Assembly: GCF_000092845.1 (NCBI RefSeq)
Contig: NC_014150.1
Location: 2,043,510 to 2,107,509 of the forward strand
DNA: 64,000 nucleotides
Direction of reading: 5' to 3'
DNA from: Brachyspira murdochii DSM 12563
GTDB taxonomy: Bacteria; Spirochaetota; Brachyspiria; Brachyspirales; Brachyspiraceae
Notes under the pieces: generated by a model
What the model saw: only the letters and a program-made list of their open reading frames with translations
What the model was told of the DNA's origin: nothing
Database searches by the model: none
Shown here: positions 1 through 64,000 of the stretch, piece by piece
How positions within the stretch are numbered: position 1 is the first letter of the stretch
How the letters are laid out: every line of letters starts with the position of its first letter
Program-made: the position numbers and the translations under genes

Positions 1-974
1 TCTTTTAAATAATTCTTTGAACAAGCCTCTTTTCTCTCGCCAGGTATTGATATAGTTTCACCTTCTTTTAATGCCGGCTCTTTTCTTATATCATCAATGA
101 ATGACTGAACAGTATTTAAATATGTGTCCAAATCATTATAAACAGCAGGATCTGCAATAAGCATAAATGTAGAAAGATTTCTTTTTTTATCCATGTCTCC
201 GTACATCTTTACTAAATTATTGCAGTAAGCCTGACCTATTAAAAGCCCTGTAAAGGCTTCAACCATAGTCATTATTAAATACCCTTTAACCCCTCCGAAA
301 GGTACAACATATTTTATTTCATTAGGGTCAGAACTAGGATTTCCGTTTTTATCAACCCCCCAATGAATAGGTACTGTTTCATTATTCTCTCTTGCTGTAA
401 ATATGCGTCCTAATGATACCTCGCTTGTTGCCATATCTCCAAGTATAAAATCTTTTTTAGCTGGAAATCCGTAGCTTATAGGATTGGTACCGAAGAAAGA
501 TCTTTTTCCGCCGAAAGGTATAACACAAGGGTCTGTATTAACCATTATAAGAGAAACTTTATTTTGATCTATTGCCATTTTATTATAATATCCTAAAGCT
601 CCTGCATGACTATTATTTTTTATTCCTATCAATGCTATTCCCTGTTTTTCAACAGTTTCTAAAGCCCATTCCATCGCATACTGACTTGCTACATGTCCAA
701 ATCCTCCGTCCGCATCCATCAATGCAAATGCTGGTCTTTTTCTTTCTATCTTAAACTCAGAATGTAAATTTATTCCGCCTTGTTTTATTCTGTTAATATA
801 ATGCTCAACTCTCAATACACCATGAGAATGTATTCCCCTTATATCAGCATAAAGAAGTACGTCTGTTACAATGCCGGCCTGTTCGTTCGATACTCCTGCT
901 GATTTGAATTTATTATATACGGCATCCATTAATTCTTCTGCTTTAACTTTTATCATAATTGCAAAACCTTTCAT
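1..974 (-). CDS. Ldh_2 family (malate/L-lactate/ureidoglycolate-type) NAD(P)-dependent dehydrogenase, 5' part only; the gene runs off the window start
   Basis: Reverse-complement translation from the ATG at 972-974 reads MKGFAIMIKVKAEEL...IRGIHSHGVLRVEHYINRIKQGG...NNSHAGALGYY...PFGGVKGYLI. The HSHG and G-KG motifs are typical of the Ldh_2 family. No stop codon is reached before position 1. An alternative start at the MIKV codon (956) has a better AAAGG ribosome-binding site. Confidence 0.6.
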   Translation of the reverse strand, partial: MKGFAIMIKVKAEELMDAVYNKFKSAGVSNEQAGIVTDVLLYADIRGIHSHGVLRVEHYINRIKQGGINLHSEFKIERKRPAFALMDADGGFGHVASQYAMEWALETVEKQGIALIGIKNNSHAGALGYYNKMAIDQNKVSLIMVNTDPCVIPFGGKRSFFGTNPISYGFPAKKDFILGDMATSEVSLGRIFTARENNETVPIHWGVDKNGNPSSDPNEIKYVVPFGGVKGYLIMTMVEAFTGLLIGQAYCNNLVKMYGDMDKKRNLSTFMLIADPAVYNDLDTYLNTVQSFIDDIRKEPALKEGETISIPGERKEACSKNYLK

Positions 975-1071
975 TATAGTCTTATACTTTAACAAACATA
1001 ATAAAGTTTACATAATTATAAATATAATGTCAATAACTATTATTTTCTTTTTTATAATATATTATTGATTT

Positions 1072-1100
1072 TGCATATATACTGAAGCAATTTTATTTTG
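1072..1100 (-). promoter_or_regulatory. sigma70-like promoter (TTGACA-N17-TATATA on the minus strand) for the Ldh_2 gene
   Basis: The reverse complement of this span reads gaaATTGACAaaataaaattgcttcagTATATAtgc. Confidence 0.3.
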
Positions 1101-1826
1101 TCAATTTCTATATTTTTCTAAATGTACTTTAACTTTTTTGCTTTTATATTTAGTATACGATTCTATAAAATGCAATTACTGCTGTAGCTTTATATCTTAA
1201 TAATTATGTATAAAATTTATGACAATGCTTAAAATTTAGGCAGCAATTTGCAAAAAGCATTCTTCGTTAAATGTAGTTTTAAACATATTGTATAGTATTT
1301 GTTTTTTATGAAGCAGTACATAGATATTTAGATATTAAAATGCTGAAATAATATGTTAGCTTTAAGAATTTATCATATTATTCTAGGCATCAATATTGTA
1401 AATATTATATTTGTAGTGATTTTTAATACATATTAGGATAAAAGTTCTACAAAAAAGAAGTTTTGATAAGTTTTTTATATAAAAAGTGTATGAAACGTAG
1501 TATATAAAGCTAATTTTTAAATTTTTTAGGAAAAAAATGAAAAAAATGCTAAACCAAATTAAACTTTATTCCGAGAAGACCGAAAATTATTATATAGCAA
1601 AATGAGAGTTCAAGTATTTGGCGGTCTCGAACTCCCTATTTGCTTAGTTGATACCATATAATTTGATAAGGATATAATTATTGGCGTGATTATATTCTTA
1701 TATAGGATTTAATGGTATTTTTGGCAACTTTATATAGTCATTAAAGATTGTCGGAATACCTTAAATTCTCTTTAATATTTTTTGCCAATTAGGCACGGAT
1801 GCCTTTTTGAATAAATATCATGGAGG

Positions 1827-2690
1827 ATGACGATGATCATCAATAATAACATTAGTGCTATAAATGCACAGCGTACTTTAAAATTCAGAAATGTAGAACT
1901 ATCTAAAGATATGGCTGCTCTTTCTTCTGGATTAAGAATTAACAGAGCCGGAGATGATGCTTCCGGACTTGCTGTATCTGAAAAAATGCGTACTCAAATC
2001 CGCGGTTTACGTCAGGCTGAAAGAAACACTCAAGACGGTATATCTTTCATTCAAACTACTGAAGGTTACCTTCAAGAAAGCCAAGACATTTTACAAAGAA
2101 TACGTGAATTGTCTGTACAATCTGCTAACGGTATTTATACTGATGCTGACAGAATGCTTATTCAAGTTGAAGTTTCTCAATTAGTAGATGAAGTTAACCG
2201 TATTGCTAGCCAAGCTCAATTCAATACTCTTAACATGTTAACTGGAAGATTTGCTAATCCTAACGAAGGCGGAGCTCCTGTTGCTTCTATGTGGTTTCAT
2301 ATGGGTGCCAACATGGACGAAAGAAGAAGAGTTTATATAGGAACTATGACTGCTGCTGCTTTGGGATTACAAACTCCTGAAGGTGTTAGTATTTCTATTT
2401 CTTCTATAGACAAAGCTAACAGTGCTATAGGTTTAGTTGATGAAGCTTTAATGAAAGTTTCTAAACAAAGATCTAATTTAGGTGCTTATCAAAACAGATT
2501 AGAGCTTACTGCTCAAGGCTTAATGATAGCTTATGAAAACACTGCAGCTTCTGAAAGCAGAATAAGAGATACTGATATGGCTGAAACTTCTGTTAAATTT
2601 GCTAAAGACCAAATATTGAGTCAGGCTAATTTAGCTATGTTGGCTCAAGCTAATACTATGAACCAAGGTGCTTTACGTTTAATTCAATAA
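1827..2690 (+). CDS. flaB: flagellin core protein FlaB (periplasmic flagellar filament)
   Basis: The N-terminus [20 protein letters not shown] and C-terminus [14 protein letters not shown] are the conserved flagellin D0 segments. At 287 aa it matches the spirochaete FlaB class. A GGAGGA ribosome-binding site lies upstream. Confidence 0.9.
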
Positions 2691-2716
2691 TTAATTAAAG
2701 TACGTTTTATAAAAAT

Positions 2717-2757
2717 AGCTGGTCTCATTAATTTTAATGGGACTGGCTATTTTTTTA
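2717..2757 (+). terminator. rho-independent terminator of flaB
   Basis: AGCTGGTCTCATTA (loop attt) TAATGGGACTGGCT forms a 14-bp stem including 3 G.U pairs. It is followed by ATTTTTTT. Confidence 0.6.
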
Positions 2758-2771
2758 CAATCTCATTACAT

Positions 2772-3085
2772 CCCCCACCCTTTAAAATCAGATGTTTTTA
2801 TTTTTCATTATAACTTTATTAATATTTAAAAGTTTTGATTATTAAAGACAAGCCCGCCCAAGCGTTTTATAAATTTATTGTTTCACTCACCCGCACGTTT
2901 AATTAAATTTTGAATATTAATAAAATGTGTTTTTTTAATTTGTTTATATTTTATTAATTTAGCTCTGCGTGCGGAGAATAGACTGTAATATTTAAATAAA
3001 GCTAGGGTGTGGGCTTTAAATAACAGATGAAGTTATAAATATATAGTGATTATCAAAATAGCAGTATTAATTATCAACTTTAAAG
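2772..3085. repeat. intergenic GC-box repeat element, copy 1 (an extended version)
   Basis: GC-rich boxes occur in a fixed order within AT-rich DNA: CCCCCACCCTTTAAAA, GCCCGCCCAAGCGTTTTA, CACCCGCACGTTTAATTAAA and CTGCGTGCGGAG. Two further boxes GGTGTGGGCTTTAAAT and TTTAAAGGTGGGCGGGG follow. The last is the inverse of the first box. Confidence 0.5.
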
Positions 3086-3170
3086 GTGGGCGGGGAGTTA
3101 AAATAATATTGAAAAAAATATAAGTTATATTTATACTATTTTAATAAATATAATAAATGAGGGATTTTTT

Positions 3171-3803
3171 ATGACAGTTCAGGAAGAATATTTTCAAAGA
3201 TTATCTTTAGTTTTAAAAGAAAAGTTTAATAAAAAAGGTTTTGCTTTTGATAGTTTCAGCAGTAAGGAAGATGCAAAAAAGTTTGTATTATCTCTTATAA
3301 AAGAGAATGATACTATTACATTTGGCGGAAGCATATCAGTTAATGAAATGGGCATATTAGAAGATTTGAAAGGCTATAAGAATTTTATTGACAGAAATAA
3401 TAAAGAATTAAAAGCAGAAGCAGAGATAAAAGCATTTGCAAGCGATGTTTATTTGTGTTCGGCTAATGCTGTAACAAAAAATGGTGATATTGTATCTACA
3501 GACGGCGGCGGAAACAGAGTTGCTGCTACTATTTATGGACCTAAAAAAGTATTTTTAATTGTTGGAAGAAATAAGGTTTGTAATACTGTAGAAGATGCTG
3601 TAAAAAGAGTAAGAAGTATTGCGGCAGGAGAAAACTCAGTAAGATTTAAAGTAGATAATCCTTGCTGCAAAGGTGATATGATTTGCGATGAGGAAAACTG
3701 CGATATAGAAAATAGATTATGTGCTTATACTATTATAGTTAACAAATGCCATATAAAAGACAGAATACATATAATATTTATAGATGAGGAATTAGGATTT
3801 TAG
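3171..3803 (+). CDS. LUD (DUF162, LutC/YkgG-like) domain protein with a Cys-rich C-terminal tail
   Basis: 210 aa. The core ...ASDVYLCSANAVTKNGDIVSTDGGGNRVAATIYGPKKVFLIVGRNKV... follows the DUF162 pattern. The C-terminus has a C-x-C-x4-C-x6-C-x7-C cluster. No lutA/lutB homologues are adjacent. Confidence 0.5.
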   Translation: MTVQEEYFQRLSLVLKEKFNKKGFAFDSFSSKEDAKKFVLSLIKENDTITFGGSISVNEMGILEDLKGYKNFIDRNNKELKAEAEIKAFASDVYLCSANAVTKNGDIVSTDGGGNRVAATIYGPKKVFLIVGRNKVCNTVEDAVKRVRSIAAGENSVRFKVDNPCCKGDMICDEENCDIENRLCAYTIIVNKCHIKDRIHIIFIDEELGF

Positions 3804-3884
3804 TTTTAAATAAAAAATAAATATAAACTTTTAAAAAAGGCTTACTAATTTAATAGCAAGCCTTTTTATTAAAAATATTATTTT

Positions 3885-6800
3885 TTATTGTCCGTTATTC
3901 ATAGAAGCTAAATACTGCATTATCTGAAGTCTTCTGCTTTCTACATCTTTGTCCAAATTAGCTATAACATCATTAGTTGCTGCTAAAGGCGACATTACTC
4001 TTTTGAAGTCATTATATATATTTAAAGCCTCTATAACTTTGTTTTGTTCTATATATATATGACCTATAGCATATAAGGCAAAAGCACCGTCCTGATTAAG
4101 CTCATTAGTGTATTTAGAATATGTACTTACAGCTTCATCATACATTTTACTGTTGAGATATATATTAGCTAAATCAAATTCAAGTCCTGTTCTTTCGTCT
4201 TTAGTTAAATCTCTCATTTTAAGAGTATCAATTAATGTATTTATAGAACTCGCAGTGTCTCCTATGTTAGCATATAGTATTGATATATCTTTATTAACAG
4301 CTACCATATGCTCTCTTGTTCTTGCTCTTTTTCTAGCCTCTAATTTTGCCCATAGAGTTTCTTCTATATCCTGTCTGTTTTGATATATATAATTAGCATA
4401 AGAAGAATAGCTTTCAAAAGTATCTTCTTTCACAGCCTGAGCTTTAAGATTATCAGCCTGCTGTCTTGTAGTTTTAAGCTGTGCATCTATTCTAGCAATA
4501 AATTGTTTTATCTGCTGATAAGTTTGATTCTGCTCTCTTGCCGCATCTCCCATATCTTTTCCTCTGTGGAAAGTTTTTTCTGCTCTGGTAAGCACATCTT
4601 TGGCTTTATTTAAATACTCTGCCTCTTTATCATAAGGGGTATCTTTTGAGCGTGCCAAATATTCATAAGAAGCAGCTAAGTTAAAATAAGCAGGATAAAT
4701 AAGTTTTTCTAATTTTATAAGCTCTTCAAACATTAAAGCCGCTCTTTCATAATTGCCGTCCATAATAGCCTGATTGCCCACAGCAAAGTATACATTAGAC
4801 ATATCAAAACCTATAGTAAGCATTCTTTCTTCTTCCTGCTTTTTTAAGTCCTGAAACTCTGCTATTTTTTGATTAGCTTCATCTCTTGTAATGCCGTTTT
4901 TAGCAATGTCTCCATTACCCATAAAGCCTAAAAGTTTTTGATACATTTTTATTTTTCTGTTATACATATCTATTTTAGCAAGAGAATATGAACTTACAAA
5001 TATCTCTCTTGTTAAGAAATCATAATGAGAAATCTCTTCAGCAGTTCCCTGCATAGTATAGCTGTTCCAGTAATCTTCTTCCGTTTTAAACTCTGGGAAA
5101 GGAAGCTCATACATTTTTACGAAAGTTATCTCTTCGTTTCCGTCATAAATATTTTTTCTTGCTGCTGAAATTAAGCCTTCATCTAATAATGCATTTAAAT
5201 CTGCTGCTATTTTTTCATTCTCATAATCTCTTTTTAAATGCTCTTTAGCAATATCTTTATAGTCATTAACAGTAAGTACCTTAAAGAACTCTAATTCATC
5301 AACTAAAGCATATTTAATAGGCTGAACTTTGAATACTAAACCATAAGCCTTGAAGTAGTAATCACCAAGCCTGTAAAGTCCGTCTCGTCTCCAAGCCATA
5401 TAATAAGGTCTGCCAGACTCTATAAAGTCTTTATCAACGGCATCGCTTATATCTCCTAGCCATCTGCCGTCTGTTTTCATAAGGTTTCCGTATATTCTTT
5501 CAAATACATTACCCTTTTGGTCATATATTTTTAAATCTGGTCTTCTTCTTTCAACCATAGTGTAATATACAAGTCCGAATACTTGGTTGTCTCCTCCTTC
5601 TGTAGCAAATATTGCATTATCTGGAAGAGAGTTCATCATATTGTATGAATAGTCATGGTTGCTAAAATCTTTTGAGTTATTATTACGGCTTAGATTCATT
5701 ACAAATATAGGAATCATTATTGCAAATATTGCTATAAGTGATATTGCATGATAAGGTTTTAATGTGGTATCTGCACTTTCTTCTTTAGAAGGTTTTAATA
5801 CATTTTTTATATTAGTATTAAAATATTCCATATACCATTGAAAACCAAAGCCTATTATCACAAGCATATATAAAGTTGCTGGAAGGAAGAATACTTCTAC
5901 AAATGATAAAGTTCTAACACTTGGAGGCGGATTAGTATATGCCATAAGTGATACGGCAAAACTTAAAAGCCCAAATACTGAGAATATACCTATAAATTTA
6001 TTTTTCTTAAATATTTGAAATAGTCCCGGTATTAAGAACAGTAATCCTAATACTGTCAATTGAGTTTTGAATATATTTATCAAAGCAGATACTTGTTCTG
6101 GGTGAAGTATGAATGCTGCAGCAACATCGTTTCCAGAAGTACCGTACTGTTTTCTATGTATCATACTAAATAAATAGCTTAAATTTTCCCAGCCTGAAGG
6201 TTCATTTAATTGTCCCCAGTTTAGAGGAGGCAAAGCTCTTGCTCTTATAGGCATGTACGCATATATCATAACGCCTACTGCAAGCATTAAAAGCATTTTA
6301 TAATATGATATTGATATGCCTGTTATAAAATCATTATCATTATTAAATTTATCTATTTTGCACAAGAAATATCTATATACTAAGCACCAAACAACTACTA
6401 AAAATAAAGGCCAGAATACTAAAAACATTCCCTTGTATAGAGTAGGGTAGAATGGAGCTTTAAGATTCTGTATCATATCTGGTCTTAAATAAGAACCGTT
6501 TGCAAGTGCTGTAAATATATCGCTCATTATATTCATATCAGCAAAAGGCTTAAATATTATAGAGAATATTGAATCATTAGAAGCTACCCCCGGAGGAAAA
6601 TATAAATAAGCCTCATAATTCATAATAAATCTATAGTATCCGAAACCGCCTATAAATAATAATACCAAAAATACGAATATTGATATAAAAGAAGTTTCTA
6701 TATGATTAATGTATCTGTCTTTATGAACCAAAAATAAAACTATTGCTATAAACAAAAGCGGAGCAAAAGCAAAAGGTAAAGTTACATGGTGATTTGCAAG

Positions 6801-7622
6801 TGCTACACCATAAAGAAATCCAAAAGCCATTAAATATTTGTTTCCATAATAAGGCACTTCATCATCGGCATGTTTCCATACATTTTCAAACCAATAAACA
6901 AGTATTAAAAGCATAGAAGCTATTTGAAGTATGTTCAAACTGTAAACTTCTGCCATAGTAGCCTGTGCCCACATATTATCAGATATAGCGAATGCAATAC
7001 TTGCAAAAAGTGCTGGTATTTGTACTATTGGAGAAAATCCTCTTTCAACTCTGTTTTGACCCAATACTTTTACCATAATAAGATAGAAGAAAATCATAGC
7101 AATAGCAGCACAAGTACCAGAAAATAAATTGGTTCTCCAAGCTATATTTCCTACTGGTATATAAGTAAATAATTTGGACATTAAAGTGTAGAAAGGATAT
7201 CCCGGGGCATGCCCTACACCCAAGAAGTAAGCAGCCGTTGTAAGCTCTCCGTTATCTCCTGCTGAAAGTGAAGGAGTGAGTGTAAACAGATACAAAAAGA
7301 ATGTGAAAAGAAAAGCTATAGCAGCAAATACAGCGTCTATTTTTGAAAGATGATATGGTTTTATTTCATACCTTTTAAAAATAGGCTCCTCATTATCTTT
7401 TTTTGAGAATAGTTTTGAAAGTATATTTCCGCTGTTTTCTTTATTAGATTTTTCTTTTTTACTATTATTTTTTGTACTAGTTTTTTGACTATTTTGCAGA
7501 TTATTAATATATTCTTCTATTAATTCTCTGTCTTTTTCTAGCTTTTTTGTAAGCTCATCAATGCTTTTATTTTTATAATTAGCTTTGATATATTCTTTTT
7601 CCAGATGTGAAAGTTTTGCCAT
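3885..7622 (-). CDS. large polytopic membrane protein: charged N-terminal coiled-coil segment, GT-C/PMT-like (DUF2723-like) multi-TM core, C-terminal TPR repeats
   Basis: 1245 aa. The first ~80 aa are K/E/N-rich. Roughly 12 or more hydrophobic helices span residues 90-640. The C-terminal 350 aa contain repeated A-x-Y-x-x-A-x-x-Y TPR-like units. Confidence 0.45.
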   Translation of the reverse strand: MAKLSHLEKEYIKANYKNKSIDELTKKLEKDRELIEEYINNLQNSQKTSTKNNSKKEKSNKENSGNILSKLFSKKDNEEPIFKRYEIKPYHLSKIDAVFAAIAFLFTFFLYLFTLTPSLSAGDNGELTTAAYFLGVGHAPGYPFYTLMSKLFTYIPVGNIAWRTNLFSGTCAAIAMIFFYLIMVKVLGQNRVERGFSPIVQIPALFASIAFAISDNMWAQATMAEVYSLNILQIASMLLILVYWFENVWKHADDEVPYYGNKYLMAFGFLYGVALANHHVTLPFAFAPLLFIAIVLFLVHKDRYINHIETSFISIFVFLVLLFIGGFGYYRFIMNYEAYLYFPPGVASNDSIFSIIFKPFADMNIMSDIFTALANGSYLRPDMIQNLKAPFYPTLYKGMFLVFWPLFLVVVWCLVYRYFLCKIDKFNNDNDFITGISISYYKMLLMLAVGVMIYAYMPIRARALPPLNWGQLNEPSGWENLSYLFSMIHRKQYGTSGNDVAAAFILHPEQVSALINIFKTQLTVLGLLFLIPGLFQIFKKNKFIGIFSVFGLLSFAVSLMAYTNPPPSVRTLSFVEVFFLPATLYMLVIIGFGFQWYMEYFNTNIKNVLKPSKEESADTTLKPYHAISLIAIFAIMIPIFVMNLSRNNNSKDFSNHDYSYNMMNSLPDNAIFATEGGDNQVFGLVYYTMVERRRPDLKIYDQKGNVFERIYGNLMKTDGRWLGDISDAVDKDFIESGRPYYMAWRRDGLYRLGDYYFKAYGLVFKVQPIKYALVDELEFFKVLTVNDYKDIAKEHLKRDYENEKIAADLNALLDEGLISAARKNIYDGNEEITFVKMYELPFPEFKTEEDYWNSYTMQGTAEEISHYDFLTREIFVSSYSLAKIDMYNRKIKMYQKLLGFMGNGDIAKNGITRDEANQKIAEFQDLKKQEEERMLTIGFDMSNVYFAVGNQAIMDGNYERAALMFEELIKLEKLIYPAYFNLAASYEYLARSKDTPYDKEAEYLNKAKDVLTRAEKTFHRGKDMGDAAREQNQTYQQIKQFIARIDAQLKTTRQQADNLKAQAVKEDTFESYSSYANYIYQNRQDIEETLWAKLEARKRARTREHMVAVNKDISILYANIGDTASSINTLIDTLKMRDLTKDERTGLEFDLANIYLNSKMYDEAVSTYSKYTNELNQDGAFALYAIGHIYIEQNKVIEALNIYNDFKRVMSPLAATNDVIANLDKDVESRRLQIMQYLASMNNGQ

Positions 7623-7708
7623 TAATTATTTACCTCTTATTTCATTATATATTCAATAGTTTTCGATTGTTATTGTATTTTGGATATATGCGGCAATGAA
7701 GTTATTTT

Positions 7709-7748
7709 GTACTTTTTCCCGCCGCAAAAAGTACCAAAAAGTGCAAAT
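7709..7748. promoter_or_regulatory. conserved hairpin motif, copy A: 9-bp A/T stem GTACTTTTT/AAAAAGTAC, loop CCCGCCGC, tail CAAAAAGTGCAAAT
   Basis: The palindrome is perfect. A second copy of the same architecture lies at 32603-32643. This copy sits ~90-130 nt upstream of the start codon of the minus-strand gene 3885-7622. Confidence 0.4.
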
Positions 7749-7936
7749 ACCTATTATCTATTAGTTTATATAACTTTACATAATAATATAATTTTTTAAA
7801 TAATTCAACTATAGAAATTACTATTATATAATAAAATCGCTTATTATTCAAGAATGTAAAACCTATTTTATATTGAAATAAAATAAGTTTTAAATTATAG
7901 TAGAATTATATTTAGAAGACATATTTAGGAAATAAA

Positions 7937-8416
7937 ATGAAATTCTTGAAAAAAATAGATATTATATTAATACTCATTATAATTTCTTACATCTTTTATA
8001 ATGATTTGATAAAAAATAATAATAAAAACTTAGAAAACAATATTCATAAATTAAACTATATAGAAAATAACTATATTATAGAAAATAATTATAATACAGA
8101 CTCTGAAATTGAATATCAAAATATAAGAAGAAGAAGATACAGACATGATCTTGACCTTGAAGGGGACAGAGTATTTATTATGTTCACAGGCTCTCTTATT
8201 ATAGGTTTTTTACTTAGTCTTATATTATCATCAAAAAATAAATTCTATAAAAAAGAATTAATACCTGCTAAAATAATACTCATTTTATCTGTTATAATTA
8301 CAGGGATAATTATTTTTATAAACTATGAAAATATAAAAAACATATTGGAGTATTTATCTTTGCCTATAGGCTTTATAATAGGCTTTGTATTGGCAAAATT
8401 AATATTTAAAAAATAA
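7937..8416 (+). CDS. small N-rich membrane protein, paralog family member P1
   Basis: 159 aa with an N-terminal TM anchor, an N/I/E-rich linker, an IRRRRYRHD basic motif and 2-3 C-terminal TM helices. It is paralogous to 12398-12970 (the aligned segment is IRRRWNRDRYHYD). Confidence 0.5.
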   Translation: MKFLKKIDIILILIIISYIFYNDLIKNNNKNLENNIHKLNYIENNYIIENNYNTDSEIEYQNIRRRRYRHDLDLEGDRVFIMFTGSLIIGFLLSLILSSKNKFYKKELIPAKIILILSVIITGIIIFINYENIKNILEYLSLPIGFIIGFVLAKLIFKK

Positions 8417-8448
8417 TATATTTACTTAAATTAAACTTTATTTTAATT

Positions 8449-8650
8449 ACCGCCCTTTAAGATTTGTAAGCCTATTTTTTATTAATAATCTTCATCTATA
8501 TTTAAAAGTTACATTTATAATTTTTAACACCCACCAATTTTTTTTAAATTTATTATTCTATTACCGCACGCAGAATTAAACTAAAAATATATATTTATTT
8601 ATAATTCAAATTTTATCATTCTTTAAATTTCATTTACCGTGTGTTAAATC
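8449..8650. repeat. intergenic GC-box repeat element, copy 2
   Basis: The first ~95 bp (CCGCCCTTTAAGATTTGTAAGCC...TTTAAAAGTTACATTTATAATTTTTAACACCCACC) are roughly 90% identical to 11036-11125, judged by eye. Further boxes are CCGCACGCAGAATTAAAC and CCGTGTGTTAAATC. Confidence 0.6.
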
Positions 8651-8871
8651 TAATCAAAGCCTAATATATATTATAATTAATCTTTCAGCTAAATATAAAA
8701 TACAATTCATAAATAACAACAAAAAAGTAACTATATATTGAATAATCAAACTATTAAAATATATTTTTATACTTTTTTTGTACACAACTATATTTTTATA
8801 GTAAATAAACATTGACAAAAAATAAAACTCATAGTACTTTTTTTGCAAAATATTATTTAAGAGGTTATAAA

Positions 8872-10101
8872 ATGAAAAAAATTATTTATTTATTTATGGT
8901 ATTTTTGACAATTGTCAATTTTTGGGGATGTGCTAAAAATAACAATGTTACTGCTCCTTCTTCAAGTATTAAAAAAACTGAAATTTCGTTTTCATATTTA
9001 GATGATCAATATCAAATTTCAGAAAATAAAACCGATAATATTCTCATGAAAACAAAAGATATAGCAGAAAATTTTTCTTTAATATCAAAAAAAACAGGAG
9101 AAAACGAATATACTGCTATAATAACTGATGAACAAAATAATATATCTGTTGCTATGGTATATAAAGATAATAAAGAATTTCCAGATCATATTTCTTTTTC
9201 TAAAGATGATAATTTAATTAGAGGTACAGCTTCAGATCATGTTAATGGGGCATTTGATGTATTGTGGAGTATGAATGGTATGGAAGAAGTTTTTTATAAT
9301 ATTAAATTATCTGATGATATATATAATTATAATAATATTTCTTCTTTAGATTCAAAAGAAAATTATCATGCTAAAACTCTAATTATAAGTTTAAAAATAT
9401 GGGATGCTATTAATAATTATGTTCAGGATAGTAATAATCAGCCTAAAGGAAGATTTTTCTTTTTTATTTTTGGAATAATAGCAGCAGTTGCCGCAGCAAC
9501 AGCTGCAACAGTAGCCACATTCGTTACAGCATTAGTAGTAACAGCTGTAGTATTAACTATAGGAGCAATAGTATCTACTCCAGTTGTTCCGCCAGCAATA
9601 AAACCAGATCCTGAAAACCCTACTTCATATCCTGATATTTCTACTTTTAATGTATTATATAATGGGGAAAAAATAGATAATAATACTACATTTACAATAG
9701 ATTATGATACAGGAGAGATAAATGTGAGAAAATCAGTTATGTTAAATCCTGAGTATTATAAGAATGCAAGACTAACTTTAAATCTATCTCATTCTGGGGC
9801 TAAAAACTCTAATAATGAATTAGAAGTTTTTGTAAAAATGGATGGAAATCATGGAGATCCTATTTCATTAATAAATGCTTATTATAATTTTTTTATGAAT
9901 GAGGAGCAAATTGGTTTTAGTAAAGATAATGAATATAAAATAGCGGATTTAGGATTCTCAAAAAGTAATTATATGAAATTGGATATAGTTAAAAAAAATA
10001 AAACTCCTGATAATTTTAATAATTTAATTTTAAAATTTGTATTTACAAATGTAAAAAGATTTGGTAAAATTGGAAAAGAATTTAAAATTCAAATAAATTA
10101 G
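8872..10101 (+). CDS. putative lipoprotein with an internal Ala/Val/Thr-rich hydrophobic segment
   Basis: MKKIIYLFMVFLTIVNFWGC has a lipobox-like Cys. The ATG at 8872 is preferred over the ORF-track start at 8812 because of the signal peptide. An ATTGACAAAAAA box sits upstream at ~8813. The internal stretch AAVAAATAATVATFVTALVVTAVVLTIGAIV is probably a TM segment. Confidence 0.45.
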   Translation: MKKIIYLFMVFLTIVNFWGCAKNNNVTAPSSSIKKTEISFSYLDDQYQISENKTDNILMKTKDIAENFSLISKKTGENEYTAIITDEQNNISVAMVYKDNKEFPDHISFSKDDNLIRGTASDHVNGAFDVLWSMNGMEEVFYNIKLSDDIYNYNNISSLDSKENYHAKTLIISLKIWDAINNYVQDSNNQPKGRFFFFIFGIIAAVAAATAATVATFVTALVVTAVVLTIGAIVSTPVVPPAIKPDPENPTSYPDISTFNVLYNGEKIDNNTTFTIDYDTGEINVRKSVMLNPEYYKNARLTLNLSHSGAKNSNNELEVFVKMDGNHGDPISLINAYYNFFMNEEQIGFSKDNEYKIADLGFSKSNYMKLDIVKKNKTPDNFNNLILKFVFTNVKRFGKIGKEFKIQIN

Positions 10102-10112
10102 GAAATTATCTT

Positions 10113-10964
10113 ATGAAAATAAAGTTACTCTTAACCATCATCATAACTATTTTATTGTTTAATATTCATATTTTATATTCAATGAAGTTTTCTCCTGAAT
10201 TTGGTATATTTATGAATATAGGGGCTTCAAAAATTTTTACTAAAACAGAAGTTGATCAAAATGAATATTCATACCTTGTTGATTTTAGAACTATAAAAGG
10301 GGATATATTTTTAGATTTTGAAGCTATTTTTCAATTAGGTGTAAAAAATAATATTAATAATAATATTGTTACAGGCTTAACTTCCCTTTTAGAAATAGGA
10401 TACAGCCCTTATATAATAAGCACAAAATATGAAGGTGAAAGTGATAGTATATATTATATCTTCACTGATAGAGTTATTCTTTATAGTTTAGTTTTAGGAG
10501 CTTTAGAGAAAATAGTTTTTAACAATTTTTCTATAGGTATAGGAGCAGGTGTATTATTTCCAATATCTGGTTTTGCTGCATCTAATCATCCTAGGAATAT
10601 AATATCAGTAATGCCTAGTGAAAATTTATCAATAATTTCACCATATAATAGTAAATTAGATTATGCATATATAAAAAAGCTATTTAAAGTTCCTGTTGCT
10701 CCCTATATAAAGATAACAGCAGAATATGCATTCAAACCTTATAAAATTGATAATGCTGAAATGGATTTTGTACTTGGAGCATATTTAAGTTATAACTTTG
10801 GTATGCAGTATGATGTTTCTGTATTGAATAGTAATATACCAAAGCAGGGAGATAATGGACTTATCATACCCGGTATATCTAGTAAAGATATGTTCTATAA
10901 ATATGATTATTCCAATTTGGATTTTGGGGTTACATTTGGTGTTTCTTTTAGAGCTTTAGAATAA
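10113..10964 (+). CDS. hypothetical secreted/outer-membrane-like protein, paralog of 47044-47799
   Basis: 283 aa with an N-terminal hydrophobic leader. It shares LFKVPVAPYIKITAEYAF...YNFGMQYDVSVLNSN with FKAPIMPYIKLTVEGFIY...YNFGMQYKTDVVNSN in the other copy. Amphipathic strands alternate, consistent with a beta-barrel. Confidence 0.4.
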   Translation: MKIKLLLTIIITILLFNIHILYSMKFSPEFGIFMNIGASKIFTKTEVDQNEYSYLVDFRTIKGDIFLDFEAIFQLGVKNNINNNIVTGLTSLLEIGYSPYIISTKYEGESDSIYYIFTDRVILYSLVLGALEKIVFNNFSIGIGAGVLFPISGFAASNHPRNIISVMPSENLSIISPYNSKLDYAYIKKLFKVPVAPYIKITAEYAFKPYKIDNAEMDFVLGAYLSYNFGMQYDVSVLNSNIPKQGDNGLIIPGISSKDMFYKYDYSNLDFGVTFGVSFRALE

Positions 10965-11032
10965 TTTGATATTTGATAAAAACCGTTATGATAGTGAATA
11001 TATCATGGCGGTTTTTAATTTTATTCTAATTC

Positions 11033-11236
11033 CCCGCCCTTTAAGATTTGTAATCCTTATTTTTTATTAATAAACTTCATCTACATTTAAAAGTTACATT
11101 TATATTTTTAACGCCCGCCCAAGTGTTTATTAACTTTTGAAACTTACTCAACGCACGTTAAACGCATTACTAAAAAACATCTGAATTATAATACAAAATG
11201 TATTTATTTTTTGGATTCGTTCTGCGTGCGTTAAAT
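11033..11236. repeat. intergenic GC-box repeat element, copy 3
   Basis: Boxes in the same order as the other copies: CCCCGCCCTTTAAGA, CGCCCGCCCAAGTGTTTATT, CAACGCACGTTAAACGC and CTGCGTGCGTTAAATA. Confidence 0.6.
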
Positions 11237-11267
11237 ATATGCTTATTTTAATAATACTTTATAAAAA

Positions 11268-11930
11268 CTATATTGATGATTTTTGTTTTTCCATTTCTTC
11301 ATATTTTTCAAAATCTTTAAGAGCTTCCTTGTTTTTATTCAATTTCTTTTTAATACTTCCTCTTAGAAAATATGCAAATGGATTATCAGGATTGAGTTCT
11401 ATTACTTTATCAATATCTTCCATACCTTTTTTATGCATGTCCAATCCAAATTTAGAAATACCTCTTAAATAGTATGCTTCAGAAAAATTAGCGTCTAATT
11501 CTATAACTTTATTAAAATCTGATATTGCCTCTTCATTCTTATTCAATACTAATTTAGAAAGCCCCCTATGCAGATACGCTTTTACATAATTGGAATCTAA
11601 TTCTATAGCTTTATCAAAATCTTTTAAAGCTTCTATATCCATATTTAACGCTACCATGTTAATACCTCTATAGAAATAGAACTTTGCACAATTTGGATCT
11701 AATTCTATAGCCCTATTGAAATCTTCTAAAGCCTCCTCTTTTTGGCTAAGTAATAATTTAGAAACACCTCTGTATAGGTAGCTTTTTGCATAATTAGGGT
11801 TTAATTCTATAGCCTTATCAAATACCTCTAATGCATTTTTATAGTCTTTATTGTTATAGTATGTAACAGCTTCTTTATAATAATTTTTAAATGATTCGTA
11901 CATAGTTATTTTCTCCGTTAAAATATTCAT
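11268..11930 (-). CDS. TPR repeat protein
   Basis: 220 aa made of six or more 34-residue units of the pattern ALxDFxKAIELxPNxAxAYxxRG. Confidence 0.8.
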   Translation of the reverse strand: MNILTEKITMYESFKNYYKEAVTYYNNKDYKNALEVFDKAIELNPNYAKSYLYRGVSKLLLSQKEEALEDFNRAIELDPNCAKFYFYRGINMVALNMDIEALKDFDKAIELDSNYVKAYLHRGLSKLVLNKNEEAISDFNKVIELDANFSEAYYLRGISKFGLDMHKKGMEDIDKVIELNPDNPFAYFLRGSIKKKLNKNKEALKDFEKYEEMEKQKSSI

Positions 11931-12397
11931 TAATAATTCTTATCCATTTAGAATTTATAACAGTATTTTAAGCTGAAATTTTAATAATTCTTTTACAATA
12001 TTTTTTATTTATTATAGTATAATTATAAGATTAATATTTTATTTATAATAAATCTTATATTATAGACTATTTTTACTTCTTACTTATTGCAATAATATAA
12101 ATTTTTAAATAAAAAATCAACAATAAAAAATATATTAGCCTTAAATTAATAAATAACATTTATAATTTTTTTATTAAAATTTATTTTATCTTTCACTGAT
12201 TCAAAAAAATATTAGTATTTAATTATTAAATATATGCTTATTAAAAAACTTTGGGCAAGTTCTAATAGATGTTAATTAAGATGTAAGTAACAATTTAGAG
12301 TAAAAAAGATATAGGGTGGGGGGGATAATAAAAACTGATTGAAATAAAAATGATTTAAATTTATAATAAATGAAGGATTATTAAAAAGGCATGTATT

Positions 12398-12970
12398 ATG
12401 AAAATTAGTGTATTAGCAGTTATATTAGTTATTCTTTCTTTTATATTTTATAATGAAATGACAAAACATCATTCTAATATATATATTACAATAGAAGAAA
12501 GTAACAATGAAGAAAATAACATCTATAATGGAAACTATATAGTAAGTGATAATGATATTATTTTAGAAAATAGTTATGATTTTGATAACAGTATAGAAAC
12601 TAAAGAAATTAGACGCCGTTGGAATAGAGATAGATATCATTATGATGCAGATTTTGGAGAGGCTTCAGAAGATTTATTTATTAGATTGGTAATAATATTT
12701 TTTATAGGATGTGCCATTATAGGCATTTTAGCAGATATGCTTTTTTTTAAAAATTACTCTTATAGATTTTATATTATTACATTTGCTGTAATTCTTATAA
12801 TGAGTTTGGCTATTATTTATAAAATACATGGAAACATGGCTATTTTTAATATGAATGGAAGTATTGAAAGCATGATAGAGTTATTAGCTTTTTTTTCCGG
12901 CGGTATACTGTCATTTATAGCATTGAGAATTAGTAAATACCTTAGAGATAATGATAAAAATAATAAATAA
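12398..12970 (+). CDS. small N-rich membrane protein, paralog family member P2
   Basis: 190 aa with the same architecture as 7937-8416: N-terminal TM, N/E-rich linker, IRRRWNRDRY motif and three C-terminal TM helices. Confidence 0.5.
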   Translation: MKISVLAVILVILSFIFYNEMTKHHSNIYITIEESNNEENNIYNGNYIVSDNDIILENSYDFDNSIETKEIRRRWNRDRYHYDADFGEASEDLFIRLVIIFFIGCAIIGILADMLFFKNYSYRFYIITFAVILIMSLAIIYKIHGNMAIFNMNGSIESMIELLAFFSGGILSFIALRISKYLRDNDKNNK

Positions 12971-13029
12971 TTTTATTTATATAGTGAATCTATTATAAAA
13001 AATAGCAAAATTAAAATTATTAAAATGTC

Positions 13030-13656
13030 TTATTTTGATTTTCTCTTTTCAGTTCTTTTAATTATATAAACAATTACAATTGTAGATAAAATAAAAATTA
13101 ATGATATTATTATATAATCTTTTAATGTAATATCCCCAAATAAAACAGAAGCAAAAAGATTGTTGTATCCTAATAATAAGTGAGCAATACCTTTTTGATT
13201 TGATAAAGTTGATTTCAAATCATTAGTATAATTGCTTGTAATGTTTTGATTATTGATAGCTGTATCAGTTGACGGAGCATTAATAAATGCTGCATATAAA
13301 AGAATAAGAAAAAATATAAAAGCAGCAAAAAATGTTTTTTTTATATTGTTATCTTTTATATTAAATAATGCTGTTATAACACCAATTGCTATAAATATAT
13401 ATTCATAAGTATTTTCAATGTATTTTATTATAAAAAATTCTGATACTCCAAAAAATGCTATTATTAATATTATAACTATACCAGGACCTAAACCATAACT
13501 GTCACCTAAAAAATCATCGAGATTCAAATCCCCTTTAATCAACACTAATATAAAAAATACTATTATAAAAGAGCATAAAAATAATGCTGACATTCTAAAT
13601 AAATCATTTTCTGGTATATTGATTTTGTATATTAAATTAAAAATTATATCTTTCAT
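13030..13656 (-). CDS. small polytopic membrane protein (P3)
   Basis: 208 aa with 5-6 hydrophobic helices. Its start lies 21 nt downstream of the stop of 13678-14229, so the two are probably co-transcribed. Confidence 0.45.
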   Translation of the reverse strand: MKDIIFNLIYKINIPENDLFRMSALFLCSFIIVFFILVLIKGDLNLDDFLGDSYGLGPGIVIILIIAFFGVSEFFIIKYIENTYEYIFIAIGVITALFNIKDNNIKKTFFAAFIFFLILLYAAFINAPSTDTAINNQNITSNYTNDLKSTLSNQKGIAHLLLGYNNLFASVLFGDITLKDYIIISLIFILSTIVIVYIIKRTEKRKSK

Positions 13657-13677
13657 AAATATTTTTTATTCTCCTTA

Positions 13678-14229
13678 TTAAGGCTTAGATTTATAATTTG
13701 CGAGCAACAAACCTAATATAATGCCAGCTGCTATACTTAAATATTCTTTGACAGTTATAATATTATCTTTTAACATAAAGAAAGCAAATATAGTAACTCC
13801 AATACACACTAATGGAAGTAAATTAATTATTAACTCCTTCTTATTTTTTAATCCTTCTTTTTTTATTTTATGAATTGCTAAAATACCAAATAGTGCTGAT
13901 GAAAAGCTAAGAATAAACATGATTGTAACTCTAAAAAATAAACTCTCTGGTATCCATTCAAATCTCACGTAATGAATACGCCTAGGATTTAGAGAATGTA
14001 TAACTAAATTAAGTAAATCATATTTTTCATTAGTAAAATCATATTTTTGATAATATTTATCAATCGTTTCTGATTTATTATTTACTGCATCGTACTTATT
14101 TAATATTGCAGGGGCATTAATAACAAACAATATTAATCCTATAAGTATTGCCATAGTAGGTATAATAAGAAGAATAGCTCTTATATAAATATTTTCTTCT
14201 CTATCTTTTCTTTCTTTTCTTTTTCTCAT
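13678..14229 (-). CDS. small membrane protein (P4), related to P1/P2
   Basis: 183 aa with a basic N-terminus, one TM, a linker, a NPRRIHYVRFEW basic/aromatic motif and two or more TM helices. A TATTGACAAAAAAAG box lies upstream at 14447-14461 on the minus strand. Confidence 0.45.
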   Translation of the reverse strand: MRKRKERKDREENIYIRAILLIIPTMAILIGLILFVINAPAILNKYDAVNNKSETIDKYYQKYDFTNEKYDLLNLVIHSLNPRRIHYVRFEWIPESLFFRVTIMFILSFSSALFGILAIHKIKKEGLKNKKELIINLLPLVCIGVTIFAFFMLKDNIITVKEYLSIAAGIILGLLLANYKSKP

Positions 14230-14432
14230 AATAACTTTATTATTTTTATTCTATAATTGTCTGTATTTATAAATATATTTTTATTAAAATATAATGATTA
14301 AGAAAAACAATACTTTTTTATTTATGATGATATAGACTTTTATAATAGAAAATAAAACTGTATTGTATAAATTAATAAATGCCTATAATTGAATTTAGAT
14401 GCATTCTACTTTTTTCATAATCCTATTATCAT

Positions 14433-14461
14433 TTTATTATATATGCTTTTTTTGTCAATAG
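14433..14461 (-). promoter_or_regulatory. putative promoter with the shared box CTTTTTTTGTCAATA (an extended -35 on the minus strand)
   Basis: The reverse complement reads TATTGACAaaaaaagcatatataaTAAAAT. The identical 15-mer recurs at 15137-15151. Confidence 0.3.
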
Positions 14462-14520
14462 AGCAGACTTGTTTCAAAACTTGTTAGTGCTTGTAGTTTT
14501 TTGATTTAATATTTTTTTAA

Positions 14521-15081
14521 TTAAGAAATTTTCCTAATTATAATATATGCTATAGAACCAAAAATTGCTCCGCTGAAAGCTAAATATTCTCTATTACTTT
14601 CCATTTTTATTACTATTACTATTAAAACGAATGCCATTAATGCCAGAGTAATCAACCCTACTAATATTGTTTCTATAGTCTCTCTAATATCTTCTTTTAG
14701 TTTTATCTCTTCATGATAATATTTTTGGGCTATAAGTGAGGTAATTATAAGCGATAATATATAAGTCAGTACATATACAATTAATACTCTCACACCAACA
14801 ATATTCAAATCCGCTTTTGATCCGCTATATTTAGATGATGAAGTTCCTTTTAATAATAATGTTATTATTTTTTGAAGTGTTTCTTCTTTATCAAAATTGT
14901 CAAAATTTGCTGCATTAGTTTGTTTATTATTATCTATTATTTCTTTTTTTTCTTGTATATTTTTATCAGCCTTAGCAAAAATTGTTATTGCAGTAGGAGG
15001 TATAGTACAAGATAAGAAGAGATATATTATTAAAGCTATTACATTAACTTTGCTATCATTTTTTTTCTTTTTAATTTTCAT
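14521..15081 (-). CDS. small membrane protein (P5)
   Basis: 186 aa with a KKKK N-terminus, one TM, a Q/N/K-rich linker and two C-terminal TM helices. The same 15-mer promoter box is found upstream at 15137-15151. Confidence 0.45.
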   Translation of the reverse strand: MKIKKKKNDSKVNVIALIIYLFLSCTIPPTAITIFAKADKNIQEKKEIIDNNKQTNAANFDNFDKEETLQKIITLLLKGTSSSKYSGSKADLNIVGVRVLIVYVLTYILSLIITSLIAQKYYHEEIKLKEDIRETIETILVGLITLALMAFVLIVIVIKMESNREYLAFSGAIFGSIAYIIIRKIS

Positions 15082-15533
15082 TTTTATTTAACTACTCTTT
15101 AATTAAAATTATAGTCTTTCAATTTTAATGAATATACTTTTTTTGTCAATACGGTATATATGTTTATTGAATTATACAAATAAATTATTTTTTTAATTTT
15201 TTATGCATATACTAAATTCATTTTCTCATCATAACTTTATTTTTTTGCTATCTAATCCTATATATTTGTAATTAAAATCTTATAAATGTTAAATATTTTA
15301 TTTTACTTTCTTATATTAAGAGCACATGCAATTATTATAGCAATAATAATATACAGAATCCCTACTATTGTTTTTTGTACGATTTAATACTATATGCTAT
15401 AAACATTATCAGATTATTATTATTTAAGCCTTTTATATTATAAATATAAAAAATTTTTGTAATCCTACTACAATTATAAATAAACCTATTACATAAAACC
15501 ATAATATATTAAAAATCAAAAAGTATAATTAAA

Positions 15534-15566
15534 GCCCTGTATTTTTTATACAGGGCTTATTTTTAT
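15534..15566 (-). terminator. bidirectional rho-independent terminator downstream of the oppA-like gene
   Basis: AAGCCCTGTA (loop tttttta) TACAGGGCTT is a perfect 10-bp stem flanked by T-runs. Confidence 0.55.
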
Positions 15567-15587
15567 AATTTTATTATTTATCTTATT

Positions 15588-17201
15588 TTATTCTAAATAA
15601 GCATAATGAAATTGATATTCCATTAAAGGAGTTAGTACATAATCTTTTAATCTTTTACTTACCAAAATAGGATTTGAAGGATTGTATATAGGTATAAGAA
15701 GATTGTCTTCAGCTATAAGCAGTTTTTCAGCTTCATGCATAGCCTTCATTCTTACAGCTTGGTCTGCAGTGCTTCTTGCAGTTTCTATATAGCTGTCAAA
15801 CATAGCATTGCTGTATCCTGCAGTATTTTGAGTTCTGTAGCTCAAATAATTTTCTAAAAATGTCATAGGATCGCTGTAATCGCCAATCCATAAAGTTCTT
15901 ATAAGCTGATAATTTTTATCGCTTCTCATCTGCTGATATGCTGCCCATTCCATAGATGATATTTGTAAGTCTACACCCAAAGCAGATTTCCACATTTGCT
16001 GAATAGCCTCTGCAGTATTTATATATACCAAGTCAGAAGTAGTTTTGTATTCAAGTACTGGAAAGCTTTCTCCATTAGGATATCCTGCTTCAGCCATTAA
16101 CTTTCTAGCCATTTCTACGTTATTGGAATAGGCTTCTTTTGATAAGTCTATATATTCTCCTCCGTTTTTTCTAAAATCGCCTTCTATATCATAAGCACCA
16201 ACAGGCACCCAAGCACTTGTAGGACTTTTAGCTGTAGGTACAACATTTTCTACTATATAGTTTCTGTCTATTGCCAAAGATAATGCTTTTCTTACTCTTA
16301 CATCTTTTAATACTTCATTAGTAGCATTAATACCAAATGCGACAGTAGAAAAATAAGGAGCTATATTTACTATGCCTTCCTCTTTTAATTTTTCTAAATC
16401 TTGCTCAATAATATATACAGAAAAATCTAAAGAGCCTTCTTTTACTCCTGCAAGTGCTAAAGTAGCATCTTTCATCATTACAAAAGTAATTTTTTCCGGC
16501 ACTATATTATTTTGATTCCAATAGTTGGTATTTTTTATCATAACAATTTTTTCATCAGGGTTTCTTTCAGTCATAATAAAAGCACCGTTTCCTATATAGC
16601 TTTCAGGACTTAGTGACCATTGATCTCCGTACAGTTCTATAATATCTTTTCTTACTGGGGCAAATATAGGATAAGTTAAAATATCTAAAAAATATCCTGT
16701 AGGATTTTCCAATGTTATTTCTAAAGTATAATCATCAATAGCTTTAACTCCTAGCTCTTCTACAGGAAGTTCGCTTGAAAGCACTTTAACTGCATTTTTT
16801 ATATATTCTATAAAAGAAGTATATTCAGCACCGCTTAAAGGATTGGCTGCTCTTTGTAATGCATATACAAAATCATCAGCAACTACATTTTTTTTGCCGT
16901 CAGACCATATAGCATTGGTTCTCAAATAAAAAGTATATGTAAGTCCGTCTTCGGATATATCCCAGCTTTCGCATGCACCTGCCTGAAGATTGCCTTCTTT
17001 GTCTTTTGTTATTAATGTTTCAAATACATGTCTTGGATATACAAAATCATTTCCTGATAGGGTAGGGTCTATTGTTTTAGGTTCTTCTCCTGCATTTATA
17101 AATAGTTCTTTACTGTTTCTTTCTTCGGCTGAATTACCACCGCATGATATGCTAAATATTGTTACTATACTTAATAGAATTAATATAATATTTCTAATCA
17201 T
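15588..17201 (-). CDS. ABC transporter substrate-binding (lipo)protein, family 5 (oligopeptide OppA-like); orphan
   Basis: The start is placed at MIRNIILILLSIVTIFSISCGG (ATG at 17201), which has an AAGGA ribosome-binding site, rather than the ORF-track start at 17264. The sequence shows family-5 binding-protein length and motifs. No permease or ATPase gene is adjacent. Confidence 0.75.
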   Translation of the reverse strand: MIRNIILILLSIVTIFSISCGGNSAEERNSKELFINAGEEPKTIDPTLSGNDFVYPRHVFETLITKDKEGNLQAGACESWDISEDGLTYTFYLRTNAIWSDGKKNVVADDFVYALQRAANPLSGAEYTSFIEYIKNAVKVLSSELPVEELGVKAIDDYTLEITLENPTGYFLDILTYPIFAPVRKDIIELYGDQWSLSPESYIGNGAFIMTERNPDEKIVMIKNTNYWNQNNIVPEKITFVMMKDATLALAGVKEGSLDFSVYIIEQDLEKLKEEGIVNIAPYFSTVAFGINATNEVLKDVRVRKALSLAIDRNYIVENVVPTAKSPTSAWVPVGAYDIEGDFRKNGGEYIDLSKEAYSNNVEMARKLMAEAGYPNGESFPVLEYKTTSDLVYINTAEAIQQMWKSALGVDLQISSMEWAAYQQMRSDKNYQLIRTLWIGDYSDPMTFLENYLSYRTQNTAGYSNAMFDSYIETARSTADQAVRMKAMHEAEKLLIAEDNLLIPIYNPSNPILVSKRLKDYVLTPLMEYQFHYAYLE

Positions 17202-17350
17202 AGTAATATCCTTAATAAAAAAATTATTAGTTATCATAATACTATAATAATTAATATAATGCAATTATTTTTTACAATTTATTGATATGAATTTTTACTT
17301 AAATTATTATCTTTAAGTTTTAAAACAAAAAAAGATTCAGGAGAAATCAT

Positions 17351-18040
17351 ATGAAAAAAATAATTTCTTTTTTATTTATCTTAGTATTATCAATTCCTCT
17401 TTATTCACAAACTTCAAGATTTACAAGGCTCACTCCAGAAGAGCTTACAAATCTTGCAAATCCAAGAAGACTCTCTCATAGAATATTTTATACAAAACCG
17501 TCTCAAGGTCCTAATGCAAAATGGTTTGATGCTGTAAAAGAAGGCAATCTTGATGAGATAAAAAGAATGGTAGAAGCAGGTCAGAATATAGAAGTTCAGG
17601 ATACATACAGCTTAAAACAAACTGCTTTAGGCTGGGCTGCTTTTATAGGATATTTGGATGTTGTGGAGTATTTGGTATCTAAAGGTGCTAATTTATATGC
17701 CGGAGATACTGCTGATGTTACAAGTGCTTTTAAATCTGCTATACTTGGAGGCAATATTAAAGTAATAGAGTATTTATATCCTTTATACAATGGTAAATTA
17801 AATCTTAATGAGCAGGATAAAAGAGACGGAGAAACAATGCTTATGGTAGCAGCAGGAAACAGCAGAGAAGATGCAGTTAAATTTTTACTTGATAAAAAAG
17901 TTGATGTAAATATAGTAAGTAAACAGTTAAATAAATCAGCCTATACATATGCATGTGAATCAGGCAATCAGAATATAATTAAGATGATAGAGGCAGCGGG
18001 CGGAATTAATGTACGTACTGGAAAGGCTTCATGTAGATAG
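17351..18040 (+). CDS. secreted ankyrin-repeat protein
   Basis: A signal peptide MKKIISFLFILVLSIPLYSQ is followed by four or more ANK units (TALGWAAFIGYLDVVEYLVSKGANL and others). Confidence 0.8.
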   Translation: MKKIISFLFILVLSIPLYSQTSRFTRLTPEELTNLANPRRLSHRIFYTKPSQGPNAKWFDAVKEGNLDEIKRMVEAGQNIEVQDTYSLKQTALGWAAFIGYLDVVEYLVSKGANLYAGDTADVTSAFKSAILGGNIKVIEYLYPLYNGKLNLNEQDKRDGETMLMVAAGNSREDAVKFLLDKKVDVNIVSKQLNKSAYTYACESGNQNIIKMIEAAGGINVRTGKASCR

Positions 18041-18139
18041 TAGATAATAATATAAAGCAGATAAATTATAATAATTAATAAAAAATAATGGGACTTTTTA
18101 TAAAAGAAAAGCCCCATTATTTTTTAAAAGTTTTATCTA

Positions 18140-20107
18140 TTATTTATTAATAATAAAGAATTTCATCAGATCAGCAAGTTTTTCAGTTTCTTTTTCCATA
18201 TCGATAACTATATCAGCATTTGTTTTTACCAAGGCAGTATTTTGTTCGGCACTAATATCGACACTATTAACAGCAATTTGTACTTCTCTTGCCGAAGCGT
18301 CCTGCTGAGTGGAAGATTCAACCATTTGACTTACTATATCGCTGCTTTCTTTAGCCTTATTTGTTATATCTTCCAAAGCGTTCATAGTTTCTTTTATTTT
18401 ACTGTTTCCTTCATTGATTTTTTCTATACTGTTATTAACTATACTAGTAATATTTTTTACAGATTCCTGAGAAGTCTGAGCTAGGTTTCTTACTTCAGCT
18501 GCTACAACAGCAAACCCTTTTCCTTGTTCACCAGCACGTGCTGCCTCTACAGAAGCATTAAGAGCAAGTATATTAGTCTGCATTGCTATATCATCTATCA
18601 TTTTTGTTATATTTGATATTTCAGCAGTTGCTTTAGTAATATCTTCCATAAGAGCCATGGATTCTTTTGATAAATTGTAGCAATGCTCGCTTGAATCAGT
18701 AAGAACTTGTATTTTATCATTAGTTACTGCTATATCATTAGTTGTTTTATCTATTACTTTTAATGTATTTGTCATAGTTTCATTTATAAGTTTAAGATCA
18801 TCTCTCTGTTTTTCAGTTCTGTTTGAAAGATCTGCACTTCCCGCACTAACATTCTTGCTTGCATTTTCCATAGCATTAGTAGAATCTAATATTTGTTTTA
18901 TTATATTTGACAGTATATTCTGAGTATTTTGAATAGAGTTAAATATCATTCCTATTTCATCTTTTCTTTTGCTTAATGCTTCGTTTTTATATGAAGTTAA
19001 ATCTCCGCTGCTTAATTTTTCTGAAACATGTAATATTTTTAATATAGGATCTATCAAACTTTTCTTTATTAAGATATTTATTATAATTAAAAATATAATA
19101 AGTACAAAAATAGCCAGTATAGATGTTATAACAGCATTTATTATATTTTCTTTTACTATAACCATCTCTGGCACACTTACAAGAAGCACTATTGAATTAT
19201 AATTATCCTTTAATGAAGTTAAAGGTACTATAATATTAAACATTTTTTTTCCGTCTATTTTGTTAATAAAAGAATACTTGATACTATTTTCTACAGCATT
19301 CATTATTTGACTTGCATTATCAGTATATATGCTTGAAATCTCTTTTCCTATGTTCATAGTATTTGTAGAAGCAAGAATAGTACCAGACTGATTTATCAAA
19401 TAACCTTCCATACCTTCATTAGTAGATATAGCAGAAACTATTTTTACCAAATTTGCAGCAGAAAAATCCACACCAACCATACCTAAAAACTTTCCGGAAT
19501 TATCAAGTATAGGTTCAACAACACTTACAGTAAGTACAGTATCAGCTCCTGTATAAGTATCATCTTTTTCTACATCGCTTATATAAAGCTGTTTAGTATC
19601 TTTTGGTATAGTGTAGTAGTCTGGATTTGCATCAAACTCTTCCTGATAAACTTTATCATAAGTAACGGTATTATCATCATAAAAAAATGCAGGTCCGTAT
19701 CTTCCGTCATTTTCAGAGCCGTAATCAGTATCTATAAAATCATTGTCTCTTCCGTCAAAGGCATTTTTCTCCCACATCTCATATATAGCAAATAAGTTTT
19801 TATTGTTTTTAAGAATTTCTCCCAAAACTTCAGCATGCGATTGTCTTGTAACTGAAGAATTTAATACATCATTTTTTAGAGAAAGAGATATAGTTTTAAG
19901 CATAGATATATATGATGCCATTTCTCTTTCTATATCTTTAGCATAAGTACTAACCATATATTCAGCTGAAGCAAAACCTTTCTCTTTTGAATTTGAAATA
20001 TTATGCGAAACCATATATGATATAATAGTTATGAACATTATTAGTATTGATATGCTTAATAATACAAATATTTTAAATTGAAGTCCTAATGATTTTTTAT
20101 TTTCCAT
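18140..20107 (-). CDS. methyl-accepting chemotaxis protein with a periplasmic Cache-type sensor
   Basis: Two TM helices flank a ~280-aa periplasmic domain. A HAMP domain is followed by the conserved signalling domain ...[32 protein letters not shown]... Confidence 0.9.
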
Positions 20108-20243
20108 AAATACCCTAAATAATTTTATTTTAGTAGTATAATAATATATTTAATCAAAAAAAACAACAATAAAATTTTTAAAAAACTGATTATTTTTATT
20201 ATATATTATATATATAGGCATATTTTTTATTTTATTGTAAAGA

Positions 20244-21284
20244 TTATTTTACTCTTTTTATTTTTATTCCGAATTGTGCTTCAACTATATTAATAAGTTC
20301 AGGGAGTTTCTGTTCGGCTATCATTTTTAATTTTTCTCTTTCTATATTTTGAGCTGGAGTACCAAGCATAATAGAATTAGAAGGAATTTTAACATTTGAC
20401 ATTACAGCAGTTCTTCCTCCGAATATTACCCTGTCTCCAAGTGTAACATGGTCAGCTAAAGCAGCCTGTCCGCCCAATGTACAATGATGACCTATTTTTG
20501 AACTTCCTGCAATACCTACCTGAGAAACAATTATAGAATGCTCTCCTATGTCGCAGTTATGAGCTATCTGAACCAAATTATCTATTTTTACGCCCTCTCT
20601 TATAATTGTAGAACCCAATGTAGCTCTGTCAATACATACATTAGCGCCAAGCTCAACATCATCTTCTATAACAACATTTCCTCTCTGAGGTATTTTCATT
20701 TGTCTGCCATTAACTTCAAAGAATCCAAATCCGTCATTTCCTATAACAGTAGATGATCCTATTATAACTTTATTTTTTATAATGCATCTGTCATGTATAA
20801 CAGCATTAGCATATATTATGCAGTTTTCACCTATAACTACATCATCACCCAAAAATACATTGGCCTCTATAACAGAACCTTTTCCTACAGAAGTATTTTT
20901 TCCTATATGCACATTATCTCCAATGTAGGCATCAGCATCTATATTGGCATTTTCTTTTATAACAGCCGTTTTTTCAATAGTTCCCAATGGGTATTTTTTA
21001 TCTTCAAATAGAAAATAAAGCAGCTTAATAAATGCTTCTTTTGGGTTATTATATATTACAGCTGTTTTACCTTTCAAATCTTTTATATTATTGTATGTTT
21101 CTTCTCTTAATATCAATGCATTAGCAGTACTCTCTAAAGCAGATTCTATATATTTATTATTATCTATACAAACTATAGAGCCTTCTGTTATTTGATTTAT
21201 AGGAGAAAGAGAAGATATATCTTTATTTTCATCTCCTATTATTTTTTGAGCATTAATAAACTTGCAGATATCTTTTAATTTCAT
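20244..21284 (-). CDS. lpxD: UDP-3-O-(3-hydroxyacyl)glucosamine N-acyltransferase
   Basis: 346 aa with left-handed beta-helix hexapeptide repeats. It sits in the conserved bamA-skp-lpxD context. Confidence 0.85.
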
Positions 21285-21324
21285 AAATACTATTATCTCC
21301 GTTTATTTTATAAAAATATCAAAA

Positions 21325-21362
21325 CTAAAATGCATTATATATATTTCTTTAATGCATTTTAG
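21325..21362 (-). terminator. perfect 13-bp hairpin between skp and lpxD (a candidate intrinsic terminator or attenuator)
   Basis: CTAAAATGCATTA (12-nt loop) TAATGCATTTTAG. On the minus-strand RNA the hairpin is followed by UUUUGAUAUUUUUAU. Confidence 0.45.
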
Positions 21363-21371
21363 ATGATATAT

Positions 21372-21800
21372 TTATTTTTGTAAAGAGGCTTTAACATTTG
21401 CTATTACTGGTTCTGTGATATCAAAAGTTCTATCAGCATATAGTATAGAGTGTTCTGTTCTTTCAAGTATTAAAGTATATCCTTCTTTTTTTACTATTGA
21501 CATAAGAGCATTTGCAACCTGTCTTTTTACTTCTCCTCTTAAAGAGTAATCTCTGTTGTTTTGAGCTATAGAAGTATCAGTCATATTAGTCTGCATAGCG
21601 TCTTGAGTTTTATATTCTTCTAATTTCATTTTTAATTTTTCAACAAACTCTTCATCGCTTGTAAGTTCTTTAATTACTCTTTCAAGATCAATATATCCCA
21701 CTTTTGTAAGCCTGTATGACTGTGTAAATACTCTAGGGCTAATAATTGATATAACAAGCACTGATATAAATAATAAACTCATAATGTAATATTTTTTCAT
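21372..21800 (-). CDS. skp: periplasmic chaperone Skp/OmpH family
   Basis: 142 aa with a signal peptide and a coiled-coil K/E-rich body. It lies immediately downstream of bamA. Confidence 0.6.
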   Translation of the reverse strand: MKKYYIMSLLFISVLVISIISPRVFTQSYRLTKVGYIDLERVIKELTSDEEFVEKLKMKLEEYKTQDAMQTNMTDTSIAQNNRDYSLRGEVKRQVANALMSIVKKEGYTLILERTEHSILYADRTFDITEPVIANVKASLQK

Positions 21801-21854
21801 TTTTATCTCCTTTTTATATAAATTTATATAATTATCATCAAAAACAATATATTT

Positions 21855-24473
21855 TTAATAGAATGGGTGATTCATAGTAAATGCAATACCCCAGCCTCTT
21901 CCAAACCAAGCTCCTAGAGGAGTGAAAGTGTCTCCTTCAAAATCCTGAAGCCCCTTTCCAAATCCTACATCATCTTTATTATATACAAATCTTTTAGCGA
22001 TGTAAAATCTTACATTAAATATTGGAATTGTAAGTCTTATACCTACTCCTACAGAATATATGTACTGGGAAGGATCAAATATATCTTTAATATCCATAAA
22101 CTGCGAAGGATAAGTATGAGCATCACCATCCTGATTCCAACCAGTGCTGTTAGGCATCCATAACTGACCTGCATCAAAGAAAGTAACAAATCCAAGGGTT
22201 TTAGGTATAATAGGTATACGAAGTTCAGCAAAGAATCTTACTTTAGCCCTTCCATAGCTCCAAGAGTCTGTTGAACCGTCTTCAGCTTTCATATCATAAG
22301 TAGATAATCCTCTGTTTTTCTTAAATATAGTGTATTTAGAAGTATCCCAGCCGCGTACATCTTCAAACGGGTTAAGATAGTATAAAACATCTGCATCATT
22401 TTGTATAGGAAGTCCCGGAGTTGCTATAATCTGACCTAATTCTCCGTAAAATGCAAATGAAAGCCATTCTGTGGCAGGTACAGCTAAAAATCCAGTTAAA
22501 TTAAGTCTTGTAAGCTGAGTATGCCCAAAGTAGAAATCGGCTATACCCCTTAAGAAACTTCCTTTAGTAGGGTTTAAATAATCATTTCTGCTGTCGCGAA
22601 GAAGTGAATATGATATAATAAATGTAGTAAACCAATCACTCTGCCATCTTTGGAAAGAACCGTCTTTTTTATTTATTCTATGTACTAAATATTTTTTTAT
22701 GTCGTTTAGTACATAATTAGGACCTGCGGCACTTGCACCTTGGTCATGCCACTGCTGATACTGCTGTACTATGGTATCAAAAGTGATAAATGTAGAGTAA
22801 TAGTCAGCAAAATAATAACCAAGCCTTACTATACCTTCAAAACCATGTCTTGTATAGTATGAATATTTAGGTATTCCAAAATCACCTGTTCCTATTTCAT
22901 ATCCTGTATTAACACCTTCATTAAAGTATGATAAATCAACTCCCAGATATATAGGCAGATTAAGCAAATAAGGCTCAGCAAAGTTCACCGCTATACGTTT
23001 CTGCTGCTCTCCGAGTTCTCCGCTTAAACCTAACTGCAGACCCCTTCCTAAGAAGTTGTTTTCTCTAATAGAGGCAAATATCTTAAATCCGGAACCTGTA
23101 GAGAAACCGCCGCCGCCTGATACCATAGCTGTTTTACCTTCAGATACATTTAAAGTCAATTCCATAAGTCCTTCAGCAGAACCTGGTTTTACTCCTAAGT
23201 TAATATTATCAAAGAATTGCGTATTATATAATCTTTCCTGTACTCTTTGTATTTTAGATGTGTTAAATACTTCTCCCGGTTTTATATCTATGTATCTTTG
23301 TATAACAAAATCTTTAGTTTTAGTATTTCCAGCTATAGTAATATTTTCTATATGAGCTTTATCATTTTCTACTATGTCGTACATTATATTTACTATTTTA
23401 TTTTCTTCATTAACAGTAATTACAGGTATAACTTGTCTGAATATATATCCTCTTTCAGAGTATTTATTTTGTATACCCTGATAATCAGTCATATGATATG
23501 TGTAATTATATAAAGCACCTTTTTTTGATTTTATATCTTTTTGTATATTTTCAGATGATATAATAAAGTTGCCCTTAAATCCTATATCTCCGAAATAATA
23601 TTTATCGCCCTCTGTGATGTATATATCTATTATTAAGTCCTGTTCATTTTTTATTTGCGGGTCTCTCCACTGATATGTAAACTTTACATTATCTACTTTT
23701 GCTTTGTAGTATCCTCGGTCGGCATAATATTTTACAACTTTTGTTTTGTCATCTTCAAATTTGAATTCATTAAACTTTCCCAATGCCATAAATCCGTTTT
23801 CTTTAGTTGACATCTGTCTTTTAAGCTCATTAGCTGAAAAATGGGTATTACCATGAAATCTTATGCTTGATACTTTTACCTCATTTCCTTCTACTATGTT
23901 CATTTGTATAGTAACATCAGAGCTTTCATTATTTTCTATTACTTTAGGCTCTACATATGCTTTTAAATATCCTTTATCCTGATAATTAGTGATAATAGCA
24001 TTAACGGCTTCATTAAGTTTCTGCGGTATATAAGGATCTCCTGCCCTCATTATAGGTTTTATTGCATCATTAAGTGCTGTTCTGCTTAAGCGTTTATTAC
24101 CAATATATTCTATGTCTTTGATAATATATCTTTCAGACACTACAATATTTAATACAACACCGTCATCTTCTCTATTTGCATCAATAGCTACTCTGTCAAA
24201 TAATTGAGTATCAAATAATTTTTTTATTGCCTCATTTATCTCTGTTCTTTGAAATTTACTGCCGGATTTTATTGGGAAGCTGTTTACTATTTGATCTTTT
24301 GTAAGCCTTACTTCTCCTGTAACATCTATTCTTTTTATTACAAGACCTTCATATACAGCTATATTTCTAGCTGTTTTTAAATTTTCAAAATCACTCTCTG
24401 CTGATATAAGCAAAGCCGCAGCAAGTAAAAGAAATAAAAATAGAATAATACAATTTTTCACTAAAATCTCCAC
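21855..24473 (-). CDS. bamA: outer membrane protein assembly factor BamA (POTRA domains plus Omp85 barrel)
   Basis: 872 aa with an N-terminal signal peptide, repeated POTRA-like modules and a C-terminal aromatic-rich barrel ending in ...NHPFY. Confidence 0.85.
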   Translation of the reverse strand: MEILVKNCIILFLFLLLAAALLISAESDFENLKTARNIAVYEGLVIKRIDVTGEVRLTKDQIVNSFPIKSGSKFQRTEINEAIKKLFDTQLFDRVAIDANREDDGVVLNIVVSERYIIKDIEYIGNKRLSRTALNDAIKPIMRAGDPYIPQKLNEAVNAIITNYQDKGYLKAYVEPKVIENNESSDVTIQMNIVEGNEVKVSSIRFHGNTHFSANELKRQMSTKENGFMALGKFNEFKFEDDKTKVVKYYADRGYYKAKVDNVKFTYQWRDPQIKNEQDLIIDIYITEGDKYYFGDIGFKGNFIISSENIQKDIKSKKGALYNYTYHMTDYQGIQNKYSERGYIFRQVIPVITVNEENKIVNIMYDIVENDKAHIENITIAGNTKTKDFVIQRYIDIKPGEVFNTSKIQRVQERLYNTQFFDNINLGVKPGSAEGLMELTLNVSEGKTAMVSGGGGFSTGSGFKIFASIRENNFLGRGLQLGLSGELGEQQKRIAVNFAEPYLLNLPIYLGVDLSYFNEGVNTGYEIGTGDFGIPKYSYYTRHGFEGIVRLGYYFADYYSTFITFDTIVQQYQQWHDQGASAAGPNYVLNDIKKYLVHRINKKDGSFQRWQSDWFTTFIISYSLLRDSRNDYLNPTKGSFLRGIADFYFGHTQLTRLNLTGFLAVPATEWLSFAFYGELGQIIATPGLPIQNDADVLYYLNPFEDVRGWDTSKYTIFKKNRGLSTYDMKAEDGSTDSWSYGRAKVRFFAELRIPIIPKTLGFVTFFDAGQLWMPNSTGWNQDGDAHTYPSQFMDIKDIFDPSQYIYSVGVGIRLTIPIFNVRFYIAKRFVYNKDDVGFGKGLQDFEGDTFTPLGAWFGRGWGIAFTMNHPFY

Positions 24474-27400
24474 CGAGTAACTATATTAAAATCTTGTCCT
24501 TTTCCTCGTATATCGAAAGGGTTTATTTTATACTCAAAAACAAAATTTGCAAGTTTATAATTCTTTAATAAAGAAACCTCAAAACCGAACTGATGGTCAA
24601 AATAATAAGGGTCTACATTTTTTCCATTAATACTAGGTCTTGTTGTATCAACTGCTCTGTAAGTAACATCGTATTTTAAATATAAATATTTAGAAACATA
24701 TTTACCTATTCCCACGCTTGTATTATCCCATACAGATGTAGGACTTATACTATTATTATTCGTAACAAACAATAAATTATTTACTACTGTAGGGCTTAAG
24801 TTAATATAATCTATGCCTAAAAATTGTCTTACCCATCTTTCTACGGGTCTTAGCACTGTACTTCTTAAAAGCAAATCGCTGTAATTCATAGTAAGCTGCT
24901 GCAGCTGATTATTATTAATAGAACTTCTGCTTGAAGTGCTTTCAGCAAACATCTGGTCTTCTCTGCTTCCGAAACTTCCCTGAGGTATGCCAGCAAGCTG
25001 ATTAACCTGATACTGTCCTAAAGCAGGTATAGTATAGAATCTTACTGGAGAAAGTCCGGAGTTTTGAGAAGATATCAATTGAGAGAGCCTTGCATTCATT
25101 TCCATATATAAAGTTACACTCTCACCTGCTATTTCGCTTTCAAATGACTGAGATGAAAGATTGGCAGTTGAAGGGTAATATTTTTTATATGTATATGCTG
25201 TAGCTGTTATTATAGGGTCCAAACTATTATTAGGAGGGAAAGTAACAGAACCGTTTTCAAGCTGATATATATTTTGAAGATAATAAATACTTCCTCTGTC
25301 TACATTAACAGTACCTGCAAGCTCTATTCCGTCCATAAGAGTATTATAAACTCTCATCTTTGAGCCTTCTTCCAAATATACATCGCCTACTAAATTATGT
25401 GCTACTCTTACCTGACGCCAAGCCTCTATAGTAAAGTCCCAATAAATTTTACTTAATATGCCGTAAACTCTTTCTTTGTACGTGCTTCCGGAAGGTAAAG
25501 TAGAAAGCTGAACATCGCTTTTCATAAGTGTAAGTATTCCGCCTATTCTAGGAGCTGCTATATTGCCTCCTACTGTAATATCTACATGCACAGGTCCTTT
25601 TACTTTAGCAATACCCAAATTCATATTGCCGTCTAAAAGTCCAAGCTGCTCATCTGAAGAAAGTAAATCAAATGCCATATAGTTTATAGTATTTTTAAAA
25701 ATTTCAGCTTCTCCAGTTACACTGAGATTTTTCTTTTTCTTAGATGTAAAAGTTAGATTATTTACATTAAACATATGTCCGTCAAAATTAAAATCTACTA
25801 TAGTATCATCAAATACATCATTAAAATATGCTATCTTTACTCTTCTTCCATGACCTAAAAATCTGCCGTCTATAGCAACATTATCAGCATCTCCATGTAT
25901 ATGGGCATACAATGTATAAGGCTTACCGTCTATCATAAAATTGGTAGGCGATGAATGTATTTCTGTAAATAATACATTAAATATTTCAAATACTTCTACA
26001 TTGATTATGTCTGATGTAACTAGCAAATCTACCTGATCTCTTTTAGTATTTTTTATTATGCCGTCTATATTAAGCATATTATTATTATCATAGACATATA
26101 TTAAGTCTGTTCGTGTTCCTTCTTCTTCTTTAGTGATAGAGCCATTAATACCATGTTTTTTTGTGTTTGTAAATGTAATATCTTCTCCGTTATATGTAAC
26201 TATTGTTCCAAACTCCGGAAGTTTTCTTTTATTTATTGTTATAGGTGTAGTTTGTACCCTAAACTCCTGTCTTCCATCCGGCAGCCTTCTCATGTTATAA
26301 TCTATAGTGCCTGAATATGAGCTTAGAAAAACTATATTGTTTACCTCTACTTGCATATTTTGCAAATCTTTTGAGAAATAGGCATAAGGTATTTTTATCT
26401 GCTGTTTTTTTGTAAATGCTTTGGAAGTAACCATTCCGAAATCGCCCGTTTTGGTTACAAGTATATCTTTTAATTCTAATTCATCTTTTTTATAATAACC
26501 AGTTAAAGAAATATCAAATCTCATACCCGGTATTTGAAACTCTTTAACATCAAATTTTTCAAGATATACTACTGGACTGTTCATAAGCCCTATTACGGTG
26601 GCATTTGCTGTAAGTATTCCGTATGCTTTACCGCTTATATCAAAAGGAAGCTGACTTACAGTAACTTTTCCATATATATTATTTTTATTAATAGAAGCAT
26701 CTAATGCAAATATGCCGTCATTTTCTATATCTTTTAATAGGGCAGTGAACTTACCTATACCATCGCTTGAAGTAAGTATACCGTTTCCAGACACTCTATT
26801 TTCTCCATAATCGAGCACTATATTGGTAAGCATTATACTTTGATTAGAAAGCTCAAACTGGGTATTTAAAGCAAATATAGGAGCTAAGTTTTTATTGGCT
26901 TTAATATTACCGTATATATATATAGGCTCTTGAGTATAGTTATTTATATCAACATCAACATTTATATCTATATCTTTTATGCTTAAAGTTTTTGGGGTTT
27001 TAATGTTTAAATCTAATAATCCGTTTGTTGCCATTACTCCGCTTGCTATTATTTCTGATTTATCAGTAGAAGCGTAGATTATTCTATTTCCGTTTGTAGA
27101 TGTTGTTGTAAAGCCGCTTAATCCGTAATTACCTGCTGGGGTTCCTATATTACCATTTATTTTTACATTGAAATTTTTATCATACTCTATTTTGGCATTG
27201 GCATTTATACCGCTGTCTTCTGAAAGTCTGTAGTATATGTTATCTATATCTATGACATTCTGATATGCTGATATTCCTATTCTTATAAGATATTCTTCTG
27301 TATATATTTTCCTAGATGAAGCTTTGAGTATATGAACATTTCCTTTGCCTTCTGTATACATTGCATTGCTTAGGCTGTAGTTTACATTTAATGATGATAA

Positions 27401-28909
27401 ATTATCTATTATATTTTTGCCTAATAATACTAAAAATATATCCTGAGGTATTACACCTTTGGCTTCCGCTAATATTGGTTTTGTTCTATCAAGAGAGAAG
27501 CTCATATTAAAAGGCTGTTCATATTTACTAGGTATTAAATTAAGTGCTATGTCTTTATCATCTCTGTTGTATAAAAAATCAAATGACAAAGGATTTGCTA
27601 ATGTATTTGCATATGTAAAAGATGATATTGTAAATCTTGATCTTATTTCTTTATCATCTACAGCAGTAGGCTTTAAATAAAGTTTTGTAGATAATTTTTT
27701 AGCCCCTGCATTTATATCTTTAACATTTAATGATATAACACTTGATATAGGATCGCTTAAAGGAACTATACCGCTTGCTGTAATATTACCATCTAGGGCA
27801 TTTATACTGGCATTTGAAAGTATTATACTGTTATTTGTAAGCTCAGCATTAACCGCCGCATTGAATAGTTTATCACGTACATTTAAGTCAAAGTCTATAT
27901 ATGAGTTTGTTATATTTTTTAGAGAATAATAGCCGTAGGCGTTAATATCTGCATCTCTGAAAGTATTAATATAATTACTTACAGAAGTTATTTTTTTATT
28001 GTCCAATTTTACAAACTTATAAATAATAGGAGTATCTAAAGCTATATTCATAAATTTATATATAGTATCTTTTTTTATTTTGATATTTGTAACTGAAAAA
28101 TTAATATCTTCATTATTATGATTATAATTTAAATTGATAAAGTCGTATTTATTTTCATTCTGAAGACTAGCCTCAATTTTATCGTATGTATTTGTTATAA
28201 ATAAATTGTATTTAAATAAATCTCCATTTTCATCTTTAGCATATATTAATGTGTTAATATCTGATAAATTAGTTGTACTTTCTGAAGCAAGATGAACTAT
28301 TGTTTTATCTGGTAAGTTCAAATCATATGACAAAAAATATCCGTAATCTCTAAAGTTGCCGTACAGAGAATTAAGAGATACTTCTGTTGTAGTATTATCA
28401 TCAATCACTTTTGCTGAGAAGTTTTTTATATTGATATTTTTATCCATAAATATAGGAGTTATACTATTAACCGTATCTCTAATACTTTCATATATATTTT
28501 TTTTATTTGTACTTTCACTTTTTAATATAGATGTATCAAAAACAATAGGGTAAAAGTCAGCATTATCAATATTAATATCGCTTAAAAGATAAAGCGGATC
28601 TCTCTTTATAAATATCCTAAGAAAATTAAATCTTAATGAGGCTTTATCCATATCAAAGAATGCATCTTTACTATTTTTGGAATAAAGTTTAACATTATCC
28701 AAAACTAGCTCTAATTTATATGATATGCTTATATCTGATATAGATATGTTTATAGGACTTACTTTATTGATATATTCTATAACATTATCAAGATATTTCT
28801 GCTTATTTGAAAGCACTATAGATACGCTAAATAAAGCAGGTATCATAAAAGCCAGCAAGGTTGTAGCTATATACATTCTAAACCTAGAGTATCTATCCTT
28901 TTTACGCAA
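24461..28909 (-). CDS. tamB: TamB-like translocation and assembly module protein (AsmA/DUF490 family)
   Basis: 1482 aa with an N-terminal TM anchor, a long beta-rich body and a C-terminal DUF490-like region. It overlaps the bamA start by 13 nt. A tamB-bamA adjacency is known in spirochaetes such as Borrelia. Confidence 0.6.
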   Translation of the reverse strand: MRKKDRYSRFRMYIATTLLAFMIPALFSVSIVLSNKQKYLDNVIEYINKVSPINISISDISISYKLELVLDNVKLYSKNSKDAFFDMDKASLRFNFLRIFIKRDPLYLLSDINIDNADFYPIVFDTSILKSESTNKKNIYESIRDTVNSITPIFMDKNINIKNFSAKVIDDNTTTEVSLNSLYGNFRDYGYFLSYDLNLPDKTIVHLASESTTNLSDINTLIYAKDENGDLFKYNLFITNTYDKIEASLQNENKYDFINLNYNHNNEDINFSVTNIKIKKDTIYKFMNIALDTPIIYKFVKLDNKKITSVSNYINTFRDADINAYGYYSLKNITNSYIDFDLNVRDKLFNAAVNAELTNNSIILSNASINALDGNITASGIVPLSDPISSVISLNVKDINAGAKKLSTKLYLKPTAVDDKEIRSRFTISSFTYANTLANPLSFDFLYNRDDKDIALNLIPSKYEQPFNMSFSLDRTKPILAEAKGVIPQDIFLVLLGKNIIDNLSSLNVNYSLSNAMYTEGKGNVHILKASSRKIYTEEYLIRIGISAYQNVIDIDNIYYRLSEDSGINANAKIEYDKNFNVKINGNIGTPAGNYGLSGFTTTSTNGNRIIYASTDKSEIIASGVMATNGLLDLNIKTPKTLSIKDIDINVDVDINNYTQEPIYIYGNIKANKNLAPIFALNTQFELSNQSIMLTNIVLDYGENRVSGNGILTSSDGIGKFTALLKDIENDGIFALDASINKNNIYGKVTVSQLPFDISGKAYGILTANATVIGLMNSPVVYLEKFDVKEFQIPGMRFDISLTGYYKKDELELKDILVTKTGDFGMVTSKAFTKKQQIKIPYAYFSKDLQNMQVEVNNIVFLSSYSGTIDYNMRRLPDGRQEFRVQTTPITINKRKLPEFGTIVTYNGEDITFTNTKKHGINGSITKEEEGTRTDLIYVYDNNNMLNIDGIIKNTKRDQVDLLVTSDIINVEVFEIFNVLFTEIHSSPTNFMIDGKPYTLYAHIHGDADNVAIDGRFLGHGRRVKIAYFNDVFDDTIVDFNFDGHMFNVNNLTFTSKKKKNLSVTGEAEIFKNTINYMAFDLLSSDEQLGLLDGNMNLGIAKVKGPVHVDITVGGNIAAPRIGGILTLMKSDVQLSTLPSGSTYKERVYGILSKIYWDFTIEAWRQVRVAHNLVGDVYLEEGSKMRVYNTLMDGIELAGTVNVDRGSIYYLQNIYQLENGSVTFPPNNSLDPIITATAYTYKKYYPSTANLSSQSFESEIAGESVTLYMEMNARLSQLISSQNSGLSPVRFYTIPALGQYQVNQLAGIPQGSFGSREDQMFAESTSSRSSINNNQLQQLTMNYSDLLLRSTVLRPVERWVRQFLGIDYINLSPTVVNNLLFVTNNNSISPTSVWDNTSVGIGKYVSKYLYLKYDVTYRAVDTTRPSINGKNVDPYYFDHQFGFEVSLLKNYKLANFVFEYKINPFDIRGKGQDFNIVTRWRF

Positions 28910-29078
28910 TAAAAAGTCCTTTTTTAAAAATTATTTACAATTATTTTTTATACTATAATATAACCTATTTTTAGAAAAATTGTTATATCATTAATTATTA
29001 ATTATCGGAATTTGATTTTTTATATATTAAAAACTTGTAATTTAGTATTTTGAAACTTGTTTGTACATTAAAATAGAT

Positions 29079-29107
29079 TTGACAAATAATAAAAATCAAA
29101 CTATAAT
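29079..29107 (+). promoter_or_regulatory. consensus sigma70 promoter TTGACA-N17-TATAAT
   Basis: tTTGACAaataataaaaatcaaacTATAATa. It lies ~40 nt upstream of the ATG at 29149. Confidence 0.55.
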
Positions 29108-29148
29108 ATTATATACGTAAAAATAGTTTATTATTCAGGGGTATATGT

Positions 29149-29583
29149 ATGTTAAAACAGCTTATAAGAAACAAAATAGATATAGTTGATAGTATTGATA
29201 ATTGGCAAGAGGCTATAAAAAAAGGTGCGGAGCTTTTACTTGAAAATAAGTGTATAGAGCCTAGATATGTTGATTGCATTATAAAAAACATCAAAGAAAC
29301 TGGACCTTATATTGTGTTGGGTGACGGAATGGCTATGTCGCATGCCAGACCGGAAGATGGGGTTTTGAAAAATGGAATTACACTTTTAAAAATTAAAAAT
29401 GGTGTAGATTTTGATGAAAAAAATAAAATATTTCTGTTATTTACTTTGGCAGCTGAAAATAATGAGAATCATCAAGGCTTAATGGAAGAAATTGCAGATT
29501 TGCTTAATGAAAGCGAAAAAATTAAAAGAATAATGTATGATGATTTAACTGATTTAGAAATATACGATATCATATTGCAGTAA
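29149..29583 (+). CDS. PTS EIIA component, L-ascorbate (UlaC/SgaA) subfamily; orphan
   Basis: The pattern W-EAIKKGAELLL...EPRY...GPYIVLGDGMAMSHARPEDGVLKNGITLL matches the UlaC pattern as recalled, W-EAVK-G-LL...EPRY...GPY-V...G-AM-H-RPE-GV. No EIIB/EIIC gene is in the window. Confidence 0.7.
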   Translation: MLKQLIRNKIDIVDSIDNWQEAIKKGAELLLENKCIEPRYVDCIIKNIKETGPYIVLGDGMAMSHARPEDGVLKNGITLLKIKNGVDFDEKNKIFLLFTLAAENNENHQGLMEEIADLLNESEKIKRIMYDDLTDLEIYDIILQ

Positions 29584-29783
29584 ATTTTTTTAGTTATTAT
29601 TTTTTATACAGCTTTTTCTCATATATCAAAGTTGTATTTTGTATCTGCTCTATGTACTACATAATTTAAGGTTTTGCAAATATATATAAACAGTTCATTT
29701 TTTTACAAACTATATTTGCTTTAGTATATATAGATTAAGATGTAGTTTTTATTTATTTACCGATTTTAACTATAAAAATAATT

Positions 29784-29812
29784 TTGACAAAACTTCATTT
29801 TTCTTATATAGT
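29784..29812 (+). promoter_or_regulatory. sigma70-like promoter TTGACA-N17-TATATA
   Basis: tTTGACAaaacttcatttttcttaTATATAg. A TAGGAG ribosome-binding site precedes the ATG at 29828. Confidence 0.4.
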
Positions 29813-29827
29813 TTTGACATTAGGAGT

Positions 29828-30871
29828 ATGACCATCATGGAATTATATCAGGAAAAATTAATTAATGCTTTAAAGATGTATCAAAATGATTTTGATAATA
29901 TGGTTAATTCTTTTTATGACAGTAAAGAAAATTTTGACAGTTTAATAAAAAAATATTCATGTGAAAGCGAAGATAATGTTGATAAAAATTATTTATTAAG
30001 AGCAAGACTTGCATTTGCAATTTTGTATTATAAGAATATTAAAGCTCTGAAAAAAGAGGCAGTAAAAAATATAATAATTCATCTTTTTGAAGAAGAGATA
30101 AAAGACAGAAAAACATCAAAGTATAAAGGCATAGGCATATCATTAGAGGTTTTAACATTTCTGCTTAATAAATACAGTAAGGATAATAAAGCATTATTCA
30201 AACAGGCTAAAGAAGCTAATACTGACTGTTCAATAGGATATGACAGCGATGTGAGATTTGAAGATGATATAGAAAAATTAAATATACTCTATACTATACA
30301 CTATGCTTTGGAGCTTGGATTTAAAGATTTGTATTATGAACTTATAGATATATGGAAATCTTCTATAAAAGTGTGGGACAGAATTAATTTAGAGAGATTA
30401 AGAGATTTTGAGATTGAGGTTGGAAACAAAGAGGGAGAGCTTAATGCAAATAAGGAGTTGTATTTTATTGCAAAGGATAATTATGAAAAAAATAAGAAAA
30501 ATGTCCTGCTTTCAAAAAAGAATTTATTTTATTTACTTTCATACTTGGGTAATTATATAGAAAATCTTGTAAGGCTTTCAAAATATAATGAGGCTTATGA
30601 TACTCTCGCAAATAATATTGACGATATAAAAAATATAGATGCATTTTATAATATTAATGCTGGAATACTAATCGTAGACTGTGCTTTAAAAATTATTCTT
30701 AATAGAGATAATATTGATAAAGATAATGTATTGTGGAAATTTGTAAAGATAGCTTTTAGTAATGAGCATTTATCATATGCTAAAACTGTGTATGATAATT
30801 TTATAAAATGTGCTGAAAAAATGAATGATTTAGAAATGAAAGAGAAAGTTTTGAAATATATTAATAATTAA
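29828..30871 (+). CDS. hypothetical cytoplasmic protein (predicted all-alpha, no recognisable domain)
   Basis: 347 aa, K/N/E/Y-rich, no TM segment and no recognisable motif. It converges on comF with a 4-nt overlap. Confidence 0.4.
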   Translation: MTIMELYQEKLINALKMYQNDFDNMVNSFYDSKENFDSLIKKYSCESEDNVDKNYLLRARLAFAILYYKNIKALKKEAVKNIIIHLFEEEIKDRKTSKYKGIGISLEVLTFLLNKYSKDNKALFKQAKEANTDCSIGYDSDVRFEDDIEKLNILYTIHYALELGFKDLYYELIDIWKSSIKVWDRINLERLRDFEIEVGNKEGELNANKELYFIAKDNYEKNKKNVLLSKKNLFYLLSYLGNYIENLVRLSKYNEAYDTLANNIDDIKNIDAFYNINAGILIVDCALKIILNRDNIDKDNVLWKFVKIAFSNEHLSYAKTVYDNFIKCAEKMNDLEMKEKVLKYINN

Positions 30872-31605
30872 GCTCTTGCGGCAGTTAATACTCCTATTTT
30901 ATTTATACATTTTAGCTTTTTAATTTCTTTTGATATTTCATTTAAAGTGCTTCCAGTAGTGATTACATCATCTATTATAAGCAGATTTATTTTATCTTTT
31001 AAATTGTAGATACTATTTACTTCAAAAGCATTTTGTATCATATTTATTCTTTCTGTTTTACTATTTAAAGAGCTTAATGCTTTGGTTTCTTTTTTACGAA
31101 TAATTATATCATCAATTAAATTTATATTTAGAATTTTTGATATATTTTTAGCAATGATTTCACTTTGATTGTACCCTCTTTCTAATAATCTCTTTTTTCC
31201 AAGGGGAACAAATGTAATGGCATCATATTTTAATATGTAGTCTTTATAATAATAGCTAAGCATTGCAGCAAAATCATGACATATTAAATATCTATGAGAA
31301 AACTTCATCTTATGAATAATATCTGCTGCATAATTTGTATAGTAAAGCATAGACTTACATTCATCAAAATAAATATCCTCATATTTACATAGGCATATAG
31401 AGTTTATATTTTCTAAAATTTTACCGCATCTTTGGCATCGTATATATTCATCTTTATGTATATAGTCTATTTTTTTATTGATGCAGTCTATGCATATGTA
31501 ATTCATATTGCCGCTTTCTATAATATTTCCGCATATGATGCAGTGATTTGGAAATATTATAGATGCAATATTTGAATATAAGTATTTTATAATTTTTTTG
31601 TGCAT
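30868..31605 (-). CDS. ComF family protein (zinc-finger plus phosphoribosyltransferase domain)
   Basis: N-terminal C-x2-C...C-x2-C pairs and a C-terminal PRTase motif LLIIDDVITTGSTL. Its start overlaps the stop of the upstream SPFH gene. Confidence 0.7.
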   Translation of the reverse strand: MHKKIIKYLYSNIASIIFPNHCIICGNIIESGNMNYICIDCINKKIDYIHKDEYIRCQRCGKILENINSICLCKYEDIYFDECKSMLYYTNYAADIIHKMKFSHRYLICHDFAAMLSYYYKDYILKYDAITFVPLGKKRLLERGYNQSEIIAKNISKILNINLIDDIIIRKKETKALSSLNSKTERINMIQNAFEVNSIYNLKDKINLLIIDDVITTGSTLNEISKEIKKLKCINKIGVLTAARA

Positions 31606-32396
31606 TATTTTATTTGTATCATAGGAGTAACACCAGAGCCTGATACTTGAGGCATTTTACCGTCCCATTTTTCTATGTACATTCTCTGTATTAATAAAGG
31701 AGTTAAAGATTCCTGCATAATTCTATTAGCTTCAGAAACACCTTTTGCTTTAGTAATTTCAGCTTCTGCCTCATATCTTACTTTTTCCAAAGCATTTTGT
31801 GCTGTTAGAGCGTCCTGTGAAGCTATTAATTTTCTCTCTATTGCTTGATCAAATTCATCAGAGAAATCATGCTCTATAATGGAACAAGCAGCAACTGTTA
31901 TTCCGTAATCATCAAAATCTGCCATAACCTCTTTTAAAAGTTCTGCTGCCATTTCATTTCTTTTTGTTATAAACTCTTCTATAGTATATCTTGCTGAAAC
32001 TGCATTAAGGCTTTCAGATATTCTAGGATTAATTAATTTGTTTTTATAATCTACTCCGAATTTTCTGTATAAATCCAAAGCGTCTCCTCCTATAGAGTAC
32101 TGAACATTTAAAGTCATAGATATAGTCTGCATATCTTTTGATGATACTGAATATGTTTTTTCTACAGTCTGCTCTCTTACTTCCATAGTTTTTATAGTGT
32201 CTATAAAAGGTATTCTGAAATGAAGTCCCGGCTCTTCCTGAGATATAGCTTTACCGAGTCTGCTTCTTATTCCTATTTCACCAGTAGATATAATAGTAAC
32301 ACTTGAAAATATTAAAAACCCTACTATTAATACAACAGGCAAAACTATAAAAAGCACAGAATGTAATTTGTTTGAACTAATATCGATAATTCTCAT
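31605..32396 (-). CDS. SPFH/band-7 (prohibitin/HflC-like) membrane protein
   Basis: 263 aa with an N-terminal TM anchor, an SPFH core ...GEIGIRSRLGKA...FRIPFIDTIKTMEVR... and a C-terminal coiled coil. Confidence 0.7.
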   Translation of the reverse strand: MRIIDISSNKLHSVLFIVLPVVLIVGFLIFSSVTIISTGEIGIRSRLGKAISQEEPGLHFRIPFIDTIKTMEVREQTVEKTYSVSSKDMQTISMTLNVQYSIGGDALDLYRKFGVDYKNKLINPRISESLNAVSARYTIEEFITKRNEMAAELLKEVMADFDDYGITVAACSIIEHDFSDEFDQAIERKLIASQDALTAQNALEKVRYEAEAEITKAKGVSEANRIMQESLTPLLIQRMYIEKWDGKMPQVSGSGVTPMIQIK

Positions 32397-32602
32397 AAAC
32401 CTCTCCTTAAAAATTATTATAAAAAATAATAAATGATAATAATATTTTTTGCAAGTTTTTGGTTATATTATAATAGTATTATTTCGTACTATAATTAAGG
32501 CTTGATTAATTATATTTTGATTATTACTGATAAAAAAATATGTATTGTATATATACTGGAACAATTTCATTTTGTCAATTGATGTACATTATATAGAATT
32601 AT

Positions 32603-32643
32603 CAACTTTTTTGCCGCACAAAAAAGTTGCAAAAAACGCAATT
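32603..32643. promoter_or_regulatory. conserved hairpin motif, copy B: 10-bp A/T stem CAACTTTTTT/AAAAAAGTTG, loop GCCGCAC, tail CAAAAAACGCAATT
   Basis: Same architecture as 7709-7748. It lies upstream of a predicted minus-strand promoter (TTGACA-N17-TATATA, about 32545-32580) for the SPFH gene. Confidence 0.4.
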
Positions 32644-32796
32644 ACTAGAACTTTATATTTTAAATATATGTATTAAATGTATGGTAACACCTAAAATTTT
32701 GCTTAAAAATGCAGTTCTTTTGGTTCTTTTATACCAATAAAAGAACTGGGGTGCGGGGCAAAGCCCTGCAAATATTTAAAATTAAAAAAATTAATT

Positions 32797-32825
32797 TTGA
32801 CAAATTATAGTCGTTTAGGTATATA
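32797..32825 (+). promoter_or_regulatory. consensus promoter TTGACA-N17-TATATA inside a 680-bp intergenic region
   Basis: tTTGACAaattatagtcgtttaggTATATAat. It lies ~250 nt upstream of the ATG at 33079. Confidence 0.35.
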
Positions 32826-33078
32826 ATAATAAGATATAAAATTAATGATTGATTATAAAGCAAATATAACATGCTTATTTATAAAAATACGTATTAAAAT
32901 ATAGTAAAATATTTATTGCATTAAGAAAAAAAATACTATATAATTTATTATTGTTTTTAAGGATATAATTCATTTTATGATTGGCAGTGTTTGCTGATTT
33001 GTCTATATTGCTAGTAGAATATAATAATTGTAAAACAATTTTTTAATATAGATTTTTATATTTATTGGAGTCTTTTTT

Positions 33079-34011
33079 ATGAAAATGCTAAACAGAGTGT
33101 TAATATCTGATGACGGTCATAGAATGTATACATATATCTTTATACCAGATGCTAAGCCTAAAGGCATTGTTCAGATAGTTCATGGGCTTGGAGAGCATGC
33201 AGGAAGATATAAAGAGTTTGCTGAAAAATTAAATGAAGCTGGTTTTTTAGTTTGTGCTGATGATCATAGAGGTTTTGGCAGAAGCACTGTGAGTAAGGAT
33301 CAAATAGGGCATATAGCCGATGAAAAAGGATATGAACTAATAATAGAAGATTTAAAACATTTAATGGTTAATACCAAAGCTGATTATCCTAATATACCAT
33401 ACTTTATGCTTGGTCATAGTATGGGGTCATTTCTTACAAGAGGCTTTTTAATAAAATATTATAAAGATTTAGACGGTGCTGTTATAATGGGTACCAGAGG
33501 AAAAATGAAGGGTATAGAGAATTTTGGAAAGGCTATAGCTAATTTTCAAAAATCTATATTCGGCGGAAGAAAAAGAGCACATCTGCTTGATAAGTTATCT
33601 GTAGGAGGATACGGAAAAAAATTCTTCCCTAAAGAAAACTCATCTTTTGCTTGGCTTACTTCAGATAAAGAAGAAATTAAAAAAGTTCAGGAAGATGAGT
33701 ATTTTGCAGATAAGCCTGCAAGTATAGAAACATATATACAAATGTTTGAGCTTATTGATAAAATTTCAAATAAGGATAATTATTCTTCTATGAATAAAGA
33801 TTTCCCTATACTTTTAATATCTGGAGATAAAGATCCTGTAGGTGATATGGGAAAAGGCGTTAAATGGGTATATGATATGTATAAATCATTAGGCTTTAAA
33901 GACGTTAATATAAGTCTTTATAAGGACGGAAGGCATGAAATACTTAATGATGTTCAAAGAGATGATGTATCTAATGAGATAATTGCTTGGCTTAATTCTC
34001 ATATAGCATAA
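33079..34011 (+). CDS. alpha/beta hydrolase (lysophospholipase/monoacylglycerol lipase-like)
   Basis: An HGLGEH oxyanion region and the nucleophile elbow LGHSMGS. Confidence 0.7.
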   Translation: MKMLNRVLISDDGHRMYTYIFIPDAKPKGIVQIVHGLGEHAGRYKEFAEKLNEAGFLVCADDHRGFGRSTVSKDQIGHIADEKGYELIIEDLKHLMVNTKADYPNIPYFMLGHSMGSFLTRGFLIKYYKDLDGAVIMGTRGKMKGIENFGKAIANFQKSIFGGRKRAHLLDKLSVGGYGKKFFPKENSSFAWLTSDKEEIKKVQEDEYFADKPASIETYIQMFELIDKISNKDNYSSMNKDFPILLISGDKDPVGDMGKGVKWVYDMYKSLGFKDVNISLYKDGRHEILNDVQRDDVSNEIIAWLNSHIA

Positions 34012-34091
34012 TATTTTTTGAATAATATAGGTATAATTTTTCCTATAAGCCTACACATTTTTGGAATATCATTCTTTCATTATTTGAAAAA

Positions 34092-35456
34092 TTATACATT
34101 ATCATTATAAAAACTGATTTTTAATATGTATTCATCTTCTTTACTCACAGCCGCCTCATTTGATATTCTGTTTAATCCATAAGGCTCTAAATATAATGCT
34201 AATATATTATTATTATCTTCTGAAGTTATTACGGGTATTGTATTTCTTTCATATGCTGGTATTTTTAAATCTATAAAAATTTTTCTTAAATATTTTTTGT
34301 GATTATCAGGATATGCATATATAAAATCTCCGTCTTTTTTGATTCTTATTATAATTGGGTATTTGGCTTTTATATATAGACATTCTCTATAATCAATATC
34401 TTTATTTAAAACTCTTTTTACTTCTGCTTTTTTATCTAAAAAGTTATATACTCCGTCTTTATCTATTTTTATATAATTATATTCTTCATTTTTTATTTGT
34501 ATTGGTTTTATTTTTATAATATTATATTCTTTTATGATATGGCAATTATCAAGTCTTAATTTAATATTAGGCTTATCAGATTTTATTATATTTACTATTT
34601 CAATAACTCTTTTTTCTGTTATTTCTATATTATTTTTTGCTAAAAGTTTTATTATTATTTTTTTTATAAAAATACTTTTTATGTTTTTGATTTTTTCTAT
34701 ATTAAGTTTTTTATTTTTTTCGGATATATTTTTTTTGTATAATTTATTAATTTTTTTTCTTAATATATAAGTTTCTTCATAGCTTCTTTTTGCAAATCTT
34801 ATAATATTTGTTTTGGCATTTGTATTTATTTCTTCAAGCATTGGTATTATTAGATTTCTTATTTTATTTCTTGCATAATAATTTTTTTTATTTGAATAAT
34901 CTTCTCTGTGAGTGAGAGAATTAACTTGAGCATATATTTCAATATCTTTTCTGTAAAAGTTTAAAATAGGTCTTAAAATATATCCTTTTTTTCCTCTTAA
35001 ACTTTTATAAACATTAGTTCCAGCCCCTTTAATCATTCTGTAAATTATAGTTTCAGCTAAATCATCTTTATTGTGTGCTATTAAAAGATAATCATATATT
35101 TTTTTATTATAAAGCTCTTCAAAAAAAGCATATCTGTCATTTCTAGCTTCAAGCTGTATATTCTTACCTATATAACTGTTTTGCGGTATTTCTTTAACAT
35201 ATATATCTATATTGTATTTCTTAGCCATTTCGCGGGCAAATAATTCATCGTTAGTAGAATCTTCTCCTCTGAGATTATAATTAACATGTATTATTATTAA
35301 ATTGAATGACAGATCATCTTTTAATCTGTATGCAATATTAAGCATAACCTGAGAATCAATCCCTCCCGAATATGCTACAGCTAATGTTTTATTTTTTATA
35401 TCATCTATATTTGAAAGTAAAAATTGTGAAGTTTCTTTTATCATTATGTTATCCAT
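34092..35456 (-). CDS. tilS: tRNA(Ile)-lysidine synthetase
   Basis: An N-terminal PP-loop (AVAYSGGIDSQVM) and a long K/I-rich C-terminal domain. Confidence 0.8.
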   Translation of the reverse strand: MDNIMIKETSQFLLSNIDDIKNKTLAVAYSGGIDSQVMLNIAYRLKDDLSFNLIIIHVNYNLRGEDSTNDELFAREMAKKYNIDIYVKEIPQNSYIGKNIQLEARNDRYAFFEELYNKKIYDYLLIAHNKDDLAETIIYRMIKGAGTNVYKSLRGKKGYILRPILNFYRKDIEIYAQVNSLTHREDYSNKKNYYARNKIRNLIIPMLEEINTNAKTNIIRFAKRSYEETYILRKKINKLYKKNISEKNKKLNIEKIKNIKSIFIKKIIIKLLAKNNIEITEKRVIEIVNIIKSDKPNIKLRLDNCHIIKEYNIIKIKPIQIKNEEYNYIKIDKDGVYNFLDKKAEVKRVLNKDIDYRECLYIKAKYPIIIRIKKDGDFIYAYPDNHKKYLRKIFIDLKIPAYERNTIPVITSEDNNNILALYLEPYGLNRISNEAAVSKEDEYILKISFYNDNV

Positions 35457-35461
35457 TAAGT

Positions 35462-36355
35462 TTATAATTTAAATGCATTAATTTTTTCATTAACAATTAT
35501 TTTTCTTTCTTGTATATTTATATTATCATTTAAATATTTATCTGATAATATTTCACTATTTACATCATAATCTTTTAATATATTTTTAGAATTGGCATAG
35601 CAGTATATGCAGCCGTTAGTGCATGTATTATACATACCTATATCGATACTTTCAATACAACTGCATAATTTTCTTTGAGATTTATCTTTTTTTTCTTTTA
35701 TAGGATAGCATAATATTTTTTGTATTCTATCTTTATCTATGCATGAAGATTTTTCTGTTATATCAATATTTTGAGAACAGCTCTTTAATTTTATATTATT
35801 TTTTTCTGATATATCTTTTAGAGTTTTTATTAATGAAGTTTTTTCATTATTATTTATGTTTTTAATATTATTTTTTATTTTGGAATATATTTCAACAAAA
35901 CTAAATATACATTCATCGGTATATCCCTGTAAACTTTCAGAAAAGTTTTTAAAATTATTTATATGATAATCTGTATCAAAATCATCATTTAATATAATAG
36001 GGTCATATCTCCATACTATTTTTTCTTTTCCGAATAATTCGCTTATTTTAATAAATTTTTTTATTAATAATTCTTTATCTGGAATATTTTTTTCTATAGT
36101 TTTATCATAAGGTGTAATAGTAAAATGAATATAAAACTCATAACCCAAATTATACACTTCTTTTAAGAAATCTATATCAGGATTTTTTGACCAAAATACT
36201 ATTATATCTACAATATTTTTATTTAAAGGTATTTTATAAAAATTGTTTTTGTTTATAGGGTTTTGAGTGATGACATAACCTTCTTTTAATCTATTTAAAA
36301 ACCATTTTGTATGAAGAGAAGGTATATCAGTACGCCTGCTTGCACTAATTATCAT
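35462..36355 (-). CDS. DUF1848 family protein (Cys-cluster protein)
   Basis: The N-terminus MIISASRRTDIP is the hallmark of DUF1848 as I recall it. The C-terminus carries a CSCIES...CTNGCIYC cluster. Confidence 0.45.
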   Translation of the reverse strand: MIISASRRTDIPSLHTKWFLNRLKEGYVITQNPINKNNFYKIPLNKNIVDIIVFWSKNPDIDFLKEVYNLGYEFYIHFTITPYDKTIEKNIPDKELLIKKFIKISELFGKEKIVWRYDPIILNDDFDTDYHINNFKNFSESLQGYTDECIFSFVEIYSKIKNNIKNINNNEKTSLIKTLKDISEKNNIKLKSCSQNIDITEKSSCIDKDRIQKILCYPIKEKKDKSQRKLCSCIESIDIGMYNTCTNGCIYCYANSKNILKDYDVNSEILSDKYLNDNINIQERKIIVNEKINAFKL

Positions 36356-36367
36356 TTTATATTGAGA

Positions 36368-36994
36368 TTATAATACACCAATTTTTTTTCTTTGCGATAA
36401 TTTAAATCCGTATGCATCATGACCTGGGTATAAAAGAGTATCATCATCTAAAGCAAATACTTTCTCTTTTATGCTTTTTTCTAATGTATCATAATCACCA
36501 GTAGGAAAATCAGTTCTTCCTATGCCGTATGCAAATATTGTATCTCCGCAAAATAAATGACCTTTAGTATAAAAACAAACTCCGCCTTCTGTATGACCCG
36601 GAGTATGTATTACCTTAAACTCTATATCTTTTAATTTGAAAGTATCACCGTCATTAAACTTTTCTTCAGGGCTTTGGCAGGTTATAATATTTCCAAGGTA
36701 TGCACTTACATTTAAATTAGGGTCTTGAAAAAAATTATAATCAAGATTATGAACACAATGAGGAACATTAGGAAACTCTTTTCTTATATCATCAGCACCA
36801 GATATATGATCAAAATGTCCATGAGTATATATTACTCTTACAAGTTTTTTTCCGTTTAGTAGTTTTTTATAATCATCATATCCGAATGATAATTTAGCCA
36901 TATCTATTATCATAGCCTCATCATCACAAGACACTATGTAAGAGTTCATTCCGTACATATTTATATTTATGCAGTCCACTTTTAATTCGCTCAT
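36368..36994 (-). CDS. MBL-fold metallo-hydrolase (glyoxalase II-like)
   Basis: YTHGHFDH metal-binding motif; 208 aa. Confidence 0.75.
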   Translation of the reverse strand: MSELKVDCININMYGMNSYIVSCDDEAMIIDMAKLSFGYDDYKKLLNGKKLVRVIYTHGHFDHISGADDIRKEFPNVPHCVHNLDYNFFQDPNLNVSAYLGNIITCQSPEEKFNDGDTFKLKDIEFKVIHTPGHTEGGVCFYTKGHLFCGDTIFAYGIGRTDFPTGDYDTLEKSIKEKVFALDDDTLLYPGHDAYGFKLSQRKKIGVL

Positions 36995-37006
36995 TATTAT
37001 TTTCTC

Positions 37007-37813
37007 CTAATTTATTTTATCATTATTATCAGTAGTTTCCTGAGATTTCTCACTTTCTCTTCCGTTCTGTGTAAGAAAAACATCCATAGTATCAAGCATT
37101 CCAGCTAAAGTGTTATACTTTATTATTTTTCTTGTCTTATCATCTTTTTCGATATATGCATTTATTGTAGGGAAAAATATAGCAAAAGGTATTCCCTCAA
37201 TTTTTATTTCCATTTCATAGCATTCTTTTTCTTCTGAGTTTATTTTGATTTTTTTAATTCCGTTATTTACTACAGATACCTTTACTTTATTGTCTTTTGA
37301 AGCTGTAGGCATGACAATATTCATTGTATTTGTTATATCAATAGGAAAAGTTCTTGCTATTTGATATGCTCCATACATAGAAAATATTGCTAAAGATCCT
37401 GCATCATTTGTATAATCAATTTTATCCCTTATATCAAATGTATTTTCTATTGTACCGAAATCATGGTAGTCTATACTTTTATTATAAACTGTACGCATAT
37501 TAGATAAATCTATTATAGAATACATCTCAGACTTTCTGATATTTGTCATCATACTTTCTTCTAATAGAAAAGGGTCTTTTAACTTATTTGTAACAAAGCC
37601 TTTAATATATGTTTCTTTAATATTCCAGTATCCTTTGCTGTCAACTGAAGTTTCTGTGTATACTATTAAAGCATTATTCTTTTTTCCGGATACACCTTTA
37701 TGAACAAAGTATTCGCTTTTTTCAAAAGATGGAATATTAGTATAGGAATAATACTGTGCTGATAAAAATGAACTTAATATAAAAAAAATTATTAATATGT
37801 TTTTCATTGTCAT
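37007..37813 (-). CDS. hypothetical secreted protein
   Basis: Signal peptide MKNILIIFFILSSFLSA, 268 aa, no recognised domain. Confidence 0.4.
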   Translation of the reverse strand: MTMKNILIIFFILSSFLSAQYYSYTNIPSFEKSEYFVHKGVSGKKNNALIVYTETSVDSKGYWNIKETYIKGFVTNKLKDPFLLEESMMTNIRKSEMYSIIDLSNMRTVYNKSIDYHDFGTIENTFDIRDKIDYTNDAGSLAIFSMYGAYQIARTFPIDITNTMNIVMPTASKDNKVKVSVVNNGIKKIKINSEEKECYEMEIKIEGIPFAIFFPTINAYIEKDDKTRKIIKYNTLAGMLDTMDVFLTQNGRESEKSQETTDNNDKIN

Positions 37814-37860
37814 ATGATAAACCCTAAAAATACAAATTTCAATACATATTTATAATATTT

Positions 37861-38238
37861 TTATTTGTTTTTTAATATATTGCCCTTTGTATCTATAATA
37901 ACAATATTATTATCAATTTCTATTTCATATTTGTTTTTCTTTTTTATTATTCTGTATATAGTAAAGTTATCATATTTTTCTTTTATAGTATTTATAACTT
38001 CTTTTTCTATAATATTATCTTCAGCAAGTTTTTCTATTATACTGAATGCTATTTCATTACCGTTTCCTATAATAGAAGTCCATTCGCCTCTTGAAGTAAA
38101 GTTTACAGAACTTCCGCCTTTAAATACAACGCTGTATGATGAAGTAAATGTTGTCTTAAAAACATAATAGTCATTAAAATATGTTTCTATAAAGTTTTTT
38201 ACTTTTTCTGGAAGTTTTTGATATGGTATAATATCCAT
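37861..38238 (-). CDS. small PepSY-like/DUF2874-like protein (paralog 1)
   Basis: 125 aa. The stretch IPYQKLPEKVKNFIETYFNDYYVFKTTFTSSYSVVFKGGSSVNF is paralogous to 38506-38955. Confidence 0.4.
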   Translation of the reverse strand: MDIIPYQKLPEKVKNFIETYFNDYYVFKTTFTSSYSVVFKGGSSVNFTSRGEWTSIIGNGNEIAFSIIEKLAEDNIIEKEVINTIKEKYDNFTIYRIIKKKNKYEIEIDNNIVIIDTKGNILKNK

Positions 38239-38258
38239 AATTGTAATCTAATAATTTA

Positions 38259-38398
38259 TTTGCTAATTTCGCTTTTTTCTTTTTCTATCATATCTTCTAA
38301 ATATGCTTTTAAGAAAATATAATTATGAGCATCATCAAGATTTTGATTATTTTCAATTTTTTTATTTAAAAATTCAACTAATTCTTCTTTTGTTTTCA
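38259..38398 (-). CDS. possible micro-ORF (46 aa), MKTKEELVEFLNKKIENNQNLDDAHNYIFLKAYLEDMIEKEKKAKLANK
   Basis: Read by hand from the reverse complement between the two PepSY-like genes. It is below the ORF-track length cutoff and no ribosome-binding site was checked. Confidence 0.2.
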
Positions 38399-38505
38399 TG
38401 ATAATATCCTTTGATAGTTTAGTTATTTTTAAACCTTATAATATTATTTTTAGTATGTCAATATATGCATTTAGTTTATTGATAAGTTAATTTTCTTTTA
38501 AATTT

Positions 38506-38955
38506 TTAGGCTTTTTTTATTTTTATAATATTGCCTTCATAGTCTATATAAATATATTCTTTATCATCTGCCTTAAACTCTATTCCTTTTCTTCTTTTAT
38601 ATATATTATTAATAGTTTTATATTTTGATTTAATTATATTTATTATTTTATAGTCAATAAACTTTTCTGCGGTGCTAATATCTATTGTTTGTCTGTTTCC
38701 TATTACAGAAATCCATTGACCTTTTCTATTAAAGTTAATTGATGAGCCTCCTTCAAAAATTACGGTATATTTTGAAGAAACTGATGCTCTATACACTTTA
38801 TAGTCTTTAAAGTATTTATTTACAAACTCTTGAATATTTATGGGTAAAGAAGTGTATGGTATAAAGTTAATATTTCTATCATCATCATAAAATATAAAAG
38901 AAGAAGATACTATATATATAAAAATTAAATAAACATAAAATACATTTCTCTGCAT
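38506..38955 (-). CDS. PepSY-like/DUF2874-like protein with signal anchor (paralog 2)
   Basis: 149 aa. It contains IPYTSLPINIQEFVNKYFKDYKVYRASVSSKYTVIFEGGSSINF. Confidence 0.4.
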   Translation of the reverse strand: MQRNVFYVYLIFIYIVSSSFIFYDDDRNINFIPYTSLPINIQEFVNKYFKDYKVYRASVSSKYTVIFEGGSSINFNRKGQWISVIGNRQTIDISTAEKFIDYKIINIIKSKYKTINNIYKRRKGIEFKADDKEYIYIDYEGNIIKIKKA

Positions 38956-39047
38956 AAAAATATATCCTTAAATTTATACTTAAATGATATAGTAAAATAT
39001 AAATATTTCAATACTAAATAAAAAAGTAAATTTTCGTACTTTATCTA

Positions 39048-39075
39048 TTGACAAAATAATAAACATGCATATAAT
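39048..39075 (+). promoter_or_regulatory. sigma70 promoter TTGACA-N16-TATAAT
   Basis: aTTGACAaaataataaacatgcaTATAATa. It lies upstream of the MATE gene. Confidence 0.5.
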
Positions 39076-39126
39076 ACACATCTTGTATATAGTACGAAAG
39101 AAGACTATTTTAAAAAGGAGTTTATC

Positions 39127-40470
39127 ATGATTAATATGACACAAAATACTAAAAACATGGAAAAATCTTTTTTTAAGTATGTTTTGCCTGCAATAGCCTC
39201 TACTATGCTTGGAGGACTTTATATAGTTGTTGACGGTTTTTTCGTAGGAAATTCTATGGGGGATAATGGGCTTACCGCTATTAATTTGGTTTATCCAATA
39301 GGTACTTTGATTGCCGCATGTGCTGTTATGCTTGGCATGGGAGGCTCTGTTATAATGTCTACATATTTTGGAGGAGGAGATAGCAAAGGTTTTAATAAAG
39401 CTAAATCAAATACTTTTATTACTTTAATACTTGCAAGTGTTATATTAACTGTTATTTTGCTTTTATTAAAGAATAAATTAATATATCTTCTAGGTGCTAG
39501 AGATAATGTATTTAAACTTGCTGATGAATATATTACGGTTATAATATTAGGAGGAAGTTTTCAGATAATATCATACGGGATCATGCCTATGATAAGAAAT
39601 TTAGGAAAAACCATTCATGCAATGGCATTTATGGTAGCAGGGCTTATAACAAATATTATACTTGACTATTTATTTTTAATGGTTTTAAGATTAGGAATGT
39701 TTGGAGCTGCACTTGCTACAATAATAGCTGAAGGCATTGTTGCTTTGATATCTCTATATTATTTATTTATAAGAAAAAAATATAGAATAAAATTATCAGA
39801 CTTTGACTTATCAATGACTAAAAGAGCAATTCAAATAGGACTTTCGCCTTTTGGCTTGGTTATGGCACCCTCTTTGATAGTGATATTTAATAATTGGCAG
39901 TGTATAAAGTACGGAGGATATACAGCAGCTTCTGCATATTCGGTTATAAACTATATATACGGCTCTGTTATATATTTATTTGAAGGTATTGCTGAGGGCT
40001 GTCAGCCTATGATAAGCTATTTTAAAGGTGCTAAAAGAAATGATCTTATGAAAAAAGTATTTAAAAAAGGAGTATTATTTGCATTGATAATTGCCTCAAT
40101 TATTTTAAGTATAATTTTAATATTTAAAAATAATTTTGGTATTTTATTCGGTGCTTCTATAGAAACTAATGATATTATAAGCAAAGGATTAATTTTAATA
40201 TCTGTATCATTCATACTTCAGCCTATAGTAAGATTAGGAACAGCTTATTTTTATTCTTCGGGTGAAAGCAGATATTCGGCACTTTTAACTTATATAGATC
40301 CTTTATTCGTAAGTCCTTTATGTATATTAGTACTTCCTTTGTTTTTTAATCTTGACGGAGTATGGCTTGCATTGCCTTTTTCACAGTTTATATTAATTGT
40401 ATTATTTATATTTATTTTCTATAATACAAATATAAAAGATAAAGATTTTATAAAAAAGACAGTATATTAA
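39127..40470 (+). CDS. MATE family efflux transporter
   Basis: 447 aa with 12 predicted TM helices and the MATE N-terminal pattern KYVLPAIASTMLGGLYIVVDGFFVGN. Confidence 0.8.
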   Translation: MINMTQNTKNMEKSFFKYVLPAIASTMLGGLYIVVDGFFVGNSMGDNGLTAINLVYPIGTLIAACAVMLGMGGSVIMSTYFGGGDSKGFNKAKSNTFITLILASVILTVILLLLKNKLIYLLGARDNVFKLADEYITVIILGGSFQIISYGIMPMIRNLGKTIHAMAFMVAGLITNIILDYLFLMVLRLGMFGAALATIIAEGIVALISLYYLFIRKKYRIKLSDFDLSMTKRAIQIGLSPFGLVMAPSLIVIFNNWQCIKYGGYTAASAYSVINYIYGSVIYLFEGIAEGCQPMISYFKGAKRNDLMKKVFKKGVLFALIIASIILSIILIFKNNFGILFGASIETNDIISKGLILISVSFILQPIVRLGTAYFYSSGESRYSALLTYIDPLFVSPLCILVLPLFFNLDGVWLALPFSQFILIVLFIFIFYNTNIKDKDFIKKTVY

Positions 40471-40550
40471 AATAAATAGTTATAAGATAAATTAAAGATA
40501 TGGGCTTTAAATAATATAAAGATTAATTATTATTTAAAGCCTATAATTTT

Positions 40551-41528
40551 TTAAAAAATTACTGAAGATATAAACATAGATATAAGTTTTATTATTATCA
40601 ATAGGGCTAATGAAAATACAGCAGAAGTTAATATAAACTTATTAGCTTTTTCTATATGGCTTATTTTTAGATCTTCTAAATATTCACCTACTAAAGGTCT
40701 GTCGTACATTTCACCATCTTTTATATATTCTCCTCCAAGCTCTATATTGAGTGCTCCTGCAACACTTGCTTCCAATCTTGCTTTATTATTTTTTCCGTCT
40801 CTTTTTAATGCTGTAAAGGCATTTTTATATTCATATCTTAATATTCTTGATGTTATAATATGAACAATAGATGTAAAGAAAGAAGGTATTATATTTAATA
40901 TATAGCATAGTTTTATATTAAATATTCCAAATATATCATCGCTTTTATTTTCATCTATATATACAGTGTCTGAAGAACTTTCAGATAATTTATAAATGGT
41001 TTTATACGCTATACAAAGAGGAGCTCCTCCCAAAAGTAAAAATATTGCAGGATATATATAATCTTCAGCAATGCTTATTACAGTATATTCAATAGTATTT
41101 TTAATAATCTGTTCTTCTTCAATATCTTCTGTATCTATATCAGTATTTTCTTTGAGCAGAGATTTTGCCTTTTTTATATCATTATTTTTTAAGCTATGAT
41201 ATATACGAGAGCTAATCTCTAGCGGCTTTCTAATGCCCAATGTAATATAACATAATGCCAATTCTATTATCAAGCCTAAAAGAAAATGAACTTTGTATAA
41301 AAGCATTAAAAGAAAAAAAGGTATTAAAAAACATACGGCTATGATTATTAAAGAGGATAATGTTCCTACAGCAAATGGAAGTATATTATTTTTATTATTT
41401 ACTTTTTTTCTAAATAAATCTTCAGCTATAAAATGAAGTCTTGATACAAATACAAAAGGATCAAATTTTACATTTTTAATAAATATATTTAGAAGAAAAG
41501 ATATAGGTAATATTAAAAGTATTTTCAT
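40551..41528 (-). CDS. cobD: adenosylcobinamide-phosphate synthase CobD/CbiB
   Basis: The segment NTIEYTVISIAEDYIYPAIFLLLGGAPLCIAYKTIYKL matches the CbiB core, and AGALNIELGGEYIKDGEMYDRPLVG matches its C-terminal motif. It is a multi-TM protein. Confidence 0.6.
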   Translation of the reverse strand: MKILLILPISFLLNIFIKNVKFDPFVFVSRLHFIAEDLFRKKVNNKNNILPFAVGTLSSLIIIAVCFLIPFFLLMLLYKVHFLLGLIIELALCYITLGIRKPLEISSRIYHSLKNNDIKKAKSLLKENTDIDTEDIEEEQIIKNTIEYTVISIAEDYIYPAIFLLLGGAPLCIAYKTIYKLSESSSDTVYIDENKSDDIFGIFNIKLCYILNIIPSFFTSIVHIITSRILRYEYKNAFTALKRDGKNNKARLEASVAGALNIELGGEYIKDGEMYDRPLVGEYLEDLKISHIEKANKFILTSAVFSLALLIIIKLISMFISSVIF

Positions 41529-41575
41529 GTTAATTTATTCCAAATTAAAAGTTATTACTAATAATCATCGTAAAA

Positions 41576-42160
41576 TTAGAACTTTTCTATAATATTTATA
41601 TTATTTTTATCATCTATTTCTGTATAATAACCGCATCCGTTTTGTAAAAGATATTCATAGAAGCCTAATTTCTGAGTATCAAATATGCTGAATATAGACA
41701 TAATAACACCCCCATGACTTACTACAGAAGTATAATCCATGTTATTTTTTTTCATATCTTCTATAATATATAGATATGCTTTTTCTGTTCTGCTAAAGAA
41801 ATTTTCGGAAGTTTCTCCATTAGGTACATTGCTTTTCCAATTAGTTCTAAAAAACTCTTTATAATAAGGATTATCTTTTAATTCATCATGATTTTTTCCT
41901 TCAAAATCTCCGAAACTTCTTTCTCTCAAATCATTTAACACTTCTTTTGTCATATCATTAAAGTATATATCAGCAGTTTCCAAGCATCTTTTAAGAGGAC
42001 TGCAGTATAATTTTTGAACTGGTTTATATTTTTCTATAATGCTTTTTTTGTTTATAAGAAAATTTTTTCCAGCTTCAGATAATGGAGCATCAGTAGAGCC
42101 TAGCCATCTTCCTTCAGCATTTAATTTTGTTTGCCCATGACGTATAAATAGTATTTTCAT
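41576..42160 (-). CDS. cobC: histidine phosphatase family protein, probable alpha-ribazole phosphatase
   Basis: The N-terminal RHG catalytic motif (MKILFIRHGQT). It is adjacent to cobD. Confidence 0.5.
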   Translation of the reverse strand: MKILFIRHGQTKLNAEGRWLGSTDAPLSEAGKNFLINKKSIIEKYKPVQKLYCSPLKRCLETADIYFNDMTKEVLNDLRERSFGDFEGKNHDELKDNPYYKEFFRTNWKSNVPNGETSENFFSRTEKAYLYIIEDMKKNNMDYTSVVSHGGVIMSIFSIFDTQKLGFYEYLLQNGCGYYTEIDDKNNINIIEKF

Positions 42161-42195
42161 AATGATTACTCCATTTAAAAATTAATTTGTTCAGC

Positions 42196-42238
42196 GTTTA
42201 AGTTTACATTATAATAGCAGTTTATTTTTTTTCAATAA
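42196..42238. repeat. 43-bp direct repeat, copy 1 (GTTTAAGTTTACATTATAATAGCAGTTTATTTTTTTTCAATAA)
   Basis: Identical apart from one T in the T-run to 44282-44323. The reverse complement carries TTGAAA-N16-TATAAT, a plausible cobC promoter. Confidence 0.7.
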
Positions 42239-42304
42239 CATTATTATATTATTTTTATAACTTATAAAATTATGTAAAAATAGTATGCAGGTGTATAAAT
42301 ATTA

Positions 42305-42333
42305 TTGACAAATATAGTTATAGAATATAGAAT
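42305..42333 (+). promoter_or_regulatory. sigma70 promoter TTGACA-N17-TAGAAT
   Basis: aTTGACAaatatagttatagaataTAGAATg. The predicted transcription start lies ~25 nt before the pentanucleotide array. Confidence 0.5.
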
Positions 42334-42363
42334 GTGAGAACTATAATTTGGGCATGTTTATGA

Positions 42364-42482
42364 ACAACACAACACAACACAACACAACACAACACAACAC
42401 AACACAACACAACACAACACAACACAACACAACACAACACAACACAACACAACACAACACAACACAACACAACACAACACAA
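42364..42482. repeat. perfect pentanucleotide microsatellite (ACAAC)23 plus a partial unit
   Basis: Units counted by hand from 42364 to 42478 with no interruption. The ORF-track frame 42348-42617 reads it as eight NTTQH units. Confidence 0.95.
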
Positions 42483-42642
42483 TTATCTAATCTAATATTT
42501 CTATTTTTCAATAAAATCAATATTTACTTTTTAGCTATAAAAACATATTCCCATAATGTTATCTTTATTAATATAAAAAAACACTATTTATTAATATCTT
42601 ATATGAAAAATAATTAATATAAATATTGTAGGAGAATGAATT

Positions 42643-44151
42643 ATGAAAAAACTATTATCTATTATTTTATTGATTACAAGCATTTTATCTCTATCCTGTA
42701 ATCATAATAAGTTAAACTCTTCATTAACTAGTTCTATTGGTAAAGTTGGTGAAATAACAGTTAATCCGCTTGGGGTTACACCATTATCGGCAGTTTATAC
42801 AACAGAAACTGTAAATGCTGCCCCTATAACAGTAACAGTTAAAGGTTTATATGGAGAGCCAGACATAATACACACTTATCCAGCAGGTTATGGTACTGAA
42901 TTTGAAATACATGGTATGTTTCCAGAGTCGCAAAATACTATTGAAGTAAATGATGGCGGAAGGATTATAACTAAAAATATTAATATTGGAAGTTTATCTA
43001 CAAGTGATAATACAACTATACAAAAACAGTACAATGTGGAAATTAATGAACTTTCTGAAGAAAAATATACTAATAATCCTGAACTCTATTTTATTATAAA
43101 TGCTACTTTCCCATTTCATATAGCAATATCAAAGAATGGTTATACAAGATATTTACAGAGTGGTTTAAGAGGATCAAAGTTGGTAATTGAAAATAAAAAA
43201 ATTGTATTATATCCTATGTATGATTATAAAAATACTGATTTATTAGGAAACATATTAATAAATTATCCAACTCAAGTTCATCATGATGTTATAAAGGTTA
43301 ATAACAATTATCTTTATTTATCATATTCAACTTGGGGATCAGAGGATAGATTAGTAGAAATAGATAGTTCTGGTAAAAAGTTAAGAGAATTAAGTTTTGG
43401 AAAATTAATACAAAATACTTTAGATTTAAATACTTATAAAGAAGATGAAGCAATATTCAAACAAATAGTATTTGGAGAAGATGTAAATAATATTTATGTA
43501 GATAGCAGTGGACAGAAACAAGCTGTAGATTGGTTCCATGCCAATTCCATAGTTTATGATTCTAGTACTGATACATTATATGTTTCTTCAAGAACTAGAG
43601 GAGTATTTGCTATAGATTATAGTGAATGGAAATTAATTTGGTGGATGGCTGATGATGCATTATCTTCAGGTATTGTAAATGATACTCATTTAAATAAATT
43701 AGCTTCTTTAGGTCCCTATAGAGTAAAAGGTGCAGGAAAAGATGACGGACCAAAAAATCAGCATGCTTTATTTTTGTTTGCTAATGGTAATTTAGGTATG
43801 TTTGATAATCAAGGAAATCAAGCTATTAACCCTAATGGTTCAAGATATGTTGAGTATACAATAACAGGTACTCATGGTAATTATACAGCTCAAAAAGTTT
43901 ATGAGTATAGAGATAGTTCTTTATATTCACAAATTATGTCAGATGTTGATTTTATAGGAGAAAATTATCAAAATTTATTATTAACATATTCATGGCAAAC
44001 TGCTAGGATTGTTGAAGCAGAAAAGAATACTAAGAGTGTATTATTTAGATTGGATTTACCATTTGAGACATATAGAGTAGATAAATTACCTTTGTATTAT
44101 GATGAAGGAAGGGTTTATTCAGAAGACTGCAACTTGAAAAATCCTAATTAA
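42643..44151 (+). CDS. lipoprotein, arylsulfotransferase (ASST)-like beta-propeller family
   Basis: Signal peptide plus Cys (LSLSC). QVHHDV and DWFHANSIVYDSSTDTLYVSSRTRGVFAIDYSEWKLIWW resemble ASST family motifs. An AGGAGA ribosome-binding site precedes the start. Confidence 0.45.
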   Translation: MKKLLSIILLITSILSLSCNHNKLNSSLTSSIGKVGEITVNPLGVTPLSAVYTTETVNAAPITVTVKGLYGEPDIIHTYPAGYGTEFEIHGMFPESQNTIEVNDGGRIITKNINIGSLSTSDNTTIQKQYNVEINELSEEKYTNNPELYFIINATFPFHIAISKNGYTRYLQSGLRGSKLVIENKKIVLYPMYDYKNTDLLGNILINYPTQVHHDVIKVNNNYLYLSYSTWGSEDRLVEIDSSGKKLRELSFGKLIQNTLDLNTYKEDEAIFKQIVFGEDVNNIYVDSSGQKQAVDWFHANSIVYDSSTDTLYVSSRTRGVFAIDYSEWKLIWWMADDALSSGIVNDTHLNKLASLGPYRVKGAGKDDGPKNQHALFLFANGNLGMFDNQGNQAINPNGSRYVEYTITGTHGNYTAQKVYEYRDSSLYSQIMSDVDFIGENYQNLLLTYSWQTARIVEAEKNTKSVLFRLDLPFETYRVDKLPLYYDEGRVYSEDCNLKNPN

Positions 44152-44281
44152 TTCTAATCTAACAAATGAAATAAAGTCTTGATTACAGTAATGTAGTTGA
44201 GCCTTTTTATTTCATTTTTAATATTATTGTACGATTAAATTTTTGTAATGAATATTCCATTTTTTAATTAGTTTCTTTAGT

Positions 44282-44323
44282 GTTTAAGTTTACATTATAA
44301 TAGCAGTTTATTTTTTTCAATAA
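44282..44323. repeat. 43-bp direct repeat, copy 2
   Basis: GTTTAAGTTTACATTATAATAGCAGTTTATTTTTTTCAATAA. Together with copy 1 it brackets the promoter-microsatellite-lipoprotein cassette. Confidence 0.7.
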
Positions 44324-44426
44324 AATAATGTAATTTTTTAAATTTGGTATTTTACACTTAAAATATATTATTTTTAAAAAAGTTCAATATAGGTACGGTA
44401 TGTATTAAAAATACTGTAAAAAATAA

Positions 44427-44455
44427 TTGACAATTTATGTAATTTGTGTTATAAT
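44427..44455 (+). promoter_or_regulatory. consensus sigma70 promoter TTGACA-N17-TATAAT
   Basis: aTTGACAatttatgtaatttgtgtTATAATc. It lies upstream of hppA. Confidence 0.55.
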
Positions 44456-44496
44456 CCAAAACTGTAAAATTTTCACCAAAATTTAAAAAATAGGGT

Positions 44497-46899
44497 ATGT
44501 GTATGAATTATGAAATATTAGCTGAAAATGCCCGCTTCTTTACAATATCAGCGGCAATACTCACATTGGCTTTCGCATTCTATTTTTATAAATGGATGCG
44601 TAAACAGGACGAAGGTAATGAAACTATGAAAGAAATAGCTTCGCATGTACGCTCCGGTGCTATAGCTTATCTTAAACAACAGTATAAAGTTATAGCTTTC
44701 TTTTTTGCAGGAGCTTTCATTATTTTTGCTGTTCTTTCTTATGCATTAAAAGTGCAAAACCCTTTCATTCCTATAGGTTTTTTAACAGGCGGTTTCTTCT
44801 CAACTCTTTCTGGTTTCTTGGGTATGAAAACTGCTACTTATGCATCTGCTAGAACTGCTAATGCAGCAAGCAAATCATTAAACGAAGGTTTAACAATAGC
44901 TTTCCGTTCAGGTGCTGTTATGGGACTTACTGTTGTAGGTCTTGCTTTGTTTGACATCTCTTTATGGTTTATAGTGTTAAATTTATGGCTTGATAATAGT
45001 CTTTTCGGTACAGACTTCCTTAATTTGGCTGCTACTGGAATAACTAAAGGTACTGCTGAATACACTGCTGCTAAAATGCACTTTGTAACTACTACAATGC
45101 TTAGCTTTGGTGTAGGTGCTTCTTTCCAAGCATTGTTTGCACGTGTCGGAGGCGGTATATTTACTAAAGCTGCTGACGTTGGTGCTGACTTAGTTGGTAA
45201 AGTAGAAGCTGGAATACCTGAAGATGACCCTAGAAACCCTGCTGTTATAGCTGACAACGTAGGCGATAACGTAGGTGACGTTGCTGGTATGGGTGCCGAC
45301 CTTTATGAATCTTATGCAGGTTCTATACTTGCTGCTATGAGTTTGGGTTCTGCTGCTTTCGGATATATTAATCCTGATGTAAGCCCAATATTTGCTGTAT
45401 CGCTCCCTATGATACTTGCTGCTATTGGTACTCTTTCTTCTATTATAGGTGTATTCTTCGTTAAAACTAAAGAAGGTGCTACTATGGGAGAATTATTAAA
45501 ATCTTTAAGAGTTGGTGTTTATGTAAGCAGTGCTATTATTATAGTTGTTTCTTTCCTACTTGTAAAAGCACTTCTTCCAAACAATTTGGGATTATTTGTT
45601 TCTATCATTGTAGGGCTTATAGCTGGTAATGTAGTTGGTTTCTTCACAGAATACTATACAGCTGCTGAATACAAACCTACTCAATGGGTAGCTGAACAAT
45701 CTAAAACTGGTCCTGCTACTGTTATTATAGGCGGACTTGCTGTAGGTATGCAGTCTACTTTGATACCTGTTGTTACAGTTGTTATCTCTATAATGTTGGC
45801 ATTTGGTTTTGCTGGCGGTTTCGGTGCTGAAGCTTCTTCTTTCTCTCAAGGTTTATATGGTATTGCTTTGGCTTCTGTTGGTATGTTATCTACTTTAGGT
45901 ATCACATTAGCTACTGATGCTTATGGTCCTATAGCTGACAATGCAGGCGGTAATGCTGAAATGTCTGGTCTTCCAGAAAGTGTTAGAGAAAGAACTGATG
46001 CTTTAGACTCTTTAGGCAACACTACTGCTGCTACTGGTAAAGGTTTTGCTATATGTTCTGCTGCTTTAACTGCTATGGCTTTGATTGCTGCTTATATTGA
46101 GGAAATTAAAACTTCTTTGGGAAGAATGATTAATTCTGGAAATCTTACTTCTATAGATATAGGTACTGTTCAATATACTGCTAACAGTGCTAAGGAATTA
46201 TATGACAAAGTTGTTTATAGTTTGGGTATGAATGAGTTTATGAATGCTTTCAATATTCACTTGATGAACCCTAAAGTATTAATAGGTATATTTATTGGTG
46301 CTATGTTAGTATTCTTCTTCTGTGCTTTAACTATGAAAGCTGTTGGACGTGCTGCTGCAGGCGTTGTAGAAGAAGTTAGAAGACAGTTTAGAGAAATTAA
46401 AGGCTTACTTGCTGGTGAAAAAGGTGTAAAAGCTGATTATGAAAAAGCTGTTCAAATCTGTACTAAATCAGCTCAAAAAGAGATGATTGTTCCTTCTGTA
46501 CTTGCTATAATAGTACCTGTTGTAGTTGGTTTCTTATTCGGAGTACCTGCTGTTATAGGTATGTTGGTAGGCGGTTTGACTGCCGGATTTGCTATGGCTG
46601 TTATGATGTCTAATGCTGGCGGTGCTTGGGATAATGCTAAAAAATACATTGAAGCTGGTAATTTGGGCGGTAAAAAAATCATAGATCCAAAAACTGGAGA
46701 AAAAATTACTAACCCTAACCATGCTGCTGCTGTTATAGGTGATACCGTTGGTGACCCATTCAAAGATACTTCCGGACCTTCAATCAACATTCTTATCAAA
46801 TTAATGAGCTTGATAAGTGTTGTATTTGCTGGTGCAATAGTAGCTTTCTCACCAAAAATTCAGGCTCTATTAGGTATAGCTGATCAAATTATTAAATAA
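44497..46899 (+). CDS. hppA: membrane-bound H+/Na+-translocating pyrophosphatase
   Basis: 800 aa with 15-16 TM helices and the signature GGGIFTKAADVGADLVGKVE...DNVGDNVGDVAGMGADL. Confidence 0.9.
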   Translation: MCMNYEILAENARFFTISAAILTLAFAFYFYKWMRKQDEGNETMKEIASHVRSGAIAYLKQQYKVIAFFFAGAFIIFAVLSYALKVQNPFIPIGFLTGGFFSTLSGFLGMKTATYASARTANAASKSLNEGLTIAFRSGAVMGLTVVGLALFDISLWFIVLNLWLDNSLFGTDFLNLAATGITKGTAEYTAAKMHFVTTTMLSFGVGASFQALFARVGGGIFTKAADVGADLVGKVEAGIPEDDPRNPAVIADNVGDNVGDVAGMGADLYESYAGSILAAMSLGSAAFGYINPDVSPIFAVSLPMILAAIGTLSSIIGVFFVKTKEGATMGELLKSLRVGVYVSSAIIIVVSFLLVKALLPNNLGLFVSIIVGLIAGNVVGFFTEYYTAAEYKPTQWVAEQSKTGPATVIIGGLAVGMQSTLIPVVTVVISIMLAFGFAGGFGAEASSFSQGLYGIALASVGMLSTLGITLATDAYGPIADNAGGNAEMSGLPESVRERTDALDSLGNTTAATGKGFAICSAALTAMALIAAYIEEIKTSLGRMINSGNLTSIDIGTVQYTANSAKELYDKVVYSLGMNEFMNAFNIHLMNPKVLIGIFIGAMLVFFFCALTMKAVGRAAAGVVEEVRRQFREIKGLLAGEKGVKADYEKAVQICTKSAQKEMIVPSVLAIIVPVVVGFLFGVPAVIGMLVGGLTAGFAMAVMMSNAGGAWDNAKKYIEAGNLGGKKIIDPKTGEKITNPNHAAAVIGDTVGDPFKDTSGPSINILIKLMSLISVVFAGAIVAFSPKIQALLGIADQIIK

Positions 46900-46924
46900 T
46901 AACTTTATTTAATATTAAATATAT

Positions 46925-46961
46925 AAGCTGTCTGACTTTAATTAGTTGGGCAGCTTTTTTT
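46925..46961 (+). terminator. weak terminator-like hairpin after hppA
   Basis: AAGCTG (20-nt loop) CAGCTT is followed by TTTTTTGTTTT. Confidence 0.3.
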
Positions 46962-47043
46962 GTTTTAATTATTATTGTGTTTGAAGTAATTTACAATATC
47001 CATTTTATTTTGTTATTTTAAATGTTGCTACTTTGGATTTATT

Positions 47044-47799
47044 ATGAAGTTTATAAAATATTTTTTATTTGTAAACATTTTAATTATAACTATTACATAT
47101 ACTGCTTTTGCTAGTTTAGAGATAAATTTTCAAGGACATTATGGAATTGTTTTTCCGTTTAATTCTATAAAAGTAAATGATAATTATAAGAACACTATTT
47201 ATGACAGTGTTGATGGTACTTTATGTTTTGAAGGAACTTTGTTTTTACAAATAGGAAATTATTTTAAATTATTTGAAGATGATTATACAAGCATTATTAA
47301 AGGTGTGAGTTTATTTGGAGATATTGGTTTTAGTATTAATGCTTTGATGTCTGATTATAAAGAGAATAATAATAAATATATGGAACTTATGGCATTCTAT
47401 TCTATAATGGTTGGAGCAGCTGTTAAATTAAATTTCAGTAAAATGTCTATAGGATTTGGTACAGGAATAATAGCTCCTTTATATGCTGTTGTTTCTTCAA
47501 GTAAATATGGCGGGGTTATGTCAGCACCTAATGATTTAGATAATTGGAATGTTAATGATATGAGAAATCTTTTTAAAGCTCCTATAATGCCTTACATAAA
47601 ACTTACTGTTGAAGGATTTATATATTTAGTTCCTAATTTTGCCGTTACTCTTGGAGGCTATATGATGTATAATTTTGGTATGCAGTACAAAACTGATGTT
47701 GTTAATAGCAATTTAGGCAACAATATATATAATAAATATAATTTTTCTTCTCTTTCTATAGGATTAGTTTTGGGTATATCTTTGGGCAGATATAATTGA
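47044..47799 (+). CDS. hypothetical secreted/outer-membrane-like protein, paralog of 10113-10964
   Basis: 251 aa with a hydrophobic leader and shared motifs (see 10113-10964). Confidence 0.4.
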   Translation: MKFIKYFLFVNILIITITYTAFASLEINFQGHYGIVFPFNSIKVNDNYKNTIYDSVDGTLCFEGTLFLQIGNYFKLFEDDYTSIIKGVSLFGDIGFSINALMSDYKENNNKYMELMAFYSIMVGAAVKLNFSKMSIGFGTGIIAPLYAVVSSSKYGGVMSAPNDLDNWNVNDMRNLFKAPIMPYIKLTVEGFIYLVPNFAVTLGGYMMYNFGMQYKTDVVNSNLGNNIYNKYNFSSLSIGLVLGISLGRYN

Positions 47800-48039
47800 T
47801 ATATTCACACTCTTATTTTAGTTTTTATATGAAATTATTAAAAAAAATTTACTTTATACGCTATAAAAGTAAAAAAAATATGTTTTTATTTGACTTTATA
47901 TGATTATAATTTATAATATACTTCTGAAATAATCAAAAAGTATTCATTTCTATTTAGAATATTATTTCAACTATTTTTTAATTCTATTAATAATTATTAT
48001 TAATTTTTTATAAAAATTAGATATTGGAAAGGAAAATCT

Positions 48040-49872
48040 ATGAAAAAAATTCATTCTATAAGAGTGAAAATGCCTATAGCAATTAGTATTTTAAGTACTA
48101 TATTTTTAGTTTTAATAGTTGTCATATTATCATACAGATCTCATATTACAATTAAAAATGCCACATTGAATGGTTTTAATAATACAGTTAATGGCTATAA
48201 AGATATGCTTGATGTTTGGCTTGATGATAGCAGGAATTTAATAGAAACTTATTCGGTATCTCCTATAGTAAGAAATTACCTATTAGATAGAAATATAGAT
48301 ATTCGAAGTACACTTACAGAGTTTGAAGGTATTAATGAATATGTGCTTGACATAGGTATTACAGATACTAATGGTATAATTTTAGATAATGTTAATAATG
48401 TAAAAATAGGTGAAAATATAACAACAGTAAGACCTAATATTTTAAATATATTAAAAAACAATAATAATAAAGCCTCTTTTGATGATGGTATACAAAGATC
48501 AAGTGCTGATAACAAATGGTCGCTTGCAGCTATTTCTGGTGTTAATTATAATGGGGAATATATAGGAAATATATATATGATATTAGATTGGGAGGAGCTT
48601 TCTGTAAAACTTCAGGATTTGAAATTACCTGAAAGAACTAGAATATTTGCCATTGATGATGAAGAGACTGTTTTACTTGACACCAAAAACGAAATTAATA
48701 CGAAAGCAAATGAAGCTTATGGAGAAATTATAAATAGCGGTTTATCATCAGGTGTTATGAATTATATATCTTCCGTAAGTCATGATCCTAGAACAGCAGT
48801 TTACAGCAGACTTCAAAATTTATCTTGGTATTTAATTATGGCTATGGACGATAATATTATATATAAAGATAATAATGATTCTATAAAAATATCTATTATT
48901 ATATGTATTTTATCTATTATTTTTATAAATATATTTGCTTTTATTTATATTAAAAGAGTTACACACCCTCTAAAAGTATTAATGAGTCATGCCACTAGCA
49001 TATCAGAGGGAAATATTAGTATAAATACTAAAAGTACATATGCTAAAGATGAGTTTGGAGAATTAGAGAGGGTTTTTGATATTATGAGCAGCAGGTTGGC
49101 AGAGGTTGTTTATAATGTTAATAATGCCTCAAAAGAGATAATGGAAGCAGCAGAAAATATGATGGAAAGCAGCAGCGAATTATCAGCAAGAACGGACAGT
49201 CAGTCATCTAGTTTGGAAGAAACAGCAGCTAGTATTGAGGAGATGGTTTCTAATATAAAGATTTCAGCTGAGAACTCTATACATGGTAAGGATATGATGT
49301 CAGAGTCTATTACATTCATTGAAGATGCTGCAAACATTATATCTCAAACTGCTTCAAATATAGAAGAGGTTTATCAGTCAAGTGAGAAAATAAAAGATAT
49401 TACAAAGATTATTGAAGATATTGCTTTTCAAACTAATATACTTGCACTTAATGCTTCTGTAGAGGCGGCACGTGCTGGAGATCATGGTAAAGGTTTTGCT
49501 GTTGTTGCTTCTGAGGTAAGAAATCTTGCTCAAACTACTCAGGCTTCTGTAAAAGATATCACAGCATTGGTTGATAATACATCAAGTAAAATAGATATAG
49601 CAACTAATACCGCTAAACAGTCGCAGGATATATTTGCAAAACTTCAAAGCAAAGTATTAGAAACTTCAAAACTAATGGAAGATATTACTTCAAATGCCCT
49701 AGAACAGCAGTCTGGAACTAATCAAATAAGTACCGAAGTTAATAATATGGAAACTGCCACTACTCAGAATGCTGCTTTGGCTGAAAACTCAAGTGAGATA
49801 TCAAAAAGTTTGGTTGAAAAAGCTAGATTTTTAGAAAGCAGTATAGAGTTTTTTAAGATTTCTAATAATTAG
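48040..49872 (+). CDS. methyl-accepting chemotaxis protein with Cache-type sensor (paralog of 18140-20107)
   Basis: Two TM helices, a periplasmic domain, a HAMP domain and the signalling domain ...[32 protein letters not shown]... Confidence 0.9.
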
Positions 49873-50036
49873 AGAATATATAGCTAAACAAATATAGTTT
49901 TTTAAATATTGCAGGGCTTTTACCCATCGAAGTAGGTAAAAACTTTGCAAAAGCCATTAATGTGTATCAGGTTACAAAATAAAATTGTTATATACTTAAA
50001 TAATTATAGTTTGTAAATTTTTAGTTATATATCAAG

Positions 50037-51167
50037 TCAATTGAAGTAATTATATTTATTATGCTTCATAATACTTATGCCGTTAATATCAAATATATTT
50101 ATTTTTTTTAGATTTGGTTTTAAATACAGAGTTTCTCCTATATCATAAACTTTTTCATCTAATGAAGAGCTTTGAGAATATTCTATTGATGACTGATTTT
50201 CTAATATTTCATCTTTTTCAAAGTATAATGAGTAATTTGTGTATTTTCCTAAAAATGTTTTTGATAATATTTTAGTTTTTATAGCATTATCTTTTTCATC
50301 AGATATATAAAACTCTTCAGGTCTTATAGAAACTATTATTTTGTCATTGTCATGAACATTATCAATTATATTATTAATTTCAAATTTATAACCGTTTGTA
50401 AAGCAAATAAATGTTTTTGAGTTTTCTTTTGATATTTTGGCATTAAATAAATTTGAATGTCCTATAAATGCCGATATAAAAGTATTAACTGGTCTTGAAT
50501 ATATATCTATAGGTTTTCCTATTTGCTGTATAATACCTTTATTCATCACAGCTATTGTATCTGATATTGCTAATGCTTCTTCCTGATCATGAGTTACATA
50601 AATGGTTGTTATTCCTATACGTTTTTGTATTTCTCTTATTACATCACGCATTTCTATTCTTAATTTTGCATCTAAATTTGATAATGGTTCGTCCATAAGA
50701 AGCACATTAGGCGATATTATAATTGCTCTTGCAAGTGCCACTCTCTGCTGCTGACCTCCTGATAAATGTTCTGGAAGTCTGTTTTGATATTCTTCAATTT
50801 TTACTATATTTAATATATCATCAACTTTATTTTTTATAGACTGTTTAGATTCTTTTCTTAATTTTAATCCGTATTCTACATTTTCTCTTACAGTCATATG
50901 AGGAAATATTGCATAGTTTTGAAATACCATACCTATATTTCTTTTATATGCTGGTATATCATTAATTATTTCATTATCAAACTTTATTGTTCCGTTTTCT
51001 ATGGTATTAAATCCAGCTATCATTCTTAACAGTGTAGTTTTTCCGCAGCCTGAAGGTCCAAGAAGAGTAAAGAATTCCCCATTTTTTATTTCTAATGATA
51101 GATTTGGTATTACTACTGTTTTATCATATTTTTTTAATACGTTTTGAATAGATATAGATACGCTCAT
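50037..51167 (-). CDS. ABC transporter ATP-binding protein, PotA/MalK-like with C-terminal TOBE-like domain; orphan
   Basis: Walker A GPSGCGKTT, the signature LSGGQQQRV and Walker B LLMDEP. No permease or binding-protein gene is adjacent. Confidence 0.75.
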   Translation of the reverse strand: MSVSISIQNVLKKYDKTVVIPNLSLEIKNGEFFTLLGPSGCGKTTLLRMIAGFNTIENGTIKFDNEIINDIPAYKRNIGMVFQNYAIFPHMTVRENVEYGLKLRKESKQSIKNKVDDILNIVKIEEYQNRLPEHLSGGQQQRVALARAIIISPNVLLMDEPLSNLDAKLRIEMRDVIREIQKRIGITTIYVTHDQEEALAISDTIAVMNKGIIQQIGKPIDIYSRPVNTFISAFIGHSNLFNAKISKENSKTFICFTNGYKFEINNIIDNVHDNDKIIVSIRPEEFYISDEKDNAIKTKILSKTFLGKYTNYSLYFEKDEILENQSSIEYSQSSSLDEKVYDIGETLYLKPNLKKINIFDINGISIMKHNKYNYFN

Positions 51168-51326
51168 ACCAGTCTCTTGATTAAATATATAATGCTTTAA
51201 TATTTTTAAATCTATTTAATAAGTTATTATTATTTTATTTCTATATATTTTTTTGTCAATGATATTATTAAATTATTAAAGATAAAAGTGTATATTAAAA
51301 TAAATAATAGATTTATATTACTTCAA

Positions 51327-51989
51327 TTATTTCATGCTTTTTTGTTTTTCTTTTTTGTCTATTACAGCTCTGCTTGCAAGTTCATTTTTTATATCATTAA
51401 TAGTGATATTTTTTTCAACCATAAGTACTAGTGTATGGTATAATAAATCAGCTATTTCATATATTGTTTCTTTATTTGAATCATTTTTAGCACCTATTAT
51501 AACCTCAGTGCATTCTTCTCCAACTTTTTTTAAGATTTTATCAATACCGCTGTTAAATAGGTATGTGGTATATGAGCCTTCTGTCTGATTAATTTTTCTT
51601 TCCTTTATAAGGTTGTATAATTTATCTATAGAAAAATTTTTATAATCTTCTTTTGAGAATATATCATTAAAAAAGCATGATTCACTTCCAGTGTGGCAGG
51701 CAGGACCATCTTTAATTACTTCTACAACTAAAGCATCATTATCACAGTCGCTTTTTATAGCTTGTATATGCTGATAATTTTTTGAAGTTTCTCCTTTTCT
51801 CCAAAGTTCCTGTCTGCTTCTGCTGTAGAAACAAGTTTTACCTTCATTTATACTTATTTGCAGACTTTCTTTATTCATGTATGCTAGAGTTAGAACTTCT
51901 TTTGTGTAATAGTCAATAACTATTGCGGGTATTAAACCTTTATCATCAAATTTTAATTCTTCTATTTTTTCCTGAGATATATTATTCAT
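51327..51989 (-). CDS. hisIE: bifunctional phosphoribosyl-AMP cyclohydrolase / phosphoribosyl-ATP pyrophosphatase
   Basis: The N-terminal HisI region (GLIPAIV...LTLAYMN...CDNDALV...GPACHTG) and the C-terminal HisE region ([12 protein letters not shown]...[13 protein letters not shown]). Confidence 0.7.
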
Positions 51990-52164
51990 AAATTAAATCC
52001 TAAATTCTGCAAATATTATTAGCAGTAATTATGCTATAATTATTAATTTTTTGCAATATTATTAGTGTAATATTTTAAAAAAAATAAGCTATTATAGATA
52101 ATAATATCGTTAATATATATGTAAAGTTTTTAATAAAAAAATATAAAAAAAGTACTAAAGACTA

Positions 52165-52193
52165 TTGATTTTTTTGTATAGCTGCTTTATAAT
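52165..52193 (+). promoter_or_regulatory. str operon promoter TTGATT-N17-TATAAT with a ~200-nt leader
   Basis: aTTGATTtttttgtatagctgcttTATAATg. Confidence 0.45.
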
Positions 52194-52393
52194 GCTAACA
52201 CTTTCATAAAAGCGATTAAAGCGTATAGTATGTTTTCTCACTTTATTAATTAGGTTTAATACTATAATTGCTCAGTTTGTGAATACTGTTTCGTTTGAAG
52301 TTTTAATTTAAAATTAAAAAAGCAGATGCTGTCAATTCGGTTGGATTGGCTTATAAAATTAGAAAAAATAAAAAATTAGAGGTTTTGTATTTT

Positions 52394-52768
52394 ATGCCTA
52401 CAATTAATCAATTAGTAAGAAAAGGTCGCAAGCGTATGATAAATAAAACAAAATCGCCTGCGTTAATGAAATGTCCGCAAAGAGAAGGTGTGTGTACTCG
52501 TGTAACAACAACTACACCAAAAAAACCTAACTCAGCTATGCGTAAAATTGCCCGTGTAAGAGTAACAAATGGTATGGAAGTAACAGCTTATATACCTGGT
52601 ATAGACCATACGCTTCAGGAGCATAACCGTGTGCTTATAAGAGGCGGTCGTGTAAAAGACTTGCCTGGCTGCCGTTATCACATAGTTCGCGGAAGCCGTG
52701 AAGCTACTGGTGTTGAAAAAAGAATGAAAGCTAGAAGTAAATACGGTACTAAGAAACCAAAGGCTTAA
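52394..52768 (+). CDS. rpsL: 30S ribosomal protein S12
   Basis: [13 protein letters not shown]... The ATG at 52394 has a GAGG ribosome-binding site. The 16-aa extension in the ORF track is not expected for S12. Confidence 0.95.
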
Positions 52769-52782
52769 TGGAGTAAATTAAT

Positions 52783-53253
52783 ATGGCTAGAAGAAGAAGA
52801 GCACAAACTAGAAAGATAGATGCTGATCCTGTTTACGGCAGTATTGTTATCAGTAAGTTTATTAATAAATTAATGTATGACGGTAAAAAAAGTAAAGCTG
52901 AAAATATATTTTATAAAGCTATGGATTTAGTTAAGCAGAAAACAGGAAAAGATGGTTTAGAAGCTTTTAATGAAGCTATAAATAATATTAAGCCTCTTGT
53001 GGAAGTAAAATCAAGAAGAGTTGGAGGTTCTACATATCAGGTGCCTGTTGATGTAAGACCGGACAGACAGAATTCTTTAGCTTTTACTTGGCTTATAGAT
53101 GCTTCAAGAAAAAGAGGCGGAAAAAGCATGGTAGAGCGTTTGTCAAATGAAATAGTAGATGCTATAGACGGAAAAGGTCAGGCAGTTGCTAAGAGAGATA
53201 CGGTTCATAGAATGGCTGAAGGTAACAAAGCGTTCGCACACTTTAGATGGTAG
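52783..53253 (+). CDS. rpsG: 30S ribosomal protein S7
   Basis: [18 protein letters not shown]... Confidence 0.95.
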
Positions 53254-53273
53254 TTTTTAAGGAGAGGGTTTAA

Positions 53274-55355
53274 GTGGCACGTCAAATTTCATTAGAAAAC
53301 ACACGTAATATTGGTATTATGGCTCACATTGATGCTGGTAAGACTACTTTGAGTGAGCGTATTCTTTATTTTACTGGTAAGACACATAAAATAGGTGAAG
53401 TACATGAAGGTGCAGCAGAAATGGACTGGATGGAACAGGAAAGAGAGAGGGGTATTACTATTACTTCGGCTGCAACCACTTGTTTTTGGAATGGTAATAG
53501 AATTAATTTGATAGATACACCGGGGCACGTTGACTTTACTGTAGAGGTTGAAAGATCTTTAAGAGTATTGGATAGTGCAGTTGGTGTTTTTTGTTCTGTA
53601 GGCGGTGTTCAGCCTCAGAGTGAAACAGTATGGAGACAGGCTAGTAATTATAAAATTCCTAGAGCTATATTTGTTAATAAAATGGATAGAATAGGTGCTA
53701 ATTTCTATGCTGTTTTGGATCAGACAAGAGAGAGATTAAAAGCTAATAGTCACCCAGTTGTTATACCTATAGGTGCAGAAAGCAATTTTGAGGGTGTTAT
53801 TGACTTAGTAAATATGAAAGAGATAATTTGGGTTTCTGAAGACGGCATGAAAATGGAAGAGAGAGAAATCAGGGCTGAATTAAAAGAAAAAGCAGAAGAA
53901 TATAGAAACTCATTATTAGAAGCAATTGTTGAATACGATGATGATGCTATGAATAAGTTTTTTGAAGGAGAGGAAATAGATGTTCCTACTATAAAAAGAC
54001 TTATAAGAACAGCAACATTAACTGCAGACTTCTTTCCAATGTTCTGCGGTACTGCATTCAAAAATAAAGGTATTCAGGTATTAATTAATGGAATAGTTGA
54101 TTACTTACCTTCTCCAGTAGACAGATCAGAGATAGAAGGTACTGACTTAGACGGAAATGTGGTAAAAAGAAAAATATCAGATGATGAGAAATTCAGTGCA
54201 TTAGCATTTAAAATAATGACAGACCCTCACGTAGGAAAAATAGCTTTCTTCAGAGTTTATTCTGGTATATTGGAAGCTGGTTCTTATGTGTTTAATGCAA
54301 CAAAAGGTAAAAGAGAGCGTATCGGAAGAATACTTCAGATGCATGCTAATAAAAGAGAAGAGATTGATACAGTATATGCTGGTGATATAGCTGCAGCAGT
54401 AGGACTTAAAGAAACAACAACAGGTGATACTTTATGTCCGGAAAATGCTCCTATAATACTAGAAGCAATCAATTTCCCAGAACCAGTAATTAACGTTGCT
54501 ATAGAGCCTAAAACAAAAGGTGACAGAGATAAAATGTCTATAGCTTTATCAAGACTTGCTGAAGAAGACCCAACATTCAGAGTTAGTTTTGATGAAGAAA
54601 CAGGACAAACAATTATCGCAGGTATGGGTGAGCTTCACTTGGAAATTATCTGTGATAGAATGAAAAGAGAATATAAAGTTGAGGCAAATGTAGGACGTCC
54701 TCAGGTATCTTACAGAGAAGGTATTAAGAAAACAGTTGAGGTTCAAGGAAAATTTGTGCGTCAGTCTGGCGGTAAAGGTCAGTACGGAGATGTATGGCTT
54801 AGAATTGGTCCTAATGAACCTAATGCGGGATTTAAATTTAATAATGAAATCGTTGGAGGAGCAGTTCCAAGAGAATATATACCTGCAGTAGAAAAAGGCT
54901 GTGTAGAGTCAATGAATACAGGAGTTCTTGCTAACTATCCTATGCTTGATGTTGTAGTATCAGCTTATGACGGTTCATTCCACCCAGTAGACTCATCAGA
55001 AATGGCATTTAAAATTGCTGCTTCAATGGGATTTAAAGAAGGCTGTAAAAAGGCAGATCCTTATTTGTTAGAGCCTATGATGACAGTAGAGGTTGTAACT
55101 CCAGAAGATTATATGGGTGATATAATAGGGGACTTAGCTTCAAGAAGAGGTCAGGTTCACGGATTTACAGATAAATCAGGTTATAAATCAATCAATGCTA
55201 CAGTACCTCTTGCAGAGATGTTTGGTTATACAACAAGTATAAGAAACGTATCTCAGGGAAGAGCAAGCTACACAATGCAGTTCTCACACTATGAGGAAGT
55301 ACCTAAAAATGTAGCTGAAGAGATAATCGGTGCTAGAATGGGTAATAACAAATAA
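53274..55355 (+). CDS. fusA: elongation factor G
   Basis: GTG start. Contains [22 protein letters not shown] and a 693-aa length. Confidence 0.95.
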
Positions 55356-55425
55356 GTAACTAAAAAAGTTACAAGTTAGATATAAAAATTAAATTTCCTA
55401 AAGGATAAATAATTGGAGGATTAAA

Positions 55426-56652
55426 ATGGCTAAAGGAACTTACGAAGGTAAAAAGACACACGTAAACGTTGGTACTATCGGACACGTAGACCATGGTAAA
55501 ACAACATTAACATCAGCAATAACAGCAGTATCATCTGCTATGTTCCCAGCAACAGTAGCGAAAGTTGCTTATGACTCAGTAGCAAAGGCTTCTGAAAGTC
55601 AAGGTAGAAGAGACCCAACAAAAATATTGACAATCGCAACATCACACGTTGAATATGAATCAGACAACAGACACTATGCTCACGTAGACTGTCCAGGTCA
55701 CGCTGACTACATTAAAAACATGATTACTGGTGCTGCTCAGATGGACGGTGCTATATTGGTAGTATCAGCAGAAGACGGTGTAATGCCTCAAACAAAAGAA
55801 CACGTACTTCTTTCAAGACAAGTAGGTGTAAATTACATCGTAGTATTCTTAAACAAATGTGATAAATTAGATGACCCAGAAATGGCAGACATCACAGTAG
55901 AAGAAGTAAAAGACGTATTAAATCACTATGGTTTTGACGGCGATAAAACTCCTATCATTAAAGGTTCTGCTATTAAAGCTATTCAAGCAATTGAAGCAGG
56001 TAAAGATCCTAGAACAGATCCAGATTGTAAATGTATATTAGATCTTTTGAATGCTTTAGATACATATATTCCAGATCCAGTACGTGAAGTAGATAAAGAC
56101 TTCTTAATGTCAATCGAAGACGTATACTCAATTCCTGGAAGAGGTACAGTTGTTACTGGAAGAATTGAAAGAGGTAAAATCAAAAAAGGTGATGAAGTTG
56201 AAATCGTTGGTATCAGACCTACTCAAAAAACAACTTGTACTGGCGTAGAAATGTTCAAAAAAGAAGTAGAAGGTATAGCTGGTTATAACGTTGGATGTCT
56301 TTTAAGAGGTATTGAACGTAAAGCAGTAGAAAGAGGACAGGTATTAGCTAAACCAGGTACTATCACACCTCATAAAAAATTCGAAGCAGAAGTTTATATC
56401 TTGAAAAAAGAAGAAGGCGGAAGACACAGCGGTTTCGTAAGCGGTTACAGACCACAAATGTACTTCAGAACAACAGACGTAACAGGTGTAATCAACTTAC
56501 AAGAAGGTTCACAAATGATTATGCCAGGTGATAATGCTAACTTAACTATTGAACTTATCACACCAATCGCTATGGAAGAAAAACAAAGATTCGCTATACG
56601 TGAAGGTGGTAAAACAGTAGGTAATGGTGTTGTAACAAAAATATTAGAATAA
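55426..56652 (+). CDS. tuf: elongation factor Tu
   Basis: [18 protein letters not shown] and a 408-aa length. Confidence 0.95.
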
Positions 56653-56667
56653 TTAAAGTAGAGAAAT

Positions 56668-56690
56668 AAAAGGGTATACCTTTTTTATTA
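56668..56690 (+). terminator. tuf terminator hairpin AAAAGG-GTATA-CCTTTT plus T-run
   Basis: A downstream TATACCCTTT segment (56695-56704) can form an alternative 10-bp pairing with AAAGGGTATA. Confidence 0.45.
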
Positions 56691-56736
56691 AAGATATACC
56701 CTTTAATAAATTAAGAGAAAGCGAGTAATTCAAGCT

Positions 56737-57042
56737 ATGAAAGAACAGAAAATACGAGTTAAACTAAAAGCCTTTGATATTGAGCTTATTGATCAATCAG
56801 CTCAGTCGATAGTAGCTAGTGTAAAGAAAACAGGTGCTAGAGTATCAGGACCTATACCATTGCCTACAAGCATACGTAAGGTAACTGTAATAAGAAGTCC
56901 GCATGTAAATATTAAATCAAGAGAACAATTTGAGATGCGTATATATAAGAGATTAATAGATATCTTTGATGTAACTCCTCAAACAACAGAATCTCTTAAA
57001 AAATTAGCGCTTCCAGCTGGGGTTGATGTTCAGCTTAAATAA
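56737..57042 (+). CDS. rpsJ: 30S ribosomal protein S10
   Basis: IRVKLKAFD... Confidence 0.95.
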
Positions 57043-57146
57043 GCGTTTAATTAAATATTAAAGATAAAGCTCTTTACTACGTTTTATCTGTAATAGTTTG
57101 AAACAATAGAAAAGTAGTAAGTAAAATCATTATAGAGGATTCGCCG

Positions 57147-57800
57147 ATGGTAGGAATAATTGGCAAAAAATTGGGCATGACAACAGTTTTTGATGAAACT
57201 GGCAACGCAATAGCAGTAACAGTAGTAGAAGCTGGTCCATGCACAGTTATGCAGATAAGAGATAATGAGAAAGATGGCTACAGTGCAATTCAATTAGGTT
57301 ATGGTGCCGTAAAAGAAAAGCATTTGAAAAAGCCACAAATAGGTCAATTTAAAAAAGCAAATTTAGAGCCTAAGAAATATCTAAAAGAGTTCAGAATGGA
57401 CAATACTAGTTCATATACAGTAGGTCAGGAACTTAAAGCAGATGTATTTCAAGCAGGCGATTTTATAGATGTTAGTTCTTTGAGTAAAGGCCGCGGTTTT
57501 GCAGGCGTAATGAAAAGACATAATTACGATGGTGGTCCTATGAGCCATGGTTCTAACTTCAGAAGAAGAGCTGGTTCTATAGGTTGTAACAGCTACCCTG
57601 CAAGAGTATGGAAAGGTAAAGGTATGCCGGGACATATGGGTAATGCTTTAACTACTATACAAAACTTGAAAGTAGTTGAAATAAGACCAGATGATAATTT
57701 GATTATGATTAAAGGTGCTATACCTGGTGCAGTTAATAGTATAGTGAAATTAACATCAGCAGCTAAAAAACGCAACAAGAAAAAGAACTCAATGAATTAA
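57147..57800 (+). CDS. rplC: 50S ribosomal protein L3
   Basis: MVGIIGKKLGMT... Confidence 0.95.
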   Translation: MVGIIGKKLGMTTVFDETGNAIAVTVVEAGPCTVMQIRDNEKDGYSAIQLGYGAVKEKHLKKPQIGQFKKANLEPKKYLKEFRMDNTSSYTVGQELKADVFQAGDFIDVSSLSKGRGFAGVMKRHNYDGGPMSHGSNFRRRAGSIGCNSYPARVWKGKGMPGHMGNALTTIQNLKVVEIRPDDNLIMIKGAIPGAVNSIVKLTSAAKKRNKKKNSMN

Positions 57801-57825
57801 TTTAGAGTAATAACAGGATGATAAA

Positions 57826-58473
57826 ATGGAAGTAGTAATACTAAATGAAAATGGAGATAGCGTAGGCAATTTAGAGATTGTTGATGAGATATTTAAATCA
57901 GAAGTTAACAATAATCTACTTTACGAAGCAATCAAAAATGAATTAGCTAACAGACGTCAGGGAACGCACTCTACTAAAACCAGAGCAGAAGTTTCAGGAG
58001 GCGGTAAAAAACCTTGGAGACAAAAAGGTACTGGCAGAGCAAGAGCAGGTTCTACACGTTCGCCAATTTGGGTAGGCGGTGGTAAAACACATACACCTAA
58101 ACCACGCGATTATAGCTATAGATTGCCAAAGAAAATGAAGCGTAAGGCTCTATTGTCTGTTTTATCTTTAAAATATGGAAGCAATGTTCTTAAAGTTTTT
58201 GAGGACTTCACTTTTGATGCTCCTAAAACAAAAAGAATGGCTAGTTTTATAAGTAAGGTTAAAGAACCAAATACAAGAAAAGTGGCATTTGTAGTAGGTA
58301 AAGATGAATCTTTAGGTGATAATTACAATAAATTATTATTATCATTAAGAAACATTAAAGATTTAAAGCTTGTAAATGCAGACAGTATGTCTATACATCC
58401 TTTATTTTATGCTGATGAGGTATATTTTACTAAAACAGCTTTATCTAAATTAAATGCTAGAATTAAGGGTTAA
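57826..58473 (+). CDS. rplD: 50S ribosomal protein L4
   Basis: Identified from gene order and the motif KPWRQKGTGRAR. Confidence 0.9.
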   Translation: MEVVILNENGDSVGNLEIVDEIFKSEVNNNLLYEAIKNELANRRQGTHSTKTRAEVSGGGKKPWRQKGTGRARAGSTRSPIWVGGGKTHTPKPRDYSYRLPKKMKRKALLSVLSLKYGSNVLKVFEDFTFDAPKTKRMASFISKVKEPNTRKVAFVVGKDESLGDNYNKLLLSLRNIKDLKLVNADSMSIHPLFYADEVYFTKTALSKLNARIKG

Positions 58474-58478
58474 AAAAT

Positions 58479-58778
58479 ATGAGCATGTATTCACTTTTAA
58501 TTGAGCCTATACTTACAGAAAAAAGTAATATGCTTAGAACTGAGCCTAGAGGAACAGAAAAGCGTTATTATGTATTTAAAGTAAGACAGGACGCTAATAA
58601 AACAGAACTAATGAAAGCGGTTGAAAAAATATTCAATGTACACCCGCTAGATTGTAAGATAATAAATGTTAAGCCAAAAAAGAAAAATCGCAGAATGAGC
58701 AGACGCGGATACACACGCAGCTATAAAAAAGCGATAATAGTTCTTGACGGCAAAGAATCAATAGATATAGTAAAATAA
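58479..58778 (+). CDS. rplW: 50S ribosomal protein L23
   Basis: Identified from gene order; the sequence includes LIEPILTEKS. Confidence 0.9.
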   Translation: MSMYSLLIEPILTEKSNMLRTEPRGTEKRYYVFKVRQDANKTELMKAVEKIFNVHPLDCKIINVKPKKKNRRMSRRGYTRSYKKAIIVLDGKESIDIVK

Positions 58779-58790
58779 TGAGGGACACCG

Positions 58791-59627
58791 ATGGCTATTA
58801 AGAAATTTAAACCGACAACACCAAGTTTACGCTATCGTACAGTAGTAGATTTTTCTGATATTACAACAAATGAGCCTTGTAAATCATTAGTATGCGGAAA
58901 AAAACGTATAAGCGGACGTGGTTCAAATGGTCGTATAACTATGCGTCGTCGCGGAGGCGGACATAAAAAACTATTTAGATTTGTAGATTTTAGAAGAGAT
59001 AAGCATGACATAGAAGCTAAAGTGGTTTCTATAGAGTATGATCCTAACAGAACTGCTCGTATAGCTTTACTACACTATACAGATGGCGAAAAAAGATACA
59101 TAATATGGCCATTGGGACTTAATGTAGGCGATAGAGTAGTAAGCGGTGAAAATGCAAAAGTTAAAATTGGATGCACTTTACCATTGAAAAAAATTCCATT
59201 AGGTACTATAATACATAACATTGAAATAACTCCTGGAAAAGGCGGTCAGCTTGTTAGAGCAGCAGGCGGCGGAGCTCAGATAACAGCAAAATCAGGCGGT
59301 TATTGTGTAATAAGACTTCGCTCAGGTGAAGAAAGAAGAATACTAGAAAATTGTTATGCTACTATAGGACAAATAGGTAACCTAGATCATTTCAATACTA
59401 CAGATGGTAAAGCTGGAACTACAAGACATAAAGGCAGAAGACCAAAAGTAAGAGGTGTTGTAATGAACCCAGTAGATCACCCGCACGGTGGTGGTGAAGG
59501 TAAAAGCGGTCAAGGTAATCCGCACCCAGTTTCTCCAACAGGTGTACCTACTAAGGGTTACAAAACTAGAAAGAAACATAAGTATTCTGATAGATTAATA
59601 ATCAAAAGAAGAGGGGGTAAAAAATAA
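58791..59627 (+). CDS. rplB: 50S ribosomal protein L2
   Basis: [14 protein letters not shown]... Confidence 0.95.
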
Positions 59628-59896
59628 TGTCTCGCTCTATTAAAAAAGGACCTTTTGTAGATAAGAATCTTTTTAAGAAAATACAAGCTGGAGATAATAA
59701 GCACCAAATAAAAACTTACAGCCGTGCTTCAACAATTATTCCAGAAATGATAGGCTTTACTATAAATGTACATAATGGTAAAACATTTGTAGCAGTTTAT
59801 ATACAAGAAAATATGATAGGTCATAAATTAGGCGAATTTGCACCAACAAGAAAATTTATATCTCATGCAGGTGCCGCTAAAGTAGGTAAGAAATAA
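59627..59896 (+). CDS. rpsS: 30S ribosomal protein S19
   Basis: [12 protein letters not shown]... Confidence 0.95.
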
Positions 59897-59907
59897 GGAT
59901 TTAGACT

Positions 59908-60315
59908 ATGGATTATAAAGTAAAGGTACGTTATTTACGCATTGGCCGCAGGAAAGTATCAAGATTACTTCCTTTTGTTAGAGGTGAGTATGTTAATCAT
60001 GCTATATCTAATCTTGCAGCAATGCCACAGATGTCATCAGTAGTTCTAAGAAAGGCTATTAAAAGCGGAATAGCTAATGCAATATTCCAATCAAGAAATA
60101 TCAATCCAGATACATTATGGGTAAAAACTGCTTATGTTGACAAAGCACCTACTCTAAAAAGAATACGTGCAGCAAGCAGAGGCAGTGCTGACCCAATATT
60201 AAAAAGACTTTCACATATTACTATAATATTAAGTGATGATAAAAAACCTGAAAAGAAAAAATTAAAAGTAAAAAGTGCTAAAGTAGAAGAAGCACCTAAA
60301 GCAGCGGAGGTATAA
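59908..60315 (+). CDS. rplV: 50S ribosomal protein L22
   Basis: Identified from gene order and length. Confidence 0.9.
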   Translation: MDYKVKVRYLRIGRRKVSRLLPFVRGEYVNHAISNLAAMPQMSSVVLRKAIKSGIANAIFQSRNINPDTLWVKTAYVDKAPTLKRIRAASRGSADPILKRLSHITIILSDDKKPEKKKLKVKSAKVEEAPKAAEV

Positions 60316-60318
60316 ACT

Positions 60319-61056
60319 ATGGGTCAAAAGGTTAGTCCAATAGGTTTAAGACTCGGAATTAACAAAACTTGGTCTAGTAAATGGTTTGAAGATAGCAGAA
60401 CTTATGCAGACAGTTTGCATGAAGATTTATCTATCAGACGCTATATAATGAATTACTATTATAAAACATTAAAAGAAGAACAAAAGAAAATCGGCGGAAA
60501 AAAAGAGTCTTTTGACCCTGCTATATCTGATATACAAATAGTACGTTTCCCAGATAGAATCAATATTTTCATCTCTACTGCAAGAGCAGGTGTTGTAATA
60601 GGACCTAAAGGTCAGAGAGTTGAAACTGTAAAAACAGCAGTTCAAAAAATGGTTAAAAAACCAGTACATTTCTCTATTACAGAGATAAGAGATGCAGAGT
60701 TAGATGCAGCATTAGCAGCACAAAGCGTAGCACGTCAATTAGAAATGCGTGTTGCTTTCAGAAGAGCTATGAAAAGCGTTATAACTCAAGCTATGAAGAA
60801 AGGTGCTAAAGGAATAAAAGTTATGTGTTCTGGACGTTTAGCAGGAGCTGATATTGCTAGAACAGAACAATATAAAAATGGTTCAGTACCATTACATACA
60901 TTAAGAGCTAATATAGATTACGGCACTGCAGAAGCACTTACTACATTCGGTATTATCGGAATAAAAGTGTGGATCTATAAGGGAGAAATTCTTGATAAAA
61001 AAGAACATAAGCAAGATGATGCAGGTAAAGTTATCAGTGCCAAAGGAGATAGATAA
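60319..61056 (+). CDS. rpsC: 30S ribosomal protein S3
   Basis: [13 protein letters not shown]... with a KH domain. Confidence 0.95.
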
Positions 61057-61469
61057 TGTTACAACCATCAAGAATGAAATATCGTAAACATCATAGAGGC
61101 AGAATGAAAGGCAAATCAAAAAGAGGAAGTAATCTTACTTTCGGAGATTATGGTTTGATGGCATTAGAACCTGTATGGCTTACAGATAGACAAATTGAGG
61201 CTGCACGTATTGCTATATCAAGACATGTTAAACGTGTAGGTAAGATGTGGATAAAAGTATTTCCAGATAAACCTTATACTAAAAAACCAGCTGAAACTAG
61301 AATGGGTAAAGGTAAAGGTAACGTTGAATATTGGGTAGCTGTAGTTAAACCTGGAAAAGTAATATTTGAAATATCAGGTGTTCCAGAAGAATTGGCTCAA
61401 TCAGCTTTCAGACTAGCTGGTTTCAAGCTTCCTATAAAAACTAAGTTCATTAAGAGGGAGGCTATATAA
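61056..61469 (+). CDS. rplP: 50S ribosomal protein L16
   Basis: [16 protein letters not shown]... Confidence 0.95.
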
Positions 61470-61675
61470 TGGCTAAAAATAAAAAAGATTATAAGTCATT
61501 GCCTTTAGAAGAGCTTAAAAGTGAACTTCTAAAATTAGAAAAAGAATATCAAGAGCATAGATTTGAAAAAGTAGTAGGCGATGCAAGACAAACACATCAA
61601 CTTAAAAAAGCTCGTAAAGATATAGCTAAAGTTAAGACATTTATTCGTCAATATGAACTTGGCATAAAAAAATAG
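61469..61675 (+). CDS. rpmC: 50S ribosomal protein L29
   Basis: Identified from gene order; 68 aa. Confidence 0.85.
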   Translation: MAKNKKDYKSLPLEELKSELLKLEKEYQEHRFEKVVGDARQTHQLKKARKDIAKVKTFIRQYELGIKK

Positions 61676-61687
61676 TGAGGTATTACT

Positions 61688-62050
61688 GTGGAAAGCAAAG
61701 CAAAAAAATATAAAAGAGTACTTGAGGGAATTGTAGTTTCTGATAAAATGGATAAAACTATAGTTGTAAAAGTAGAAAGCAAGCAGAAACACCCGCTCTA
61801 TGGTAAAACTATTAGTAAAAATAAACGCTATAAAGCTCATGACGAAAAAAACGAATGCCATGAAGGCGATTTAGTAAGAGTAATAGAGTGCAGACCTCTT
61901 AGTAAAGATAAAAAATTTAGATTGACAAAAATAATTAAGAAAGCAGAGCGTATAGATAAAGATTCTATAGACAGCGATGTAGAAAGCGTATTAAAACGTG
62001 AAAAACATGCTCCAGAAGCAGCAGTTTCTTCACAGGTTGAAGGAGAGTAA
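61688..62050 (+). CDS. rpsQ: 30S ribosomal protein S17 with a ~35-aa acidic C-terminal extension
   Basis: GTG start. The core is [14 protein letters not shown]; the tail is [34 protein letters not shown]. Confidence 0.9.
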
Positions 62051-62055
62051 GAATT

Positions 62056-62424
62056 ATGATACAAGTACCAAGTACTCTTAATGTAGCCGACAACACTGGC
62101 GTGAAAAAGTTAAAATGTATTAAGGTATTAGGCGGAAGCAGACGCAGATATGCTACTTTAGGTGATGTAATTGTTTGCTCTGTAACAGATATAATACCTA
62201 CTTGCTCTATAGAAAAAGGTAAAGTTGTTAAAGCCGTAATAGTAAGAGTTAAAAAAGAAGTTAGACGTCCGGACGGTTCATATATACGTTTTGATGAGAA
62301 TGCTGCTGTTATAGTAGATGATAAAAAAGAGCCTAGAGGTAAACGTATATTCGGACCAGTAGCACGCGAGCTTAGAGACAGAGGCTTTATGAAGATAGTA
62401 TCACTTGCACCAGAGGTAATATAA
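62056..62424 (+). CDS. rplN: 50S ribosomal protein L14
   Basis: [15 protein letters not shown]... Confidence 0.95.
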
Positions 62425-62425
62425 T

Positions 62426-62767
62426 ATGATAAAAAAACAAGATTTAAGTAAGACAAAATATAAAGTAAAAAAAGGCGATACTGTTGAGGTAATAGCTGGA
62501 GAGCAAAGTGGCGAACGCGGCGAGGTATTGTCTATAGATAGAAAAAGAGGCAGAGTTCTAGTAAAAAATATCAATATGGTTAAAAAGACTATGCCTAAAA
62601 CTCAAGAGAATCAAAGAGGCGGTATAGTTGAAAAAGAAGCTTCAATAAATATATCCAATGTAATGGTAGTTGACAAAGGCGGTAAAGCTACTAGAGTTGG
62701 AAGAAAAGAAGCAGACGGAAAATTAAAAAGATATTCTAAAAAATCGGGCGATTTTCTTGATAAGTAA
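62426..62767 (+). CDS. rplX: 50S ribosomal protein L24
   Basis: Identified from gene order and a KOW motif. Confidence 0.9.
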   Translation: MIKKQDLSKTKYKVKKGDTVEVIAGEQSGERGEVLSIDRKRGRVLVKNINMVKKTMPKTQENQRGGIVEKEASINISNVMVVDKGGKATRVGRKEADGKLKRYSKKSGDFLDK

Positions 62768-62782
62768 GTAGGAGAATAAATT

Positions 62783-63346
62783 ATGTCAGTATTGAAAGAT
62801 AGGTATGAAAACGAAATTAAACAGTCTCTGCTAAAAGATATGAATTTAAGCTCTACAATGGCTATCCCTAAAATTGAAAAAATCATCATAAATATGGGAG
62901 TAACTCAGGCTGTAACAGACAAAAAATATGTTGATTCTGCTGTAGAAGAATTGACTCAAATAGCAGGTCAAAGAGCTGTTGTAACAAGAGCTAAAAAATC
63001 TATAGCTAACTTCAAATTAAGACAAGGTATGCCTATAGGCTGCCGTGTAACTTTAAGAGGTGAGAGAATGTATGACTTCTTAGAGAGATTAATATTCATA
63101 GCATTACCAAGGGTAAGAGACTTCCAAGGTATTCCTAGAAGAGGATTTGACGGTAAAGGTAATTACAATTTAGGAATAAAAGAACATACTATATTTCCAG
63201 AAATAAGTTTTGATAAAACAGATGCTGTAAAAGGCTTAAATATAACAATAGTAACTACTGCAGATAATGACGATATGGCACGTACTTTATTAGAAAGAGT
63301 AGGTTTGCCATTCCGTGCTGCACCTAAAAGTCAGGAGAATAAATAA
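62783..63346 (+). CDS. rplE: 50S ribosomal protein L5
   Basis: Identified from gene order and length. Confidence 0.9.
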
Positions 63347-63531
63347 TGGCTAGATTGGCACTTAAAGTTAAAGCTACAAAAAAACAAAAATATAAAACAA
63401 GACAATATAACAGATGCCCAATATGCGGCAGACCTCGTGCTTACATAAGACAGTACAAGATGTGCAGAATATGTTTCAGAGATTTAGCTAATAAAGGTTT
63501 AATACCGGGCGTAACTAAGTCTAGTTGGTAA
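63346..63531 (+). CDS. rpsN: 30S ribosomal protein S14 type Z (zinc-binding)
   Basis: 61 aa with C-x2-C...C-x2-C. Confidence 0.9.
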
Positions 63532-63548
63532 TTTAAGGAGTTATATAA

Positions 63549-63950
63549 ATGAGCGTACATGATCCAATAGCAGATGCTTTAACTATAATTAGAAACGGAT
63601 GTAGAGCAAAAAAAGAGGCTGTTACTATACCTTTTTCTACAAAAATGGAAAATATACTTGCAATTTTGAAGAAAGAAGGATATATTAATGACTTCAAAAA
63701 AGTAGAAGTAAAAGATAAAAATTTCTTCCGCATAGAAATAGACTTGAAATATTATGAGGGAAGTTCAGTAATAGAGGGCATTCAAAGAGTATCAACTCCG
63801 GGTTTGAGAGTTTATACCTCAGTAGATACTATACCTCAAGTAAAAAATGGTTTCGGTATATCTGTAATATCTACAAGCAAAGGAGTTATGACAGATAAAG
63901 AAGCTAGAAAAGAAAATGTTGGCGGCGAAGTTTTATGCTACGTTTGGTAA
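63549..63950 (+). CDS. rpsH: 30S ribosomal protein S8
   Basis: MSVHDPIADALTIIRN... Confidence 0.95.
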   Translation: MSVHDPIADALTIIRNGCRAKKEAVTIPFSTKMENILAILKKEGYINDFKKVEVKDKNFFRIEIDLKYYEGSSVIEGIQRVSTPGLRVYTSVDTIPQVKNGFGISVISTSKGVMTDKEARKENVGGEVLCYVW

Positions 63951-63971
63951 TAAATTAAGAGGGTATTAATA

Positions 63972-64000
63972 ATGAGTAGATTAGCAAACAAACCTATAGC
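63972..64000 (+). CDS. rplF: 50S ribosomal protein L6, first 9 codons only (runs off the window)
   Basis: MSRLANKPI, and its position after rpsH. Confidence 0.7.

Follow-up and report, generated by a model that had tools for sequence, protein, structure and literature searches.

A BIME-like extragenic repeat with conserved GC-rich boxes in the genus Brachyspira

The DNA analysed here, referred to throughout as the window, is a stretch of 64,000 nt from Brachyspira murdochii DSM 12563 (contig NC_014150.1, positions 2,043,510 to 2,107,509). Its G+C content is 28% (21-37% in 2-kb windows), and it is 92-96% identical to loci of B. innocens and about 95% identical to Brachyspira sp. G79. Three of its plus-strand genes, flaB (1827-2690), a gene for a 159-aa membrane protein (7937-8416) and a 283-aa gene (10113-10964), are each followed by a region in which short GC-rich boxes stand in the same order. 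A composite of these boxes, CCCTTTAAR-N62-72-CCCRCCMA-N24-36-CGCACG, matches the window three times, in precisely these three regions, against 0.00 matches expected by chance (none in 100 dinucleotide-preserving shuffles). In the 64 kb there are six occurrences of the heptamer CCCRCCC, where 0.77 would be expected; the three regions account for five of them, and the remaining one (12314-12320) marks the displaced end of the third region. The initial annotation had reported three such ordered series of GC boxes, one downstream of each of these plus-strand genes, and is borne out on both points; its estimate of about 90% identity over 95 bp between copies 2 and 3 was close to the 85.6% over 125 nt that we obtained with blastn.

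The repeating unit consists of about 175 bp of AT-rich DNA in which three GC boxes stand at set distances from one another: box 1 (CCCRCCCTTTAA), box 2 (consensus CCCRCCCAAG(N)TT(N)TTTAAATTT) and box 3 (CGCACG). Boxes 1 and 2 are 78 +/- 2 bp apart, and boxes 2 and 3 are 37-38 bp apart. Primed numbers denote the boxes of an inverted unit.

Copy 1 is a full palindrome. Its left unit (2752-2925, plus strand; positions 10-181 of the nhmmer unit profile, E = 3.6e-26) carries box 1 as CCCACCC at 2774-2780, followed by TTTAA, box 2 as CCCGCCC at 2853-2859, followed by AAG, and box 3 as CGCACG at 2892-2897. The right unit, an inverted tail-to-tail partner (2939-3116, minus strand; profile positions 10-181, E = 1.9e-16), carries box 3' (CGTGCG, 2968-2973), box 2' (GGGTGTGGGC, 3005-3014) and box 1' (GGTGGGCGGGG, 3085-3095). 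The second half of the copy (copy positions 151-294) matches the minus strand of copy 2 at 69.7% identity (blastn), and the reverse complement of 2925-3105 aligns to the other copies with boxes 1, 2 and 3 in register. The two heads of the palindrome are likewise inverted, with 2751-2776 and 3093-3118 being 73% complementary. An extra distal inverse of box 1 noticed earlier in this copy is real, and is box 1' of a full inverted unit, whose inverted box 2 had been missed; the 'box 4' described for all three copies is not a separate box but the box 3 of an inverted unit, whether partial or full.

Copy 2 contains one unit (8431-8590, plus strand; profile positions 13-174, E = 5e-20), with box 1 (CCGCCCTTTAAG) at 8450-8461, a degenerate box 2 (CACCCACCAA) at 8528-8537 and box 3 (CGCACG) at 8565-8570. 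A box 3' with one mismatch, CGTGTG, lies at 8638-8643 on the minus strand, 67 nt past box 3, and is the only remnant of the inverted partner of this copy.

Copy 3 also has one unit on the plus strand (11008-11184; profile positions 7-180, E = 1.1e-29), in which box 1 (CCCGCCCTTTAAG) occupies 11033-11045, box 2 (CCCGCCCAAG) 11114-11123 and box 3 (CGCACG) 11152-11157. Alignment to intact palindromes identifies a minus-strand stretch at 11225-11262 as box 3' (CGTGCG, 11225-11230) together with the spacer that precedes box 2' in intact elements. The rest of the inverted partner, a displaced distal arm at 12226-12336 (minus strand), is recognized from alignment, a direct repeat and CCCACCC on the minus strand, and carries a degenerate box 2' (CTTTGGGCAAG, 12249-12259) and box 1' (GGGTGGG, 12314-12320). 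The two parts are split by an insertion of about 1 kb that holds a TPR gene (11268-11930, minus strand) and is bounded by a 17-nt exact direct repeat of element sequence (11231-11247 and 12226-12242). The orthologues of copy 3 in B. innocens (L097) and Brachyspira sp. G79 (L120) are full palindromes. A search of the window with the unit profile returned four units, none beyond those of copies 1-3.

The repeat is distributed across the genus. When the composite box pattern was scanned over one genome per species for 185,579 species, at least 120 stretches matched, of which at least 107 came from Brachyspira, covering at least 16 genomes; among the matches listed are B. hampsonii, B. intermedia, B. 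innocens, B. alvinipulli, B. pulli, B. pilosicoli, G79 and several MAGs. The other 13 matches listed come from genomes with 42-65% G+C and are chance matches. All nine G79 matches among those listed fall within 1.86-2.54 Mb of a 2.63-Mb scaffold.

With the unit profile, 370 units were found in 846 kb of retrieved loci, forming 174 clusters, none of which overlaps an ORF of at least 100 aa. Units are dispersed across many intergenic sites in every Brachyspira genome sampled, and most of the GC islands in spacers that otherwise have about 20% G+C belong to this repeat family. Spacers between convergent genes are mildly enriched (40 of 133 clusters, against 99 of 552 among all intergenic regions), whereas divergent spacers carry units as often as expected by chance (26/133 against 115/552).

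Neighbouring units are arranged in opposite orientation in 194 of 197 pairs, and the junction distances vary by only about +/- 2 nt: the gap from box 3 to box 3' is 68 +/- 2 bp between tail-to-tail partners, and that from box 1' to box 1 is 34 +/- 2 bp between head-to-head partners. The result is a dyad-symmetric period of 349 bp, repeated 0.5 to 5 times in clusters of one to ten units. Tandem Repeats Finder reports such a period of 349 bp in the array at locus L113 (169-1801; 4.7 copies, 86% matches). The commonest architecture is '1 2 3 3'', the form of copies 2 and 3 (29 of 139 clusters), followed by '1 2 3 3' 2' 1'', the form of copy 1 (19 clusters), and '3 3' 2' 1' 1 2 3 3'' (16 clusters).

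The units also differ in the central purine of boxes 1 and 2, at which A and G are about equally frequent. This position is coupled within a unit (107 AA, 90 GG and 66 mixed) and anti-correlated across inverted partners, G facing A in 45 of 70 tail-to-tail pairs, so that two unit subtypes, with either G or A in both boxes, tend to alternate with orientation. Solitary units are G-type in 28 of 35 cases. In 28-30 of 34 elements, reading the palindrome from its G-type arm places a G.U pair (G.T in DNA) in the middle of the box 1 and box 2 helices, and a C.A mismatch stands at that position on the opposite strand. An asymmetry of this kind is the pattern expected of a strand-specific hairpin of single-stranded DNA or RNA, and is left unaccounted for by a model in which the boxes are read in double-stranded DNA.

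Comparison of orthologous sites revealed that the arrays change in length. Downstream of the 159-aa gene there are one, two or three units depending on the species, and in the alignment of orthologous sites copy 2 joins the head of unit 1 to the tail of unit 3, its second half corresponding to unit 3 of the array in B. alvinipulli. The alignment shows copy 2 to be a longer array shortened by deletion. At the site that follows the LUD-domain gene, whose orthologue in the window is the ORF at 3171-3803, B. pulli has exactly one 349-bp period more than B. intermedia. Rearrangements, too, coincide with the elements. In B. intermedia, B. pulli and MAG O21, the gene corresponding to 10113-10964 lies inverted, together with its element, between flaB and the LUD-domain gene, and the relocated block is flanked by element pairs. 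Brachyspira sp. G79 has a single palindrome in place of the copy 2, two genes, copy 3 and TPR gene of the window. Within the species of the window the arrangement is stable, with eight other assemblies being 98-100% identical. The genes next to units often belong to expanded accessory families (ankyrin, TPR, MCP, PepSY-like and Rpn).

Some of these arrangements hint at gene capture of an integron-like kind, namely the presence of accessory genes (TPR, ankyrin, OMP-like and Rpn) between modules, the occurrence of one gene-plus-element block at two genomic positions in different species, and the gene inside copy 3 that is bounded by the 17-nt duplication of element sequence.

The family is old, and its boxes are much better conserved than the DNA around them. 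The mean pairwise distance between units is 37%, and the box columns are 90-99% conserved, a value inflated by the retrieval of loci through a pattern that demanded intact boxes in one unit. Because the loci had been selected in this way, we repeated the check on 63 bystander units with no pattern match within 1 kb, a control that removes the retrieval bias in part, and their boxes were intact in 84-87%. Many loci are orthologous across species. In 201 putative orthologous unit pairs, defined as reciprocal best hits and so possibly including paralogues, the mismatch was 2.7% at the G/C positions of the boxes, compared with 28% at G/C and 20% at A/T positions outside them. The nearest unit at another locus of the same genome has a median identity of 75%, and identity reaches 90% in just six of 281 units, which are probably one array split by the assembly; there is no sign of a recent burst of copies. 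Conservation of the boxes at fixed spacing, in a genome under strong AT pressure, indicates purifying selection on the boxes and on their geometry. Alternatively, GC-biased gene conversion among the copies could keep the GC boxes without any function for the host.

Our data are best explained by a model in which the elements form an old, genus-wide, BIME-like extragenic mosaic repeat, with GC boxes that are putative, selected protein-recognition sites in DNA rather than parts of a structured RNA. We give this reading a probability of roughly 0.55. The elements look like conserved DNA sites combined with recombination hot spots. Under this model, the boxes would be sequence-specific sites in double-stranded DNA for one or more putative proteins, and purifying selection would maintain the boxes and their spacing while the AT-rich spacers would drift to saturation. 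We infer recognition by protein solely from the conservation of the boxes and of the distances between them. Tandem duplication and unequal recombination at the 349-bp period would lengthen and shorten the arrays, and the dispersed copies would act as substrates for recombination, a portable homology at which accessory genes could be inserted, lost or moved. Original dispersal by transposition in trans is plausible.

Of the alternative explanations, a non-autonomous transposon of the MITE or REPIN kind survives best, although we consider it unlikely. The inverted units would then be long terminal or sub-terminal inverted repeats of a selfish and by now mostly fossil element, and the boxes would bind a transposase supplied in trans. 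The occupation of many intergenic sites in every genome sampled speaks for this, and with more than 100 such sites occupied, past mobility of some kind is implied. The inverted-repeat build, with two CCCRCCC sites in each arm, resembles the multi-site ends of transposons, presence or absence varies by species (L053 is empty where L010, L099 and L116 have one to three units), and the G/A asymmetry would suit strand-specific recognition of folded single-stranded DNA. A miniature mobile element had also been proposed in the initial annotation, and the part of that proposal that stands is a dispersed, multi-copy, inverted-repeat family; target-site duplications, sharp ends, young copies and a transposase were not found. 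Across clusters, the outer ends are spread over profile positions 0-30 and 130-184. Of the approximately eight candidate sites screened, two of which were aligned, none yielded a target-site duplication or a clean empty site, and at the unit-free sites (L053, L048, L116 and L085) the flanks are too diverged or replaced to define junctions. The paralogue identities given above, without young copies, led us to reject recent transposition, and duplication of the 349-bp period accounts better for tandem arrays that alternate so strictly. Nothing similar was found in plasmid and phage collections or in a pattern scan of viral contigs. Neither target-site duplications, sharp ends nor young copies provide any evidence for an active MITE.

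A transposase partner was also sought among the neighbouring genes. The ten largest families of neighbouring ORFs, scanned with Pfam, include no Y1 transposase of the RAYT or IS200/IS605 type. The sole transposase-like neighbours are Rpn-family PD-(D/E)XK 'putative transposase' genes (PF12784, E = 4e-44), which lie precisely between unit heads in five pattern-selected loci (L075, L094, L034, L087 and L117). However, any gene between two tail-to-tail pairs has heads on both sides, so that this flanking is trivial. When nine independent rpn loci were fetched by protein instead (from B. hyodysenteriae, an innocens-like MAG, B. pulli, B. intermedia, B. alvinipulli and G79), none had a unit or box in its flanks. 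We therefore rejected the Rpn/PDDEXK_2 family as the partner transposase, its association with the units being an ascertainment effect.

It is also conceivable, though in our judgement improbable, that the boxes are the cis sites of a putative dedicated DNA-binding or recombination system, which would read one strand of the asymmetric G-type/A-type palindrome and, somewhat in the manner of an integron, use it as a platform for capturing, excising and moving accessory genes. The G/A strand asymmetry could be used by such a single-stranded recognition mechanism.

Structured RNA, with the GC boxes as conserved stems, was the other possibility raised by the initial annotation. The spacers would then be transcribed into a non-coding RNA, which could be an sRNA or a cis-regulatory element in a 3' UTR. 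Boxes 3 and 3', 2 and 2', and 1 and 1' are mutually complementary, an RNA made from one strand only would tolerate the G.U pairs in the middle of the box 1 and box 2 helices, and all three window copies lie downstream of plus-strand genes. The full palindrome of copy 1 also folds better than shuffled sequence (plus strand z = -4.9, minus strand z = -3.2), but copy 3 does so weakly (z = -1.9) and copy 2 folds as its shuffles do (z = -0.02). RNAalifold, applied to 34 non-redundant full palindromes, recovered no helices beyond those of the three boxes, which close loops of 65-80 nt, and the compensatory changes that might have been expected were absent: the covariation term was -0.45 kcal/mol, and of 23 pairs 18 were invariant (six of seven in each of the box 1 and box 2 helices, and six of six in box 3) and one had changed on both sides.

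The spacers between the helices are not complementary. Inverted partner arms are 51-63% alike in every segment, the same as random arms taken from other loci (0.51 for partners against 0.52 for random arms in the spacer between boxes 1 and 2), and because partners are no closer than random arms, the dyad symmetry is inherited from the family consensus and not kept pair by pair. Outside the boxes, there was no strand bias in G.T wobbles (374 against 371 transition mismatches). On the strength of the arm comparison, the wobble count and the RNAalifold result, we rejected the idea that compensatory change preserves a long hairpin of RNA or DNA. The '1 2 3 3'' form, to which copies 2 and 3 belong, keeps boxes 1 and 2 with no pairing partner at all, and solitary units show no preferred orientation relative to their flanking genes (12 co-directional and 12 opposed).

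Searches for known RNAs and for transcription signals agree with this picture. Rfam gave no match in the window at the gathering threshold, and at E <= 1 the L113 array locus yielded only two chance matches far below threshold. Neither promoters nor terminators are enriched inside the window copies. The L113 array has 25 promoter matches against 10.8 expected, which is not independent evidence because the same weak 9-of-12 match recurs in each period. A structured RNA is unsupported because the partner arms are unlike, covariation and Rfam matches are lacking and copy 2 folds like its shuffles, and we regard it as very improbable.

A role as transcription terminators or insulators, in which hairpins of box 1' and box 1 at head-to-head junctions would join T-rich sequence to stop transcription in both directions, receives still less of our credence. 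The units are exclusively intergenic, with the mild enrichment between convergent genes noted above, and the head-to-head junction offers a possible GC-closed stem of about 15 bp followed by TTTAA and T-rich sequence. The window copies, however, have no head-to-head junction, and the canonical terminator hairpins are separate structures ahead of the elements (2705-2760 for flaB and 10977-11017 for the 283-aa gene). A terminator scan found none in the window copies or in the ten-unit L113 array of 4.7 periods, divergent spacers, on the promoter side of genes, carry units as often as chance predicts, and boxes 2 and 3 and the fixed 349-bp architecture would be left unexplained.

Several other candidates can be dealt with briefly. 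An integron attC or gene-cassette array was rejected on account of the gene-free tandem arrays, the occurrence of units in all intergenic contexts and the lack of an integrase among the neighbouring families scanned, and a CRISPR array on account of the alternating repeats, the 349-bp period and 'spacers' that are homologous between periods. Readings of the boxes as KOPS, Chi, DNA uptake sequences, G-quadruplexes or Z-DNA would suit neither the motif nor the palindromic layout. Lastly, although only three loci are involved within 11 kb of the window and its spacers are AT-rich and of low complexity, chance likeness deserves next to no credence in view of the box counts given above, and the decayed remnant of a single old local duplication, a reading that the initial annotation had kept in reserve, is ruled out by the recurrence of the same architecture throughout Brachyspira.

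We found no prior description of the repeat family in the open-access literature, and the genome papers of B. intermedia and B. pilosicoli do not mention it; the family is apparently undescribed. Its copies mark places where species differ by the gain, loss or rearrangement of genes. This property, together with its variable-number behaviour, gives it value for typing strains, finishing assemblies and analysing synteny in Brachyspira pathogens such as B. hyodysenteriae, B. hampsonii and B. pilosicoli.

Several known families of intergenic repeat share features with these elements. The Correia elements of Neisseria are MITEs with defined 26-bp inverted repeats and a TA target duplication. Like them, and like MITEs in general, the Brachyspira repeat is short, non-coding and dispersed, has inverted symmetry and influences the organisation of neighbouring genes, but it differs in that no target duplication or sharp termini were found. 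The modular intergenic repeats of other bacteria include the pneumococcal BOX element (boxA-boxB-boxC) and the enterobacterial ERIC, or IRU, sequences. The resemblance here lies in a length of 100-300 bp, modular conserved boxes in fixed order, an intergenic location, restriction to a genus and suitability as a target for copy-number typing. BOX and ERIC elements, however, are considered to form stable hairpins of RNA or DNA and typically occur singly, and neither forms strictly alternating arrays with a 349-bp period.

REPINs are inverted doublets of REP sequences mobilised by RAYT transposases (PMC3116915, PMC3337134). As in the Brachyspira family, the inverted doublet is a basic form, accompanied by singlets and higher-order clusters, and the location is intergenic. 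REPIN arms are nevertheless kept complementary as a hairpin, in young populations of near-identical sequences, whereas the Brachyspira arms do not co-evolve, the copies are old and no RAYT was seen among the ten largest neighbouring ORF families scanned.

The closest known system is the bacterial interspersed mosaic element (BIME), known from E. coli and further enterobacteria and comprising arrays of REP sequences or palindromic units, although the Brachyspira repeat is outside that family. The proteins that bind BIMEs include IHF, gyrase and Pol I, and the BIME unit subtypes that alternate with orientation are termed Y and Z. BIMEs are described as extragenic, regularly spaced units in alternating orientation that carry protein-binding sites (PMC2817692). 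The differences are considerable. REP units are imperfect palindromes of 20-40 nt that begin with a conserved GTAG-like tetranucleotide. The Brachyspira unit measures about 175 bp against about 35-40 bp for that of a BIME, lacks self-complementarity (one strand carries the C-rich side of both box 1 and box 2) and has no GTAG-type 5' motif in its consensus; only three short GC boxes, set at fixed distances, are conserved; no RAYT lies near the units among the ten largest neighbouring ORF families scanned; and the host is a spirochaete with 27-28% G+C. The likenesses concern the organisation of the whole. In both systems, extragenic, regularly spaced units alternate in orientation, two subtypes exist, head-to-head and tail-to-tail spacers are distinct, and the number of repeats varies between strains or species; the protein-binding sites of BIMEs would have their counterpart in the putative recognition sites of the Brachyspira boxes. 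A BIME-like architecture in a distant phylum, built from a unit five times larger in which constraint acts just on short boxes and their spacing, represents an independent case through which to consider why arrays of alternating orientation arise and which proteins read them.

Genes of the Rpn family (PD-(D/E)XK, PDDEXK_2) were found exactly within the head-to-head junction, the box 1'/box 1 side, of two inverted GC-box units at five loci retrieved via the GC-box pattern (L075 6082-7335; L094 3467-4935; L034; L087; L117). The association is not general, as it was seen at none of nine independent rpn loci, and head-to-head unit junctions may be favoured landing sites for these genes. Several draft contigs terminate within rpn genes, a sign that the gene is multi-copy.

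Amongst rpn paralogues, shared homology begins approximately 35-50 nt 5' of the start codon, including a TTGACA-N17-TATAAT promoter, and stops near the stop codon. At a Brachyspira hyodysenteriae locus (L121), an identical sequence of approximately 45 bp, which includes the terminator hairpin of the upstream gene (AATAATAAAAGGCTTTCTTAAATTAATAAGGAAGCCTTTTTATTTAT), lies on either side of the rpn gene (regions 2885-3000 and 3877-4129). This repeat looks like a long duplication resulting from rpn insertion.

A different gene interrupts copy 3, the GC-box element whose intact unit lies at window 11008-11184. This copy is split between box 3' and box 2' by an insertion of approximately 1 kb (11231-12242 including the flanking repeats), which carries a TPR-repeat gene on the minus strand (11268-11930). 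A perfect 17-nt direct repeat, TTAAATATATGCTTATT, borders the insertion at each end (11231-11247 and 12226-12242). In Brachyspira innocens (L097) the palindrome is uninterrupted. The TPR region has a periodicity of 102 nt (11457-11834). One four-unit array (L018 3600-5600; L115 5200-6440; L036 4100-5340; L040 1000-1900) is adjoined by another, distinct tandem repeat whose period is approximately 102 bp. This repeat was detected because the flanks matched one another in successive steps of 102 bp, and it may, like the periodic TPR sequence of the window, lie inside a repeat-protein gene.

A second family of intergenic repeats, approximately 300 bp long, unrelated to the GC-box units and 71-72 % identical between loci, was represented in the window at 32549-32830 and elsewhere at L127 3922-4243 (immediately downstream of an rpn gene), L043 1325-1677, L060 1133-1446 and L109 1241-1526. 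The family carries the hairpin AACTTTTTTGCCGCACAAAAAAGTT and the GC-rich hairpin GGGGTGCGGGGCAAAGCCCTGC; a small, similar hairpin, GTACTTTTTCCCGCCGCAAAAAGTAC, is located at window 7707-7732.

Members of the GC-box family may be concentrated in particular chromosomal regions. All units of the window fall within the first 12.4 kb of its 64 kb and, among the pattern matches listed, all those on the 2.63 Mb scaffold00008 of Brachyspira sp. G79 (L004, L011, L028, L071, L087, L102, L111 and L120) are confined to 1.86-2.54 Mb. Across the window (1-64000), cumulative GC skew decreases, is lowest at about 26-28 kb and increases thereafter, and genes switch from mainly minus strand at 14-29 kb to mainly plus strand at 42-64 kb; together, these features could indicate that a replication origin lies nearby, or simply reflect operon orientation. 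Within the plus-strand stretch, ORFs of 693 and 408 aa (53274-56652), together with the short ORFs that follow, resemble, in size and order, fusA, tuf and ribosomal-protein genes.

Follow-up and report, generated by a model that had tools for sequence, protein, structure and literature searches.

What does it mean that the same short sequence stands on both sides of a single gene? In the window, the 64,000-nt stretch of Brachyspira murdochii DNA analyzed here as a whole, a probable lipoprotein gene of the ASST family lies between a cobC-like histidine phosphatase gene and the pyrophosphatase gene hppA, and is bracketed by direct repeats (Table 1). The first-pass annotation, whose gene names agree with the Pfam matches (MatE, CobD, His_Phos_1, ASST and H_PPase across the neighborhood), had offered three explanations for these repeats: insertion of the segment with duplication of the cobC promoter, a substrate for RecA-mediated ON/OFF switching by deletion, or an antisense-RNA control layer. 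We favor the first, and consider it probable that the repeats are a working cobC promoter (copy 1) and a decaying relic of it (copy 2), that is, an insertion scar that most likely has no regulatory role today. By itself the repeat is an ordinary recombination footprint, and the locus that it marks could matter more than the scar.

Table 1. Features of the cobC-hppA locus (positions in the window)
Feature	Position	Strand	Details
CobD/CbiB gene, adjoins cobC	40551-41528		PF03186
cobC-like histidine phosphatase gene, served by copy 1	41576..42160	-	ORF; His_Phos_1 PF00300, E 6e-33
Duplicated segment, copy 1: cobC start, RBS, 5′UTR, core promoter	42153..42241	-	
Copy 1 start codon	42158-42160		
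Copy 1 RBS	42169-42172		GGAG
Copy 1 -10 box	42213-42208		TATAAT
Copy 1 -35 box	42235-42230		TTGAAA; spacer 16 nt
Left junction J1 and cassette 5′ end	42242..42304	+	J1 at about 42241/42242
Cassette's own promoter	42305..42333	+	TTGACA-17-TAGAAT; scan 11/12
Leader ORF	42360..42617	+	85 codons; (ACAAC)x23.8 at 42364-42482
ASST-family probable lipoprotein gene, cassette cargo	42643..44151	+	PF05935 and PF17425
ASST terminator hairpin, then U-run	44164..44217	+	
Relic of cobC 5′ end, degenerate 5′UTR	44222..44281	-	
Repeat copy 2, relic cobC promoter	44282..44323	-	-10 at 44299-44294; -35 at 44320-44315
Rest of original cobC-hppA intergenic region	44324..44496	+	continues empty-site sequence
hppA promoter	44427-44455	+	TTGACA-17-TATAAT
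hppA, membrane H+-pyrophosphatase, right neighbor	44497..46899	+	PF03030, E 5e-259

Sequence and extent of the direct repeat

The two near-identical copies described from the sequence, with their difference of one T, were confirmed as an exact 36-nt core, GTTTAAGTTTACATTATAATAGCAGTTTATTTTTTT, at 42196-42231 and 44282-44317. These are its two matches in the 64-kb window, with none further even at 3 mismatches, and the chance expectation in 100 dinucleotide shuffles is 0. Copy 1 closes with T8 followed by CAATAA (43 nt, ending at 42238), and copy 2 with T7 followed by CAATAA (42 nt, ending at 44323). The similarity extends leftwards, such that 42153-42231 and 44239-44317 are 86% identical without gaps and BLAST pairs the two regions over 104 columns at 84% identity. 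The 36-nt repeat is the core of a duplication of ~90-105 nt that includes the RBS and start codon of cobC, both of which are degenerate in copy 2 (ATG to ACA at 44244-44246, GGAG to GGAA at 44255-44258); this degenerate start had been overlooked in the first-pass annotation.

Read on the minus strand, copy 1 is GGAGTAATCATTATG and copy 2 is GGAATATTCATTACA. The proposed TTGAAA and TATAAT hexamers can be read in both, separated by 16 nt in copy 1 and, due to the T7 run, by 15 nt in copy 2. A promoter scan that accepts spacers of 16-18 nt gave copy 1 a score of 11/12 (TTGAAA-16-TATAAT), and copy 2 is missing from its output because a 15-nt spacer falls outside that range. The core is found upstream of cobC in all non-pilosicoli Brachyspira (at least 13 loci), and both this genus-wide conservation and its position fit the earlier proposal that copy 1 drives cobC.

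Empty and occupied sites and the origin of the duplication

The first-pass annotation had suggested looking in relatives for a cobC-hppA region with a single repeat copy, and such empty sites exist. At seven loci (L004, L008, L011, L012, L013, L021 and L025, the last from B. pulli), hppA and cobC are separated by 197-275 bp containing one copy; in L025 the cobC adjacent to hppA is a relic of ~70 codons. On its left, the single copy at empty sites has the flank of copy 1, and on its right that of copy 2. B. intermedia DD32, B. alvinipulli and three MAGs have empty one-copy sites. The site is occupied in B. murdochii, B. innocens and one MAG, which carry both copies, and in B. hampsonii and sp. 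G79, which lack the second; in B. hampsonii the empty-site homology resumes ~15 nt or less from its left-junction end. Empty, simply occupied and occupied-plus-duplication forms are all found among relatives, making up a rare series of intermediates that leads from the empty site over simple insertion, long-relic duplication and short-relic duplication to loss of the relic.

At the left junction, which is identical in all occupied genomes, comparison of empty and occupied sequences shows where homology to the empty sites ends, and sequence common to an ASST paralog at another locus (L066) begins at ~42261. The right junction varies, falling near cobC codon 8 in B. murdochii, B. innocens and L007 and near codon 70 in B. 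pulli. Immediately past the ASST terminator, the hppA-side copy of B. pulli comprises promoter, RBS, ATG and ~70 codons of cobC, with the remainder of the real cobC on a separate contig. No donor for this relic was identified, as cobC 5′ regions match it at 86% nucleotide identity at best. In the non-pilosicoli set, the second copy of the core occurs only beside hppA and only in cassette-bearing genomes, and at the ASST paralog loci L066, L067 and L068 we found neither the core nor any flank duplication. Another paralog locus, L069, has a direct repeat. The repeated sequence belongs to the target, being the promoter and 5′ end of the neighboring gene, and not to the insert. Single-copy empty sites, matching flanks and a repeat made of host sequence support the view that a cassette was inserted with duplication of the cobC promoter. 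Within its 2 kb, the cassette brings together a promoter of its own, a leader ORF with the (ACAAC)n tract, the gene for the ASST lipoprotein and a terminator, and it occupies what is otherwise a divergent cobC/hppA control region of ~200-275 bp. The scar dates and maps the splicing of an accessory gene into a shared divergent promoter region, with neither neighbor disabled.

We infer that the duplicated form arose through one illegitimate join between an occupied chromosome and empty-type DNA. The breakpoints would lie just past the ASST terminator in the former and inside cobC in the latter, while the other end would have been joined by homologous recombination in hppA, an event of the class of homology-facilitated illegitimate recombination or a Campbell-type single crossover. 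A Brachyspira gene transfer agent is a plausible source of the DNA; natural transformability is not known for Brachyspira, and transfer would take place through a gene transfer agent of the VSH-1 type. End states do not prove which way the change went, whether the cassette was gained by insertion or lost when the copies recombined. The empty state of the site is likely ancestral, given that the outgroup lineages in a cobC+cobD tree are empty. An ASST cassette also lies directly upstream of hppA in B. pilosicoli, and occupation of the site could therefore be old. A metagenome scan with cobC returned only pilosicoli/aalborgi-like loci, at 66-69% identity and without hppA synteny.

The locus shares with insertion-duplication by illegitimate recombination a repeat that is host rather than element sequence, found as direct copies to either side of the insert, as well as a duplication length that varies by event (here about 60, about 105 and >300 nt) and a lack of mobility genes. 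It differs in that donor and recipient are deduced from end states and in that the duplicated piece is a complete promoter plus gene start. Other origins were rejected. A target-site duplication left by a transposon or IS is at odds with a length of 60 to >300 nt that depends on the lineage, with ends that lack inverted repeats and with ASST as the sole ORF of the cassette. An integrase island with att sites is at odds with neighbors that include no integrase or recombinase and with the absence of tRNA genes in 38000-49000. Overall, no transposase, integrase, tRNA or terminal inverted repeats were found at the cassette. Duplication of the whole intergenic region, which would make the cassette promoter a diverged hppA promoter, was rejected as well, since a profile of the cassette promoters finds no hppA promoter. 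Local alignment of the two promoters was marginal, being matched by 6 of 500 shuffles for the window and 27 of 500 for L009, and was not significant for L007. Some resemblance between cassette and hppA promoters can be seen (GGGCATGTTTATGAA and GGGTATGTGTATGAA), and L005 looks like a hybrid.

Decay of copy 2 and its possible roles

An orthologous cobC relic is present in L064, L065 and L007, and the relic left of the core varies and is poorly conserved. The T7 run of the window recurs in the independent assembly L064, whereas L063, L065 and L007 have T8; L007 carries a mutated -10 box, TACAAT, and B. hampsonii and sp. G79 have lost copy 2 while retaining the ASST gene. As part of the insertion-scar reading, decay would have proceeded through destruction of the start codon and RBS and loss of one spacer T in the window, mutation of the -10 box in L007 and loss of the entire copy in two species.

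In the window, the 36-nt core shows 0 substitutions between the copies, compared with ~10 differences in the neighboring 40 nt. By a rough Poisson estimate such a core is unlikely in a purely neutral relic (P about 0.01), and copy 2 has thus been either constrained or converted. Strain L063 has a run of 59 nt in copy 2 that equals its own copy 1, including a strain-specific base, and the copy 2 of the window differs at 5 positions across that stretch; gene conversion from copy 1 to copy 2 is therefore indicated, and would occasionally refresh the relic. Constraint, for its part, would be expected if copy 2 were kept as far-upstream control DNA of hppA, either a regulator site or an A/T-tract element, such that only insertions duplicating the cobC promoter left both genes fully equipped. 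In addition to the substitution-free core, the near invariance of the stretch from the core of copy 2 to the hppA ATG among B. murdochii, B. innocens and L007, next to a variable relic on its left, is consistent with such a function. However, B. hampsonii and sp. G79 have a normal hppA promoter in spite of lacking copy 2, and the divergence between the window and L007 is similar in this block (about 4%) and in hppA itself (5.4%), which linkage to a slowly evolving gene would explain without any special constraint. We consider a role of copy 2 in hppA control quite improbable.

Could copy 2 instead be a live leftward promoter, making a cis-antisense RNA to the 3′ end of the ASST mRNA or acting by transcriptional interference? 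Its TTGAAA and TATAAT are both intact in the window, and its core is identical to that of a promoter certainly in use. The ASST terminator hairpin is weaker on the minus strand (-9.6 kcal/mol, z -2.4) than on the plus strand (-18.7 kcal/mol, z -3.7), which makes read-through conceivable. The spacer of 15 nt is nevertheless suboptimal and outside the range of the scan, the transcribed relic is poorly conserved, and no Rfam-type RNA family was matched in 41000-45000 at E ≤ 1. Copy 2 has no gene to drive behind it and a hairpin in front. A small peptide encoded behind it was also considered and rejected: the ORF of 17 codons lacks an RBS, and B. innocens has lost the ATG. Mutation or loss of copy 2 in relatives that have the ASST gene leaves the proposed antisense-RNA layer unsupported, and we judge a live antisense promoter very improbable.

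A further role would involve both copies: as att-like direct repeats they would recombine, deleting the ASST cassette (OFF) and leaving one copy, with the cassette regained via a gene transfer agent. The junction expected from such excision has the form cobC-5′UTR/core/AATAATGTAATTTTTT and the sequence TTGTTCAGCGTTTAAGTTTACATTATAATAGCAGTTTATTTTTTT(T)CAATAAAATAATGTAATTTTTT, joined to cobC at its left and to hppA at its right. Empty sites are known that have just a single copy, the B. intermedia-like clade has both states (L006 occupied, L004 empty, 93% identity in cobC/cobD), and the conversion in L063 shows that the copies interact. The geometry is also that of the wzy locus of Salmonella Typhimurium, where perfect direct repeats of 113 bp enclose 2.6 kb and one copy remains in deletion strains, which were found in culture as well as within one clade (PMC12074656). 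Both loci have a surface-structure gene in a segment of ~2-2.6 kb between housekeeping genes, bracketed by direct repeats, and gene-less variants that retain exactly one repeat; here, in contrast, the identity is limited to 36 nt, copy 2 undergoes decay in relatives, and no deletion variants were found within species, the B. murdochii and B. innocens assemblies examined and the Logan contigs all being consistent with two copies. A change between occupied and empty sites is seen only among genomes that are further apart. The 36 identical nucleotides are near the minimum length for RecA-dependent recombination. Moreover, no empty allele was found in the murdochii/innocens/G79/L007 clade, deletion is not reversible without re-import of the cassette, and the cassette already has a candidate for a reversible switch in its microsatellite. 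The loss of copy 2 in two species that kept the cassette indicates that the pair is not maintained. RecA-mediated ON/OFF switching by deletion is possible, yet we regard an excision switch with regain as unlikely. Taken as an insertion scar, the 36-nt core would be a short stretch of homology through which the cassette could, on rare occasions, be lost precisely and irreversibly.

The cassette as a variable locus

The microsatellite had been assigned to the promoter by the first-pass annotation, but the tract sits inside the leader ORF instead. The cassette also has its own genus-wide promoter and leader, and an ASST allele that is swapped between strains, all of which had been overlooked. When seven cassette promoters were combined into an nhmmer profile, it recovered that of the B. 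pilosicoli cassette (E 3.8e-6). In the window, the ASST product is 100% identical to the B. murdochii protein P0001, and a lipoprotein-type signal peptide, MKKLLSIILLITSILSLSC, can be read from its sequence.

Between loci, the (ACAAC) tract varies from 3 copies to about 24 or more. The leader ORF is open in 7/7 loci compared, and its stop lies 25 nt ahead of the ASST ATG; among the loci with a complete tract (n=5), 3 are in frame and 2 out of frame. A hypervariable tract at a frame-setting position is what marks simple-sequence contingency loci, and its length may affect ASST expression, making it a candidate switch only. Since the tract is in a separate upstream ORF, any effect would be exerted via translational coupling, RBS unmasking or polarity. 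The opa genes of Neisseria, a contingency locus, carry a pentameric CTCTT repeat in the region coding for the leader peptide. As in opa, a coding, strain-variable pentanucleotide tract at the 5′ end of a surface-protein locus sets the frame; unlike in opa, the tract belongs to a separate ORF that ends before the ASST start.

The contents of the site vary as well. It is either empty or filled with ASST alleles of 63-74% identity or, in L009, with an unrelated gene of two ORFs that sits at the same junction, and the ASST coding segment is replaced at the level of strains. A mosaic pattern suggests exchange by homologous recombination in the flanks. Conserved flanks, alternative contents and a lack of mobility genes liken the site to the minimal mobile elements of Neisseria, which occupy a fixed site between conserved genes, have strain-variable contents and lack transposition functions. 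The fixed site is shared, here being empty or holding one of several ASST alleles or the L009 gene; the difference is that minimal mobile elements are not defined by direct repeats at their flanks.

The cassette looks like an undescribed switchable, fast-evolving locus. A full-text literature search found no paper on simple-sequence switching in Brachyspira and none that pairs Brachyspira with arylsulfotransferase; among the matches listed, papers on phase variation and repeats that name Brachyspira mention the genus at most twice each, and neither title nor abstract marks any of them as a Brachyspira study. A stronger version, in which a hypervariable surface ASST lipoprotein is governed by a two-layer contingency locus, an (ACAAC)n leader-frame switch combined with att-like cassette loss and regain by gene transfer agent, we hold to be doubtful. 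In its first layer, translation of the leader to 25 nt before the ASST start would act through coupling or RBS unmasking to switch the gene on or off; in its second, the promoter copies would be att-like, allowing precise cassette loss and re-acquisition through the gene transfer agent, as for Salmonella wzy. Brachyspira are intestinal spirochetes of pigs, poultry and humans, and if a portable promoter, a frame-setting tract and allele replacement do act together, the locus would be a candidate for immune evasion or adaptation to host substrates.

Folding of the leader RNA as a single sequence was not better than that of shuffles (z +0.33), and the alignment fold showed almost no covariation. 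A possible UUCC...GGAG pairing in the leader was noted as a lead.

The direct repeats flanking the ASST cassette

The repeated sequence GTTTAAGTTTACATTATAATAGCAGTTTATTTTTTT (36 nt) occurs exactly at 42196-42231, on the cobC side (copy 1), and at 44282-44317, on the hppA side (copy 2). These are the only two matches in the window with up to three mismatches allowed, and shuffled sequence gave none. Counted with the next T and CAATAA, copy 1 spans 43 nt (T8) and copy 2 spans 42 nt (T7), so that the first-pass annotation of two copies differing by one T is borne out by direct reading, with similarity reaching further left: 42153-42231 and 44239-44317 align ungapped at 86%, and BLAST of the duplicated segment gave 84% over 104 columns. 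The left part of copy 1 consists of the cobC start codon (CAT on the plus strand, 42158-42160), ribosome binding site (RBS) and 5′UTR; at the corresponding positions on the minus strand, copy 2 reads ACA for the start codon and GGAA for the RBS, indicating that copy 2 is a copy of the cobC promoter followed by a dead cobC start. We regard the repeat as probably a scar of recombination in which the promoter and the start of cobC were duplicated, and it most likely plays no regulatory role today.

Features of the cobC-hppA region (window positions)
Feature	Position	Strand	Remarks
MatE	39127-40470	+	
cobD/cbiB	40551-41528	-	
His_Phos_1 cobC-like gene	41576-42160	-	
Copy 1	42196-42238		cobC side
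Promoter TTGACA-17-TAGAAT	42305-42333		between copy 1 and ASST; promoter scan
Leader ORF	42360-42617		85 codons; ATG at 42360; contains the tract
(ACAAC)x23.8 tract	42364-42482		between copy 1 and ASST
ASST-family gene	42643-44151	+	lipoprotein-type signal peptide
Hairpin, then U-run	44164-44217		3′ of ASST; -18.7 kcal/mol, z -3.7
Copy 2	44282-44323		hppA side
hppA	44497-46899	+	

Several features of copy 2 are marks of a relic. The window and L064, an independent B. murdochii assembly, both have a 15-nt spacer in it, versus 16 nt in copy 1, which is why the promoter scan lists copy 1 (11/12) and not copy 2. No coding sequence lies behind it, and a transcript starting there would run into the ASST hairpin from its antisense side about 70 nt downstream (-9.6 kcal/mol, then UUUGUU). 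Across genomes, its -10 box is changed in the metagenome-assembled genome (MAG) L007, and the whole copy is absent in two species. Pure neutrality is complicated by two observations: the copies show no substitution across the 36-nt core, against about 10 over the neighboring 40 nt (P ~0.01 by our own rough estimate), and B. murdochii, B. innocens and L007 have almost the same sequence in the block that runs from the core up to hppA. The first is explained by gene conversion between copies, as seen in the B. murdochii assembly L063, where a 59-nt stretch of copy 2, down to a C peculiar to this strain, is the same as the strain's copy 1; over that stretch, the copy 2 of the window differs at five positions. 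The second may be explained by linkage to the slowly evolving hppA, as the window and L007 differ by ~4% in the block and by 5.4% in hppA itself.

Occupancy of the site and origin of the duplication

A cobC scan of species-representative genomes yielded 25 Brachyspira-clade loci, and tBLASTn mapping together with inspection of intergenic sequences revealed five states. The empty site with a single repeat, for which the first-pass annotation had proposed looking in relatives, was found in B. intermedia DD32, two B. alvinipulli genomes and three MAGs, with an hppA-cobC gap of 197-275 bp; left of the single copy lies the left flank of copy 1 (cobC RBS), and right of it (AATGTAATTTTTT...) the right flank of copy 2. 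Occupied sites with both copies are present in the window, two more B. murdochii assemblies (L055 with L064; L063), B. innocens (L001 with L065) and L007. B. hampsonii 30446 and sp. G79 are occupied and lack a recognizable second copy; in B. hampsonii, empty-site homology returns at most ~15 nt from where it stops at the left junction. In B. pulli, the ASST terminator is followed directly by a ~70-codon cobC fragment with intact ATG, RBS and promoter, then by hppA; the rest of the real cobC lies on another contig, and its sequence differs from that of the fragment. Finally, at the MAG locus L009 the same left junction is followed by another pair of genes, without Pfam matches, downstream of a promoter of the same type. 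By fuzzy search, all non-pilosicoli genomes have the 28-nt promoter core upstream of cobC, and a second core was found only beside hppA and only in genomes with both copies; in B. pulli the single match is the hppA-side copy. In a neighbor-joining tree of cobC and cobD, the outgroup lineages are empty, the murdochii/innocens/G79/L007 clade is entirely occupied, and the B. intermedia-like clade includes both conditions.

Some of these loci have further peculiarities. In B. pulli BB22 (L025, 10001-10225; L022, 1-60), the ~70 cobC codons at the hppA side appear intact, and the contig on which the true cobC continues differs in its flanking bases and has a read depth twice as high, so that the locus structure is provisional in this draft assembly. 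The unrelated gene of L009 (7524-10000) has ORFs of 143 and 549 aa with no Pfam match, and starts with ATGACAACCAACACAAC, similar to the first part of the repeat tract. Locus L005 (1-225) shows an empty-site junction and an hppA-type upstream motif, then a cassette-type promoter (TTGACAAATATATTAATAGAATATA) at which the contig ends; it is possibly a hybrid or an alternative insertion point.

The left junction (~42241|42242, five bases past the cobC -35 box) is identical in all occupied loci, even with other cargo. The right junction is variable, falling at about cobC codon 8 in the window and codon 70 in B. pulli, with none in B. hampsonii. We infer that the duplication arose by an illegitimate join of occupied and empty chromosomes: in the duplicated form, the left side would come from a simply occupied chromosome and the right side from an empty one, with the joint just past the terminator. 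Either homology-facilitated illegitimate recombination anchored in hppA or single-crossover (Campbell-type) integration would yield such a product, and the DNA could have traveled by the gene transfer agent that exists in Brachyspira (ref. 88 of PMC12074656). Insertion of a transposon or integrase type is ruled out because the duplication is long and variable and the required genes are missing: no tRNA, transposase or integrase was found around the cassette, nor inverted repeats at its ends.

Within B. murdochii and B. innocens, no empty allele was found among the assemblies and Logan contigs examined. Logan contigs encoding the identical ASST or cobC protein end at ...GCAGTTTAT, within the core, after the copy-2-specific relic in seven samples and after the copy-1-specific 5′UTR in six, a pattern expected of a repeat that exceeds the assembly k-mer; contigs running past copy 1 (L055, L062) continue into the cassette, not into the hppA flank. 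In mechanism, the repeat pair is closest to the flank duplications of insertion-duplication recombination. In geometry, the nearest case is wzy of Salmonella, which is lost precisely through 113-bp direct repeats (PMC12074656); wzy has deletion variants in its lineage, and none were found for the B. murdochii/B. innocens cassette in the assemblies and contigs examined. The cobC-hppA site itself resembles a Neisseria minimal mobile element in its behavior.

The leader ORF and replacement of ASST alleles

The cassette forms a unit, with conserved parts of its own. A profile built on its promoter region matches the B. pilosicoli counterpart (E 3.8e-6); there (CP098748.1, 2062-8089 of locus L068), hppA is directly preceded by two tandem ASST genes, beyond which lies YceG in place of cobC, showing that ASST-hppA adjacency is genus-wide. 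The second of these ASST genes shares the promoter and leader ORF of the cassette and has a CACAA/ACAAC tract of ~16-21 copies. An ASST paralogue at an unrelated locus of sp. G79 shares promoter start, leader end and terminator with the cassette. In this scaffold-level genome, both ASST loci have N runs exactly where promoter, tract and leader lie (L002, ~9400-9850; L066, ~3500-3960 and 5750-6300); these may be gaps that the tract caused in the assembly, or the collection may have masked the sequence.

The microsatellite of the first-pass annotation lies inside the leader ORF rather than in the promoter. The leader product consists of (NTTQH)n and a conserved hydrophobic tail, and where the tract is in frame the leader stops 24-26 nt ahead of the ASST ATG (25 nt in the window). 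After the tract, one frame is open in 7/7 loci compared, including the diverged B. pilosicoli (per-locus shuffle P 0.01-0.05). Among five loci with complete tracts, the ORF is in frame in three (window, B. hampsonii, B. pilosicoli) versus two out of frame (L063, L007). The tract is a candidate frame-setting phase switch that would act by translational coupling; it resembles opa-type pentamer switching, but lies within an upstream ORF. The conserved leader UUCCC (42546-42550) can pair with the ASST RBS AGGAG (42630-42634) in the predicted fold, which scores no better than shuffles and has almost no covariation. The leader also holds a third exact TTTTTCAATAAAAT (42504-42517). This string joins the -35 end of the repeat to the flank seen at empty sites, and a promoter-like site on the minus strand lies at 42511-42482; with up to one mismatch, TTTTTCAATAAAAT has four matches versus ~1 expected, and is too short to call.

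The ASST protein of the window is 100% identical to a B. murdochii protein on a 3.24-Mb contig. Compared with L064 (GCA_036997745.1), cobC/cobD are 99.9% identical, hppA ~100%, and the leader and first ~260 nt of ASST also ~100%, whereas ~42,900-44,210 (ASST propeller domain and terminator) shows only 32-87% identity, which indicates recent replacement of the ASST segment between B. murdochii strains, as read from these alignments. Other strains carry, at the same site, ASST alleles of 65-68% protein identity (65% in L063). The leader-ORF microsatellite and allele replacement merit attention of their own, the repeat itself less so. No paper in the literature searched pairs Brachyspira with arylsulfotransferase, and among the matches listed for Brachyspira with phase variation and repeats, none was a study of Brachyspira by title or abstract, and each named the genus no more than twice. 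Many ASST homologues are found on contigs of just 1.7-2.1 kb, suggesting that Brachyspira assemblies routinely break at the upstream repeat tract and at repeated sequence downstream of ASST genes.

Follow-up and report, generated by a model that had tools for sequence, protein, structure and literature searches.

A hypervariable ACAAC pentamer array in the leader of a Brachyspira lipoprotein gene is a candidate phase-variation switch

We analyzed a 64-kb stretch of Brachyspira murdochii DSM 12563 DNA (64,000 nt, hereafter the window) in which a long, perfect array of the pentanucleotide ACAAC lies between a predicted promoter and a gene for an aryl-sulfate sulfotransferase-like lipoprotein. 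Comparison of near-clonal Brachyspira strains reveals that arrays of this type are hypermutable and hypervariable in length, and comparison of diverged leaders reveals the mark of selection for an open upstream reading frame (uORF) running out of the array toward the gene. We judge that the locus is, on balance, probably a slipped-strand contingency locus of Brachyspira that would act through the length of the uORF in its leader. A slippage-driven on/off switch is the most likely explanation because the length of the array differs between near-identical strains and because the uORF has been kept open. The first-pass annotation of this DNA had proposed a candidate phase-variation switch at this site, and our analysis supports both that candidate status and the anatomy on which it was based.

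Results

TRF reported (ACAAC)x23.8 at 42364-42482 with 100% matches, 0 indels and a score of 238, and the raw sequence resolves into 23 full ACAAC units (42364-42478) followed by ACAA. The tract is thus a long, uninterrupted, short-unit tandem repeat (23.8 units, 0 mismatches or indels) as expected of a contingency locus, and its anatomy had been described correctly in every detail by the first-pass annotation. It is the sole simple sequence repeat (SSR) in the 64-kb window with a unit of 4-8 nt and at least 5 copies, and the log10 probability of a specific 115-mer of its composition is about -71. The array consists of A and C only, and none of its three sense frames holds a stop codon. It starts 31 nt 3' of the predicted -10, and therefore does not belong to the promoter-spacer type of repeat (hif, fetA, vlp), which overlaps or separates the -35 and -10 hexamers, and it ends 160 nt 5' of the lipoprotein ATG at 42643. 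The features of the locus are collected in Table 1.

Table 1. Features of the array locus, in positions of the window.
Feature	Position	Strand	Basis or remark
Left direct-repeat copy, ~100 nt, including the start of a divergent cobC-like gene	42153..42254		Repeat search
Sigma-70-type promoter-like site TTGACA-N17-TAGAAT	42305..42333	+	11/12 positions match; 5' boundary of the conserved module
Second -10-like hexamer TATAAT, alternative -10	42342..42347	+	Read from sequence
uORF, 89 aa	42348..42617	+	TTG start; ORF translation
Perfect pentanucleotide array (ACAAC)23 + ACAA	42364..42482	+	TRF, raw sequence
AU-rich leader, 160 nt, 14% G+C	42483..42642	+	Conserved blocks ATATAAAAAAAYACTAT and ATATAAATAT
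TAATCTAA motif, source of TAA stops in both frames that are not the long uORF frame	42488..42495	+	Read from sequence
Shine-Dalgarno AGGAGA of the lipoprotein gene	42630..42635	+	Read from sequence
Aryl-sulfate sulfotransferase-like lipoprotein gene, 502 aa, presumed controlled	42643..44151	+	Pfam
Right direct-repeat copy, with a decayed cobC start and upstream region	44239..44339		Repeat search

The module 5' of the array begins with a promoter-like site that the earlier annotation had also recognized, and we found it present with a match at 11 of 12 positions. Matches of at least this quality (11/12 or better) were 2.4-fold enriched in the window, with 18 found versus 7.4 +/- 2.6 in dinucleotide shuffles; at a loose threshold, promoter-like hexamers are common in this AT-rich DNA (23 found versus 26 expected). 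Both TTGACA and (TA)TAGAAT are conserved in B. murdochii, B. pilosicoli and one uncultured Brachyspira. Homology between the clades starts just ~20 nt 5' of the -35, the context further upstream being unrelated, and the promoter hexamers and the ATG that abuts the array stand out as islands of conservation between clades. Transcription would presumably begin at this predicted promoter, 5' of the array. If the TATAAT at 42342-42347 served as the -10 instead, the transcript would start at about 42354; the block AACTATA(T)AAT is mostly conserved between clades.

The uORF contains in-frame ATGs at 42354 and 42360, of which the one at 42360, next to the array, is conserved; no convincing Shine-Dalgarno sequence (SD) accompanies the uORF ATG. 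The frame reads the array as (NTTQH)8, continues for 44 leader codons and stops at a TAA (42615-42617) that ends 25 nt 5' of the lipoprotein ATG and 12 nt 5' of AGGAGA. When we simulated different unit counts, 23 units gave a product of 89 aa, 22 units one of 45 aa and 24 units one of 50 aa; the 22- and 24-unit frames end at TAA 42488-42490 or 42493-42495, directly 3' of the array. The TAATCTAA motif that supplies these stops is kept in murdochii-type leaders and partly in two others (L024 and L028). The first-pass annotation had drawn a TTG- or ATG-initiated frame at 42348-42617 through eight NTTQH units and had predicted a toggle between 89 aa and about 45 aa when one unit is added or removed. 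The frame is as it was drawn and the toggle is borne out by the simulated counts. Its idea of a uORF also gained from the comparison of homologues described below, in which the ATG and the promoter hexamers are conserved and every leader has a stop-free frame, and the uORF may be translated.

The frame homologous to the uORF is open in all 12-14 leaders compared, with a shuffle P of 0.007-0.058 per leader. A simulation of ~125 substitutions along a spanning tree, which is a crude model, put the product P that the frame stays open at ~1e-5. Stop codons occur in 0 alignment columns of the array-to-gene frame versus 16 and 9 columns of the other two. Taken together, the aligned sequences give clear indications of selection for an open upstream frame. 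In 9 of 9 leaders the uORF ends 1-33 nt 5' of the gene's ATG, and in three of them the gap is only 1-3 nt; at several loci the stop directly follows the SD (TAA-ATT-ATG, TGA-T-ATG). The geometry therefore fits translational coupling, and the locus has two of the marks of a leader uORF, a conserved short ORF between promoter and gene and a stop near the downstream start. No excess of third-codon-position differences was found among the uORF homologues, differences being equal at all three positions, which indicates that it is the openness of the frame that is conserved and not the peptide. In pilosicoli-type leaders two of the three frames were open where examined, and one allele switches between the two.

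We also scored the state of the frame at complete arrays. Long and short uORFs occurred at about the frequencies expected by chance: 2 of 4 murdochii-type arrays were in the long state, as were 7 of 8 pilosicoli-type arrays, a count that has to be read against the two open frames out of three in those pilosicoli-type leaders examined (the frames of L066 were left out). A significant excess of long-uORF states among assemblies was looked for and not found. At L020 and L061, where the array has decayed or is very short, both loci are fixed in the long-uORF frame.

The same module, made up of promoter, ATG, (ACAAC)n, a leader of ~140-175 nt, SD and gene, precedes at least 15 genes of the family in B. 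murdochii, B. innocens (3 paralogues), B. hampsonii, B. pilosicoli, B. intermedia and two uncultured Brachyspira. Unit counts across the family range from 3.4 to 23.8, one array is built of the variant unit ACAGC, and only the array of L061 has decayed; a short array of 3.4 units is identical in three assemblies. In the 324 kb of Brachyspira DNA examined, pentamer SSRs of 4 or more units occurred only at the 5' ends of such genes. Two near-clonal pairs of B. pilosicoli were informative. L055 and L056 encode an identical protein (P0035) and differ by 4 substitutions in 13.5 kb, and their arrays have 18.8 and 10.8 units; the only indel between them is the 40 nt, or 8 units, in the array. L059 and L060, with 15.8 and 16.8 units, are separated by 1 substitution over 13.5 kb and a single indel, one 5-nt array unit. 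Both members of both pairs are in a long frame. These pairs display the length polymorphism between conserved flanks that is expected of a contingency locus, and they bear out the check that the first-pass annotation had suggested, a comparison of unit counts among assemblies, in that the counts differ between near-identical strains.

Short-read assemblies break at these loci because of the arrays, and the genes are often left on orphan contigs of ~1.8-2 kb. Every short-read contig encoding the identical lipoprotein, or cobC, runs out within the array, which left B. murdochii without same-strain unit counts, and in scaffolds of Brachyspira sp. G79 and of one B. hampsonii genome the array site itself is a gap of Ns. 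A metagenome scan with the leader pattern AAAAAYACTAT...ATATAAATAT...AGG gave 26 matches, all due to chance, with no arrays and none Brachyspira-like. A protein search with the 89-aa uORF returned a single match, a partial hypothetical protein of B. innocens, and annotated proteins are therefore unusable for counting arrays.

Paralogues whose proteins share 62-74% identity share 70-96% in the leader 3' of the array, and TTAGGAG is kept in nearly all leaders. We looked for a structural reason for this conservation. No secondary structure was predicted for the array (fold of 0 kcal/mol), no structure beyond that of shuffles was found in the leader (z = +0.84), RNAalifold on 12 leaders returned 0 consensus pairs, the leader had no Rfam match, and no terminator-like site was found in it. 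On these results we rejected a riboswitch, an attenuator hairpin and an hmw-type hairpin: the locus has neither the stable, processed RNA hairpin of hmw1A nor the alternative terminator and antiterminator hairpins or sequestered SD of an attenuator. The minimum-energy fold of the window's leader does pair the SD with a UUCCC block; this candidate was rejected in turn, the block not being conserved in L024, L028 or the pilosicoli leaders. With no RNA structure, terminator or Rfam family to account for it, the conservation of the leader is not otherwise explained. The strong AGGAGA of the lipoprotein gene stands in an unstructured leader, so the lipoprotein could also be translated independently of the state of the uORF. 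Pilosicoli-type leaders carry an extended -10-like sequence, TGATATAAA, near the SD, which would make array-independent transcription possible there. Internal leader promoters, sought by eye, had no usable -35 in any case and none was conserved throughout; we retained them as a low-probability alternative.

The 502-aa protein is 100% identical to the NCBI entry "aryl-sulfate sulfotransferase [Brachyspira murdochii]" and matches Pfam PF05935 Arylsulfotrans at 1.2e-32 (113.8 bits versus a cut-off of 24.2); PF17425 Arylsulfotran_N also matches. Alignment with E. coli AssT (3ELQ) showed that the equivalents of H356, R374 and H436 are kept, residues that are of catalytic type in AssT. We read the N-terminus, MKKLLSIILLITSILSLSC, as a putative spirochaete-type lipoprotein signal, and the lipoprotein may be located at the cell surface. 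The central body of the gene (42883-44212) is mosaic between B. murdochii strains: in two of them the flanks are 100% identical and the gene body is 39-90% identical. On this evidence the gene presumed to be controlled appears to behave like a diversifying gene. Direct repeats of two families, D1 and D4 (86% and 79% identity, spacing 2086 nt), bracket the whole promoter-array-gene cassette, and the 3' ends of short-read contigs L001-L007 stop at the right repeat copy (44239-44339).

Discussion

The reading that fits these observations best is one in which the array and the uORF together form a contingency switch. Replication slippage would add or remove 5-nt units, and each unit step would move ribosomes initiating at the ATG that adjoins the array on its 5' side into the next of the three frames. 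In the long state, one frame (two in pilosicoli-type leaders) would be read on through the AU-rich leader, and translation would end at the SD or shortly before it, 1-33 nt 5' of the lipoprotein ATG. In the short state, the remaining frame or frames would stop a few nucleotides past the end of the array, ~150 nt 5' of the gene. We propose that the long state would favor expression of the lipoprotein and the short state would lower it, possibly by way of termination-reinitiation, of ribosome delivery at the start site or of protection of an otherwise naked leader from Rho or RNases. With the DSM 12563 leader, arrays of 20, 23 or 26 units would then give high expression and all other counts low expression. 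The coupling mechanism, and how strongly and in which direction the lipoprotein would respond, are what we infer from this scheme. That the scheme holds in full, with the frame kept open by selection, the peptide meaningless, on/off control of the lipoprotein by slippage, and spread across the genus with a recombining gene family, we regard as having a little less than an even chance.

An array in a transcribed leader might instead act by its length and not by its frame, as a rheostat of mRNA stability, processing, translation efficiency or the binding of a factor or small RNA. The array does lie between a predicted promoter and the gene, its unit counts are wide and continuous in range, the gene has a strong SD of its own, and SSRs in 5'-UTRs are documented to act in this way, as in the leaders of H. 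influenzae hmw1A and H. pylori tlpB (PMC12721329; PMC8295292). We nevertheless consider a rheostat unlikely, as it leaves unexplained both the ATG that abuts the array and a frame that stayed free of stops over ~125 substitutions, and the array and leader are unstructured, unlike the hmw hairpin. The open frame would be equally unexplained if the true promoter lay in the leader, 3' of the array, and the array merely altered the distance or helical phase to an upstream element. A single unit, 5 bp long, amounts to roughly half a turn of the helix, and this upstream-spacer mode is the one used by Neisseria nadA and Mycoplasma gallisepticum vlhA. Conserved AT-rich blocks are present in the leader, as are -10-like hexamers (at about 42550, CATAAT or TATAAT; at 42618, TATAAA, with a TGn extension in B. 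pilosicoli), and at 14% G+C promoters are not predicted reliably. Of the promoter matches, however, the one 5' of the array is both the best and the most conserved, the internal hexamers lack an acceptable -35, and the first of them is not kept in L024 and L028 (alignment by eye), which makes this arrangement very unlikely in our estimation.

It is also conceivable that the tract is a neutral microsatellite, unstable and of no consequence for expression, that was spread by duplication and gene conversion of the 5' region. Such a history would agree with a 5' region that is more conserved than the gene body and is part of a cassette bracketed by direct repeats, and with uORF states that look random among assemblies. 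Neutral tracts decay by interruptions, and here long perfect tracts have been kept in many diverged paralogues and species, with L061 alone decayed. The variant ACAGC has been homogenized into a new perfect array, no other SSR like the ACAAC array exists in the 324 kb of Brachyspira DNA, and conservation extends to the promoter, the ATG and the open frame. We therefore hold neutrality to be quite improbable. Least credible to us is a small-protein gene, in which the ORF would encode a peptide that is itself functional and, in place of the lipoprotein, the target of the switch, its N-terminus being the variable (NTTQH)n and its tail hydrophobic. The ORF is conserved and open and NCBI annotates one such partial hypothetical protein in B. 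innocens; that is the only database protein to match, and a signal peptide is absent from the ORF. Homologues differ to the same extent at all three codon positions, and pilosicoli-type leaders have two different open frames between which one allele has switched. With no codon-position bias and with open frames that are interchangeable, we rejected a functional uORF peptide.

A switch acting through uORF length would have relatives among known systems and differ from each of them. In Neisseria opa, a (CTCTT)n pentamer lies inside the structural gene, in the part coding for the signal peptide. The Brachyspira array resembles it in being a pentanucleotide SSR in which each unit change is a frameshift, and in belonging to a multigene family, in Brachyspira one of putative envelope proteins, whose copies each have an independently varying tract and gene bodies that also recombine. 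Unlike that of opa, the Brachyspira repeat is in a separate uORF that ends before the SD and ATG of the lipoprotein; it is not inside the structural gene, all three frames stopping between array and ATG. Moraxella catarrhalis uspA2 has (AGAT)n in its 5'-UTR, with an effect that is not frame-dependent, and M. gallisepticum vlhA, a lipoprotein multigene family, has (GAA)n upstream of the promoter, where it acts on transcription. These share with the Brachyspira locus an intergenic SSR 5' of known or putative surface-protein genes and, in the case of vlhA, a large lipoprotein family with a tract for each member, but a uORF is absent from both. Phase variation with polar or coupled effects is known from operons such as H. 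influenzae lic1, with (CAAT)n in licA, and type III mod-res systems. There, as we propose for Brachyspira, a frameshift in an upstream ORF alters downstream genes on the same transcript; the upstream ORF is a real enzyme gene in those systems, whereas the short Brachyspira ORF is apparently kept only as an open frame. Treponema pallidum carries poly-G tracts in the promoter regions 5' of tpr genes, where they affect transcription. They are a spirochaete precedent for SSR phase variation of envelope protein genes, in another genus and gene family and with tracts that, unlike the present one, are homopolymeric and promoter-acting.

Two further systems have their repeats in the mRNA leader. H. 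influenzae hmw1A and hmw2A carry (ATCTTTC)n in the transcribed 5'-UTR, where it works as a length rheostat by way of a long RNA hairpin cut by RNase III (PMC12721329). They resemble the Brachyspira loci in that an SSR separates the promoter, a predicted one in Brachyspira, from the start codon of an allelically diverse gene for an adhesin or putative envelope protein, and in having a tract at each paralogous locus, the hmw counts varying between and within strains. They differ in that the Brachyspira repeat and leader are predicted to be unstructured and are traversed by a conserved reading frame. In H. pylori, a G-repeat in the tlpB leader is targeted by the small RNA RepG (PMC8295292). The Brachyspira array would share with it the character of a variable SSR in an mRNA leader, acting after transcription; the tlpB tract is unlike the array in being a homopolymer recognized by a trans-acting small RNA.

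We found no prior description of this locus, or of SSR phase variation in Brachyspira, in the literature searched, which agrees with the first-pass annotation's remark that it was aware of no description for this lineage. If the proposal is true, Brachyspira would gain its first known case of SSR phase variation. Repeats are known to exert control in three modes, inside genes, in promoters and in structured leaders, and the Brachyspira array would represent a fourth, in which the repeat acts via a meaningless but selectively maintained upstream frame. Some members of the genus are important gut pathogens and commensals of pigs, poultry and humans. A family-wide switch would suggest that the cell envelope or sulfotransferase activity varies stochastically, and such variation would bear on immune and phage evasion, on the choice of vaccine antigens and on strain typing.

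Anatomy of the ACAAC locus

The first-pass annotation had placed a promoter site, a pentanucleotide array and a ribosome-binding site at 42305-42642, and both the sequence and Tandem Repeats Finder agree fully with that description. The array consists of 23.8 copies of ACAAC with 100% matches, 0 indels and a score of 238, and a regular-expression scan of the 64 kb window revealed no further case of a 4-8 nt unit repeated in more than 4 copies. The sole G/C homopolymer of at least 7 nt in the window is an intergenic G7 tract (12318-12324), located ~15 nt 5' of a promoter-like TTGAAA-N17-TATAAT (12339-12367) and 75 nt 5' of an ORF starting at 12398.

Features of the array locus and its bracketing repeat, in window positions
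Feature	Position	Strand	Remark
Direct repeat, left copy	42153-42254
Promoter-like TTGACA-N17-TAGAAT	42305-42333	+	array begins 31 nt 3' of site
Upstream ORF (uORF)	42348-42617	+	89 aa; eight NTTQH units across array; stop 25 nt 5' of lipoprotein ATG
ACAAC array	42364-42482
AGGAGA and ATG of lipoprotein gene	ATG 42643	+	array end to ATG, 160 nt
Direct repeat, right copy	44239-44339		decayed copy of cobC-like gene start

In simulated arrays, 22 and 24 units yielded ORFs of 45 and 50 aa, respectively, which end directly 3' of the array (TAA at 42488-42490 or 42493-42495), while the long form was given by 20, 23 and 26 units. The proposals that the uORF reads through the array and ends before the lipoprotein ATG, and that gain or loss of one unit shortens it, were thus borne out.

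The 502-aa product begins with a putative lipoprotein-type signal (MKKLLSIILLITSILSLSC) and matches Pfam Arylsulfotrans (1.2e-32) together with its N-terminal Ig-like domain. It is 100% identical to the NCBI entry 'aryl-sulfate sulfotransferase [Brachyspira murdochii]' on a 3.24 Mb contig. In alignment to E. coli AssT (PDB 3ELQ), the counterparts of H356, R374 and H436, which we take to be the catalytic residues of that enzyme, are conserved, so the lipoprotein may be an active enzyme. The gene is flanked by a divergent cobC-like phosphatase gene and a membrane pyrophosphatase gene, and the latter also adjoins it in other B. murdochii strains, B. hampsonii and B. pilosicoli.

Exchange of the gene body

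Compared with assembly GCA_036997745.1, the window strain is 100% identical in the leader (the stretch from array end to lipoprotein ATG), in the first 250 nt of the gene and everywhere from 44213 on, while identity is just 39-90% across 42883-44212. A third B. murdochii strain has the same mosaic pattern. The mosaic was seen in comparisons of the window with two loci, L063 and L062, whose flanks are 99-100% identical. A divergent gene body between nearly identical leader, gene start and downstream DNA points to replacement of the allele by recombination within an otherwise clonal background. The cassette of promoter, array and lipoprotein gene is bracketed by a direct repeat of ~100 nt (86% and 79% identity, spacing 2086 nt), which suggests an earlier tandem duplication or insertion of the cassette. 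Short-read contigs end at its right copy because of this repeat.

The array module across the gene family

Scanning one genome per species, we recovered 11 related Brachyspira loci, and longer contigs, complete genomes among them, supplied further cases. Whenever the assembly covered the 5' region, (ACAAC)n occupied the equivalent position, 136-174 nt 5' of the ATG; array-bearing members came from B. innocens (three paralogues), B. pilosicoli, B. intermedia, B. hampsonii and two uncultured Brachyspira. Complete arrays had 3.4, 5.4, 8.8, 10.8, 13.8, 14.4, 14.4, 15.8, 16.8, 16.8, 18.8 and 23.8 units, and every pentamer repeat of at least 4 units in the 324 kb of Brachyspira DNA compared was one of these arrays. 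In one B. pilosicoli strain two family genes lie in tandem, and each has a separate promoter, array and leader. In a paralogue from an uncultured Brachyspira (L024:1-25), (ACAGC)n replaces (ACAAC)n at the same position, with no stop in any frame; the variant unit has been homogenised throughout that array. Both the promoter hexamers and the ATG next to the array (TTTATGA(A)C...) have been conserved across the murdochii and pilosicoli clades, whose homology starts just ~20 nt 5' of the -35. Within the window, sites that match the promoter consensus at 11/12 positions or better outnumber those in shuffles 2.4-fold (18 vs 7.4 +/- 2.6).

The array is lacking in paralogues that are further diverged (identity of ~50% or lower). 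In a 64% identical B. intermedia paralogue (L065:4900-5003), located in a polysaccharide/glycosylation cluster with radical SAM, glycosyltransferase and epimerase genes, array, promoter and uORF are all absent and the SD-proximal part of the leader alone is kept. In B. pilosicoli CP098749.1 (L061:5740-6000), the array has decayed to ATGAACACAATACTACAATG and the uORF is locked in a long hybrid frame; in the same genome, a neighbouring paralogue is disrupted beside an integrase-like (rve) ORF. One B. murdochii allele (L062:5960-6000) has its ribosome-binding region tandemly duplicated (TAGGAGAATAAATAATAGGAGAATAAATTATG) before the lipoprotein ATG. In B. innocens (L019:4665-4700), a perfect (ATTT)9, missing at the corresponding place in the window, lies 3' of the pyrophosphatase gene and ~45 nt 5' of another lipoprotein-like ORF (MKLICIFMIILTLFNLSAC...), which may be a second SSR-controlled gene.

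Many family contigs start within the array, and many ENA and Logan contigs of the family are gene-sized (1.7-2.2 kb). In scaffolded genomes, those of Brachyspira sp. G79 and of one B. hampsonii strain, N gaps fall exactly at the expected array site, directly 5' of the lipoprotein genes (L018, L026, L064). Given these gaps and gene-sized contigs, the family is systematically fragmented in public assemblies.

Instability of the array

An identical unit count in all related strains would have spoken against the candidate phase-variation switch of the first-pass annotation; we found the opposite, with counts that differ within near-identical pairs. Two B. pilosicoli assemblies with the same lipoprotein (P0035) are separated over 13.5 kb by four substitutions and a single indel of 40 nt, or eight units, inside the array. 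In a second pair, a metagenome contig and a complete genome sharing lipoprotein P0022, a single substitution and one 5-nt unit are the only differences over 13.5 kb. The array is hypermutable. The array of B. hampsonii, with 3.4 units, does not differ among three assemblies, a weak control as these are possibly re-sequenced relatives.

An upstream frame held open

In all leaders compared, one frame (frame B, ...NKIN.YF...IKK[HY]YLL...) runs without a stop from the array to a point 1-33 nt 5' of the lipoprotein ATG, while the remaining frames contain 5-12 stops. Dinucleotide shuffles, leader by leader, reached the observed open length with P = 0.007-0.058. When the 125 substitutions in total were placed at random on a minimum spanning tree, the product probability of the frame staying open was ~1e-5. 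Stop-bearing alignment columns number 0 in frame B and 16 and 9 in the other two frames, many of them lineage-specific. This upstream frame is kept open by selection. Homologue differences are spread equally over the three codon positions, with no bias, and pilosicoli-type leaders have two open frames, between which the L061 allele changed after a 1-nt deletion. The conserved property is therefore openness and not the peptide.

The open-frame signal bears on most of the alternatives. If the array acted through 5'-UTR length independently of frame, openness would not be explained, and we regard such an effect as unlikely. The same signal speaks against a neutral microsatellite hitchhiking on duplication and gene conversion, which we consider improbable, and against a spacer 5' of an unrecognised internal promoter, which seems slightly more improbable again. 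That the uORF encodes a functional small protein is the least credible alternative, as there is no codon-position signal.

Proposed mechanism

From the observed anatomy, conservation and array instability we infer that a unit-number-dependent uORF switch acting on lipoprotein expression is the most likely role of the array. Transcription would begin at the conserved promoter and ribosomes would initiate at the ATG adjoining the array. In line with work on CA-rich downstream sequences, the A/C-only, structure-free and stop-free array may itself favour initiation. Unit number would then decide whether ribosomes cross the AU-rich leader and terminate at the lipoprotein ribosome-binding site (long state) or stop ~150 nt 5' of the gene (short state). 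In the long state lipoprotein expression would rise, either because ribosomes reinitiate or are delivered to the start site or because the leader is shielded against Rho or RNases.

Several points count against this switch. The uORF has no clear Shine-Dalgarno sequence, the lipoprotein gene has a strong one of its own in an unstructured leader, neither state exceeds chance among the assemblies, and in each near-clonal pair both partners have a long frame. Fixation in the long frame of L061, with its decayed array, and of L020, with a very short one, is suggestive but weak evidence in favour.

Comparison with known systems

The leader had no Rfam match, no terminator-like site and no folding energy beyond shuffles (z = +0.84); 12 aligned leaders gave no consensus structure (0 predicted pairs), and the array itself cannot fold. 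This lack of predicted structure distinguishes the locus from H. influenzae hmw1A, in whose leader a heptamer repeat is transcribed and folds into a hairpin that RNase III processes (PMC12721329). Unlike the opa type, the Brachyspira repeat lies outside the structural gene, and it does not belong to the promoter-spacer type. In function the locus comes closest to operons where frameshifting of an upstream gene has a polar effect on the genes that follow, but here the upstream ORF has the look of an open frame kept on purpose.

SSR contingency loci are already known elsewhere; the ACAAC locus, and SSR phase variation in Brachyspira, are apparently new as far as the literature searched goes, where no earlier description of either was found (coverage was incomplete, and absence is not proof). 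The recombining gene body fits a contingency gene. With a long perfect tract that is polymorphic between near-identical strains and lies beside a probably diversifying, putative envelope-type gene, the locus has, judged by its sequence, the structure of an SSR contingency locus.
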